The notes: generated by a model from the sequence alone, not told the origin. Positions 1 to 64,000 are shown, counted from the stretch's first letter. The stretch is 64,000 bases of DNA from Octopus sinensis (GCF_006345805.1 NC_043014.1:53816001-53880000); one strand, 5' to 3'. A program made the numbers and translations.

Positions 1-1123
1 CAAGATTAGGAAAAAGAAAACAAAGCAAAGAATACAATGGTTAATTAGGGGAGAAAGTTGATAGAAAATAATAAACGCTGATTCCCGAAGTTAGAAGAAT
101 AAACCTGTGCCAACGAGAGGACCCCTACGTGTTCATTTGATGTGCTAGAAATAACAGTCAAATCCCTCTCGAATCACAGATCAAAAGAAAAGACGAATCG
201 TGTGAAGTCGTCCGAGATAGAATCGTGCAAAAACAAATGGGATGGTCACTTTTAGAATTGCTTTTAATCATGGGGCTGTCTGTCGGAGGTAGACCTGGGG
301 CTAAACAACAATCTTCCTCGAGTCCACCCAGCCACCCTTATATTTGAAAAGAAGGACACATTAAATACTGCATCGTCCCAGATAGGAAGATATTGTGGCG
401 AGTTGGCCACGGTTGGTCTGTCTACGAGAACTGACCGGAAGGAAGCGGACTGGAATAAACAGCAACAATCAGCCAACGAGGGAAACCACGCGGTCCTGCT
501 AGAAACATCAGTCAAAACCACATAGGAAACAGATAAGTGCTGTACATATATGATGGGACAACAAAGAGGGGATGGCCACGGCTGGGACACTACTGATAGC
601 TCTATCTCTGCAATACTCTGTCAATCTGATTCGATCTCATCTCCGGGTTTATATGAAGACTAGAACGGGGAACTCAACAACAAGACGAACCAACGAAGGA
701 GCGGACCTCCACCCGATCAATCGACCTGCTAGAAATAACAACCAAATTACCCTCAAATCACACCAGACTGACTTTGAAAATAAAAAAACGGACGGAAGGA
801 CAAATCGGATGAGGAAATTGTGGATTAGGATTGCACTATGTCTAACACATGAAGAAGGAAGAAAGAAAAAAAGAAGGGATGGTCACGAGTGGAACATTCG
901 ATCATAGGTCATGCCTGCTGCCCTGCTCCCGATGTCGGGGCTGACCGAAGCGGGGGCGGCAGGGGGGGGAGGGCGAAAAACAACAACAACATCAATAAAG
1001 GGAAAGAGAGAGAGAAAGAAAGAGAGAAAGAAAGAATGAGAGAGAGAGAGAGAGAGAGAGGGAGCGAGTGAGGGAATGAAATGTGGTTCTCTCCACTCTG
1101 TATATAAATATATATATGCGTTA

Positions 1124-1154
<31 letters not shown>

Positions 1155-1278
1155 CAGATATTATTATTATTATTATTCTGACGATGGTGTTATTGCTTGA
1201 TATGCGAGAGACAGACAGAGACAGAGACACAGGCAGCGACGCACACACGCACGGTAGGCAATTTAATTGGAGGCTCAC

Positions 1279-1385
1279 CTCACTAACAGACGCTGTCACT
1301 CTTCGTCAAAATGGCGGGCGGCGATCATCACTGCACCCGCCCCGATCACGTGGCTCAATGACGTCAGCGCAGGCGGTGCCAATAA
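1279..1385 (-). promoter_or_regulatory. CpG-rich promoter and probable first non-coding exon of a gene running leftward out of the window
   Basis: Dense motif cluster: YY1-type CAAAATGGCGG 1307-1317, GC box about 1336-1343, E-box CACGTG 1347-1352, full CRE TGACGTCA 1359-1366, CCAAT 1379-1383. A consensus donor GAG|GTGAGC lies on the minus strand at 1279/1278. Confidence 0.6.
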
Positions 1386-1603
1386 GCTTCGCCGTTCTCT
1401 CAGACTCACGTCTTGTGATTTTTTTACTTTTTATTGTTTCACCTTTTTTATTTCGTTTATGTTTTGTTTTATTCATTAAAATCTCTTTATTTATTTTATT
1501 TTTTTTTTGCAATATTTTTGTGGGACCCAGAAAGGCTGTTCTCGAGTCTTGAAATGTCTTGTCCCGTTTGTGATGGACATTATTATTATTATAATCATTA
1601 TTA

Positions 1604-1779
1604 GTACTTTATTTTATCGACCCCAGAGAACGCCAGGTAAAGTTGACCTTGGCAAAATTTGAACTAATGATAATAATAATAATAATTATTATTATTATTA
1701 TTATTATTATTGTTTTTAGTTCAAATTTTGCCAAGGTCAACTTTACCTGGCGTTCTCTGGGGTCGATAAAATAAAGTAC
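1604..1779. repeat. Perfect 64-bp inverted repeat derived from a SINE fragment
   Basis: 1604-1667 is the exact reverse complement of 1716-1779. The 48-nt spacer is (AAT)n(ATT)n. Confidence 0.95.
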
Positions 1780-2889
1780 CAGTCAGATATTGAGGTCGGT
1801 CGTTTTTGACTGACCCCCTTCCTCCATATTGCTGGCGTTGTGCCAAAATTAGAAAGTGTTAATTATTTATAAAATATTAATAAAACCCAACGATATCTTT
1901 ATTATTTTACTGGTTTTAGGTCCTTGGAATGCAGCCACGTTAGGACCCTAACTTTAAGCGTTTTAAATTACCGTACCGACACCAGAACATATTTCAGTCT
2001 GCATATAGAGAGCTTTACGTCTTCTTCCAATGTCAGCATGTGTTGGATGGGGCGTCACAATCCTTTTCGGCACTTATTCGAAGTTATTATCCTCTGGGAT
2101 GGTTTGAAGTGGGCTGCACATCTCGCTCGAACGCTAAGTTTGGCATGGTTTCTACAGCTAGATGCCCTTCCTGAACATCAACCACTTTACAGAGTGCGAA
2201 TTGGGTGCATTTTATCATGGCACTAGCACTAGAGATGCCATGCCCTCAATAAGACAAGACAAAGGATGAGAGAGGGAGACAGCAAAGGGTGAATTGTGAG
2301 AGATGCACAAAACTGTGTGAGGGGAGAGAAGGAGGAGTTGGTGTCAATAGAGAAATGGCCTGAAGGAGAGGAAGTGTTGGCTGGCAGTAGATGTAAGAGT
2401 ATTAACACACTCAGGGTGATCCCTCGTTACACAAGCAACGCAAAAGGTGAGAGAAATAGAGATGGAAATTGAGTATTGGCAGATGAAGTATTTTCTCTCT
2501 TATCATGAAATGCAAGATACAGGGTTTAATGAAGGGGTAGTAGATGGATGAGAGGATATTGATAGGTAAGAAAGGCGGCAAGCGATGTTGCAGATTTAAT
2601 AAAGAGTGAAAGGTCCAGGTGTAGATTTATATTCTAGCCTCCATTATTGCATCTTAAGGTACATTTCGCCAAGCTTGCACCGATGGTCTTGTCTTCTCCA
2701 CAGCTGCGTATTATCAATACATACCAACACGCACACTCACAATGTATATAATATAATATAATACAATAGATTGATTGCATCAAAAAGAAGATGCCTCTCG
2801 TTTCTTCACCTTTGGTGAACGTAGCTTTGACCGGGTAGGATTTATATTGAACAGTGTGGTGTCCAACGATCATCAGCTACTTCAATCCT

Positions 2890-4250
2890 GAACCGTAACA
2901 CTCTCCTGTAGGTGGGTCAGCAGAGGTGGTCAAATCACTGGACATCATCATCTCCTGATTTACGGCTTAACTTCTCTTTCTTGCTCCATAACCAACAAGA
3001 GGCTCTTTACGCTGCTTCAACCATTCTGCACTCAGCTACCTTCGCCGCTCTTTTTCTTATTCTACTGACTGTATGCATTCCCCACGCTGACAGGGCAAAG
3101 AATTTTCTACAGCCAACCTCATCTGAAAATAGCCAGGATCGCCATAGCCTCAACCTGCAATCCCGCAAAAGGTTCCGGTACTTGGCGTGCTTCTTCTATT
3201 CAAAGGTTTGGTCGCACCTCTATACCCACGGAACTGTTAGTTCAATCAGGATTATCTACCTTGCCTTTTCAGATCACAAACCCATGACCAGTCTCAGGCT
3301 TATTTGAACGACTTGGCTAAACTGAAGCCTTTCCTCAAGTCTGTTTCCGGATCCCACGATTGGTTTCCTTGCAGTAAACTGTTCTCTTCGCTGCACCCGC
3401 TGCCCTTTCTCCGTTTGCCACGAACTTGAATGGTGGTATTACTTTTTCTCTGCTGTTGGTGTTTCTTGTGTCTTACAGTTTCAGGATGCGAGCAAGTGTT
3501 GCAAGCACCTGCTTATGGCCCACTTGTACTTTCCATGGGTAAGCACCGTTTCGTATCCTGACAAGGTGTCAAAGTACCCCTTTCTTCACAAAGCCAACAC
3601 GTCTGGTCCTCTTTCACGTCCCATCAGCTTTGTTGGTGTATGAAGTATTTCATGCACTGCTTGCTGCAGGAAGAAGACCCGAAAAGGTTCCAGTCTCCAC
3701 AGGTCTGTTAATGTAACCTTTCTCTTGAGAACGTACCATTTAATCCAGACTTCCTAGGATGCTGGCTCCACAGCTCTTGAGCTTCTTCCTTCTTTCTGGT
3801 ACCATAGACGTCTGCTTGGATCGTGGCTCTTTTCTGCGGCCCTGTCTACGTCATTCCGGCGATGTCTCATGGCTTTCAGCTTGTGCAATGGCGATATTAG
3901 GTGCCCACCTGGGTCCTGATGTCTGCATATTTGACGTCCTCGTCATGGGAGTCCCTCTACATCATTACAGCTCGACACAGTCACATCATGAATTCCTCCA
4001 TCACTGATGACAAAAGTCGGATATCTTATTTACCTTATCTTATGTACTTCTGTTGAAGAAAAGCTTGGGTGCTACCCAACCGCATTTGCAGCTACGAGTT
4101 TATTTTCCTCGCCGCTAATTCCACTTATGTCACAGGAAACTCATACACTGTCAACAGTCTCGTGAGCAGTCCGTGTTAGTAGAGCCATGTTTTGAAGTTT
4201 TCTGGAAGCTTTGATCTTTCAGCCCTCCTCAGCCACTCTTCTGTCTGTTT
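2890..4250 (-). mobile_element. Degenerate Hero/R2-superfamily non-LTR retrotransposon, 3' part (restriction-like endonuclease region)
   Basis: Minus-strand translation with many stops includes IILIELTVPW, KHAKYRNL, EVGC, AA*RASCWLWSK and an upstream DLWRLEPFR..FLLQ / CWLCEERGT zinc-knuckle-like region. These motifs are typical of Hero-type RLE elements. Boundaries are approximate. Confidence 0.7.
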
Positions 4251-5067
4251 GTCAGTATAGACGACATTGCTTCTCTCAGTAAGTGAATTATCAAACTACT
4301 TTGCAAGGCATTTCATACGATTTTCCTCTATCAACGGAATGGCTTCTCCTTGTCGTGTGTCATTTTAACATGTTTCGTCTGTGCATTTGTACGAAACTTT
4401 TGACTTTTCAGTCGCTGATCTAGGCTACTCTTCTGCAATTTATTTATTTCAGTTCTGTTTCTCCAGTCTATAGAAACAATCCTGTATTATACCTGTTTTT
4501 CTTTTATTTATTTTAGTCATTTCACTGCGGACAAGCTGGGGCACCGCCTTCAACGGAAAAGAAAGATGGCCGCTGGTCACGTATGAGCAACGAGAGTCAA
4601 GGAGGAAGAGAGAGGGACAAATAGAGAACGGTGAAGGAGAGGAGAAGATTAGAGAGAGAAAAGGGAGATAAAAAAGAATATAGAAAGTGGAAGAGAGAGT
4701 GATAATGATAGAATAGTGTCGCATCAGAATTATTAAGATAAAACTTATTTGGAAATGGATGCGTGGTTCAGTCATATGATATTATAAATAATATATATAT
4801 GTGCATATATATATATACATACATACATATATACATGTGCATACTTACATATATATCTATATATACATGCCTATTTGGGTATTCGACGTTATATGATATA
4901 TATATACGGCGGGCTTCTTTCAGTTTCCGTCTTCCAAATTCATTCACAAGAGTTTGGTCGGCCCGTGACTTATAGTAGAAGAGTCTCACCCAAGGTGCCA
5001 TGCAGTGTAACTAAACCCAAGACCACATAGTCGAGGAATATCTTAACCACACAGCCAAACCTGTGCC

Positions 5068-5108
<41 letters not shown>

Positions 5109-7831
5109 TAATAATAATAATAATAGGAGGACTCCAGTATATCACTGGTACTTAATTTATCGTCCCCGAAAGAATGACTGGCAAACTCGACCTCGGCAGC
5201 ATTTGAACTCAGAACGCAAAGAGCCAGAAGACATGCTGCTAAGCATTTCGTCCGACAAGCTACTCCACTGATGAAGTGTAATAAAGCAAAACGTTTCCAG
5301 TTGTCCCCATATTTCACAACGACCAAATTCCCTCCCAACTAATATTTAACTTTAGTATTTCGGAGTTATCTCCCTTGCCATGCTTTAATTAAATCATTAA
5401 AAACACTAATTTTCTTCGTTTTGGGAACAATTTTCATAAATATCTTTGTTTTATTTTACTCACTGCATTTAAGTTGTTACTTAACTAATTGCTAATGTCA
5501 TTTATTTCGGCCCTAAGTCTATACCAGTGAAGTAAAAGAGCATAGAACCCGGATAGCGGAATTGTGTGCGAGTGTGTGAGCTCACGTTTATATATAATTA
5601 TATATAGAGATTATGCGTTTCTATTTATATACATATGCGTGTATATTTATGTAGATTTATAAACATGTGAGGATTATGTGTGCATGCGTGTACCTGTGTG
5701 TTAGTGAACGGCGCGCGTGTGTATTTCCAGTCTATTTCTACGTACAGATGAGTGTTAAATAATCCCACCTTCTTCCCCGAGCAGTGGATCAATGACAGAC
5801 ACGCCGCCTGTCAGTCAAGGGAAAAACGATCGATCAAAATCCGAACGACCAGCCGTGGGGAGGCCCCCTTTGCCTGTCATGCTGCGCTGAGTAATATGTA
5901 TGTGTGGAGCGCATCTGAGAGTGTGGACGTTCTTCTATGAGAAAGGGGGAGTAGTATGGGATGATAGGAGAAAGGAGTGGTGGCAGGAGGAGATGGCAGT
6001 GAAGAGGAGGCGGTGAAAAGAGAGAAAGAAAGAAAGAGATAAGACGGGAAGGTTGCGGTGGTCGCTTAATTGATTTGAATGGAGGAAGGTGGGGAGTCGA
6101 GAAATAGTAATGGTGCTTGTGTGTGTGTGAATTAACAACAGGGAAACAGACGAAGAAGTGTCGTTCTGGGTGGCAAAGTCGTGTATTAACTGCCGGAATC
6201 GAAAGAATTGCATAAACGAACCAACAAGGGAGTTCGGCCCGCGACGACGATCGGCAGAATTTCTCTTAATACACACTCAACAGTCTTCGGTAATGAAGGA
6301 TACATCGGACGATGTATTCCTTGATAGTCTTGTTAGCAAGTCTCCGATCATAGGTCTCCGCGGTCAGGAGTGACCATATTTTAAATAATTATAACCCCGA
6401 CACACGTCTGGATTGCAGATGAATGGAACCTTCGTAATATTGGTAAATGATTTCTCACATTAGCTCAAACCCTGAAGATTTGCAGAAGTAAATCTGAATC
6501 GATCGCCCCGAGTACGCGTAATATTAGTTTATTTCATTTGGACCCGGAGAGAAAAACTGCGAAATTGAAGTCAAAACTCATATTGTACGGCTTATTTGTT
6601 GTCCTTTATTACGAACTGGAGAGAATACACAATTGTAACATGAATGGCTTTACATTTTCTGATGGGGAAAAATAAAACACACACACACACACTAATACCT
6701 CAACAATCAAGTTATCCAAAATGTATACAATTAATTTTCTTAATTATAAAATATATAATTGTATAAGATATATAACTGTATGCAATACATAACAAGGATG
6801 GTAGTGTTGACGAAGAACTCTTTCATACATATTTTATTCCTTTGTTTCAATTCTTATTCTTTTGAGTATATATAAAGCAATATAAAGCGATCGCCGCCTC
6901 GATACTTTGAAATACAAAATGGAATTTTCATGGGAAGGGTTGTTTTTGTTTTTTTCTTTAGATTGCCTGTCCTTTCGGATACATTGTTGTTTAGCCCAAG
7001 TCAGCCTTGATCCAGTTGGCTTATAAAATCAAATTTTCAAACCAGGACAACCCTAGTTCTCTCTTTTTTCTTTTTGTAGACAATGTATTTATCATTCTTA
7101 TTGCCTTAGTAGTTCCATGGCCATTCCAGCGGCTATGACTACCTCGTCTTATTTTCAAGAGTCAAGTGCATCAGAATTATTCCTCCTTATGTCCTTTATT
7201 ATGATAGTGTGTGTTTGGGAGATTGGCTGCTATAGCTCGCATGGCAAACGACCATATAGGGGCTCCTCCCTTAAATATGTTATTATTGTTATTTAGCCCC
7301 GTGTTTGTCATGTAGAGAAGACCTAGGATTAAAGACGTTCCAATTGTAACCACCTTATTTTTTTTTTTACCAGGGACCAAACCTCCCAGTGTATTTTTAT
7401 TTAAACTGGCAGAACATGGTTTGAAGGAAATTTATGTTAAATCTAGCAGATTAAGAGATCGCATAGAGGCCCCCTCGGCTCTTTTTCATCGCTAACAGAT
7501 GATCATTTCTAGTGTGTACAAGAGAACGGTAAATGTTCAGTTTACGTTCGTAAAAGAAAGTGAATGGACCATAACTAAATACAGCACAACATGTTTGGCT
7601 CTTCACTCACCCTCGTCACCCGTCGTCAGCTTTATCCGTTATTCACAACTGATTTCTAGCTTCGTTTTGGAGAAAATGGTTATTCACTCGACTTATAAAA
7701 CTATCTATTTGTATCTCTCACACATAAATCTGTATTTCAGACTGGTTATCTAGTTATCGTTTCTTACTGATTCTTCTTTCCTTTCATAAAACAGACTTGC
7801 AGCTAACAGTACGCCTCAAAATAAGATCTAA

Positions 7832-8195
7832 AACAAGGGCACTCAGAGAGCACAAACCTCCACCAAGGCAACACCAACATCCTCTCAACGATTAGCCAGA
7901 GATTTTTTTTTTTATGAGAATATGTGAAATGAACGACTGCTCTCACAAACGGGAATACTAAAAATGAACCTGATCGCTCTCAAAAATTAAGTTTTAAAAT
8001 ATCAGAAAAATAATCCAGAATCCTTTTCTGGTACCGGATCAATTGGAAAATCTAATCAGTTCGTGCCAGTCATGAAGCTAAACATCTCTGAAAGTTTCAT
8101 CCGAATCCATCCAGCGGTTTTTGAGATATTTTGTCTAAGGGACAAACAAACGCAACTGAAAACAATACCTCTGCCTTCGCTAAGGCGGAGGTAAT
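7832..8195 (-). mobile_element. Helentron-associated non-autonomous (HINE/DINE-1-like) element
   Basis: 5' hairpin TACCTCCGCCTT-AGCG-AAGGCAGAGGTA, a (GTTT)n tract, and a 3' subTIR plus stem-loop CCTTGGTGGAGGTTTGTGCTCTCTGAGTGCCC. A second copy lies at 36627-36980. Confidence 0.65.
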
Positions 8196-8800
8196 AAAGA
8201 AGAATTGAGAAAAAATAAAAACAACTGAAAGTAAAACCAAAGTTATCAATATTATCCACAATATGTTTTGGTTTTACGAATGTAAACTGAACAATTACCA
8301 AAATAACTAGGCATGGTGTAGAAATAAAGAAATCCTGTGGACATGCACCACCACACAGTAGGGTTAAACTGTCTCCGTTTTAGCACCATCACCATATTTT
8401 TTCCATAGATACCTTTAGCAGAATCTATTCAGGTGCAACTATTTAGGCCAAGTCACCTGTTTGATTTCGGAATTAGTCCAATGTATATTTAATTTAATTA
8501 GAGGATATGTTGACCTCATGACAGGATGGTTGCATCCAAGGAAATATGGTTTAATACCTAGTATTGTTGGGGAATGAAATTCCCTTAAAACAACAAGTAT
8601 CATCATCATCGTTTAACGTCCGCTTTCCATGCTAGCATGGGTTGGATGGTTCAACCAGGGTCTGGGAAGCCCGAAGGCTGCACCAGGCCAGTCAGATCTG
8701 GTAGTGTTTCTACAGCTGGATGTCCTTCCTAACACCAACCAAGTATATATGTATGAATATAGTTTATATCCAGTTAAAAGAAGGAAAGAAAAATGAAGAA

Positions 8801-9167
8801 AAGGAAGTTAACAATTATTCATTATTAACAAATTGGTCATCTTCGCTTCTTTCAGCCTTTTCAATTAATACTCAATAATTTAATTACAAATTTGTACATC
8901 AAATTTGCATTTACGTGACATGAGGATAATTTCATCAGAGGAAAAAAAGGTGCACTTTGGGATGTCATATGCAGACCTATTAGTTCATTTCAGCAGACCA
9001 CAAATAACATCCCAAGGTACACCTTTTTTGTCTCTCTGATGAAATTATGCTCATGTCACATAAATATAAATTTAATGTACAAATCTGTTATTAAATTGAC
9101 TATTAACTGAAACGGTTGTAAGAAGCGAAGATGACTAATTTGTTAATGATAAATAATTAACTTCCTT
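8801..9167. mobile_element. Fold-back element / MITE with inverted arms of about 165 bp
   Basis: The left arm AAGGAAGTTAAC...GGTGCACTTTGGGATGT pairs with the right arm, with scattered mismatches and a short loop. Confidence 0.75.
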
Positions 9168-10513
9168 ATCATCATTTTCTTTTCTTTTTTTTAACAATAT
9201 ATATATATGTGTGTGTGTGTATAATTGTTGTCATCATTTCTGCATAGTGTTCTCCAGTGTCATCGGTTGGACAGTTTAACAAGAGGCTAGCAAGCCAGAG
9301 CTGTGCCAAGCTCTGTTGTTTGTTATGTCATGATTTCTATGGCTTGATGCCCTTCCTAACACCAACCACTTTATAGGGTGCACTGGGTATTTTTTTTTTG
9401 CTTTTCCATGACACCAGCACAGGTAGGGGTTACCAAGTAACTTGCAGGTCAAGACAGTCCCCTTAACTGGGGTAGGAGAGTGGCATTGAAGGAGGTAGTT
9501 GATGAGAAATTAAAAGAACAGTGGAGACAGAGAGATTGTTAAGTGGGGACCAATGTACTTAATAAGCCAAAATAATATTTTAATCAATTAGAATTAAACA
9601 AATAATGGAGAAAATTCATTAACTTTTTTTAAATATTCAAGAAGCACAAGGGAGATAACCAATACCAAATCATCTTTTTCTACCAAATATTTTTTGTATC
9701 AAGAATAAGAAAAAATTGAAATGAATACATTATATACGTGTGTGTGTTTAATTTTGAATGTTCATTAATAACCTACATCAATCAACAAATTTCTAAAAAC
9801 CGAAGTTATTATCCTGCCTCCCTTCAGATGTATCCAAGGGACTTATGCTGTTGTTTAGCCCTGAGAAAAAGTCCCATGCTTTTGAGCTGAGACAATACCA
9901 TCTTAATTTCAGACTCGCCCAGCATTTGAAGAGCTTACTCTCCAAACCAGCTCTATGCACCGGTGGGATGATGTAACTCAGTCCTGCTAGGGGCCTACAT
10001 CCTTTTGCACAATTAAAGCTGTGGCAACAATGGGCACATCTTGCATCTGCTGTTCAGAGAATACCTTTATTCCAGGATGGAATTTTTCATTGAATGTTTT
10101 AACTTTTTTTCAATTATGGCCAGCCATATGATGGAACATACAACTGTGATGCCTGGTCCTGAAGCTTTATGAAATGTGAAAAGCCCTGCATTGGGCCCTT
10201 CCCACTCTCTCAACAACAAATACATCTGCTCCAAAGAAGAGAGAGTCTGCATTTCTGGGTGCAAAACAAGGACACCAGTGTCGCATTAGAATTCTCGTTC
10301 ACCAAAGAAAGACATCTAAACATCTAATCAACCAGAATCCCTTCAAGCCAGTGCCATCCCCCAGCGTTAACCCAGTCCCGTGACTGAAAGAAAAATTAAA
10401 AACATAAAAATCAAATAATTTCAAAGCCTTGGTTGTTGTTGTTGTTGTTGTTTATTGCAAAATTTGTCAATTACAGAAACAAGTTGTGTTCAATGCAAAA
10501 AACTTTGTTGGTA

Positions 10514-12774
10514 CTATGCAGGATCATCGAGGTTTTTGTTGCTTAGGTAGAACTGGTGGAGGAACTCCTTTTGTACGTTAAAGATTCGAACATGAGCACG
10601 GCAAGAGACAATATGTTGCCAGGCTGTCAAATCGTCCCATCCATTGGCCTGAAACGAAACAAAGATACAGATTTTTAAATTTATGTTATGTTTGGCAGGA
10701 GTCACCAACTGAAGCTCATAAACAGACTCACTGCTTGTTTACATTCCTTTTTTCTTTTTCAAAACAGTCCATGCTTATTTATGTCCCCACCACCACCATG
10801 CACACACACACAAACATCCAGCGATGGAATAGTCACCACTGATGAGCTTTAATTTTCAGTGAAACTACACTCGTATGGTGACCTCACACACTGTGGGGTG
10901 GTTATCTCCCCTGTCAGTGCATAGACGTACTTTTTTTGTGGCTCTAAGGGTCTTTGACTTGTATTTCTAGCAATGTAAGTGCTACCCTGCACCCTCAATC
11001 ACAATTAGTGACACTTGAATTTTCCCTTTTTGGTTTTATATTGTATATAACCACCTTCGTATTTTATATGTACCGTAAACCCTCGAGTATAGTCCGCCCT
11101 TGAGTATAATATGCAGGGGGTTTTTAGGGGGCTGTACCTCTGCAAAACCTAAACCTTGTGTATAATACGCACCCCTTCTCTAACTTGAGTCGAGGAGGTC
11201 TATATAACATCCTTGGTTTGTAAAAATGTATACGCTAACGTCCTTTATTATTATTGTATATATAACATAATGCAAACGCGTAGCTTTTTTGTGCATTTTG
11301 CTTGCAGAAAATAAAGAAATAACAGTAATAACGTTTAATAAATGTTGCTTACTGCGAGTTATGGATGATCCTTTTATGACTTCATTGCTTTCAGGCTTAG
11401 CTTAAGGTATTTTCGCGCCCGACATCACAAAATGCGTCTGAATAAACATTGCCGGACAGCAAATAGAGACTCGGACATTGCTTAGAAAATATTTTTTTCA
11501 TTTTTAACCTCGTATATAGTACGCACTAAGGATTTTGACCTTTAAATTTTGGGGGAAAAACGCGGATTATACTCGAGGATTTATGGTATGTAAAAAAACA
11601 ATACCTGAATGCATATTCATGTTACCTTGCCATTTGGGGAAAACAGACATAATATAAATAGCTGCAAGCTAAATAAATAGTACAAAGAATGCTATCTGGT
11701 GCTCTACCAACTCTGCTATACACCATCTGTTCCCAAATTTATGATAATGTCAGTGGGATGTGATAGAACTGTTGTGTGTTGTGATATTTAAGACAAACAG
11801 ACAGAATATTCAATGAAGCCAACAAAAGATGAAAGGAAAAATGAATTTCGGAATTTGGTCCAATATTTTCTCAGACTTACCTTTATCAAATAACAAGCGA
11901 CAATTGTGGCACTTCGTGTCCGACCAGCTTTACAGTGGATGTAGACAGATTTACCCTTCTTCTTGTAACGATTAATACAATCCAGAGCTTCTGAGATTTG
12001 TTCATGGGAAGGAGTTCCCACAAAATCAACAATTTTCAGTCTAAGATACTCTACTCCCATTTGTCGCCATTCCTGCAAACAGTAATTTGGTGAGGACAGT
12101 AAGCTTAAATTGTAGTTGTAGTAGTAGTAGTAGTAGCAGCAGCAGCAGCCACTGACTACTATGAAAGTAGTGACTATTATTATTATTATTGAGTGAGAGA
12201 GCTGTGCATGCCATCAAAGTGACACTGGGGTAAAATATACGAAGCCCAGTATACCCATCATGACTACCCGTCTGATAAGGGTACTCCAGGCACATGCATC
12301 ACAACCATATGTGCGTGACATGGTGATCTCATATCAAGATAAAGAGCGCATGGCCTTGTAGGTGGGGGCCCAGTTAGAATTTTCTTCTGGTCGAGTAACC
12401 CATCCCACTCAAAAGGTCCCTGAATAAGGGTTGTTTAAGGATGTTGAACGAACCACCCTTGTTTCCAAAGGTGAATTATCCAAACCTCTAAGAATTCCTT
12501 CTCAACACATGGCTATGATGCTCCCCCACTACTTCTGCTCATGATCAGAGATGCACATATCGTTAGCCACTAAGGAACATGCTCAAATGGTTATGGTCAA
12601 ACAACTGATAAGCAAATCTGTGGTATTGAGCAGAATATTTGCTGTAGCCCATCTTTCATACCAAGACAAAACAATGTACATGATAACACTTCCAATCAGT
12701 TAAGATCAGAAGCCATGAGAGCCACTGTCTGGTACTGCATCGGGGCAGTTATTACTATTATTATTATGATTATG

Positions 12775-12806
<32 letters not shown>

Positions 12807-15459
12807 GATTATATAGGACTGAGGTAACTCCTCCAGAAGTTATACAGAAATAAAAAGTAGAAGAGTGCCATAGTGATCATGTAGGATTTCCGTTTCCACT
12901 GAATACATTGAGCAGTGATATTGCATCAAGTTTTGCCGACAGCTTAGTGAAACTCAAGCTGAAACCATCCAGAAGATTCATCAGACTTTTGAGGATGACA
13001 CCATGGACAAAAGTTGGATTAAGGAGTGACACAACATGCATCAGTCAAGTGTGATCAATGCATTCCATTCTAATGGAGGACTTGTGCATGTATATTTTTA
13101 GAATGACCTTGTAGGGTAGGTGTGAGAGGCTGGATCTGGCCAATTTGAACATAAAAAGGGCAGAACATTAAATGTTAAAGGGTTAAACACAATAACGTGA
13201 TTGGAACCCTATTTCATTGACTCCTCATTCTTCCAGAAAGATGAAAGTCAACCCGAAAGTGATTAATTATTTTGTAATAATTAAAATAAAAACAAAAATT
13301 TGCAGCTCAAGGCTGGTATTTACCTCCTCTGTTGGTGTGAAATGTTTAATTTCATGGTCCAGGTTGGCCGAGATTATACCACGAACATTTTCTTGATTAA
13401 TAAGCTGCAAATAAAATTTAAGTCAAGTTTGATAAACAACTAATTTAGACAAATAGGGGTTGGCATCCCTGTGGAGCCAGGGACAGTTTGGCTTCATGTT
13501 CAGTTATCTCACTGCATGGAACCTTAGTGAAATGGCCTTTACCACAGCCGGGGAATAATGGAATAATTGCTTTCCTCAATTTGTCATTATTTTCAAAATT
13601 AATTTCAGCAAAGAGGATTTCATTAAAAATATGGTAATTGAGAGGTTATAATGAAAAGCCAGTTCCAAAGTTCAATGGTGCCATGCCTCTGGAACCAGTT
13701 TCCTTGTGGCAGTTTACCTGACTGACAACAGCTTCAACTCTTTCACAGTTGAGTGATCAAAAATAGGAAGAGCATCAGTCATTCACCCATAAAAACTTCA
13801 AAACAAAGGGGCCTTGACTGGTTACTTGATTTACTAAAAGTAGCAGCAAAGACTCCTTCTAATAGCATTGCCACCAACATCACCATCACCACCACTCCCA
13901 CCACTATCATCTTTCACTATCTTTCTCCACCTGTTGAAGCCGTTGTAACAGTTGTGGTCCCATGATTGGGTGATGAGTTCTGACCACCCATGGGATTTGA
14001 ACCCATGGATACAATTTACATTCAGAACAGAAAAAGGCCAGAACATATGCAGTGAAGTTATTTCATTTGAGGATGTAACGATTCCATCAAGTCACTGTCC
14101 TGGACTGGTCCTTTACAAAGACCCCAGACATTTTGTCTCCCTAATTAAACCCTAAACAAAGTAAAACCATGTCAGAAAATATATTTAACCCTTTCGTTAC
14201 TATATTTATTTTGAGATGCTCTGTGTTTCTTTCAATTACTTTAAATATAACAAAGAATTTAGTAAAATAACTTCGTTATCATTAAGCTAGTGTTGGGAAC
14301 ATAAATTGTGACTAAGGTTTGGTGGAAGATTTTAATTCAGAACTTATGAAAACAAGACATTTGTACTCAGAGCCAGGGCCGGTTTCAGCCGGGTTGGTAA
14401 TGAAAGGGTTAAGTGACTGAAGAAGCAAAAATAGATGGGATAGTCATGAGTGGAATGTCTTTGATCCTGAGTTTGCTTATCAAAGCTATCCTGGAGTTAA
14501 ACAACAACAGCAACAAAACAACAAAACGATGATAACCATTAACCATTAATGTTAACGATCAGCATCACAACATGGTATTGTTGCCTAGAAACCAATTTTG
14601 GGCAACAGAATCCATGGCAGTTTGCAGAGAACCCAGCAGAGGTTGAATGGAGAGAGACTCTCAAGAAGTGAAGGTTGTTTGAGAGAAGAAATATGGGAGA
14701 GTCTGAAGTGAGAACTTATATACTTAACAATCTGCCATCACTTTACCAGCTCAGATGACAGGACAAACAATGAATCAATGAAGGAACTGTCAAGTGGTTG
14801 GGGGGGGGGGCACTTAATGGCTCCTTCAACGGCCAAATCTCTCTCTCATCACTTCCAACCATCTTCAAAAAAAAGAAAGGACACATTGGATAATGCAATC
14901 CAGGATACACTTTGTCTATAATAATAATAAGAACAACAATAATAATACCAAATGGTGATCTTAAACATTGTGACCCAAAACCAGGAAACTCAAAAGAACC
15001 AGAACTACAAAGAATTTTTCTCGTGAGTACCGGCCAGAGACTGAGAAAAACATTGTCAACTTGAAAATACCGGATTCTCTTAAAACTTTCAAAACTGAAA
15101 AGCTGCAAATTTAACAGAATCCTGCTTCTCAGATTCTAGTCTCCTCCCCTTACATTATATCATCTCGGTGCTTTTTAAATGGTCACATCTGAAATATTCT
15201 TGATAACAAAAGGCCTGCTCAGCTAGAGTTGGTCCAGGCCTGAACAACAACAGGACTAATAACAGTGAAAAGAAATCTTTTAACTGAAGAAGAACCTCAC
15301 CGTTTTGGCGATGGGCCGCAGAGGCAAGGCGCCCAGGATGACAGTCTCATCGATACGATCATACCAGTTGCGGCTGCTTACTTTGGACATGCAGTAGTTG
15401 TAGAACAGTGAAGGGTAGAAAGCTACTCGGGAAAAGACGTAGGAACCTATCCATGGCAT
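10514..15459 (-). CDS. PTPMT1: PTPMT1 paralog A (mitochondrial phosphatidylglycerophosphate phosphatase family), 4 coding exons, 188 aa
   Basis: Exons 15459-15301 ([20 protein letters not shown]...[19 protein letters not shown]), 13404-13324 ([27 protein letters not shown]), 12072-11881 (EWRQMGV...VDFVGTP...[19 protein letters not shown]) and 10648-10514 (ANGWD...DDPA*). All junctions are GT-AG and phase 0. The CX5R P-loop is intact. There is an AATAAA on the minus strand at 10451-10456. Confidence 0.93.
11071..11588. mobile_element. Pogo/Tc1-type MITE in PTPMT1-A intron 3
   Basis: 27-bp TIRs including the TA target: TACCGTAAACCCTCGAGTATAGTCCGC versus the reverse complement TACCATAAATCCTCGAGTATAATCCGC. 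Confidence 0.85.
12200..12750. mobile_element. Interspersed repeat shared with 55250-55588
   Basis: Collinear match (…ACACATGGCTATGATGCTCCCCCACTACTTCTGCTCATGATCAGAGATGCACATATCG…), flanked by (TAT)n tracts. Family not identified. Confidence 0.7.
12900..13080 (+). mobile_element. Mariner transposase N-terminal HTH relic in PTPMT1-A intron 2
   Basis: [38 protein letters not shown] resembles mariner N-termini. Confidence 0.6.
14185..14412. mobile_element. piggyBac-type MITE in PTPMT1-A intron 1
   Basis: TTAA at both ends, with TIRs CCCTTTCGTTAC / CCCTTTCATTAC. Related internal fragments lie near 43730 and 47190. Confidence 0.8.
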
Positions 15460-16115
15460 GTTTCCACAAAATTTTTTTCTCTTCTTTCTGGAAACTTCTA
15501 AGTGATTCAAATCAGCATCTGTAATGACAATATACAAACTTTCTTCATTCTTCTCCTTTAAACAGAAATGGCTGATGGGAAACAAGATATGATCCTAAGA
15601 AGAAACCCTAACCTATTCAGTAAGTGAACACAGCTGGCCAAGTGGTTCGGGCGCCAATTCCATCCTACTCGGGTCTTGGCTTAAATTCTTGGAACAAGTG
15701 GCACATTGCACCCTTCAGCAGGACACTTCAGTCTACTCAGGTAATGAGTAGCCAAGTACAGGGAGCGCCTGGTACTGAGCCCTGATCAAGGCTGATGGGA
15801 CCAGGACAGGGTCTGTTTCAGCTCCCTACAACATAAACAACTAAAACATTTAGCAAAACTGTAAGAGATGCTGCCAAGCCATACTCGGAAGCAGGAAGGG
15901 AGTCGGGGGGGGGGGGCTGCCTGTTTGTGTTTTAATCAATTGTTCTTCAAAAAGAAATATCTAAAATAATAACAATGCCAATCACCAGAGATCAATTAAA
16001 CAACCTGAGGTGTGGAATGGATCAACACACGTTTTGTGTCCATTAATTCTTGTCACTCTTGGGTGTCACCAATCTGCTGTAACAGAAGAACTGTGGCGCT
16101 TTCAGGTTTGGAATC

Positions 16116-16179
16116 TCCAGGTTTTATTGACAAATCTATTTGAGTGACCATGTTGAGGCTACCTCATTGACCGATACTG

Positions 16180-16248
<69 letters not shown>

Positions 16249-16568
16249 GACCAAGTCATTAAGGAATGGCCAGTTAAAGTTTAAGCAGTTTGTATCCTGT
16301 GACAAGTGTGTTTAATGCCTTACTCAGAGGAGGAATGGCCATGGCCATCACCCTCCAAAACCGATGAGAGGACATTATCTTTAATCAAGGGACCACTGAA
16401 ACCTGTTTTGATAATGAATGCAACACAATGCTTCTCACAGGATACAAACTGGTCTGACTTTAACTGGCCATTCTTTAATTTAGAGTTGGTCCCCTCTCTC
16501 TCTACAATATCAACCAATGAGGTAGCCTCAACATGGTCACTCAAGTAGACTTGTCAATGAAACCTGGA
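16116..16568. repeat. Long imperfect inverted repeat (probable MITE) with an (AG)n expansion in the left arm
   Basis: TCCAGGTTTTATTGACAAATCTATTTGAGTGACCATGTTGAGGCTACCTCATTG... matches the reverse complement of the right arm ending at 16568. The arms are separated by a loop of about 100 nt. Confidence 0.85.
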
Positions 16569-17189
16569 CACAACAAAGCACCTCTGACCAGTACTTGATG
16601 AGTATTTCTTACTCCTTGATTGTTTCCAAGTAATCTTGGAGATAAAATGTTATAAACTTGGCCGTATTCAATGCCAATCTTTCAGTGCTTTGTGTTTTGT
16701 GTTTCAATTATCCATTTACAAACTTCTGTTCTTTTTTCTTTATATTTGTAGAATTTTTCAATATTCTTTGGAGAAAGATCTTCTTCAGCCTTTACGATAC
16801 GTTCTTCAGCCATTCTAATAATGTTTTTATTTTTGTACTTATGAATCTGCCCCCACCCAAACACCAGATAGACATGTCTTTCCTCTTCTTGTCATTCATA
16901 CCATTTCCACCACCAACAACACCAACAACAAGTTCTTGCCCTAATCACAATACCAGGTTGTTTCTCCTCCACACACCATTAATAGAGTGAGGAATGCGTG
17001 CACCAGGTCTCAGAGCCATCTTGAGACCATTGTGCAAACTGAACGCAGCTACACTGAGTAAAGCTATCTCCCACCAACAATCTAGTTGATATTTTTTGAA
17101 TCTCTAAAATATTTTTATTTTTGAATGGATTATATAGTGTTTTCATTCCTTTTTATGCAAAATGTCAAATTTAGCATGAACACACTGAG

Positions 17190-18116
<927 letters not shown>

Positions 18117-18760
18117 ATATATACACACACACATACACACAATTCCCAGACCAGGCATTGCATTGTGTTCTTAAGCAAAACACTTCATTTCACATTTGCT
18201 CTGCAACCATTTTGCCGTCTGGCACGTGGCATACCATGCAACAGTGCAGGCAATATTAATTGGATGGCAGGAGTGAGATTATGGGAACAGCAAACATTTG
18301 ATCCCTTTTAACAAATCATCTGTACAGGCTGTTCAACAGGAAATTGCAGAACCCTCATACATTGTCTAACAATGGGAGAGTCCGTGATGAAGATGATGAT
18401 GATGATGATGATAGATAGATAGATAGACAGACAGATAGATATACACACACACACATATACATACCTCTAGAATCATTTAAGAGGATACACATGAGTAAAT
18501 ATATATTGAAAAAATAGGGAAAAAAAGAGAATGTTTGGAGGACTTTATCATGGAAAAGGAAAAGAAAATAAGTTCTGGTTCCAATAATTCAAAATGAGTT
18601 CTTCTGACTGAAATAAAATGGAAAGAAAAATTGAATGAAAAATTAAATGCAACTTTCATAACGAAATACATCATTATGCGGATTTTATGCAAAAAGTATT
18701 TAAACTGTTTTCTATGATAAAATCCTCAAAACATTTTCTAATTTTCCTTATGTTTTCGCA

Positions 18761-18793
<33 letters not shown>

Positions 18794-18796
<3 letters not shown>

Positions 18797-19336
18797 AGAG
18801 TGATTGAAAAGTAACTCCCAATTTTAAAATACTTATGAATTATTTATTAATTGTAATTTTTACAAAAACTGAATATAAGAGGAAAGCTTTTAGCTTGAGG
18901 TTTTATTTAGAATCCGATATGGGCTCCATGTGTCGCCACCAGCTTCTTGAGTTGCCCAGGAACCGTGGCAACTGATTTCATCACCAGGAACTCTTGTGGG
19001 AGGGAAGAAGAGACAACCTGTCGCATTCACCCTTCAACTTCTTCCAAAGTCTTCGGTTTGGTACAGTAGACTTGTTCCTTTAACCAACACCAAAGAAAGA
19101 AGTCAGAGGGTGTTAAGTTTGGATTCATGGCTGACCACTCATGCGGATCCCAATGAGCCATCCATCTCCTGGCCAAGTGGGCAGTCAGGCAGTCACAGAC
19201 AAGGCCAATAATGTAATTACAAATCAGATTCTCATACTTCAAAAAACAAACAAAAATATTTGAGAAAAAAATTACTGATGATGAAATAATTTATAAGTAT
19301 TCCAAAAAAAGGGAGTCACTTTCCAATCTCCCCGTA
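18794..19336 (-). mobile_element. Internally deleted Tc1/mariner element
   Basis: Imperfect TIRs of about 25 bp (CAGAGTGATTGAAAAGTAACTCCC / CGGGGAGATTGGAAAAGTGACTCCC) flanked by TA. Transposase remnant PNLTPSDFFLWCWLKEQVY. Confidence 0.8.
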
Positions 19337-20821
19337 GACTGTGCTGGTGGTTGGCATGAGGGTGGACATCCAGCCGTAAAACAGACCAAAACAGATAGGG
19401 GAGCTTGATGCAGCCCTCTGGCTTATCAGCTCCTGTCAGACCGTCCAACCCATGCCAGCATGGTCGTTAAAGGATGATGATGATGATGATGATGATACAC
19501 ACACACGCCTGAATGTTTTGTTGTTATTGTTGTTTTTTAACTGTCAAACGATGTTTAACAAAAAACAGTTTATTTATAGTGTCACATCATTTTTAGAGAA
19601 GCCCTAACTGCGATGTTTGAAGGCACAAAATCTCGAAATATTCCTGTAAACTCGAGGTTTAATTAATAACCAGCTAACGAGCAACTAATTAATTATAAAG
19701 AACTTCGGTGTTTAAAACTCAACCGACAATTAGCGTTTTTGTCTTTTCACTTCATGTCAAACTTCCCTGCTCTTATACTTTACAGTCTTAAAGTACAAAG
19801 TGTGTCGTGTAGTCTGAATAACAGAGAGTGTAGACATAGCTGGGATGTCTTTGATCATATTTCTGCTCGCTCAGGGCTGAATTGACGGGGTCGTAGCTAA
19901 ACAACACCAACGAAATTCGTGTTGGGAAATATTTATTAATAAATGTCTATGATTTCTGAAGGCATACCCCGGGTGGCGAGGTTGATGCAATTGATAACCA
20001 GCTTGAATACCCGCAGGGCTTAATTTAAGAGAGGCAGGAAACCAACGGTGGTGGGTGACCATTTCGAATGATTGCAACAATGATGGAACTCCGCTAGGGA
20101 CGGAGCAACGACTGGTTGTTGATGTTAAACAACCGAGCGGCATGTTGTGGCCACAAATATATATATACATATATAAACAAACGTTAACAAGTGGTTTCTT
20201 AAAAAAAAAACACATAGAAAACGATTCCAAATGAATTCCGTGATCCGGTTCGTCAACATCAGGTTGCATCATGTCCAGTCCTTTTAGCAAAGAAGGGGTA
20301 AAACGGCCCCAGATTTCGATTAGATGGAATTCTGTATTGGTCACTTGTTGATCAGCAAAATAATAGGCGCGAGTGAAATAAAAATTGTCAAATGAAGAAT
20401 GGAAATGGAAGACGAGCCAAAGACTCCGACTGCCGGAACAGTAAACGGTTAATCCTCAGAGTAGCGAATAAATAAATGTTGTTATATTTGGGAAGAATCG
20501 TAATTAATCATAAACAAACTCGCCGGTTGTTGCTTGACTATATTTCACTTCTTTTTCTTTTTCTAAAGCAATTGATGTCCCCAAGAATAATACTTTTCTC
20601 CACATCGGTGCAGAGAGGAAAAGTAATTTGGGGGACACGAAACAAACCTCGACTGGTTTGAGAAAAGAAAGAGCAACGTCCAGAGATTGTGCTTTGAGTC
20701 CTTCCTAAATTATGAGCATCAAAATTCTAGCAAAATAAATTCAAAGTTGTCAAAAGAAAACTATTTCTTCAAAGTAAATAAATAAAATAAGAACAAAACG
20801 TGAAAAATAATAGGGTGGGGA

Positions 20822-20894
20822 GAAGATTAACGGGGTGAAGATTAACGGGTGAAGATTAACCGGGAGAAGATTAACCGGGTGAAGGTTGAACGGA
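20822..20894. repeat. 14-15-bp minisatellite, 5 copies (GAAGATTAACGGGT)
   Basis: Units start at 20822, 20837, 20851, 20866 and 20881. Confidence 0.85.
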
Positions 20895-23329
20895 GATAAA
20901 ATAACTGTCCTTTACCTTTGAGAAACTCAACAGTTTGCGAAATCGCGTTTTCGAAAATGTAACACTCCCCCCTCTTTCTCTCTCACTTTATTCTTCTTTC
21001 TTTCTTTCTCTCTTTATTCTTCTATCTTTCTTTCTTTCTTTCTCTCGCTCTCTCTCTCTCTCTCTTCTCTCTTACATACACACATTGTCTCTTTTTCTCT
21101 TTCGCTCTCACTTCCACTGAACAGGACATTACCATTAAAGGTCACTGAAAATAGTGTTTATTTTATTGGATATCAAGGCAAGTGTTTTTGTGAAGACCCC
21201 GGCCAGGCCCCCTACAAACAGACTTACGATCTAAGGAAGTAAAAACCATAACAATCCCATCTTTATGTCAAGTTGTTTTGTGTTTTTGTTACGATGGCAG
21301 GGTGTGATTTGAAGGATATTTGACTGCTATTTCTAGCAGTTCTATGTAGGGGCTTGCCCTCGTTGGTTCGTCGATGAAGTTGGCGAGCGAACCAAGTTCC
21401 AATTCTTAGTTTTCTCCAACTATTTCGCTTCGTATTTGCCCCACTGCCAAAAATAACTTCATCTACAACATTCCATCGTATTTTTCTTTGTAAAAAAGAC
21501 TGACAGAAAACATAACTCATTTCTCGATCCACCAACATTGCAAAAACGAAGAATAAAAATAAAATAAAGAAAGAAAAAGGGAAAAAGATGGCTAGAATAT
21601 ATATCTTTGATGATAAGGGTCGACTCAATCAGAACTGACCTGGCCCGAAACAACAAGAACAACACTCTTTCATTTCTTCCAAGAGCAGTCTGTTGAAATT
21701 TTAGATTTTCACAGAACACGATGATCTTGTTGTCTTCTTTTTTTGATTTACCAACGCAGATCAAAGCTTGTTTCGTCAGACTCTCTTCTCTCTACACACA
21801 TTTAGATATATTTTGTAACTATTTGACTTTTTAACGATGTTTAATACCTTTGAGAAAAACATGGAAATCATAACTTTCGTTTCTTCCTTTCCACGAACTT
21901 AGTAAGGGCCTCTCGAAAATTTAAACAGTTTTCTTTGTCGATCTGCTAGAAATATCAGCCAAATCTTCCTCAAATCACACTCACCCATCCATCTATCCAC
22001 TACACCTGTGAAGGTCGTAGAGACATGACTTCCAGAGGCTCCTAACAGCAAAAGCCTACAACAGGATGAAAAGTGCTGACCGCCCCTACCGTCCGCCCCC
22101 CTCCACCCAGCTACGTTAGTGATTGAAGGATATTCCAAATGTGACCATCAAGTCTTTTATTATGTCGTTACTTAAGGTTACTTTATCTAATAAGTCTCTG
22201 TTCTTGAGACAGTTGGATTCCACATGATAAGGGTTTGGCTGCTATTTCTAGAACAACAAAGACCGTTCAATATTATCTCAAGTGTTTTTGTTCTCCACTG
22301 TAAACTTCCACTCCTTAATACATTATCTCCCCCCCCACCTCTCTCTCTACAATCTCTTGACCATCCTTTCTTCTTAGTAACCTACTAAATGACCAACACT
22401 TAGGCAAAAGTAAAAGTACACACACACATGGCAGCCTTTACATCAACACTTCTCAGGAATGGTGATCACAATAGTGTAGTGGGATTGGGGACACTTCAGA
22501 ACAGGGCATATATCTAACAAAAGCTTTAATAAACCCTCCTGTCATATCCCAGAGCGGCTATCTGGCCTCCGTGCCGGTGGCACATGAAAAGACACCATTC
22601 GAGTCTGACCGTTACCAGTACCGCCTGACTGGCCCCGTGCCAGTGGTATGTAAAAGCACCCACTACACTCTCGGAGTGGTTGGCGTTAGGAAGGGCATCC
22701 AGCTGTAGAAACTCTGCCAGATCAAGATTGAAGCCTGGTGCAGCCATCTGGTTCGCCAGCCCTCAGTCATTCGTCCAACCCATGCCAGCATGGAAAGCGG
22801 ACGTTAAACAACAATGATGATATCATCATCATCATTTAGCATGTTTTCCATGCTGGCTGTTTGACTAGAACTGGTAAACCAGAGAGCTGTACCAGGCCCA
22901 AGTCTGGTGTGGCTTGATTTCTATGGTTGGATGCCCTTCCAAATGCCAACCACTCCGAGAGTGTGGTGGGTGCTTTTTATGTGTCACCAACACTGGCCAT
23001 GACTTCACTTCGCTTGACATGTCTTCTCAATCAAATTGCCAAACGTCTCCATCACACATCATCCACTCTGTGAAGCTAAACCTCTGAAGCTCATGCTTCA
23101 CTACCTTGTCCTATGTCTTCCTGGGTCTACTTCTTCAACAGGTTCCCTCCACAGTTAGGCACTTCTTTATTCAGCTGCCCTCGTCCAAACACATCACAGG
23201 ACCATACCAGCATAGTACACCACATGTAATGCCTCTTATGCCCAATTTTTCTCTCAAGACGCTTACACTCTGTTATACGTGCACACTGACAGGTATACAT
23301 AGCCAAGGGAGTAGCAGAAAAGGAGTTTG

Positions 23330-25790
23330 CCAATGTTCAGCAACATGAGGACCAAAGAACTGAAGTATTTCGGATTGCAGGACAGTGTGTGAGAGGAAAC
23401 TGTGATGTCATAGGAGAGAAATGTGTCCACATGGATGATGGTGCCCTTGTGTTTAATGATTTTGCAAAGAAAGAGCCTTGGAGATGCCATTATGAAAGAC
23501 TGCTGAATGTGGAGAATTAATGGGAGGAGGAGAGTCTGCCAAAGGTTGACCCAATTGAGGGACCAGCTACCCGAATCAATAGCACCCTAGTAGATAAGCA
23601 ATTAAGACAGGGAAAGCACCTGGCCCATCAGGAATCACCGCTGAGATGTTTAAAATATTGGGTGGTGTGGGTTATGTTCTTGTCACCCACATCATAAATC
23701 AGGTGGTTCATGAAGGAGTCATACCCAATGACTGGTGTAGCAGCACCATAGTCAACTACTACAAGGGGAAAGGTGATGCTTTAGATAGAAATAACTACAG
23801 GGGTATCAAATTATTGGATCAAGTTATGAAAGTTACAGAGAGGGTCATAGCCTAACTAATTAGGGAGAGAGTTAGCCTAGATGAGATGCAGTTTGGTTTT
23901 GTGCCAGGGAGAAGCACCACTGATGCTATATTTCTGGTAAGGCAACTGCAGGAGAAATATCTAGCCAAAGATAAACCTCTGTATTTGGCTTTTGTTGACT
24001 TGGAGAAAGCCTCTGACAGGGACCGCCGATCCCTTATCTGGTGGTCACTGTGAAAACTGGGGATAGACAAGTGGTTAGTAAGAGCTGTACAGGCCCTGTA
24101 CACGAATGCTGTCAGTAAGGTGAGGGTTGGCAACGAGTATAGTGGAGAATTCTGGGTAGAAGTAGGGGTTCACCAAGGATCAGTCCTCAGCTCCCTCTTA
24201 TTCATCATAGTCCTCCAGGCAATGACAGAGGAATTCAAGTCAGGCTGCCCCTGGGAGCTCTTCTATGCTGATGACCTTGCGTTCATAGCTGAATCACTAC
24301 CAGAATTAGAGATGAAGTTTAGGGTGTGGAAGCAAGGTCTAGAATCAAAGGGCCTTAGGGTTAACCTAGCAAAAACCAAAGTCTCAGTAAGTAGGAAGGC
24401 TGACAAATCACAAATCCCTTCAGGTAGATGACCCTGCTCGATCTGTAGAAACTCCATACGATGTACCTGGTGTAAGCTATGGACACATATAAGGTGCAGC
24501 AATAACAAAGGAAAGTTAACCAGGAAGATAGTTTTTGTGTGTTGTAGATGCACAGGGGCAATAGACACTGAAGATGCACAGAAAACAGATTCCATCATAT
24601 GCCAGGGGGAGAAACTAAAAGTAATTGCTAGCTTCTTCTACCTAGGCAACCAAGTCCGTAGTGGGGGAAGATGCTCTGAGAGTGTAGTGGCTAGAATAAG
24701 AATAGCCTGGGCAAGGTTCAGGGAGCTCCTACTTCTGCTGGCAACTAAGGACCTCTCGCTCAGGATGAAAGGTAGACTCTATGATACATGTGTGCAAACT
24801 GCCATGCTACAAAGCAGTGAAACATGAACCATGACTGCTGAGGACCTACGTAGGCTTGAAAGAAATGAAGCTAGTATGATCCGCTGGATGTGTAATGTCA
24901 GTGTGTATACACAACAGAGTGTGAGTACCTTGAGAGACAAGTTGGACATAAGAAGCATCAGATGTGGTGTGCAAGAGAGACGGCTGCGCTGGTATGGTCA
25001 TGTGTTGCGAATGGAAGAGGACAACTGTGTGAAGAAGTGCCACACCCTAAATGTGGAAGAGGTAGACCCAGGAAGACATGGGATGAGGTGGTGAAGCATG
25101 ATCTTCGAACATTGGGCCTCACAGAGGCAATGACAGGAGACTGAGACCTTTGGAGATATGCTGTGATTGAGAAGACCTAGCAATTAAAGTGAGATCACAG
25201 CCTTGGCTGGTACCATTGTTGCATGTCCGGCCCTTTTAAGAGTACCCTTGATTCGTCGGCCGATATTATGTGCTTGAGAAAATCTGTTGACTCAAGTAAA
25301 ACAAAATTTGTAGCTGTGGCCAGTGCCCACTGACTGGTTCCCATGCCGGTGGAACATAAAATGCACCATCTAAACGTGGTTGATGCCAGTGACCTCTGAC
25401 TGGCTCCTGTGCTGGTGGCACATAAAAAGCACCATCCAAACGTGGTCAATGCCAGGTCAACCTGATTGATATCTGTGCCAGTGACACATAAAAAGCACCA
25501 TCCGAACGTGGTCAATGCTCGTTTCTCCTGACTGGCTCCAGTGCTGGTGGCACATAAAAAGCACCATCCAAACATGATCGATGCTAGGCACACTTGACTG
25601 GCTCCCATGTTGGCAGTATGTAAAAAGCACCCACTACACTCTCTGAGTGGTTGGTGTTAGGAAGGGCATCCAGCTGTAGAAACATTGCCAGATCAGATTG
25701 GAGTTTGGCACAGCCAATGGCTTTCCAGACCTTAGTCAAACCATCCAACCCATGCCAGCAAGGAAAATGGACGTTAAACGATGATGATGA
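23330..25790 (+). mobile_element. 5'-truncated, inactivated RTE-clade LINE with 3' UTR and (GAT)n tail
   Basis: Reverse transcriptase motifs YKGKGDALDRNNYRGIKLL, QFGFVPGRSTTDA, VGVHQGSVLS, LFYADDL and RRLRWYGHVLR, interrupted by stops and frameshifts. The 3' UTR carries 66-bp subrepeats and ends GTTAAACGATGATGATG. Confidence 0.9.
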
Positions 25791-27394
25791 CTGATTGACA
25801 TTGCACATCCAGCAGAGCGTACTATTCCCTCTAGCCCAAACCAATAAGAGTTTTATTCAGCTGCTGAGCCTGATAAAAATAGCAGCTAGATTTCCCTCAA
25901 ATCACGCACTATCATGTAGTCTTACAAGATGGACACGTACGTTGGACAATATCTTCATAGATATGCAAAATAGTAAGTCATTACTATTGTGCGTTTTCCA
26001 TGCTTGCATGATTTTGGTTGGTTCAACAGGATCCAACGAGACGGAAGACTGCGCTGGGCTCCAATGTCTGCTACGCTTGGATGTCATTCCTAATGCCAAC
26101 CATTTTACAGAATGTACAGGGTGGGTTTTTCTTTTGTGTGTGTCTGTATGTCCCTGACACTCGTAATGCTTTCAAGTAACTGACAAGACAAGGAAAACGC
26201 CTCCCTTGAGTGAGTAGGGGTGTAGTAGAAAGGGAAGGGGCTTTGTGGCGAGTGTTAAGAGTTCAAAGTAGTATGGTAAAGGGACAGGTGTCTTGCGATG
26301 AAGGAGCGCAACGTAAGGGCGGGTGGAGCTGGTAAAAGAGATAAAGATGGTAGTAACGAGGTGTCAGGGTGTACTCTCAAAGTACAAGAAGATGAGTACA
26401 AGAGGGAACAGGGACAGAATATCGGTGGGTCGGTTCGTAAGAATCATAATCTCACATAAATCTGAAATATAAAATTAAAAATCGTAATTTACGATGCTTA
26501 AGAAAATACATTTCTTTACCTTTTTTTGCGCCCTAAATAATTTCCTACTGCAATGTATAGGAATACCAGTTATATAAGAAGACTTGGAAGTACATACACC
26601 CTTATCCTACGAAAAGGAGTGGGGTGTAAGTGCTACAGGTCCGTTGATGCACACACACACGGGAAGAAATACAAAGAAGGACAGTTTGGTGAATATGCTG
26701 ACTGTGGAGAATGACTGTTGCAGAATCGATGATAATGGTGATGAAAATAACGATTAAAAAGATGCGAAGGGAGAAGAGGAAGAGAAAAAGCGAGTAGATT
26801 AAAAGAGATCATCTCCATGTCAGAGATCTAAGATAAGCGAAGTCAAATCTGGGACCTTTAAACAGGCGTCAAGTATTAAACAGCTTCGTGTTTGAAACAC
26901 AAAAAATGTGATAATCCTTCCAAATAAAATACTTTTCAAAAGTTTCTTTTAATGGGGTGAAAAGTTTAATATTCCGGGTAAAGCCTTCGTTTGGAAATGG
27001 TTCTACCCGAAATGTCTGACTTTTTCTCTTCCTCAAACCAATCTGTTCTACTTTTGCACAAGTTATACTTACTAATTGCCTGCGGAGACCATCGCCAGTT
27101 TCCCTCGATTCAACTGTTTAGTGTAATCGAATCATCCAAATTCTTTTATACATGTCGTCTCTTCATACAACTTAATGATTCCAGTCTGAGGTAAAGAGTT
27201 GCGTCGATTCACCTAAATATCCATTCAAGCATCGGTATTTAATCGCATCCCTTTAATTTAAATCCAGTCTCTGTCAACTTTGTCTTCTGCCCTTGCGAGA
27301 TCGATAAAATAAAGTACTGATCGGTCGATGTCTATTCCCAAAAAACATCCAACTTTGAGTCATTTTATTTAGAAAAAAAGAAATTCCGGGAACG

Positions 27395-27511
27395 AAAAAG
27401 CACGTGCAGCGGACGACCGGAAGTTGTGGCTTTGTTTGTGAAACGTGTAACTCTTTACAAAGAGAAGATCGAAAGAGTGTGTGTTTGGCGGAGGACGACG
27501 ACGGATCGGAA
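27395..27511 (+). promoter_or_regulatory. ETFB proximal promoter / 5' UTR
   Basis: CpG-rich, with E-box CACGTG 27401-27406 and ETS/GABP site CCGGAAGT 27417-27424, about 90 nt upstream of the ATG. GABP (NRF-2) sites are typical of nuclear-encoded mitochondrial genes. Confidence 0.6.
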
Positions 27512-30500
27512 ATGTCTTCGCTTCGTGTTTTGGTCGGCGTGAAACGAGTCATTGATTACGCTGTGAAGGTAAATACGAATGTCTCTACACCAGAAAGAGA
27601 GACCGAACGAGCAGGCAACACTCGGGTTTCGTTTCCATTTAATATGATTGCTAATGAATGAGTTTTCAGAGAGAAAATCCTTCTTTTTTCTATCAAATTC
27701 TTGAGAAGAAGAAACTTTTCTTTCACCTTTTCTTATTCGAATCTGTTTTTATTGTTTCTGTGAGTTTCTGTTGTTTATTTGAACTTGTTTCGTTGAGGAA
27801 TGTCCCTCTGTATTATAAGGAACCGCCTGTATTTATTTGCCCTTATGTTTAGATATATATTCCAAGGTTTGTACCTCTGAGTATCGTACAATGACCTTTG
27901 CCCTTGCGCTCTTCCAAATCATTTTTATATCGCATCGTCTCACTTGTTTCGTTTCTCTTCGTCGGATTTACTGTTCAGACTTTATTGAATAGATTGTTTC
28001 TCTCGTACTTGTCTCACATTTATGCTTGCTCTGAAACAAGTATCCTGTAATATTCCGTTATATTTCGCGAATGCCCTTACCTAGGACACTACACCTGGTG
28101 TACCCACAGTTGTCATTTCGTTATTAAACAGATTGCTGCTCTGGATTCGGTAGACTCCAACTGGATCTCATCCTCCGATAGACTTTTCATGATGTAACCC
28201 TTCGGGGAAATCCTGTTCCCAGTCCCTTCCCCTCACATAAATCACGCCAGGTTTACAGGATTTTAGAATCCTTACCACCCCAAGGCAGATCGAAGGTGGC
28301 TTTCAGACTGTGTCCCGCTTATTTCGTGTTGGGTTACGTAAGTGATGGGTTTAAATGTGATTCAATTTAATGCAGGGAATCAAATGTTCAGATCTGGTTG
28401 CTTCACCCCCGGATCAAACGCTTACATAAACATTCCTGATGAAGATTCGTCCCAACAAATCCCTCGGGTGGAATCCAAAGACATTTGTTGACAGCTTTTT
28501 TTTTTTTGTAGATTTGACATTCTAATCTTTTTATTTCTTTAGCTCCACTCTGTTATCGATTGTCGTTAATCTCTCAAACCGCCCCTTTTTTCTGAGATAA
28601 CCTCTTACGATTGCCAGCGCTGTTTTCTTTTTCTTTTACGCCGACAGCTGACACACCCATTTTTGGCCCCATAAAGGAGCTGTACCTTGAATTGGATTTT
28701 ATTGTTTATACACGAATTCTATTCATTAAATGCTCCTTGATTCCCATAAAGTTGACAAGACAAAGAAGAAAGCCTTTCTGTAGTCGTCCGACCTACTAGA
28801 AATAGCAGCCAAATTTCGTTCAAATGACACCTCACCATTAGATAAGCTATGTCATTAGACAAGATAGTCTAGCTTGAATGTCATTTGATTATAAGTCTCC
28901 TTGATCCTAAGCAATAACTAACTTTCAATACTGTTAAATGTTGACGTTCACCCTTAAAAAGATTAATAGAAACTATAAATTGAAAAAATGAACGCCAGTA
29001 ACTCACCTCTCCAGGAACTTACACCCACAGATACTCGATCATCCCCACTCACCCTCTTGCAAAAATATTTCCAATGATTTTGTACTTTGGTTGAATGAAT
29101 GGGTCTACATAGATTTACATAGTTTAATTTTCTTCTCTGAAAAGGCATCTAAAAAATAAATGATTGACTAAAACGGTTTCGGTGTTCTAGTTTCTGACTT
29201 GGGCTGGTTATTCCCCTTGACCTCAATAAAGTTTAGCGTTCGGGTTAAGTTCTAATCAGTCACGTAAGGTAGACGTGAATTCTCTGAGAATCGGGTCCGC
29301 TGCTTGCCTTTAATTTCTGTATCTAAGGATAAACAAAGTTGGTCTCTTGAAATATTGGACTAATAATGGCATAGATCGCTGTGACAAGAAATAGCGTACA
29401 TTGTTTTTATGCTTCAGAGCTCACCATTCACAGGATCTGCTAAAAATAGCAGTCAAATTTCCCTCAAATCACAACTGTCTTCAACATAGGACACATTGGA
29501 TAACGTAGTCTGCAGCTCACTACCCTAATAAAAGTCAGGATAGTCATGGCTGGATTGCCATAGATCAGCTCGTATAAGGCTGAAGAGAGGCTAGATGACA
29601 ACAACACATCTTTATATGTACCCAGATGTCTATAAACAGCTCAGCAAAGGCTTGGCTTGGCTGAGTGGTTAACATTTGTGCTTCCTAAATATGTGGTTTA
29701 GGGTTCAGTCTCACCTCATGGCACCTCAAAAGTTTTCTACTATAGCCCTAGGCCGATCAAAGCCTTGCAAGTGGATTTGGTAAGCAGCAACAAAGAAGCC
29801 CATCGTTTATGTATAGACGTGTATGTGTGCATCATGGCAGTGTCTGTGTTTGCTTATCTCGGCATCTCGTGATAGTCGTAAACAAGCACCACTGTTGACT
29901 GCGTTTTGTCTGTCTTTATGTTCAGAGTTCAAATTCCACCAAGGTCGACTTTGCCTGTCACCCTTTGTGGGTCATCGAAATAAGAACCAGTTGAGGACCA
30001 GGGTCAATGTCAATAACTGGTCCCCTTCCCCCAAAATGCCAGGGCTTGTGCTTTTAGTAGAAAGGAATAGTCTGTGAAAATTTGCCCAGCTGCAGGGAAA
30101 TGTTACCTTACTTGGAGACAGGTGAGAGTTGGCATCTGGAAGAGTATTCAGCCATAGAAGAATCGGCCTCAAGGGATTCCTTCCGACCCATGCAAGCATT
30201 GAAAAATGGACATAAAACCAATGACAGTTGTATTGTTGATCTAACATTTCAAAAAAGCATTTCCACTGGTAAATCCTCTTAGTAAGTTAATTTTCCATTG
30301 GATTATATATGGCTCATCATCTTCATTTCATATCTGCTTTCCTTGCTGGCATGGGTTGGACAGTTTGACAGGAGCTGGAGAGCTGCACCAGGCTCCAATT
30401 GTCTTTTTGATTTGGTTTCTACAGATGGATGCCCTTCCTAACACCAACTACTTTACAGAGTGCTCCACTGGCTGCTTTGTACGTGCCACCAGCACGAGTG

Positions 30501-33500
30501 GGTTTGCATGGCACCAACACAAGTGCATTTCATGTGGCACTGGCAACTCAAGATGTTACACAAGTCAAAGAAGGAGTGGGGGTCATGGCCATAAACAACG
30601 TACTTGTTAATGTGTGGGTGACCACAATTTTACTTAGCTTGATCTGTCATATATATGTGTGTGTGTGTGTGTGTGTGTATACACATGGCCTGTGTATATT
30701 TTTTATTTGCCGTTTTCCCCCACTTTTTCCTTCACTATTTCAGATCAGAGTGAAACCTGACAAAAGTGGGGTGGTAACAGATGGGGTGAAGCATAGCATG
30801 AACCCTTTTGATGAAATTGCTATTGAGGAAGCCGTCCGGATGAAGGAGAAGAAAATCGCCAAAGAAGTCATCGCTGTGTCATGTGGCCCAACACAGTCAC
30901 AGGTAATGTCTGTTTCTTTGAATGTGTTCTTCCTTAATGGTCCTCCATTTACAAGAGAGTAGGAAGTGTCAACGTATGTAAATGGCTGTTCACATTGCTG
31001 GAAATGCCAATCAAACAATGCCATAGCATCTTCAAAGAAGGAGAGAGAGAACAGATGGAATGGTAATTGCTAGAATACCTTTGGTCACTAATCAGCTGGA
31101 TCAAGGCTGACTTGGGGTCAACCCTTTTTGATACCAACTCCTCTGAGACGGCTCTTTGGTCTGTGGTGCAAACTTCCTATTTGAAAGTTGTTTAAATTAA
31201 AACTTTCTGTTGAAAATTTTATGCTAATTTATCTTCCAAATAATGACAAAGTTATTTCACTAAATTTTTCATTAATTTTAAAAAAAAACAGTAGAACATC
31301 TCAACAGGAATATAAAAGCAAAAAGGTTAAACAAAAAGGTTTGAGTTGAAATGACAAAAGAACCAAACTTTTTATTTCACAACTTAACAAGTCCTAATTT
31401 TGCTTTTGTAATATTCCTTTCAGATAAGTTCCTTTGGTCTTTACACTGTGAATTGAAACATTGAATTTTCCTGTGCCGTTTTCTGTTTCCAGGAGACCTT
31501 ACGGACAGCTTTGGCAATGGGTGCTGACAAAGCCATTCATGTTGAAATGAAACCAGCAGAATATCTCAATGCACAGCCATTCCACATCTCCAAAATATTG
31601 GCAAAGATTGCCCAGGATGAAAAGATAGATGTCGTTCTTTTAGGAAAACAGGTACAGGTTCCATATTTCACAATTAATAGAATCACTTGATTGTTACTTA
31701 AGGACAGATGCAATTATTATAGAGAAGTCTGCCAACGATGGTTGTCATGTGTTTAAATCATTGCAATATTTTGAAGTGATAAAAATTTAGATGTTTTCAT
31801 TAACTGCATATATATATATATATATATCTCCAATGGGCTTCTTTCAGTTTCCATCTACCAAATCCTGAGGCTGTAGTAGGAGACACTTGCCCAAGGTGCT
31901 GTGCTGAGGGACTGGACCCGAGACCACATGGTTGGGAAGCAAGCTTCTTAACCACATGCCCATACACACACACACACACATATATGTATATATGTGCATA
32001 TACATACAGCTTTATTCACCCAACAATTCTTTTTCGTATCCAACAGGCTATTGATGATGACTGCAACCAAACTGCTCAGATGACAGCAGCACTTTTAGAC
32101 TGGCCACAGGTAGGGACTCTTACTTTCATTAGCAATTAAGCTTTATGAAGGGGGGTGGGGATGGAGAGTGGATTTACAGAAACAAACACAGCACAATGCT
32201 GAGCTTGGCAGGATGTGTAATGTTTGACTGGATGTGTATTGCTTATATGTATGAGCAACTGAGAACAAATAAACTGAGATGAACTGGGGAACCATCGTAA
32301 CTGACGGAGTGCTTTAGTATATGCTGACTACTTTCCAGGGTGGACTGGGCAGCTCTAGTAAAGACACCACACGAAAGACTAAGATCCCCTTCGACTTTAT
32401 GTTGGGAGATGAAAGGGGCCAGGAGAGGTAGAAGGGAGGGAGAAAGCATTTTGTGGGGTTGAAATGAGAGATGAAATAGAGTTGATGGAGTGTCAGGGAG
32501 GGCCCTTAAGGTAGGAGGTGGGTAGAAGTGAATGGGCAACATAACAGGGAGTGTGGGTGGGTAGAGGCTGCAAGGGGTTTGTGGAGAGTGGGGTGGGAGA
32601 GATATGAATGAAGAACAAGTGTTGAGGAATGAGAGAAGTGAATAAAAGTGACTGGGGAGAGGAACACAGGGAAGAGAGTGGATAGGGGTTGCAAAAGATA
32701 ATTAAAAAAAAAACTTTCTTTGGGGTTGAACACTGAAAGGAAAACTTTTTTTTTTTGAGTGAACAAAATAAAAGAAATGAAATTAATTTTAAAATATTTG
32801 TTTTATTTGTAAAGGCAACATTTGCATCTAAAGTTGCTCTAAAGGATGGTTTGATGACTGTAACCCGTGAAATTGATGGTGGATTAGAAGATATTGAAGT
32901 GAAATTACCTGCAGTTGTCAGTGCTGATTTGAGGCTTAACGAACCTCGTTATGCAACTCTGCCAAACATTATGGTAAGTGAAACTTTTTACTGAACATCA
33001 ACTGATAAGGAATAATATACGAAGAAGTCTCTTGTTTCAATTTACTCCCCTCCTGGGGTGTTTAGTGAAACAAAAATATTTTTTATGAAACAACGAAATC
33101 TGAAATTGTCAAGAAAATGAATTCATAAATTTCTAACCTGTTCATTTTCCTTCATTTTTTTTATAACTGAAATCATCATCATCATCATCATCCAAGATGC
33201 TTTGTGGTATTTCACTCATCGCTGCATTCTGGGTTCTAATTCCGCCAAGGTTGACTTTGCCTTTCATCCTTTTGGGGGGTCGATTAAATAAGTACCAGTT
33301 ACGCACTGGGGTTGATGTAATCGACTTAATCCCTTCCCCCAAGCTGCCCTTATGGCAAAAAATTTGGAATCATTATTATTATCTACTTTTGATTACTTTT
33401 ATCCTTCAATTCTTTCACACAGAAAGCTAAAAAGAAACCTTTAGCCAAGAAGAAAGCTGCAGATTTTGGTGTTGACGTAACTCCTAAGCACAAGATAATC

Positions 33501-33599
33501 TCCATTGAGGACCCTCCAGTCAGAGAAGCTGGTCAAAAGGTGGAATCAGTTGAAGATTTAGTAGAGAAACTGAAAGCTGCTGGTTTAGTGAAAACGTAA
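27512..33599 (+). CDS. ETFB: Electron transfer flavoprotein beta subunit, 6 coding exons, 257 aa
   Basis: Exons 27512-27568, 30744-30902, 31493-31651, 32047-32109, 32815-32973 and 33423-33599, all GT-AG and phase 0. They translate to [45 protein letters not shown].../[12 protein letters not shown]...[31 protein letters not shown]...[21 protein letters not shown]...VKT*. The hallmark ETFB motifs and exon phases match the vertebrate gene as I recall it. Confidence 0.97.
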
Positions 33600-34363
33600 G
33601 ATTAGGTAAGGCCTCCACTTTTCTGTGACATCTTAAATCATCATCACTATCATCTGTTTTCCATGGCTTAGCACTGTAGGCATCAGTCTCATTTTCTTAA
33701 ACATTTTGTGGTTTTTGTTGCTGTTATTTAGCCCCAAGCCAATCATGATCCATTAATCCTGTGTTTAATGACATTCCTATTGTGACCATTCCTCCACATT
33801 TTTTTTACAGACAGTGTATCTAAGACTCCATTATCCACTTCTGGTTATGTGTAGTTTGAGGAAGATTTGGTTGCTATTTCAAGTAACCATGTAGTCTCCC
33901 TCATTGACTTATTGTTTCATCATCATCATCATATATAACTTCACATTTCAGTGCTTATATGGTTGAGTTTCTGGCGTGGGGGTGTCTGCTGATTAAAAGA
34001 CCAGAAATCCCCATGTTGCTACTAGTATTGTATTTCCCACTCCTCCTCCATGAATGTCTCAATTTTAATACAAATCCTACATGTTACAATAATAGATATC
34101 CTGTCCGTCACAGCAACAGGATTTCTAACAATGTTCCTGTGAGTACAACATGTGAATGTTACAGTCTTAAGGACTCCATTAACAGACATGTTTCTAAAAA
34201 ATGGTCCCTTAGATCTCACCTCTTCAAGGCTTTGTATGACATCGAATTCTGCATAGTTAAATATTTATGTTTTGTATATACAATATATAAAAACAAAAAT
34301 ACATGTTTGTGCACTGTCGTTCGGTAAATAAGCAGTCATTTCACGTTTTACTATATTTTCCAG

Positions 34364-34515
34364 GTTCAAATTAAGAAATCTTTGAAGACGAATTAAGTAG
34401 ACTCTGATCACCGAAATAGAATTCAGATTTGAAAGAAAATGAAATGATTCCCTTACATCAGATTTATTTGTTTTGATTTATTGCACTTTATACAATAAAA
34501 ATTGTTATTCTGTAT
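34364..34515 (+). other. ETFB: Probable non-coding terminal exon of ETFB with polyadenylation signal
   Basis: A strong donor AG|GTAAGG at 33606 lies 6 nt after the stop codon. An acceptor TATTTTCCAG ends at 34363, and AATAAA is at 34494-34499. The end coordinate is approximate. Confidence 0.55.
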
Positions 34516-35324
34516 AAGTGAGGAGTTTTGTTGTTGATTCTTGTTGTTATGCGAAGAAAGAAGTTTTCCAACAGTCGAAGGGACGAACGTTGGGTTGTAC
34601 AGTTTACCAATGACGGAATTGTTATGTGTGGTTGTAAAAATGGCATTGATCAGTTTTGTTAGAGGTAATGATCACCTCTGGCTGAAGCTATGCTGTGGAA
34701 ACCTCAGCTGCTTGCCCACCCAAATTGACATGCAGCTGCCTACCTGAGGCCTTGCAGAGAAAGTTCGTCCTTGTTGAGGACTTTGTGCAGGGTTTTTCTC
34801 AAGTTGTGACGATTTGAGGGAGGAAAGGGCTTTGCGATGTTTGTGTTTATAACGATGGCTCTGCTCTCATCAACCGCATTGAGTACCTTGCCGTTTCACC
34901 AATGATAACAATTTCTGATTAATTACTGAGATGATGAAAAGGTCCAGTTTCAGAACCAAACAAGAAGGAGAGTATCTCCCTCTTGCTCCAGATGTGAAGG
35001 TTTACTGGGCTTTGTAGGGCATCGGGGACAACTGCTGGCAGGTGAGAATGCAACTTGTGTCCTCAAAGAAGAAAAATTTCTATTGATATAATCAGTTATT
35101 GCGGTTTTCTTTTTCCAAACGTCCTCCTTATGGCATGCAATGCCTGACTTATTTAAATCTGACAGTTATATTTCTATTTCAATGAACTTCTTTCCTACAC
35201 ATCCTAATTTTAACCCTTTATCCCATATTTCTTTCCTAAACATAATCGTCAGAACGAAATGCTTCTGCACAAAAAAAGAAATGTTTTTAGTCATCTATTT
35301 TTTTACTTTTCACTTTATTATTTA

Positions 35325-35700
35325 ATAATAATAATAATAAACATTGTGTACAGTGCTCAGGTGCACTACAACTCATCTAAAGTGCATATATAATCAGGTG
35401 TAGTTTCGGCGGATTTCGGAAAGCATGAGGGCCTTAAAGGATGCAGTGTCATGGCAGTCAACAACTGACGCAGGCAGTTTGTTCCATGCTTCAGCAACTC
35501 TGAGCGTGAAAAAATGTTTCCGAAAGTCATGGGAGCTGTGTTGTTTTCTGACTTTGTAGGCATGTCCACGTGTGTTGGGCACATGGAAATCAAAAAGGTG
35601 TTCAGTGTTGTTGTTGGTGAGGTGGTTGATAACTTTGTGGTTTAGATATTTCATACTTATTGGTCGAGCACATCTATCTGAAAGTAAGGCTTTTAATCAC
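35325..35700 (-). mobile_element. CR1/L2-like LINE 3' end with (ATT)n tail
   Basis: TRGHAYKVRKQ...RKHFFTLRVAEAWNKLP is a typical CR1 C-terminal motif, followed by a simple-repeat tail. Confidence 0.75.
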
Positions 35701-36626
35701 AAGTCTGCTCGTCGAAAGCTGACCTGCAGCGGCGGCTCATCAATAAATGCTCAGATTAAGTTCACTGTGTTGGGATCCAGGTGTCCGGGGATAACAGTCA
35801 CACCTGACTTATCTCCCCTAGAATGATAACACAGAATCGTATTTACAGATTTATCTCCCCTATCAATACTCCCTTCAGACCTGGATCAGCTGTCCAAATG
35901 ACAGACGGTCGGTCTTACGGCGAGCCTGACGCCTAATCGTACAGAGAATGGTCGTAGAAGAAGCCGGGGTGTCCTCTCCTTGACAGCTCGAGTTGCTAGA
36001 AATAGCAATGAGATCATTCTATAATTAAATAACAAGTTTTACACTACGAAAGGACATGCCCGGGAAGAAAGCATTGAAAAGAATTGCACAAAGTGTAGGG
36101 AAGTGCCAGGGCAGGGGCCGGAAGACCGGCTTTGAGCTCAAAGAAGGGGTCTCTAAAGGACGCTTGTGTTGATAAGTCTTTGCTCAAAAGGGTTTTATTG
36201 AGGGCATTCAATCTATAAGCTAAGTTGCAGAGTTAGCAAGTGGCTTTCGATTATTGGTGGGGGATCTAATTAACTCCAGATTAGGACACTTGGATTTGAG
36301 TCTCTGATGGTGAAAAACCCAAAGCATCAGACAAAGCATAGGTCACATCACTGATAATGTATTGGAGCATATCCAAGAAACATATTTTGCCAATAATAAT
36401 AATGATCCTTTCTATTATTGACACGAGGTCTGGAATTTGTGGGGAGGCAGGGGTAAGTCGAATATACCAACCCCAGTCCATAACTAGTACTTATCAACTC
36501 CAAAAAGATGAACAGCAAAATCAACCTCAGCAGAATTCGTACTCAGAATGTAAGCCAGAAGAAATGTGCTGAAGCCTTTTGTCCAGTGAGCTAATGGTTC
36601 TGCCAGTTTGCAATAATAGTGATAAC

Positions 36627-36980
36627 AAAACCTCTGCCAAGGCAACACCAACGTCTTCTCAACGATTAGCCGGAGGTGATTTTTAAAATGAGAATATCTG
36701 AAATAAACTCGACTGCTCTCATAAATGGGAATACTAAAAATGAATCCGACCGCTCTCAAAAATTAAGTAAAAAGAACAGGAAAAATAACCCAGAATCCTT
36801 GTCCGATACCAGATCGACCGCAAAATCTAATCAGTTCGTGCCAGTCATGAGGCCAAACATCCCTGAAAGTTTCATCGAAATCCATCCAGTGGTTCTTGAG
36901 ATATCTTGTCTAAGGGACAAACAAACAATCAAACACGACTGAAAACAATACCTTCGCCTTCGCTAAGGCGGAGGTAATAT
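36627..36980 (-). mobile_element. Second HINE-like copy, 3'-truncated
   Basis: Collinear similarity to 7860-8195 by eye. Confidence 0.65.
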
Positions 36981-36996
36981 TAATAATATACCGAAG

Positions 36997-37041
<45 letters not shown>

Positions 37042-37059
37042 AAAGTAATAAAAATAAGA

Positions 37060-38570
37060 TTGAGACTTAAATATTTTTCCATAGCAAGGCCCTATTCACA
37101 GTATCAAACACCTTGGTTAAATCAATGAATACCTGGACAAGGTCCATCTTCTGCTCATAGCACTTCTCCTGCATCTGTCTCGCTGTAAAAATCATATCCA
37201 TCATTCCTCTTCCAGATCGGAAACCACTTTGAGATTCAGACAGGACATCATTTACGAGACACCCATTCTGGCGGGTAAGAAGAATACTTGCCAGAACGTT
37301 GCCAGCAGCTGACAGTAGAACAAAACCTCTGCAGTTGCCACACTCTCCTCTGGCCCCCTTTCCTTTATAGAGAGGAAGAATAATTGCATCCTTCCAGTCC
37401 TTAAGCATTGTACCATCCCTCCAGATTACAGTTATAAGTTCACGAAGGGACTGTGTGATGTGATCACCACCAAATCGCAGGACTTCAGCACGAATACCAT
37501 CCTTACCAGGTGCCTTAACCAAGGTTCAATGCACTTATTGATGCTATTACCTGACCTATTGCAGGCAGGACTTCAGCACGAATACCATCCTTACCAGGTG
37601 CCTTAACCAAGGTTCAATGCACTTATTGATGCTATTACCTGAACTATTGAGGGAATTTAAGAAGCTAATGACAGGTGTTTGTTGCATGGTGTCAATCACT
37701 CGCCTTCGCTGAAGGCGGATGGTAATATTAATAATTAATAATATACGAAGGTGGTGGTGGTGAGTAGTAGTAGTAAGTAGTAGGTAGTAGTAGTGAAAGT
37801 AATAAAAATAGATTGAGACTTAAATATTTTTCCATAGCAAGGCCCTATTCACAGTATCAAACACCTTGGTTAAATCAATGAATACCTGGACAAGGTCCAT
37901 CTTCTGCTCATAGCACTTCTCCTGCATCTGTCTCGCTGTAAAAATCATATCCATCATTCCTCTTCCAGATCGGAAAAACCACTTTGAGATTCAGACAGGA
38001 ATCATTTACGAGACACCCATTCTGGCGGGTAAGAAGAATACTTGCCAGAACGTTGCCAGCAGCTGACAGTAGAACAAAACCTCTGCAGTTGCCACACTCT
38101 CCTCTGGCCCCCTTCCTTTATAGAGAGGAAGAATAATTGCATCCTTCCAGTCCTTAAGCATTGTAACATCCCTCCAGATTACAGTTATAAGTTCACGAAG
38201 GACTGTGTGATGTGATCACCACCAAATCGCAGGACTTCAGCACGAATACCATCCTTAACCAGGTGCCTAACCAAGGTTTTCAATGCACTTATGATGCTAT
38301 TACCTGAACTTATTGAGGGAATTAAGAAGCTAATGACAGGGTTGTTGCATGGTGTCAATCACTGCTTCGTCCCACAACTGACTCACGGTTCAGAAGTTCA
38401 GAAAGATGGTCAATCCAGTGACCCGTGATCTCTGTTGATTTATTAAACAGAGTAGAAGACTCCTTGGAAAGCAAAGGAGCTGATGAAGATTTCTTCAGCC
38501 CATAAACTTGCTTCATAAAATGGTAAAGCTTCTTGCTGTCATTTGCATGAACAGCAGCCTGAACATCATA
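37060..38570 (-). mobile_element. RTE-like LINE reverse transcriptase fragment, locally duplicated in tandem
   Basis: KAPGKDGIRAEVL, IILPLYKGKG, ESQSGFRSGRG and FIDLTKVFDTV. The segment occurs twice (36954-37699 and 37700-38362). Confidence 0.85.
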
Positions 38571-38626
38571 AATACATACACACACACACATACATACATA
38601 CATACATACATACATACATACATACA

Positions 38627-38658
<32 letters not shown>

Positions 38659-39160
38659 CATACATACATATAGAAACGTAAGCAAAGCCAGTTTAAACCC
38701 TTCTAGATCGTAGATCCGCACTAAGAAGGCCGAGTTAATGAAAATTACTCTTAAAAGAACTAAGGGTGAGAACTCACAAAATTTTAATTCATCAAAATTT
38801 TGAGTTTGAAAGATACGGTGGTGGGAGTGGGGATGTTTTATGGTAGCTATGGTTACGTAACCAATGTCTTACGGCGTAAACGAGTGTCTTGCATGGGTGG
38901 GAGTGGGGGTGTTGGGTCATATAAATTTTTTAGCAAAAAGTGGTAAAGTCTTGATTAGACAAGGAAACTTGTATGAAAAAGCGTTGAATTCATTGAAATA
39001 GGAATTAAAGGAAATAATGAGGACGAAGAGGTGTAGTTTGTGTGGAATGGTGAGTGAGGGGCTGCGAGCCGTGTATAGGGGAGGGTGGGGAGTGTGCGTA
39101 CTTGTATATGCAATGGTATGAGCAGTAGCAGTGGTGGTGGTGGTGGTGGTGGTGGTGGTG

Positions 39161-39201
<41 letters not shown>

Positions 39202-39549
39202 GGTGGTGGTAGTAGTAGGTAACCTTGTTGTGTGGTGTCTACCCACTCAAGGTGTACAGCATACAATGCACCTGTCTACCTTCGCTTGCTAAAATGCTTT
39301 CCGGGTTCGTCTTCTGACTCCGTCGCCGTCTTCAAGGGACTCCCTTACCTTTTACCCCCTTGTGGGGTTTTGACTTTCTGGACTTCCTCGATGGAAGGGA
39401 TCAAGAGTTGAATGAGGGCGATGGGTTCCTCTCTATTCCTTGCCTTGGTTCCTTGATGTTCCCTTCGTTGCTTCCAACAATAAAAATAAAAACAACAACA
39501 ACAGTAACAGCCAAAGACTTAGGTTGTCAGGGGAATTGGTGCGTTGGTC

Positions 39550-39562
39550 GTTGCTAGGCAAC
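39550..39562. promoter_or_regulatory. RFX X-box upstream of CCDC153 copy A
   Basis: Near-palindromic GTTGCTAGGCAAC about 250 nt upstream of the ATG, a canonical RFX motif of ciliary genes. Confidence 0.7.
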
Positions 39563-39670
39563 GGATATCGTTGTTTAGTGACACGGAAAAAGACCAGAGG
39601 AAGCTCAAAGCTTTTAATAGAATCTACAAAACAGTCTCTGAACGAACACACATGAAATAGAGTATCACAA

Positions 39671-39715
<45 letters not shown>

Positions 39716-39722
39716 TACACGC

Positions 39723-39755
<33 letters not shown>

Positions 39756-39813
39756 GAGAGAGAGATATAGACACACACACACGTTCACAAAGACACACAC
39801 ACACCAACTGAAA

Positions 39814-41510
39814 ATGTCGACCAAGAAGAAAGCTCCAAAAATGGCCAAAAAACCTAGCAAAAAAAATGGTTTGACTCCATTTTATTTTTTGACGTTACAT
39901 TATGTTGCTGTTGTCGTCGTCGTCTTCGTGTTGTTGTTGTTGTTGCTGATGTTTTCATTGCCCTTGTTGTTGTCGTTGTTGTTTCCAGGTCAGCCCTTTT
40001 TAGCGGATCTGGGAGTAAATAATAACAATCCCATCATACCCTCACGCATAAGTGTATCTAGGATTACATTATTCAGAGAGACCTTCTAGTTTTAAAACTG
40101 TTGACCGAAATTTGAGTAAGATTTGGCTGCTATTTCAAGCAAGACAAACGTCTCTTCTTTCTTACCGACCAGTGTCTGCCTGCCCCCCCCCCCCCCGTCT
40201 CTTGCTTCTTCTGTTGGTTGGTTTCTGGTGTTCTTGCTTTGGCGTTGTTCCCATTACAGCATCGTGGCTTTTTATTCCAGCAGTTGATTTCGTCTCGTGA
40301 CGAAGGGGATGAGTATTAAAAACCAACATACTTTTGCACATGGATTGAGTACTCCGTTCCTCATCCATAAGTGACATGTGATACACACACACACACACAC
40401 ACACACATACATAAACATTTATATACATGTCCAGTTCCTTGGTTTTGTGTTTATGTTTTCGTTTCTCATTGTGTTCGACGTTTTTTTTTTGGTGTCCTGT
40501 ACCCATATATGCATGTATATATACATGTAGATGTAGGTACGTACATATATGTATGTATATATGCATATGTTTTATTTATTAATTTATTATATATATATAT
40601 ATATATATATGCAACAGGCTTCTTTCAGTTTCTATTTACCAAATCCATTTTCAAGGCTTTACTCAGTTATGGTAGAAAACACCCAAAGTGACACTGCGGA
40701 ACTGAACGTGGAAGCATGTGGTTGGAAAGCATATATACGCATGTGTGTGTGTGTGTATATATATATATATCTTAGACATAAATTTCATAAACTCCAAAAT
40801 ATAAACATCCACCCTACCACACTTGAAACGTACCTGTTAGAACCCTTTCTCTCCATTTGAATGTAGGGGAAGAAATTTATAATGGCTGAACTTATTTCTG
40901 CAAATGTGTTAAACAATGATGCTGATCAATAAGCGTAGGGGCGAGGCAAATGCTGTAAAAATAGAGGGCGGGGTCAGTGGGGCCCTAATTAAGTGGCCCT
41001 TCAGAAATTGAACCCCCTTACGATACTCCCTGGGAGTTTGTGGTATGAAATTCATTGTCATTGCTCCGACTTGGTCGCCAGTGCAATGTATTTAGCAGTA
41101 AAAATAGTGGAGTGAGTGGGGCCCCAATTAGGCAGCCCTTAAAAAAAGAGATCCCCTTAGGACATTCCCTGGGATTAGGGGATTTGCTGGTTCAAGTCTC
41201 ATTGTCCTTGCACTAATGGTTTAAAAAAGAGAAATCCAGATTTTTCTCTTTTTTTCCCAGTTTTCACAATGAAAAATATAATGGTTGGTTTTATTGTTGT
41301 TGTTATTATTGTTGTTCTTGTTGTTGTTGTAGTACTAGACATGCAAGCTTATGAAGACAGACAAAAGGAGGAGAAATTCCAGAACTCAATTGTGGAACTG
41401 AATAATTTGAAAGAATATCTTGGTAAGAATTTTGACATTTATACTTTGGTAAAAGTTGGAAATGGGGAGAGAGAGAGAGAGTGTGTGTGTGTGTATGCAC
41501 ACTTTCAATA

Positions 41511-41542
<32 letters not shown>

Positions 41543-42157
41543 TACCTCTTTCCACTCCCTTCCTCTCACCATCCCTCTCCAGTTTTTGAGAATGAGAGAT
41601 ATTTGTTTTGTTTCTTTTTTATTCCGTCACTTCTTTAAAAGAACCAACCAACCAGTTGTCATGGCAACCACCAATGTGAACATTTCCATCACTGTTTTAC
41701 TCAAATGGTGATTTGTGAAATATATATATATATACTCTTTTATTCTTTTACTCTTTTACTTGTTTCAGTCATTTGACTGCGGCCATGCTGGAGCACCGCC
41801 TTCAGTCGAGCAAATCGACCCCGGGACTTATTCTTTGTAAGCCCAGTACTTATTCTATCGGTCTCTTTTGCCAAACCGCTAAGTGACGGTGACATAAACA
41901 CACCAGCATCGGTTGTCAAGCAATGCTAGGGGGACAAACACAGACAAATACACACACACATACATATATATATATACGACAGGCTTCTTTCAGTTTCCGT
42001 CTACCAAATCCACTTACAGGGCATTGGTCGGCCCGGGGCTATAGCAGAAGACACTTGCCCAAGATGCCACACAGTGGGACTGAACCCAGAACCATGTGGT
42101 TGGTTAGCAAGCTACTTACCACACAGCCACTCCTGCGTATATATATATATATATATG

Positions 42158-42192
<35 letters not shown>

Positions 42193-44585
42193 GTGTGTGT
42201 GTCTACATATAAACACACACACACATACATATATATATATACGACAGGCTTCTTTCAGTTTCCGTCTACCAAATCCACTTACAGGGCATTGGTCGGCCCG
42301 GGGCTATAGCAGAAGACACTTGCCCAAGATGCCACACAGTGGGACTGAACCCAGAACCATGTGGTTGGTTAGCAAGCTACTTACCACACAGCCACTCCTG
42401 CGTATATATATACACAAAAGGGGACACCCACACCCACACACCCACATGTATATGATGCGAATTAAACCCAGTAAACTTGTTGAATTCCAGCCCAACGCCA
42501 TTCGCTGCTTGTAAAGAGTGTGGCAAACAGGTCAGACTGTCACAAACGGCTGAACATGTTGAGGGTCGAACTGGAGACACAGAAAGGGGATTACAAGTCA
42601 GTTTCAGAGGGTAAGTGTTGTCTCTTCATTATTCTATTGTTTGGTGTCAAGTGTATGTATTTAGGGATCAGGGTGGTGACAAAGGAGAATGTTGAAATAG
42701 TAATTGCTTCTCTACAAATAGGGGTCACCTTTTATTTTCGTTTCTTGCTTCCGATGTTCTTCACTTCATTTTCTTCTCTTACAGACTCATTCTCTGAGAT
42801 TTGATGGTTTTATAAATCACTTAAAAAATTGTACACCCTGGTCAGAGAAACCCCACAATATTTCATTCATTTCCTTTGATGTCTCCTTTGAGGATCTGTT
42901 GAAAATCCTTATTCTTTTTGAGATGTATGTCCCTTTTTCTCTTTGCTCTGTCAACAGACCCCAATGCCACAATCTGTTATTTGTTTGAGATGGTTTTTAT
43001 ATTCAAAAGAATTTCTGTTTCATTAACAACTTTAGCAAATTTTGTGCCTTTGCTGCAGTCTTCATTGTGTTTGTGAAATTATCATTTTTCTTTTCTGTCT
43101 GGTATATAAATGTTTGTTTTTGCTTGCTTATATGTAATTTTTTTCCCATTTGACTTCATCAGTTTGAACATGTCTTGGACATGCCAAACTAATGGCACTT
43201 TCACACCTCTGGAGTTTATCCTGAAACAGTAATACTTCCTGGTAGCTCTTTCAGGTCAGATGTTTCTAGAACTGTGCAAAGTCTTCAGAGTGAACAGCTT
43301 CTGGAGTATTCTGTTCAGTTGATCTTTATTAATTCCTAAAACGTCTTTGATTATGTCACTACTCACATTCCCTGTTAATCCGCTTAAGAATGTAATAATC
43401 CACAAAGCCCTGACCTCGTTGCTCGACCAACAGAGAACAAGGATTGCATTCTGACAACATTCCCGATAACAGGTGCCTAGCTTTAATGTATTTGATCTGA
43501 TATCTCTTCCTAGAAATGAAACGACAGTACAAGACAATGGAATCAGAAATGAGTGTGAAGGTACACCTTCTGGAAACCAAACTGGCTTGTTGTAAGCAAA
43601 AGTTACGTAAGTATTCCTAGGTTGAATTTAGTTTTGTTTTGGTTTTCTGAAACAGAATTGATTGGCTTCTTCAAATGGTTAACTTTTGTTGCCATATTTC
43701 TCTTGATACAGACTTTGAATTAATTTCAAAAACAATGAAAAATTTAGTAAAATTATTTCTATTTCTTTATTGCCCACAAGGGGCTAAACATAGAGGGGAC
43801 AAACAAGGACAGACAAACGGATTAAGTCGATTATATCGACCCCAGTGCGTAACTGGTACTTATTTAATCGACCCCGAAAGGATGAAAGGCAAAGTCGACC
43901 TCAGCAGAATTTGAACTCACAACGTAGTGGCAGACGAAATACTGCTAAGCATTTCGCCCGGCATGCTAACATTTCTGCCAGCTCGCCGCCTTTTAGTAAA
44001 ATTATTTCGTTTTTATTAAGCTAGTGTTTCTATACACACAGCATGAAAGGCAGATGTTAAACGATAATGATAGTGATACATCACCATCATCATCATTTAA
44101 CATCCATTTTCCCTACTAACATGGGTTGGATGGTTTGACATGGAACTGGTAAGGTCAAGGCCCACACCAGGTCCCATAGTGTGTTTTGGCTTGGTTTCCA
44201 TGGCTGGATGCCCTTCATAATGTCAACCACTTGGCAGAGTGTAGCAGGTGCTTTTTACATGTCACATTGATTTTAGAATCTCAATTCTGTTGTGGTGGGC
44301 AGGTCTTCTCAAGTACAGCAATGTGCCACACACTCTGCTCCTCTGTCATCTCCTTCATAAGGGTCAGCATTTTGAGAATGACCTTCAGTACTTCGTCCCA
44401 TGTCTTCCAGGGTCTCCCTCTGCCACAACTTCCCTCCACTTTTATGCAGCTATCTGCTCTCATCCACATGTGTGTGTGTGTGTACATATATAATATATAT
44501 GTATGTGTGTGTGTGTGTGTATATATATGTATGTATGTATGTGTGTATGTATGTATGTATGTTTGTATGTATGTATGTGTGTGTG

Positions 44586-44620
<35 letters not shown>

Positions 44621-45507
44621 TTGTATGTATGTATGTATGTATGTATGTATGTATGTATGTATGTATGTATGTATGCCTGTATGTATGTATGTATGTATGG
44701 CATCCAGCTGTAGAAACTTTGCCAGACCAGATTGGAGCCTGGTGCAGCCCCCTGGCTTGCCAGCTCTCTGTCAAACCGTCCAACCCGTGCCAGCATGGAA
44801 AGCAGACGTTAAACGATGATGATGATGATGATGATATATGTATGTATATGTTCTTTTATTCCTTTACTCTTTTATTGTTTCAGTCATTTGACTGTGGCCA
44901 TGCTGGAGCACCACCTTTAGTCGAGCAAATCGACCCCAGGACTTATTCTTTGTAAGCCTAGTACTTATTCTATCAGTCAGTTTTGCCGAACCGCTAAGTG
45001 ACAGGGACGTAAACACACCAGCATCAGTTGTCAAGCAATGTTGGGGGGACAAACACAGAAACACAAACATATACACACACATACATATATATATATATAT
45101 ACGACGGGTTTCTTTCAGTTTCCGTCTACCAAATCCACCCACAAGGCTTTGGTCGGCCTGAGGCTATAGTAGAAGACACTTGCCCAAGGTACTACACAGT
45201 GGGACTGAACCTGGAACCATGTGGTTGGTAAGCAAGTTACTTACCACACAGCCACTCTGCGCCTAAAAAATATGGAACGCTTCACGAATTTGCATGATGA
45301 TGATATATATATATATACGACAGGCTTTTCTCAGCTTCTGTCTACCAAATCCACTCACATGGTTTTGGTCAGCATGCCGACTGCATGTCCAAGGTGCCAT
45401 GCAGTGGAACTGAACCCAGAACCATGTGGTTGGGAAGCAAGTTTCTTACCACGCAGCCACTTCTCTGCCTATGACATATGTATATACATATTTATATGTG
45501 TGTGTAT

Positions 45508-45558
<51 letters not shown>

Positions 45559-46012
45559 TGTAATTGCCAGACTATCAGATGTTGTTATACATCACTACTC
45601 ACAATGCACTTCCACGTATTGTTGTAGCTTTTGAATGATGTCCTGCAGCTGATAAGGCAGACAAACAGGCCAACATCCCCCATGAATGGAACTCCAGTCC
45701 ATCGTAGCTGGGTGGATTGGAGCAACATGAAATGAACACAACACTCTGTCTGGTCTGGGAATCAAACCCAGAACCTTGCAATTGCAAGTGCAACACCCTG
45801 ACCACTGAGCCACTAAATCATGGACAGTCACAGACACAGAAAAGACAAATGAAAGTTAATAAAAGTCTGGAAGATTCAGGTTCTTTTGGCCAGAGTTTTA
45901 GAAATGAAGTGACAAACAGTTTGTTGGTAAATCGAACAGACGGACAGACAAAATGCCGGCCAGCCAGAGAGATGGACAGAGGGACAGACGGACAGACAGG
46001 CAAGCTGGCAGG

Positions 46013-46050
<38 letters not shown>

Positions 46051-48649
46051 AATAATTGATAAAACTAAGTAACAGTAAAATTCAAAATTGAAGACTGTTT
46101 TTCGCAGGTGAAACAGAAGCAAAGCTGTTGAGTACACGAGCAGAAACGATGCAACATCTTAAAGAAAAACAGAAAGAAATCGATCTTCTTCACCACAAGC
46201 AAAATTCAATTCAGAGTTTCTATGAAAAAATAATTCATGTAAGGGCTCATGTGCCTAATCCTTGATTCTCAGTTTCCTTTTTTAATTAACATGCTGCTAT
46301 ATTTTCAGCCCCCAACTAACATTAACCTGACCCCTGTCATATTCTTCTGTCTTCATTAATTTTACCATTTGTTTCTCGGGATTTTTCTAATAATAAATTA
46401 ACTCTTATTTTTTTATATTTTGCTAACATTAAACTGTTTCTTATCTTCAATTTTCTCTTCAAATTAAACAATCAGTTTCTACTCAGTGTTATACCAACAT
46501 TAAGTCCCTATTTCTCAATATTCTTTTCACATAAAACTGCCCCCAAAAATCTTCTCTGGGTCAAAGAATGAATTTCATGGTTGTATGTCTTTCATTAAAT
46601 ATGAACGTATTCTTAAAAGAGTTTCGTAATGTCTGGGCAGACATCCTGGAACACATCTCATTCAACTTCATACAATTCTCTACCAAAATTACATTTTTAT
46701 TTGAATTTTTATCAATTTTTATCTTTTCCCACTTTTTTGTTGAGTCATTAACAATATGGAAGCCATGCAATTGGGAAGAAGGCAACAAAACAATTTCTCC
46801 AATAAAAGTCATCCCATTTATGCTGGGAGAGAAAAAGGAAAGAAAAGCATTTGAAAAAATTGTTGGTTAGAAGTATTCCAACCATAGTTATCCTGTCTTT
46901 TCCACAAATAATACATTCAAATTAAAATTATCCAATGTAGTCTTTTCCCAGAGGCAGTAAGGTGTGATTTGAGTAAATTTGGCTGTTATTTCTTAAAGCT
47001 TTATCCAATACATACAGGCTCCTTTGTTAATGTTTTTGGAAAGGTTATGTTCCTTCATATCAGTTGAGAACTTCTCTTCAAGTCAGTTGGGGCACCATCA
47101 TGGCACATGGCACCTCTTGGGCATTTCAAACCTTTCGTTACCCATGTTTCTCTTGACCATCTTTATTTCTATTGATTTGAATTTGTGGAAGAATTTAGTA
47201 AAATAACTTTCTCATTATTAAGCTGGTGTTTGGAACGTGAATTCACATGAAATTTTGAAGTAAGATTTAAATTTCGATCATTCTAAAAATAGAAAGTTTG
47301 TGTCATATAACCTTGGGCAGTGATGATGGGTAGAGTTTGGTATTGAAAGGAATGGGGACCAAAGATTACCATGGCTGAGTTTTTCAAAAGAGAAAGAGAA
47401 AGAGAGAAGAATAGTCCTGGATTAGTTCATTACTGCGTCCCCTGAGGGACGAAATGCGAAACTAAGCCCAGCACTGTTTGAACTTTGAGTGCCAAGAGCT
47501 GGAACCAATTCTACAAGATATTCTGTTTACTATTTTAAAATCTCTGCCACACACACACACATACACACACATTAGCCACATGATTAAGACATTTGTTCCT
47601 CAACCACATGGTTTTAGAGGTTTGGGGTTCAATCAAGCTGCGTGGTGCCTTGGTCGAGTGTCTTTGGCATAAAGGTCTTCTACTTCAGTAACCAAAGCTT
47701 TGTTAGTGAATTTGTTGGATAGAAACAGAAAGAAGACTATTGCTGGTGTGTGTGTGTGTGTGTACACACATTGCTACGCACACACACATGTATATATGTA
47801 TGTATATATTACTCACACACATTTATGTATATTATTGTTTAATTTAATGTTATTTATAGAAACAATCTAACATTATGCTGACAGATAACTCAGTATTGTT
47901 CAACAGAGTTGCTCAAGGGAAAGGTTGACTGACTTCAAAGTTTTGGCTTCATCAGAGGGTGATTCAATGTGGTTCTTTCTGGCTTTATACAGTGTTTGGT
48001 GGGGTTTTTTTAATATGTATAGTGAAAGTAAACAGGGGAAATAGTTGTAGAGGAAGAAGGTGGAACGGAGAAGGATAAGAAGCAAGTATGTGTTTGTAGG
48101 TATGACTTAATACAAATGTATGGTGAGGAGATTTATTTTGGTATGACACAGGAATAGTATTGTTGTTTTGGCTTCAGTCAAGTAAAGGAGTAAATAGATG
48201 TGTCATATTCAGGTCAGAATATTCTTTATGTGTAAGGTTGGTGTTTCTGTTTATAGATAATACATTTGGTCATACTGTTCAGATTGAACTGAGGTTGTAT
48301 TTGAGATTTCTATCTAGAAAGTTTTTTAAAGTTTGGATTGAGAAGGTTATGTCACAGTAAATATTCATAGTTACAATAAATTATTTTTATTATTATCAAT
48401 ATTATCATCATCATTATTAAGATAGCAAGTTGGCAGAATCGTTAGCATGCCAGACAAAATACTTAGTGGCATTTCATCTGTCTTTACACTGAGTTCAAAT
48501 TCTGCCTTTCGCCCTTCCAGGGTCAATGAAATAAGCATTAGTTGAGTACTGGGGTCGATGTAATTGTCTAACCACCTACTCACCCCACCCCTGCAAAAAA
48601 AATTTAAGGCTTTGCTTTTATCATAGAAAGGATCATTATTATTATTATG

Positions 48650-48687
<38 letters not shown>

Positions 48688-48855
48688 GCCTTAAATGAAA
48701 AACATTACTTTATTTGTTTATTCAAGCAAGTTTTCGATAACCTTGTGGTGCAAATCAATACAGGAAGAGATCATTTCGAAGGACACGGTGTAATGATTCA
48801 GGCCAGAAATAAGAAACTGCTTCTTGAATTTGGCTTAAATCCTCTTGATTTGTAA
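39814..48855 (+). CDS. CCDC153: CCDC153/DRC12-like ciliary coiled-coil protein, copy A, 6 exons, about 205 aa
   Basis: Exons 39814-39868, 41333(or 41339)-41422, 42491-42610, 43514-43606, 46108-46238 and 48727-48855 join in frame (phases 1,1,1,1,0). The protein has a Lys-rich N-terminus (MSTKKKAPKMAKKPSKKN), a coiled-coil body (EMKRQYKTMESEM..., YEKIIH) and a C-terminal EFGLNPLDL*. It aligns exon by exon with human CCDC153 as recalled (not BLAST-verified). RFX boxes nearby support a ciliary gene. Confidence 0.82.
41655..41668. promoter_or_regulatory. Second RFX X-box, in CCDC153 copy A intron 2
   Basis: GTTGTCATGGCAAC, one mismatch from GTTGCCATGGCAAC. Confidence 0.5.
41733..42402 (-). mobile_element. 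Long SINE with an exact tandem duplication of its 162-bp head
   Basis: 41976-42137 is identical to 42241-42402, and both are flanked by CA/TA microsatellites. Confidence 0.85.
43760..43991 (-). mobile_element. Full-length short tRNA-like SINE with a 17-bp target-site duplication
   Basis: TSD TTTAGTAAAATTATTTC at 43743-43759 and 43992-44008. Pol III A/B-box-like head (GGCAGAAATGTTAGCATG..., GAGTTCAAATT). Other copies lie near 5140, 29920, 33190, 36400, 48420, 59385 and 62975. Confidence 0.85.
44851..45264 (-). mobile_element. Long SINE copy in CCDC153-A intron 4
   Basis: Same head, core and tail as 17726-18116. Confidence 0.8.
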
Positions 48856-50284
48856 TATTTTGCCTCAAGATTTTCTGCTCCACAAGGTATGGCTTCACCT
48901 TTGTCTTCAGACAATTGTCTTCTCTTCGACAGGAAATGTTTAAAAAGGTTATTATAAGCAACCAAGGCTTTAATTAGGCATGCTTTAGTGGGGGCACGAG
49001 TTTGTTTGTAGGTTAGAGCTAAGGTCTTCATGTACAACATCCCCTACAGTGTCATTATTTAATATAGGAAGGTGTGATTGACTGCTATTTCCAGCAGAAT
49101 CAGAAGTCACATAGGGACTCTCTTTTTCTCTCCCATTGGTTTAGAGACACCAGATACAAGGGACTATTGACCCCAAAAGGGTCTTTTTTACTATACAAAG
49201 AATTGTCCTCACAAAGTAGGCATAGCCACTCGGCTAGAGTTATGTCCCTTGTTCCGAAACCCCGCAATCCGCTCTTTTCCAGACAAGAAAATGTCTCCAT
49301 GAGCACCTGGACTGCTGAAAATAGAAGCCAAATCTCCATCGTATCACACTACTGTACCAAAAATGCTTAATGTTGTCCAAGATAGACAATGCCTTAAAAT
49401 AACTTAAATGCTTTTGATCCCAGATCTCCTCGATCAGGACTGATCTCGGGGTTAAATAAGAATAAAAGCAAGTCTGGCTGTAACAGTATAATTTGATAAA
49501 TACGTTCCTTTGACTGCCGTGAGGAGCCCCATTTCTTTTGTTTGGGTGGTTAGAGAGTAAATGTGTCAAAGAAAATCTTGGACCTGGTTGGTTCACCGTT
49601 CACATTTGAGTTACGTCCCTTGCTCGATAATCTAACTAATGCAATCACAAAATTGTCCCTTTTAATCAGTTAGCTTTTAAAGTCCCTTGTTACAACAAAC
49701 CTAAAATATGCCCCAGCAGAGCATGTGGGGTGGGGGTGATGCGATCGGCTTACCCCTCTCCCACCCGAACATGCTGGCCTTGTGCCAAACTGGAAACCTT
49801 TATTACAACAAACAGAGAAATATTTCCAAATAAAAATACCAACAAAGTAAACAGTTTACTTCAGTTTGAATAATTCAACAATTTACACAATGGCAGCTGA
49901 TAGACGAAGGCTGGGCTGAGTGCCGCCCATCTTACTTTGAAGGGAGCTCATGAAAAGGGTTGAGTTCGTTATAGAATAACTGGGGAGTGAGATCATATTA
50001 ATTAAGATGAGATTGTTTTATATATTGGGTTGAGGCTGTTGTATTTTGAGTTAAAGTAGTTCTTGTGGGTTGAAGTCATTCTATGATGCATTGTGGCTGT
50101 CCTACATTGAGCTAAAACCGTATGTTGAGATCAAATTGTTAAAGTGAGTTTAATATAAGTTGTTGTGGAGGGACACCCAGGGTTTCAGAAGAGTTCATTT
50201 TGGATTGATTTCAGCTGATAAATATATGTTGAGTCGCTATTTCTTGTAAACTGAATGGAGGTTGAAGCATGTCTGAGTTGGGAA

Positions 50285-50851
50285 TCATCTGGTTCTTAGT
50301 TTCTGCATGCTGGTCTCAGTTAAGTAGAAGAAGTGAAGGAATTGTTGCTGCTGCTGGGTCAGTCGCACATGGGTGCATCTAGAGAGGATGTGGTTCCATG
50401 CAGTCGTGTCATCCCACTGGTTCTTCTGTCAATACGTAGACATGTTCGGTATGAAAAAAGGGAGCCGAATAGAGAGGACATTGGTTAGGAATTGGACTGG
50501 CAACACAACAATAACCTTGGTCAAGACATTTAACTCTTGTTGGATCAGTATAACTAGTTGTAACTAGGTAGCATTTCTTAGGTACAGCTCCCGTTAATCT
50601 AACCAAAACAAGGATTTCATTAGCTTGCAGGAATGGACACACACACACACACTCATTCACACACTCACACACACACAAAGTTTGATTATAGTTATAAGGG
50701 TTACTTTATCTGTTGGTTAATTCATTTATCATTAATATCACGTGTCAGAGTATAATATCGTTTGTATATTATAAACTCCGTAATACTTATATCATTTATA
50801 TTATATATTACAAAGCATTTTCAGAATTCATACATCACTTATATATTATTC

Positions 50852-50888
<37 letters not shown>

Positions 50889-52969
50889 GGACATTTAGAT
50901 AGATATGCTCATATACATTTGTTTATATATGTATATAATATATATATAATTTATATGTCATCCAAATTCTATGGCATTTACAAGGCCTTTTTCTCATGCA
51001 TCCTTTACTATCCCAAATATTTATGTAATCCTTATAACAATATATTGTATCATGTATATAGTATTTATATATCAATTATAAAATATATATTATATAGCAT
51101 TAATAACATTTAAATATCTTGTATTTCATTAATTGAATCATTTATAAATTGTTTCATAAAACATTTCTATTTCGTGCATGAGATGAAATATTTACACTTT
51201 GTTAATAAAATATTCCTTTGTCCTTTAATTAAATCACAGAGAATGGAAGAGTAGAGTTGGCCTCACCATCATCAGATAACAAGCAACAATGATGGCACTT
51301 CTTGTCCGCCCAGCTTTACAATGGACATAAACACACTGACCAAGTTGTTGATAATAGCTGATGAATGCCAGAGCTTGGGTGACCTGCCACAAGCTGGGTG
51401 TCCCAATGAAATCTTCAACTTCCACTTGAAGGAAACCAACACCAAGATCCTTCCATTCCTTAGAAAGAAACATATATTTAAAGGAGAGTGAAAGAGAAGG
51501 AAAGAGAGAGGAAGAAGGAGAGAGAGAAAAAGTGTTAATAAAATTATTCTCTATAATTGCATTTTATAGTTATTTTCTAATTGTGGAATGCACCAACTAA
51601 AAATATACATTATCTTACTATGTAAAATGCGGTGCCTGTGTGTGTGTGTCGTCTGTGCATGGCCAAACCTCTGGATCAATCTGTACCATACTTGGGGTAT
51701 GTGAACAATTTGACATTGGAAATAAATAATATTGCTTTATGCATTCCCCGTGTCGGTGGCACGTAAAAAGCACCATCCGAATCGTGGCCGAAGCCAGCGC
51801 CGCCTCGACTGGCTTCCGTGCAGGTGACACGTAAAATGCACCAATCCGACCGTGGCCAATGCCAGCCTCGCCTAGCACCAGTGCAGGTAGAACGTAAAAA
51901 GCACCCACTACACTCACGGAGTGGTTGGCGTTAGGAAGGGCATCCAGCTGTAGAAAAATTGCCAGATAAGACCGGAGTCTGGTGCAGCCTTCTGGCTTCC
52001 CAGATCCCCGGTCGAACCGTCCAACCCATGCTAGCATGGAGAACGGACGTTAAACGATGATGATGATGATGATAACGTAAAGATTCATTTCAGCTGTTTT
52101 GCCAATGTCAACTTCCTGTGTCTGGTGTTCTGACGTAGTAACTAAATAACCGGCTATTTACACACACACACACGTATGTATACATCATTACAGTTGTGAA
52201 GGTTTCTAATAAAAAGAATTTCTAAAGGTACTTTCATTTTCTTTATATTCTTCTCCAGCTTTCTATTTCTCTAGCTGTATGTTCAGGTTCATTTCTGTAA
52301 AAATTTCCAAATGTCTACATGTCTGCTTCATATATCTTTATATATATTTATGTGTATGTAAATACATTCTACATGGAGATAGATACCTCTTTTTCATGTC
52401 AACAGGTCTGTTAAGATATATAGCTATGTGAACCTTAGAGTTAACTCTGCTGCCTACATTGAGATCCTCCTGGAAACAATTAAGCCCTAGACAGACAGTG
52501 TATGCAATGGAGGGCCACATGTGTTTCAGTAAGACTCTGTACTATCACACATGACTCTAGTAACACAGGAATGGATGGCTGGAAATATTTGTGATCACAT
52601 AATCCCTAACATTTGGCCTCCTAATTCCCCAGATCTCAATCCATTGGACTATTACATGTGGAGCATTGTCAAGAGAGAGGTCAATGAACATGTCCATAAC
52701 ACCAAAGATTCTTTGAAAGCTGCCATAGTCAGAGTAATGTCCAAAATGAACCAGGACCACTTGATTCGAGCATGTAGATGATTTAGATCTCATATAGAAG
52801 CAGTTGTTGGAGCTGAAGATGGCTTTATTGAATAACATTATAGAAAAGGAGGTTTATTTTTATCCTCATAGCAGTTTTTGATAAATAAAGTTATTATCTG
52901 TTATTATATATCTGTTTTTTATAAACATAAATCTATCCACAAATATCCTGTAGATGGATGGATGGATTA

Positions 52970-53012
<43 letters not shown>

Positions 53013-55152
53013 TACATACTGATATATCGTTATATAATGATAGATACTTTCCCATGCTGGCACCACAGAAAAAGCACCCTTTGTACATTCTTTAAAGTGG
53101 TTGGTATAAGGAAGGACATCCAACCACAGAAACTGTGCCAGACCAGACGATTGGAACCTGGCGCAGCTCTGTCAGGCCACCCAACCCATGTCAGCATTGG
53201 AAATGGATGTTAAACGATGATGATGGTGGTGTAAGTGGTGATGATGTCTTTATAACACCGAGATGGATTCTACCTCTTTTGATGGTGTAAAATGCTTTGT
53301 TTCAAAATTTTCATTGGCTGAGAGAACACCTCTGACGTTTTCCTTTTCCACCAACTGGAATGAAAAGAGAAAAGAAAAATTCAATTAACTCAATCAGAAT
53401 TTTCATTAAAAGTTAATTAACGAAGAGGCTATCATTGAATCAAATGAGACTTTTCACTGTGATGACACCACAAGAGGCTGAAGTCTTAAGATGTTGCTGT
53501 TGTTGTTGTCCCCTAACACCCAATCAACCTTGATTGAACAGACCTATGATCAAACACAATCCAACCATAACCATCCTTTGAGAACTATATTACTCAATAA
53601 ATCTTTCCTTGTTTAGTTCTGTTGGCATTTGATTCTGATAGACATTTGACTGCTATTTCTAGCATGTTGAATAACTTGCTCAGATGCTTCCTTATTTGGT
53701 CATTAGTAAGATGTCAGACAGCTGAACTATAAATGCCTGTAAACTGGCTCAGTCAGCTCAGCTGTAAACAGATATCAGTGGGTCTATACAGGTCACTGAG
53801 GGGTGGGGTGGGGCAGTGATGTACTGGGTGACCCATAACGAAGGCCACATTTATGCATTTATACAACCTTTTATCTTTCGCCTTTTACTTGTTTCAGTCA
53901 TTAGACTGTGGTCATGCTGGAGCACCTCCTTGAAGTATTTCAGTTGAATGAATTAACCCCAGGACCTCCTTTTTTTTTGTTCTTTTTAAGCCTGGTACCT
54001 ATTCTGTTGATCTCTTTTGCCAAACCGCTAAGTTACAGGGATATAAACACACCAATACCAGTTGTCAAGTTGTGGTGTGAGACAAACGCAGACACACACA
54101 AACACTTTCACAGGGTGTAATGCTGTGGGATTGAACCCAGAACGATGTGGGCAGGAAGCCAGCTTCTTACCACACAGCCACATTTGGGGCCCTTTGTGGA
54201 ATTTACCGAGAGTTTCATAAAACTGAAGAGGTCCATTGAAAATCCTCCTCTCGTGGGCCGAAGCCATAAATAAAACTACTTCCCCATTCGCAATCTCATT
54301 TCGACCAATTCCATCCCCATAACGGAGCTCAGCCATGTTGAGATGTCATCATCAGTCCAGTGTAACCTGAGTGAGTGGGGGGATCAGGTTGACCCCCGGT
54401 CTGATTTGGGAAGGAATTACTGCAAAGTTGACCATTCCATGGAGAAAATGCAGAGAGAGATTAGTACCATACGTACATACACTCAAGTATAGCCATATAT
54501 ATATATATAGATTAATCAGCCGAAATTGCAAGGATGATCCAGTTCTTGACTGAAGATTGAAGGCTTCGAATGTCCCGTCCATGTTTTTTGTATCGTCTTC
54601 TAAATGTTTTGCGTTCTTGTCCCAGTTTGTATTTTTTTACATATACATATATATATATATATATATATGAGTTCAGCAAAAATTTAGATTCTGATGAATA
54701 TGGTACTTAAGTTAAGGCACCAGAATTTAGTACGGTATTATCCATACAATTTCAAAATAAGGTGATTAGAATTAAAATAAGCAACAAGGATATCCAGAGG
54801 TAATGCATTACCTCTGGATATCCTTGTTGCTTATTTTGATATATATATATATATATATATAGACATACATACATGCATGTGACATGCATACACGCATATA
54901 TACACACATACACATATATGCATGCATACAGACACACACACACACACATATACATCCGTTCATATACATGTACATAAATCTTACCTCTGTGGCCATTTGC
55001 CGAAATGGTAAGGCACCAAAGATGATTGAGCTGTCTATACGAACATACCAATGACGAAAGGAAGCTAAATACAAGGCATAATTGTAGAAAAGGGACGGAT
55101 AAAAGGCAACTTTGCTGAGGATTGATGTTCCAATGGCAGAAAATTGATCCAT
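50285..55152 (-). CDS. PTPMT1: PTPMT1 paralog B, 4 coding exons, 193 aa
   Basis: Exons 55152-54985 (MDQFSAIG...[10 protein letters not shown]...GALPFRQMATE), 53354-53274 (LVEKENVRGVLSANENFETKHFTPSKE), 51458-51267 (EWKDLGV...EDFIGTP...[19 protein letters not shown]) and 50425-50285 (KNQWDDTTAW...KLRTR*). The exon structure is the same as paralog A and there are no stops or frameshifts. Confidence 0.92.
52490..52850 (+). mobile_element. Tc1/mariner transposase relic (C-terminal catalytic part) in PTPMT1-B intron 2
   Basis: VFQ*DSVLSH..TQEW and WPPNSPDLNPLDYYMWSIVK motifs. Confidence 0.8.
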
Positions 55153-55588
55153 TGCCTCTGGAGATATTCACGTTTTCCAAGGAACGATTTTAACCAATTG
55201 ATCTGAAATGAGATGAAAAAAAACAAGTTTCAAACCCTGGTTGTTTCTTCAGAGGTTTAGTAAGCTCATAACAAGATCAACAGTGCATGACCCTGCAGGT
55301 GGGACCCAGCTAGAATTTTCATCAGGTCGAGTAGACCATCCTGCTCCCGAATAAGAGTTGTTTAAGGATGTTGAATGAAACACCCATGTTTCCAGAGGGG
55401 AATTATTCAAATCCCAAAGAATCCCTCTCAACACATGGCTATGATGCTCCCCCACTACTTCTGCTCATGATCAGAGATGCACATATCGTCAGCCACTAAG
55501 GGACATACTCAACTGGTTACGGTCAAACAACTGACAAGCAAATCTGTGGTATTGAGCAGAATATTTGCTGTAGCCCATCTTTTATACC

Positions 55589-56082
55589 ATTATTATTATT
55601 ATTATTATCAATATTATTATTATTATTATTATTATTATCAATATTATTATTATTATTATCAATATTATTATTATTATTATTATCAATATTATTATTATTA
55701 TTATTATCAATATTATTATTATTATTATTATCAATATTATTATTATTATTATTATCAATATTATTATTATTATTATCAATATTATTATTATTATTATTAT
55801 CAATATTATTATTATTATTATTATCAATATTATTATTATTATTATTATCAATATTATTATTATTATTATCAATATTATTATTATTATTATTATCAATATT
55901 ATTATTATTATTATTATCAATATTATTATTATTATTATTATCAATATTATTATTATTATTATTATCAATATTATTATTATTATTATTATCAATATTATTA
56001 TTATTATTATCAATATTATTATTATTATTATTATCAATATTATTATTATTATTATTATTATTATCAATATTATTATTATTAT
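55589..56082. repeat. Compound CAA(TAT)n minisatellite of about 490 bp
   Basis: About 20 units of CAA followed by a variable run of TAT. It produces the spurious poly-Y and poly-I ORFs. Confidence 0.95.
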
Positions 56083-57657
56083 TCTATGCTCATGTATCAA
56101 ATGTTGCCATCGTTTCTCAAATTATCAAAACAACAAAAGATTTGGGGAGTTTGAGATTGTTGTTTTGTGAGACAAGAGAAACCCTGAAAATGTCAGTTGA
56201 TATAATCAACAGAAAGGTTCTGACAGGAGCCATGGTGGGGATGCTTACCCTGTATTTCTTTTGGTTTAGAGGAACAGTCAGTGGCCATGGCCCTCACCTC
56301 TGAAAGGATTGACACTGGTGTGGTTTATAGTTCTATTGAATAGTTAAAAGTTGACAGGGAATTCTAGTGGGGAGGGCCGTTGTTCTGGGGGAGGAAGGAT
56401 TGGCTGTAGGGGTTATATTTTCTTTTATCTATTACTTATTTCAGTCGTTAGACTGTGGCCATGCTGGAGCACCACCTTAAAGAATTTCCAGTCCAATTCT
56501 TCGAATCCAGTACTTTTTTTTCAAGCCTGGCACTTACTCTATTGGTCTCTTTTGCCAAACCACTAAGTTACAGGGATGTAAACACACCAACACTGTGGTA
56601 GGGGACAAAGACACATGCACATAGATATACATATGATGGGCTTCTTTCAGTTTCCATCTACTAAATCCCCTCACAAAGCTTTGGTCAGCCTAAGGTTGTT
56701 GCAAAGACCCAAGGCTGTTGTAGAAGACATTTGTCAAGGTGAGACAGAGTGGGATTGAACCTAGAACCAGGTGGTTGGGAAGCAAACTTCTTACCACACA
56801 GCCATACTTGCAGCTAAAGTGTGGAGTTTTGAGGGGAGACAATAATAAGTATATGAAGGGGGGGAAGGTGAGTGGATGACAAGAGCCTGGGTGAGAGGGG
56901 TCCAAGGATCAAATACTACTGTAAAAGCAACAGAAAAGGCAGAGAAAGGGACGGGAATAGAGAGAGAGAGAGAAGCAGAGAGAGACAGAGTGACAAGCAG
57001 AGAGAGAGAGAGAGAGACAAGCAGAGAGAGAGAGATAGAGAGTGAGAATGACAGGCAGAGAGAGAGAGGAGACAGTATTCTCATTAAGTGATGGAAATTC
57101 TAAAAATCCCCAAAGTGTGTGCATGTCTTACAATTGAATATCAACCTACCTCAACTCTGCAACTGAACGCTGTACTCGGTATGATGACCACCACTGAAGA
57201 AAAATAGTTTTTGTTTTCTTGTTGTCAGGTGTGTGTGAATGTGTCACTGGTCAAACGCTTTCAAGTGACCAGTTGCTGTGTCCTGTGCAAAACCACAGAG
57301 GAATGATGGAGAGAAGTTGAAAAGATGAAGCTGTCAAGGGAAGGCAGCCTTGGATGACGGGGATTCTGCTTGGTGGCCGTCAATTTGTATGTGAATCGGT
57401 TGGCATTTTCCATCCCACACAGCATTGAATTCTTTGAAATCCTAAAGAATTCCTCGTGATTTCACCAACAATAGGGAGAAAGAAAACGACCACACTGACA
57501 TTGTTCACACACACACACAAACACACACATATGGAAACATACACACACACCCGTGTGCATACAGACACACACACCCGTATGTATAGGTACATAAACACAC
57601 AAGGATTTAACAAAGAAAAATTGAAGAATTACAAGCATTAACTATTTCGTCCAGGCA

Positions 57658-57776
57658 TCACGTCATCATTACCCTCACGTCATCATTACTATCACGTCAT
57701 CATTACTCTCACGTCATCATTACTCTCACGTCATCATTACTCTCACGTCATCATTACTCTCACGTCATCATTACTA
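57658..57776. repeat. 17-bp minisatellite, 7 copies (TCACGTCATCATTACTC)
   Basis: Units start at 57658, 57675, 57692, 57709, 57726, 57743 and 57760. Only the last 2 bases of each unit vary. Confidence 0.95.
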
Positions 57777-57868
57777 TCACTATCACCACCACTACCACCT
57801 CTCCTACCCCATCCTCTTTCACATCATCATCATCTCTATCACTTAATGTCCCTCTCTCTTGCTGTTTC

Positions 57869-57900
<32 letters not shown>

Positions 57901-58528
57901 ACACACATCTATTATGTATACATGTGTGTGTGTGTGCGCATGCAAACACACACGCACACATATGACTTGTGTGTGTGGTTAAGAAGTTTAACCACATGGT
58001 TCCAAGTTCAGTCCCACCGTGTGATACCTTGGGCAAATGTCTTATACTAAAGCCCCAGGCCAATTAAAGCCTTGTCAGTGGATTTAGTAGACGGAAACTG
58101 AAAGAAGCCCATCGTATATATATCATCATCATTTAATGTCTGTTGTCCATGCTGGCATGGGCTGGACGTATACATATACATACATACATACTTACATATA
58201 TACATACATATATATATATATATATTATATGTATGTATATAAATGTTTGTTGGGTGTGTGTGTGTGTGTATGTAGTATTTGTATGTGTGTATATGTGCAT
58301 ATATGCACATGCACACACACACACACAAAATTACTCAATACATATTTATGTTGGAAGTGGGATGGTTTACGAAATAATAAAGTCATTATTTTCTGAAAGA
58401 ATTCAAAGACAATAAAACGTAATTATAAAAAAATGATTTATTAATTAACAATTAATTTTCACTCTCTTTCCCTCTCTCTCTCTCCTTCTCACTTTTTCCT
58501 TTTCATCTCTACAATTGTGTCATTTTTG

Positions 58529-58750
58529 GAATGGAAGTTGAATATTTCATTGAGTGGCAGGTCACTCAAGCTCTGGCATTCATCAGCTATTATCAACAAC
58601 TTGGTCAGTGTGTTTATGTTCATTGTAAAGCTGGCCGGACAAGAAGTGCCATCATTGTTGCTTGTTATCTGATGATGGTGAGGTCAACTCTACTCTTCCA
58701 TTCTCTGCCATTTAATTAAAGGACAAAGGAATATTTTATTAACAAAGTGT
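58529..58750 (+). pseudogene. Inverted relic of PTPMT1-B exon 3 plus the start of the following intron
   Basis: Reverse complement of 51194-51458. It has a 31-nt deletion between TGGAAG microhomologies and a 12-nt deletion, and the acceptor AG is lost. The HCKAGRTRS codons and the GTGAG donor (58678) are retained. There are 6 mismatches over 58554-58750. Confidence 0.9.
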
Positions 58751-61228
58751 GAATGATATACTTTATAAATGATACATAATTGATATGATAAATGGTATAT
58801 ATTTTATATAAAAACGATACTTAATGAATACATATATATGTGATATAAAAAATTATACTTAAATTGTATAAAACTAAAAATAAATGATATTTGATATAAA
58901 GAGCTTTGACAAAAAAGTAGACTAATTGGTCAACCAAGTTAAACAAACGATCGATTAGTTAGTTAAGAGTTAACCAATTGACTAATACTAAAGGAGAGGA
59001 ATTGAACCAGCGCATGTGTTATTGGAAGAATGACCGTCCCTGGACACAACGAAATTGATAAAAAGAATTACTCTAAAAACGTGTTGAGTGCAGTTGTTAT
59101 GGAGACGAGCAAGATGAAAGAGAAGTGAGTCGGCAAAGGAAAAGCAGGTGATAATAAACAGAATAAGGGAGACATGATGGGGCGGAGGCTGTTTCCATGT
59201 CTTGATTGCTGAGGAGGAAAAAAATGGGCAAAACGAGCAAAATATTTGCAGCATGAAAGTGAAAGACTTTTGATAAAAGGAATATTATCGAATAACGAGA
59301 GACTGAAGCAGGAATGCCAACGGAAGTACCAAGAGGAGGGGAAAATTCCTCAGTTATTTCATGAAGACAATATTGGCTTCAAATTTTGGCACAAGGCCAG
59401 CAAGTACAGGGAGGGGGGGTAACTTGATTACATTGACCCCAGTGCATAACTGGTACTTATTTTATCAACCCTGAAAGAATGGAAGCAGAATTTGAACTCA
59501 GAACATTGAGACAGACAAAACGCTGCATTCAGCGTTTTTCCCTGTGTGCCAATGAGTCAGCCTTCCATGAAGAGAATATGGAGAGGCACCTTCATCTCTG
59601 GGTACATCAGTCTCTAATCTGAACAACGGCAAGTGGACAGAGACATCAGGGGGCTCTAACCTGACCTAACCAATGTGTCCCTTAAGTGGATGGGAAATCC
59701 TAATGCATCTACTTTTTAAAATAACAACTTGCATTACTTGTGATCCGTTTTCCTTTTAGAGTTATTTATTATAAGCTTTTAATTCACACAACCTTATAAA
59801 GTTCTTTTTTGCCTAATGCTCCTAATACACTCACCCGCTTCGCCCACATTTCCGCTCTTTGTATAATTTTTCTTTTTGTCCAACGTCAACCTTTTGTAAT
59901 CTGAATCTTTCATAATTTTTCATGCATCAACGAGAACGGAGGTCGTTGCCAACAGAGGTGAAATAAAACAAATTACTTTACTTTTATTGTGCAAATATTT
60001 TTATTCATTCAAACTGAAGTAAATTGCTTAATTATTGTTTGAATTTTGCTTTGATATTTGGAATTTTTATTTTAAAGTTTGCTTTTATTTGTTATATTAA
60101 TGGAGTTTTAATAGTTTTGGGAGAGGAAAATCCAAATCTCGTGACTCCATTCAAAAGAAAGACCAAACGAAGGGACATAACTCTTCGTGACTGGCCGATA
60201 TAAAAAGAAGAAGAAGAGGGAAAAAAAGGCGAGAGATGAATAGAATTGAGCCCAATGTTGGCGTGGAGCGAAACATCAACATCCCACTGGTTGAAAATCA
60301 ATCACTAACAGACGTGAACCCAAAACTGGGTGCTGCTGTGTCCACTCTCTACCTTTGCTACTACTACTACTACTACAATGACCTCTGAACTGTGAGCTGG
60401 TTGGTCTCGGCCTCTTACCACCAATATTCATGCACCCTCCACCCACTGGTCTCCCCCACCCCGCCTACTTGTCACCCAGGTGCACCCAATCCGTCTCACA
60501 CCCATCCACCCCCATGCACTCACCATTATGTCCATTCCTTCTTCCTCCCTACAATGCCATCCCTCTGGAATCTTCCTCCCAGTTCATGTCTTTTTAGCAT
60601 ATGTTGAATTACAAATGGAACAGAAATGACCCCATCACAAGTCTCAGAGAACCTGCAATGTTCAGCGGTAATGTCCCTTCGGCCAGACTCGACAAGAAAT
60701 AAATTCTAAATAAAAAAAAACTGTTTAATTTTGAAATCTTTCTCTTCCTGTAGAACCGCAAATATTCCAGATACAGGGTTCTTTCCTCGTGAGTCAAAAG
60801 CATGTTAATCTTTGTATCAGTGAATAAATGATTTCAGGTTTTAGTTGCATTTTGATTTTAAGGGTTTGGTCAAAAGGAATGGGTTGGAATCCCCGAGACT
60901 AGTCAGATGTTGTTTGCTTTATATTCTTAATGCGTTGGCTGGGCTCTTGTCCTTTGCAGACCCTCTCATACTTGCAAGATCAATGGGGGTCATGTTTTTC
61001 TTGAACAACCACAAATCAATGACTTGTGTGATGGTTGATGGTACTTTGATATAAGCAGCAGACAATTCCAGAGATATTCTGATATTTTTAGAAGAAAGAA
61101 TTTGGCAGGGAATCTTGCAAGTGCGGAATTCAAATACAAACAAGTTTGAGACAGACAGAAGCACTGTATTACATGGACAAAGATTGAGGGGATCGATTTG
61201 GGGCCTAATTAAAGCCTTGGTTGCTTAT

Positions 61229-61452
61229 CTCTCTTTTACACTTTACTCTTTTACTTGTTTCAGTCATTTGACTGCGGCCATGCTGGAGCACTGCCTTTAG
61301 TCGAGCAACTCAACCCTGGGATTTATTCTTTGTAAGCCCAGTACTTATTCTATCGGTCTCTTTTGCCGAACCGCTAAGTGATGGGGACGTAAACATACCA
61401 GCATCGGTTGTCAAGCAATGCTAGGGGGACAAACACAGACACATAAACACAT

Positions 61453-61491
<39 letters not shown>

Positions 61492-61653
61492 CAACAGGCT
61501 TCTTTCAGTTTCCGTCTACCAAATCCACTCACAAGGCATTGGTCGGCCCGGGGCTATAGCAGGAGACACTTGCCCAAGGTGCCACGCAGTGGGAGTGAAC
61601 CCAGAACCATGTGGTTGGTTAGCAAGCTACTTACCACACAGCCACTCCTGCGC
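61229..61653 (-). mobile_element. Long SINE inserted in the CCDC153-B 3' UTR
   Basis: It interrupts the tract shared with the CCDC153-A 3' UTR. Putative 5-bp TSD ACAAG/ATAAG. Confidence 0.85.
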
Positions 61654-61756
61654 CTTGTAATAACCTTTTTAAACATTTCCTGTCGAAGAGAAGACAATTG
61701 TCTGAAGACAAAGGTGAAGCCATACCTTGTGGAGCAGAAAATCTTGAGGCAAAATG

Positions 61757-63527
61757 TTACAAATCAAGAGGATTTAAGCCAAATTCAAGAAGTTTTTTCT
61801 TATTTCTGGCCTGAATCACTTTGGCTTGTTTCTCCCATCGATCCTTTAACTTCTCCATTTTGAACACAAGATTATCCAAAGCCCCCTGAAATAAATAAAT
61901 AAATAAAAAGACATTTAAATAAATATGTGAATTTTATGGAGGAGGATCAGAATCGAAATCGATCAATGGAAATTGCAGATGTGTTACCAGTGCCGGTGGC
62001 ATGTAGGAGAACCTTCCGTTTCGCGACCGTTGCCAGCACCGCCCCGTTTCGTGTCCGTTGCCAGCCTCGCCTGGCCCTCGTGCCGGTGGCACATAAAAAG
62101 CACCATCCGTTCGTGGCCATTTGCCAGCTCTGTCTGGCACCTGTGCGGGTGGCACGTAAAAAGCACCCACTACACTCACAGAGTGGTTGGCGTTAGGAAA
62201 GGCATCCAGCCGTAGAAACACTGCCAGATTTGACTGGGCCTGATGAAGCCTTCTGGCTTCACAGACCCCAGTAGAACTGTCCAACCCATGCTAGCATGGA
62301 AAACGGACGCTAAACGATGATGATGAGGAGGAGGAGGAGGAAAGTACATGGTAGAATCGTGAGAATGTTAGAGTTAAATGCCTTGTGGTATTTAAGTCCT
62401 AGCTTTTGCATCCTCAGGTCAACTTTGTCTTTCATTCTTCTCTGTTTGATATGATAAAGTACCAGTCATGTGCTGGAGGTGGTTTAACATTCCAATAAAA
62501 CATCATAGATGTGAATGGAATTAATCATAGAAGCCTCACACTTACATGGCTTCTGGCAAAGGAGGAAGATGCTGAGTTATCTTCAGACGAAAGAGCTTCT
62601 GTGAATGAATTAGAGAAGAGTGAATTCTGCAACAGGGGCCCAGGAATCCTGTGGGCTTTTTAAACTGGGTAACGGATTCAGTCTATCACCGGACAACAGG
62701 TTCTGTCCGTCCAGCAGACTAATGGCTACATTTCCACCTCCCCCAGTGACACTTGCCAGATTTGAAATCAAATGATTGCACAACAAAATTCTTCACCAAA
62801 CACCCATGTTTGCAACCAATTGAGCTCCAATGCCCGAATAATTGAATAAAATTAAATTATTAATTAATTAACAATTAAATAAACCTGTATGCTTCCAGTT
62901 ACATGTGTTCCAGTCGATCCACTCAACAGAACAGGCTGCTCAGGAACACAAATATCAAGGAAAATTATCGGTTTTAAATTTTGGCACAAGGCCAGCAAAT
63001 TTGGGGGAGTGGGGGGGGTAAGTGATTAACATTGACCCCCCGGACACAACTGGTACTTATTTTATCAACTGCAGCTAAGCATTTTCCCCAGGGTGCTGAC
63101 AAATGTTTGCAAAATGTTGAGAAATGGGAGTTAATTTATTATTAGAAGGTTAATATCAGTTGGGGGCTGAAAATATAGCAACATGGGTAGGCACACTCTC
63201 CTACCCTGATGTAATCTCCAGGGATACAGGCATCCAGCAACAGGACCTCCGTAATGCTATGATGGACCGTGAAGTCTGGCGTAACATAGTAAATTCCATT
63301 GTCTTGACCACGGTCGAACAATAATGATGATAGCAACATGTTATGTAAATAATGAACTGAGAATTAAAAATCAGGGAAATGGTTGTGAGCCCTTACATGA
63401 AGTATGTCCTGGTAGGAATTCTCCATGGCATTGTTCTTCCGCTGGAAAAGCACAATTTCTTCCTGTTTCTGGTTCATAAGAAGTTTGGCTTCTTTTTGTG
63501 CCTTTAGTAATTCTGATTCTTTATCAC
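61757..63527 (-). CDS. CCDC153: CCDC153/DRC12-like copy B, last two exons (5' part lies beyond the window end)
   Basis: Exon 63527-63397 is 131 nt, the same length as copy A exon 5, with the same GTAAGGGCTCA donor (DKESELLKAQKEAKLLMNQKQEEIVLFQRKNNAMENSYQDILH). Exon 61885-61757 is 129 nt (GALDNLVFKMEKLKDRWEKQAKVIQARNKKKLLEFGLNPLDL*). Confidence 0.82.
63170..63335 (+). mobile_element. RTE-like LINE 3' terminal fragment
   Basis: YPDVISRDTGIQQQDLRNAMMDREVWRNIV followed by an (AAT/GAT) tail. Confidence 0.55.
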
Positions 63528-64000
63528 CTGTGAAATACACCAACCGTGTCATTCTCTGCCATTTGACTCTCCATTTTATCAACTAATTTGCTAAATCAAA
63601 GATTCACTGATTTACAATCAACAGCTTTTTATCGATCGGCCGTCCTTTTGTTGGCCTCAGTCAACAAATTTTATTCGTAGTTGTTGGGTGTCACTGATTA
63701 GTTTTCATTTTTGTTAATCTCTTATTTTTTACTTGTTTCAGTCATTGGACTGTGGCCATGCTGGGGCACCACCTTGTGAGGTTTCAGTCAAATGAATTGA
63801 ATTCAATGAGATAAAACTGCATCACATCAGACACTATTGATTATCTGATAATGCGAATGACTGAAACGGCTACAAAACGAAATTCTCTGTTATTTTCTAA
63901 GGACTTTTACTCTTTTATGATTGCACAATCAAACTACAACATAAATCTTGTTTTTCTGAGGTTATTCTCTTAGTTTCTTATTTTGGAACTGTCCTGTTCC

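What the first reader, a model, noticed from the sequence alone, without database searches (positions are those of the whole stretch)
48727..63527. Old inverted duplication (CCDC153 + PTPMT1) with mirror-image, near-identical patches: probable arm-to-arm gene conversion
Seen in sequence: the order CCDC153-A(+), PTPMT1-B(-), PTPMT1 exon-3 relic(+), CCDC153-B(-) is symmetric about 55.0-55.3 kb. The two CCDC153 copies are old: 14/43 identical residues in exon 5, and 38/69 identical nt in the first 23 codons of the last exon. From 48794 / 61818 the same exon switches abruptly to about 97% identity (5 mismatches in about 186 nt), covering the last 19 codons and non-coding 3' UTR. The mirror PTPMT1 patch (51194-51390 versus 58554-58750) is also about 97% identical (6/197), including intron, with only weakly similar flanks. 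Inference: an ancient palindrome-like duplication has been locally homogenised by gene conversion, as known for sex-chromosome palindromes. Near-identity of UTR and intron sequence is not explained by protein-level selection.
Basis: partly seen in the sequence, partly recalled or inferred. Interest (0 to 1): 0.82.

Follow-up and report, generated by a model that had tools for sequence, protein, structure and literature searches.

The report
Gene-conversion islands in octopus inverted duplication
Two ~190-base stretches in mirror-image copies of an old octopus gene duplication stay nearly identical because the copies keep overwriting each other, a well-known process (gene conversion) seen here in a clean new example.

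Summary
The window is Octopus sinensis (CM016876.1). CCDC153-A(+), PTPMT1-B(-), a lone PTPMT1 exon-3 relic(+) and CCDC153-B(-) lie in mirror order. Two inverted patches are 97% identical: 48794-48979 vs 61818-61654 plus 61228-61203, and 51194-51390 vs 58554-58750. Their flanks are 50-63% identical.

Inside the patches, every informative site groups the two arms by species: 5:0 in patch 1, and 6:0, 7:0 and 2:0 in patch 2. Outside them, every site groups by paralog (0:24 and 0:78-92; Fisher p 8e-6 to 1e-10). In O. bimaculoides the PTPMT1 patch is identical over about 236 nt. Conversion has therefore recurred independently in each lineage, even since the sinensis/vulgaris split. Three independent assemblies make an artefact very unlikely.

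Three refinements:
- The 19 shared C-terminal codons are a motif conserved across phyla.
- The patch edges coincide with indels, a SINE insertion, and a 355-nt flank that sits on opposite arms in different species.
- Argonauta hians shows that the duplication predates the Octopus/Argonauta split.

This is a new member of a known kind (interlocus gene conversion), of moderate interest.

The parts
39814..48855 (+). CCDC153-A (DRC12-like, fast-evolving paralog). Coding exons are about 39814-39868, 41333-41422, 42491-42610, 43514-43606, 46108-46238 and 48727-48855 (stop included).
   Evidence: The splice model was corrected with P0128/P0001. tblastn of P0128 gives 100% matches for exons 3-5; exons 2 and 6 match at 82-86% because those HSPs run past the exon boundaries.
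48794..48979 (+). Patch 1, arm A: the last 19 codons plus stop of CCDC153-A (48796-48855) and 124 nt of 3' flank/UTR.
   Evidence: It has 5 mismatches in 186 nt to arm B. Quartet sites are 5 species-pattern and 0 paralog-pattern.
48980..49078 (+). A 99-nt 'filler' found only in O. sinensis and O. vulgaris. It occupies the place where O. bimaculoides arm A carries segment X, and it marks the distal edge of patch 1.
   Evidence: Alignment. BLAST finds it only in O. sinensis and O. vulgaris.
46239..46430 (+). Older, now extinct conversion tract at the 5' end of intron 5 of CCDC153-A. It is more similar to the B copy than exon 5 is.
   Evidence: A vs B is 78-85% here (O. bimaculoides, and cross-species) against 62-67% in exon 5, with paralog-type site patterns.
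50285..55152 (-). PTPMT1-B, the functional gene (193 aa, P0130). Exons are about 55152-54982, 53357-53274, 51461-51267 (exon 3, with the catalytic HCKAGRTRS) and 50425-50285.
   Evidence: tblastn of P0130 gives 96-100%. The called genes carry DSPc Pfam hits in L002, L003, L004 and L006.
51194..51390 (-). Patch 2, functional arm: the 3' 124 nt of PTPMT1-B exon 3 (51267-51390) plus the first 73 nt of intron 3 (51194-51266).
   Evidence: It is 191/197 identical to the relic. Quartet sites are 6:0, 7:0 and 2:0 in the species pattern.
58554..58750 (+). Patch 2, relic arm: an orphan PTPMT1 exon-3 fragment plus the intron stub. Wider diverged homology covers 58409-58889. The acceptor side has a 36-nt gap, and O. 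sinensis and O. vulgaris have a further 12-nt deletion.
   Evidence: No other relic exon is detectable.
61203..61228 (-). Patch 1, arm B, distal piece, separated from the rest of the patch by the SINE insertion.
   Evidence: It is 26/26 identical to 48954-48979.
61229..61653 (-). SINE-like insertion splitting patch 1 in arm B. It is present in O. sinensis and O. vulgaris and absent from both O. bimaculoides arms.
   Evidence: Family copies in the window are 87-90% identical. The sequence was read. Presence in O. vulgaris is shown, and absence in O. bimaculoides.
61654..61818 (-). Patch 1, arm B, proximal piece: the last 19 codons plus stop of CCDC153-B (61816-61757) and the 3' flank.
   Evidence: It is 160/165 identical to 48794-48958.
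60848..61202 (-). Segment X, a single-copy sequence directly distal to patch 1. It lies on arm B in O. sinensis and O. vulgaris but on arm A in O. bimaculoides, at 93.5% identity.
61757..64000 (-). CCDC153-B (canonical DRC12-like paralog), 3' part only. Exon 5 is about 63527-63397 and the last exon is 61885-61757. The rest of the gene lies beyond the window end.
   Evidence: tblastn of P0003 gives 93-98%. L002 extends the window and contains the whole gene.

Best explanation
An ancient inverted duplication of a convergent gene pair (CCDC153 -> <- PTPMT1) produced the order CCDC153-A(+), PTPMT1-B(-), PTPMT1'(+), CCDC153-B(-). The duplicates diverged almost to saturation, and PTPMT1' decayed. 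Two short islands of about 190-240 nt have kept exchanging sequence by non-allelic (interlocus, intrachromosomal) gene conversion. In this process a break in one arm is repaired using the inverted copy 7-13 kb away as template.

Each island contains the most constrained coding sequence of its gene. One holds the deeply conserved C-terminal motif of DRC12/CCDC153. The other holds the catalytic P-loop exon of PTPMT1. I infer that selection kept these segments similar enough to seed homologous repair. Conversion tracts then spill into the adjacent neutral UTR or intron and stop where indels or high divergence block heteroduplex formation.

For PTPMT1 the partner is a dead exon fragment that repeated overwriting from the functional gene keeps 'fresh'.

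Shown here: the islands, their edges, the species-wise clustering, and recurrence in three lineages. Inferred: the seeding-by-constraint logic, the mostly functional-to-relic direction, and the repair mechanism itself.
For: 1. Identity jumps from about 55% to 97% within one exon and falls back at indel edges.
2. Site patterns cluster by species inside the patches and by paralog outside. Patch 1 is 5:0 against 0:24 (p 8e-6). Patch 2 is 6:0, 7:0 and 2:0 against 0:78, 0:83 and 0:92 (p 2e-9, 1e-10, 2e-4).
3. Within-species arm identity exceeds orthologue identity inside the patches. For patch 2, O. bimaculoides is 201/201 and O. sinensis and O. vulgaris are 194/201, against 190-192/201 between O. 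bimaculoides and either of the other two species. For patch 1, the arms are 128/132 and 130/133 against 123-124/132 between species.
4. O. sinensis-specific and O. vulgaris-specific derived bases are each present in both arms (alignment columns 366 and 372). Conversion therefore continued after these two species split; the two are about 98% identical here.
5. The identity covers synonymous sites (18 of 19 codons have no difference), the 3' UTR and intron sequence.
6. The arms are homologous beyond the patches. Flank alignment z-scores are 15 and 7, there is a collinear island at 49818-49891 vs 60059-59986, and the exon structure matches.
7. The duplication is old. Argonauta hians has an A-type CCDC153 (exon 4 is 60% identical to A and about 30% to B) next to PTPMT1.
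8. Nearly all differences in the exon part of the relic are synonymous, as expected if variants arise in the selected copy and are then copied across (read directly).
9. An intronic tract of intermediate identity (78-85%) with paralog-type patterns looks like an older conversion tract that has since stopped.
Against: - No reads, population data or direct conversion events were available.
- The number of informative sites per patch is small (5-7), although none of them is discordant.
- Cross-species identity of the patches and of X (93-95%) is higher than that of most neighbouring non-coding sequence (81-92%). Some purifying selection may therefore also act on the 3' UTR and on X, and cannot be separated from conversion here.
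- The direction of transfer and the 'seeding by constraint' idea are inferences from two islands only.
- The history of segment X has more than one possible reconstruction: reciprocal loss, or transfer followed by loss.
Confidence: 0.9

Rival explanations
1. Purifying selection alone. The patches are conserved functional elements (the protein motif plus a regulatory 3' UTR, and the catalytic exon plus a splice or intronic element) that have simply not diverged since the duplication, with no exchange between the arms.
For: The C-terminal motif IQARNK..LLEFGLNPLDL is conserved in a nemertean DRC12 and in another distant homologue. Exon 3 encodes the CX5R active site. The patches and X are somewhat better conserved between species than their surroundings.
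Against: - Selection cannot make both arms share species-specific substitutions: 5, 6, 7 and 2 such sites, and no paralog-pattern site.
- The relic has lost its acceptor side and every other exon, so it is not a selected coding exon.
- Synonymous, intronic and UTR positions are as identical as replacement positions.
- Argonauta shows no conservation of this UTR.
Confidence: 0.03
2. Assembly or polishing artefact. Reads from one arm were mapped onto the other and homogenised the consensus.
For: Short, near-identical inverted repeats are a known hazard for consensus polishing. No reads could be inspected here.
Against: The same patches, with the same edges, occur in three assemblies from three different species' projects (GCA_006345805.1, GCA_951406725.2, GCA_001194135.2). 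Each has its own diagnostic bases, and residual arm-specific differences are shared by O. sinensis and O. vulgaris. An artefact would not leave the same 3 paralog-specific differences in two independent assemblies.
Confidence: 0.02
3. The patches are recent secondary copies, such as a transposable element or a templated insertion pasted into both places, rather than homogenised parts of an old duplication.
For: The region is dense with SINE-like and other repeats, and one of them has inserted into patch 1. The flanks of patch 2 are only about 54-63% identical.
Against: - Patch 1 begins in frame inside a homologous exon whose upstream half is an old paralog.
- Both patches sit at orthologous positions in three species.
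- Each patch has exactly two copies in the window and in all fetched loci.
- Flank homology is significant, and the spacing of the patches is mirror-symmetric.

A whole-genome copy count was not possible.
Confidence: 0.03

Closest known systems
Interlocus gene conversion in segmental duplications, for example the tail-to-tail inverted RHD/RHCE pair (PMC4467073, PMC3790853)
   Same: Short conversion tracts lie between nearby paralogs in inverted orientation. They are detected as longer-than-expected identical stretches and as conflict between gene tree and species tree. Tracts include UTR and intron sequence.
   Different: Here the background paralogs are far more diverged (about 55-65% nt, 42-44% aa). 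Conversion therefore survives only in two islands of about 190-240 nt, rather than across a duplication of high identity.
Arm-to-arm conversion in sex-chromosome palindromes (human Y P1-P8; from my own knowledge, not tested here)
   Same: Intrachromosomal conversion between inverted arms keeps the copies alike within a species while the species diverge from each other.
   Different: Palindrome arms are tens of kb to Mb long and more than 99.9% identical over their whole length, with a short spacer. Here only about 0.4 kb of roughly 15 kb is homogenised, the locus is not known to be sex-linked, and the 'spacer' contains a functional gene.
Exchange between a gene and its pseudogene (CYP21A2/CYP21A1P, GBA/GBAP1; from my own knowledge)
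   Same: A functional gene and a dead copy exchange short tracts. The dead copy stays recognisable and is a potential donor of deleterious changes, such as the relic's 12-nt deletion.
   Different: The dead partner here is a single exon fragment in inverted orientation. No pathogenic or polymorphic transfer is documented.

Membership tests
Interlocus (non-allelic) gene conversion / concerted evolution | A discrete tract of elevated paralog identity with sharp edges, set against diverged homologous flanks. | tested here: met
   Identity is 97% in 186 and 197 nt against 50-63% in the flanks. Fisher p is 5e-15 and the run-length permutation p is 5e-5.
Interlocus (non-allelic) gene conversion / concerted evolution | Paralogs cluster by species inside the tract and by paralog outside it. 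| tested here: met
   Species to paralog sites are 5:0, 6:0, 7:0 and 2:0 inside, against 0:24 and 0:78-92 outside.
Interlocus (non-allelic) gene conversion / concerted evolution | The identity extends to selectively neutral positions (synonymous, intron, UTR). | tested here: met
   18 of 19 codons have no synonymous difference. The 3' UTR and 73 nt of intron are included.
Interlocus (non-allelic) gene conversion / concerted evolution | Variants shared between the arms within populations, or directly observed conversion events. | not testable with these tools
   No reads or population data were available.
Sex-chromosome-type palindrome | Arms near-identical (>99%) along their whole multi-kb length, with a short spacer. 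| tested here: not met
   Outside the two patches the arms are barely alignable. The interior of about 12 kb holds PTPMT1-B.
Transposable-element copies | Multiple dispersed copies, with no collinear coding context. | tested here: not met
   There are exactly two copies of each patch in the window and loci, and they are embedded in frame in homologous exons. A whole-genome count was not possible.
Conserved element under purifying selection only | Orthologues are at least as similar as paralogs, and the paralogs share no lineage-specific changes. | tested here: not met
   Within-species arms are more alike than orthologues, and lineage-specific bases are shared by both arms.
Gene-pseudogene conversion pair | One partner is non-functional. 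| tested here: met
   The relic lacks exons 1, 2 and 4 and the acceptor side of exon 3, and it carries a 12-nt deletion in O. sinensis and O. vulgaris. Whether it is transcribed was not tested.
Known structured RNA (Rfam) in the patches | A match reaching a family's gathering score. | tested here: not met
   Only sub-threshold hits turned up, all in microsatellite sequence and none inside the patches. No tRNA was found.

The most novel reading that the evidence does not exclude
The inverted PTPMT1 exon-3 relic may not be a passive passenger. It may be retained because it acts as an antisense partner. It lies upstream of PTPMT1-B on the same transcribed strand as CCDC153-B. A read-through transcript, or a 5'-extended PTPMT1-B pre-mRNA, would therefore fold the relic onto exon 3. 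The result would be a near-perfect RNA duplex of about 200 bp. That is the kind of substrate that ADAR editing (unusually extensive in coleoid cephalopods) or small-RNA pathways act on, and conversion would serve to keep the duplex perfect.

Nothing here supports transcription across the relic. The one alternative first exon I could map (isoform X3, 53033-53209) lies downstream of it.
Probability: 0.05. Interest if true: 0.75.

Novelty: new member of a known kind. Interest (0 to 1): 0.38.

Why it matters
This is a well-resolved case of how gene conversion behaves at the end of a duplication's life. Nearly all of the two arms has diverged beyond recognition. Two islands of about 200 nt still exchange sequence, each anchored on the most constrained coding segment of its gene.

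The locus shows three things:
- A lone dead exon can stay 96.5-100% identical to its living counterpart while the rest of its gene has decayed beyond detection.
- Conversion edges coincide with indels.
- Conversion can keep a fast-evolving paralog's C-terminus canonical. In Argonauta, the A-type copy has no B-type CCDC153 nearby in the 23-kb locus examined, and its C-terminus has degenerated.

There are practical consequences as well:
- Such islands mislead paralog dating and orthology calls in cephalopod genomes.
- The relic is a standing source of potentially harmful changes to PTPMT1-B.
- The inverted patches could mediate inversion of the 12-kb interior.

None of this changes current understanding of gene conversion. 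It is a good teaching example and a marker locus for measuring conversion rate in octopods.

Tried and rejected
- **Pfam on six-frame translations.** I built exon models by hand and with tblastn instead.
- **My first CCDC153-A model.** It had a wrong exon-3 acceptor, which I corrected from P0001/P0128.
- **Look-up of my own 193-aa PTPMT1-B model.** The identical database entry P0130 worked.
- **Inversion hypothesis for segment X.** A crossover between the patch-1 arms would flip the whole interior. The interior from 49079 to 60402 is collinear in all three Octopus species, so a single inversion is rejected. I prefer reciprocal loss from an ancestrally longer shared tract, or transfer followed by loss, but could not decide between them.
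- **Staggered-break inversion and simple 'tandem unit' duplication models.** Neither reproduces the observed gene order. A convergent-pair unit followed by reciprocal loss fits both Octopus and Argonauta (reasoned).
- **Search for further relic exons of the second PTPMT1.** None was found.
- **Search for a B-type CCDC153 or a relic in the Argonauta locus.** None was found.
- **Rfam and tRNA scans of the region.** Only microsatellite noise turned up.
- **Literature search.** It found no paper on this locus.
- **Test of the dsRNA idea through isoform X3.** Its alternative first exon maps to 53033-53209, a stretch that is repeated elsewhere in the window and so looks repeat-derived. It lies inside the gene and not upstream of the relic.
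- **GC content of the patches.** It gave no clear sign of GC-biased conversion.
Full report
**Identity of the window and the genes.** The window is Octopus sinensis chromosome CM016876.1. Locus L002, fetched through the CCDC153-B protein, matches window 64000-51757 at 100% over 12,244 nt. O. vulgaris (L003, L007) is about 98% identical and collinear. O. bimaculoides (L001, L004) is about 81-92% identical in orthologous non-coding sequence.

CCDC153-A (+) has six coding exons between 39814 and 48855 and equals XP_029647553 (P0128). Only the last two exons of CCDC153-B (-) lie in the window (63527-63397 and 61885-61757), and it equals P0003. PTPMT1-B (-) has four exons between 55152 and 50285 and equals P0130. 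An older paralog, PTPMT1-A (-), lies at 10.5-21.7 kb. On the plus strand at 58409-58889 there is a fragment of PTPMT1 exon 3. No other exon of that copy is detectable.

**Checking the observation.** Every figure in the finding was reproduced exactly:
- 14/43 identical residues in exon 5.
- 38/69 identical nt in the first 23 codons of the last exon.
- 160/165 plus 26/26 in patch 1.
- 191/197 in patch 2.

Identity drops to 19/60, 20/40 and 12/40 immediately outside the patches. In the exon-6 alignment, 34 of the first 85 positions differ against 5 of the next 186 (p 5e-15). The longest perfect run is 98 nt (permutation p 5e-5). The repeat finder and BLAST recovered the same two inverted pairs as the top hits.

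Arm B of patch 1 is split by a 425-nt SINE-like element (61229-61653). The patch resumes for 26 nt beyond it. This element is present in O. vulgaris and absent from both O. bimaculoides arms.

**The decisive test.** I aligned both arms from three species and counted the three possible informative site patterns in quartets.

| Region | Comparison | Species : paralog sites inside | Species : paralog sites in flank | Fisher p |
|---|---|---|---|---|
| Patch 1 (133 columns shared by all six sequences) | sinensis/bimaculoides | 5:0 | 0:24 | 8e-6 |
| Patch 2 (201 columns) | sinensis/bimaculoides | 6:0 | 0:78 | 2e-9 |
| Patch 2 | vulgaris/bimaculoides | 7:0 | 0:83 | 1e-10 |
| Patch 2 | sinensis/vulgaris | 2:0 | 0:92 | 2e-4 |

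For patch 1 the flank is the adjacent intron plus the first 23 codons. Pairwise identities agree with the site counts. In patch 2 the two arms are 201/201 in O. bimaculoides (identical over about 236 nt) and 194/201 in each of O. sinensis and O. vulgaris. O. bimaculoides sequences are 190-192/201 to those of the other two species. In patch 1 the arms are 128/132 and 130/133, against 123-124/132 between species.

An O. sinensis-specific base and an O. vulgaris-specific base are each present in both arms of that species (columns 372 and 366). Conversion has therefore happened since those two very close species separated. In patch 1, three arm-specific differences are shared by O. sinensis and O. 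vulgaris. The last full homogenisation there predates their split but follows the split from O. bimaculoides.

This pattern cannot come from selection alone. It cannot come from an artefact either, because it is seen in three independent assemblies that also share residual arm-specific differences.

**What protein-level selection does explain.** The last 19 residues belong to a motif (IQARNK..LLEFGLNPLDL) that is conserved in a nemertean DRC12 and another distant homologue. The amino-acid identity by itself is therefore expected. What is not expected is the absence of any synonymous difference in 18 of the 19 codons, or the near-identity of 124 nt of 3' flank. For PTPMT1, the 73 nt of intron are similarly unexplained.

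Both islands contain the most constrained coding piece of their gene. One holds the DRC12 C-terminal motif and the other holds the exon encoding the HCKAGRTRS active site. I infer that constraint kept enough identity there for homologous repair to keep engaging. Tracts then spread into neighbouring neutral sequence. This is an inference from two cases.

**Edges of the patches.**
- The distal edge of patch 1 is structural. In O. bimaculoides arm A, the patch continues into a 355-nt single-copy segment X.
- In O. sinensis and O. vulgaris the same X (93.5% identical) follows the patch on arm B. Arm A has an unrelated 99-nt filler instead.
- O. bimaculoides arm B has a deletion of about 1 kb. It starts inside the patch and removes the distal patch, the position of X, and 445 nt found only in O. 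sinensis and O. vulgaris.
- The simplest reading is that the shared tract once covered at least 540 nt on both arms (patch plus X) and was truncated by different indels in the two lineages. A transfer followed by a loss is equally parsimonious.
- A single inversion is excluded, because the interior is collinear in all three species.
- The proximal edge of patch 2 in O. sinensis and O. vulgaris coincides with a 12-nt deletion in the relic. O. bimaculoides lacks that deletion, and there the identical tract runs about 35 nt further, up to a 36-nt gap.

**Age and shape of the duplication.** Homology between the arms outside the patches is weak but real. Local alignment scores of the patch-2 flanks are 15 and 7 standard deviations above shuffles. 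A collinear island (49818-49891 vs 60059-59986) lies between the patches. The exon 5 / exon 6 structure is shared. The spacing from patch 1 to patch 2 is 2.4 kb on one arm and 2.6 kb on the other once the SINE is removed.

The first 100-200 nt of intron 5 are 78-85% identical between A and B. Exon 5 is only 62-67% identical, and the site patterns in that intronic tract are paralog-type. I read this as an older conversion tract that has stopped.

In Argonauta hians, two contigs (L005, L008) show the order ETF(+), an A-type CCDC153(+), PTPMT1(+), KIAA1328(-). There is no relic and no B-type gene. The Argonauta CCDC153 is A-type: its exon 4 is 60% identical to A and about 30% to B. The A/B duplication therefore predates the Octopus/Argonauta split.

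One order fits both taxa if losses were reciprocal: A> <P P'> <B <KIAA1328. Octopus lost P', leaving the relic. Argonauta lost P and B. This reconstruction is inference.

The Argonauta A-type C-terminus has degenerated (MEFQSSSKKLLQEFGFNPLDM). That is what one would expect if the canonical C-terminus of Octopus A is maintained by copying from B. It is a single comparison.

**Rivals.**
- Selection only, assembly artefact, and recent secondary copy or transposable element are each contradicted by specific results given in the rival section.
- No Rfam family or tRNA lies in the patches.
- I found no paper on this locus.
- The general phenomenon, and the two detection criteria used here (over-long identical runs, and gene-tree/species-tree conflict), are standard (PMC4467073; PMC3790853).

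**Verdict.** It is interlocus gene conversion between the arms of an old inverted duplication, surviving as two small islands. One of those islands keeps an orphan pseudo-exon alive. This is a new example of a known kind and not a new mechanism. It is not a palindrome in the sex-chromosome sense. Interest is moderate, because the case is unusually clean and has some instructive features, but a specialist would not be surprised.

The most novel reading still open is that the inverted relic serves as an RNA-duplex partner for PTPMT1-B exon 3. It has no support so far. The only alternative first exon I could map lies downstream of the relic.

Noticed in passing
window 10517-21673 (-): PTPMT1-A, an older paralog (P0012, 219 aa, about 54% identical to PTPMT1-B). 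tblastn places its exons at 10517-10651, 11875-12075, 13324-13404, 15298-15519 and 21641-21673. Its exon 3 is about 80% identical to patch 2 over 80 nt and shows no sign of conversion. A. hians also has this paralog on the same contig (P0017).
   Followed up: partly
window 17726-18116, 41735-42137, 42205-42402, 44852-45264, 61229-61653: A SINE-like family of about 400-430 nt with an internal TA/CA microsatellite. Copies are 87-94% identical to one another. Copies also occur in O. bimaculoides, O. sinensis and O. vulgaris flanks. One copy splits patch 1 on arm B in O. sinensis and O. vulgaris only.
   Followed up: partly
window 60848-61202 vs L004 16144-16498: Single-copy segment X sits next to CCDC153-B in O. 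sinensis and O. vulgaris, but next to CCDC153-A in O. bimaculoides (93.5% identical, same orientation relative to the patch). The history is unresolved: reciprocal loss, or transfer followed by loss.
   Followed up: partly
window 55265-55589 and 12328-12663: A direct repeat of about 325 nt at 86.6% identity. One copy lies just upstream of PTPMT1-B exon 1 and the other in a PTPMT1-A intron. The 55-kb copy is present in O. vulgaris (96.6%) but was not found in the O. bimaculoides locus, so it is probably a mobile element.
   Followed up: partly
window 55496-56300: A long satellite array with a unit of about 24 nt (ATTATTATTATTATTATCAATATT-like), close to the axis of symmetry of the inverted duplication. 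A 17-nt tandem repeat lies at 57641-57797.
   Followed up: no
window 63175-63329 (-): A 155-nt insertion flanked by a 10-nt duplication (ATGTTGCTAT) in intron 5 of CCDC153-B. It is present in O. sinensis and O. vulgaris and absent in O. bimaculoides. It interrupts the older A/B-similar intronic tract.
   Followed up: partly
window 53033-53209 (-): The annotated alternative first exon of PTPMT1-B isoform X3 (P0011). Its reading frame resembles sequence repeated elsewhere in the window (for example 51917-52030 and 44101-44217), so it looks like a repeat-derived exon.
   Followed up: no
L005 7635-8760 and L008 7251-8877 (Argonauta hians): The A-type CCDC153 next to PTPMT1 has a degenerate C-terminal motif and no detectable exon 5. 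No B-type CCDC153 was found in these loci, and none appeared among the CCDC153 protein-search hits. L005 and L008 have the same gene order on two contigs, so they may be haplotigs or a duplication.
   Followed up: partly
patch 2 in L007 vs window: Inside patch 2, O. sinensis and O. vulgaris orthologues differ at 8-9 of 201 sites. That is about twice the roughly 2% seen across the locus. It is as if conversion had distributed older arm differences differently in the two species.
   Followed up: no
L009 (Tubulanus polymorphus) and L008: DRC12/CCDC153 lies next to an ETF-domain gene in both the nemertean and Argonauta. This suggests the A-type copy occupies the ancestral DRC12 position, even though B keeps the more canonical sequence.
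   Followed up: no
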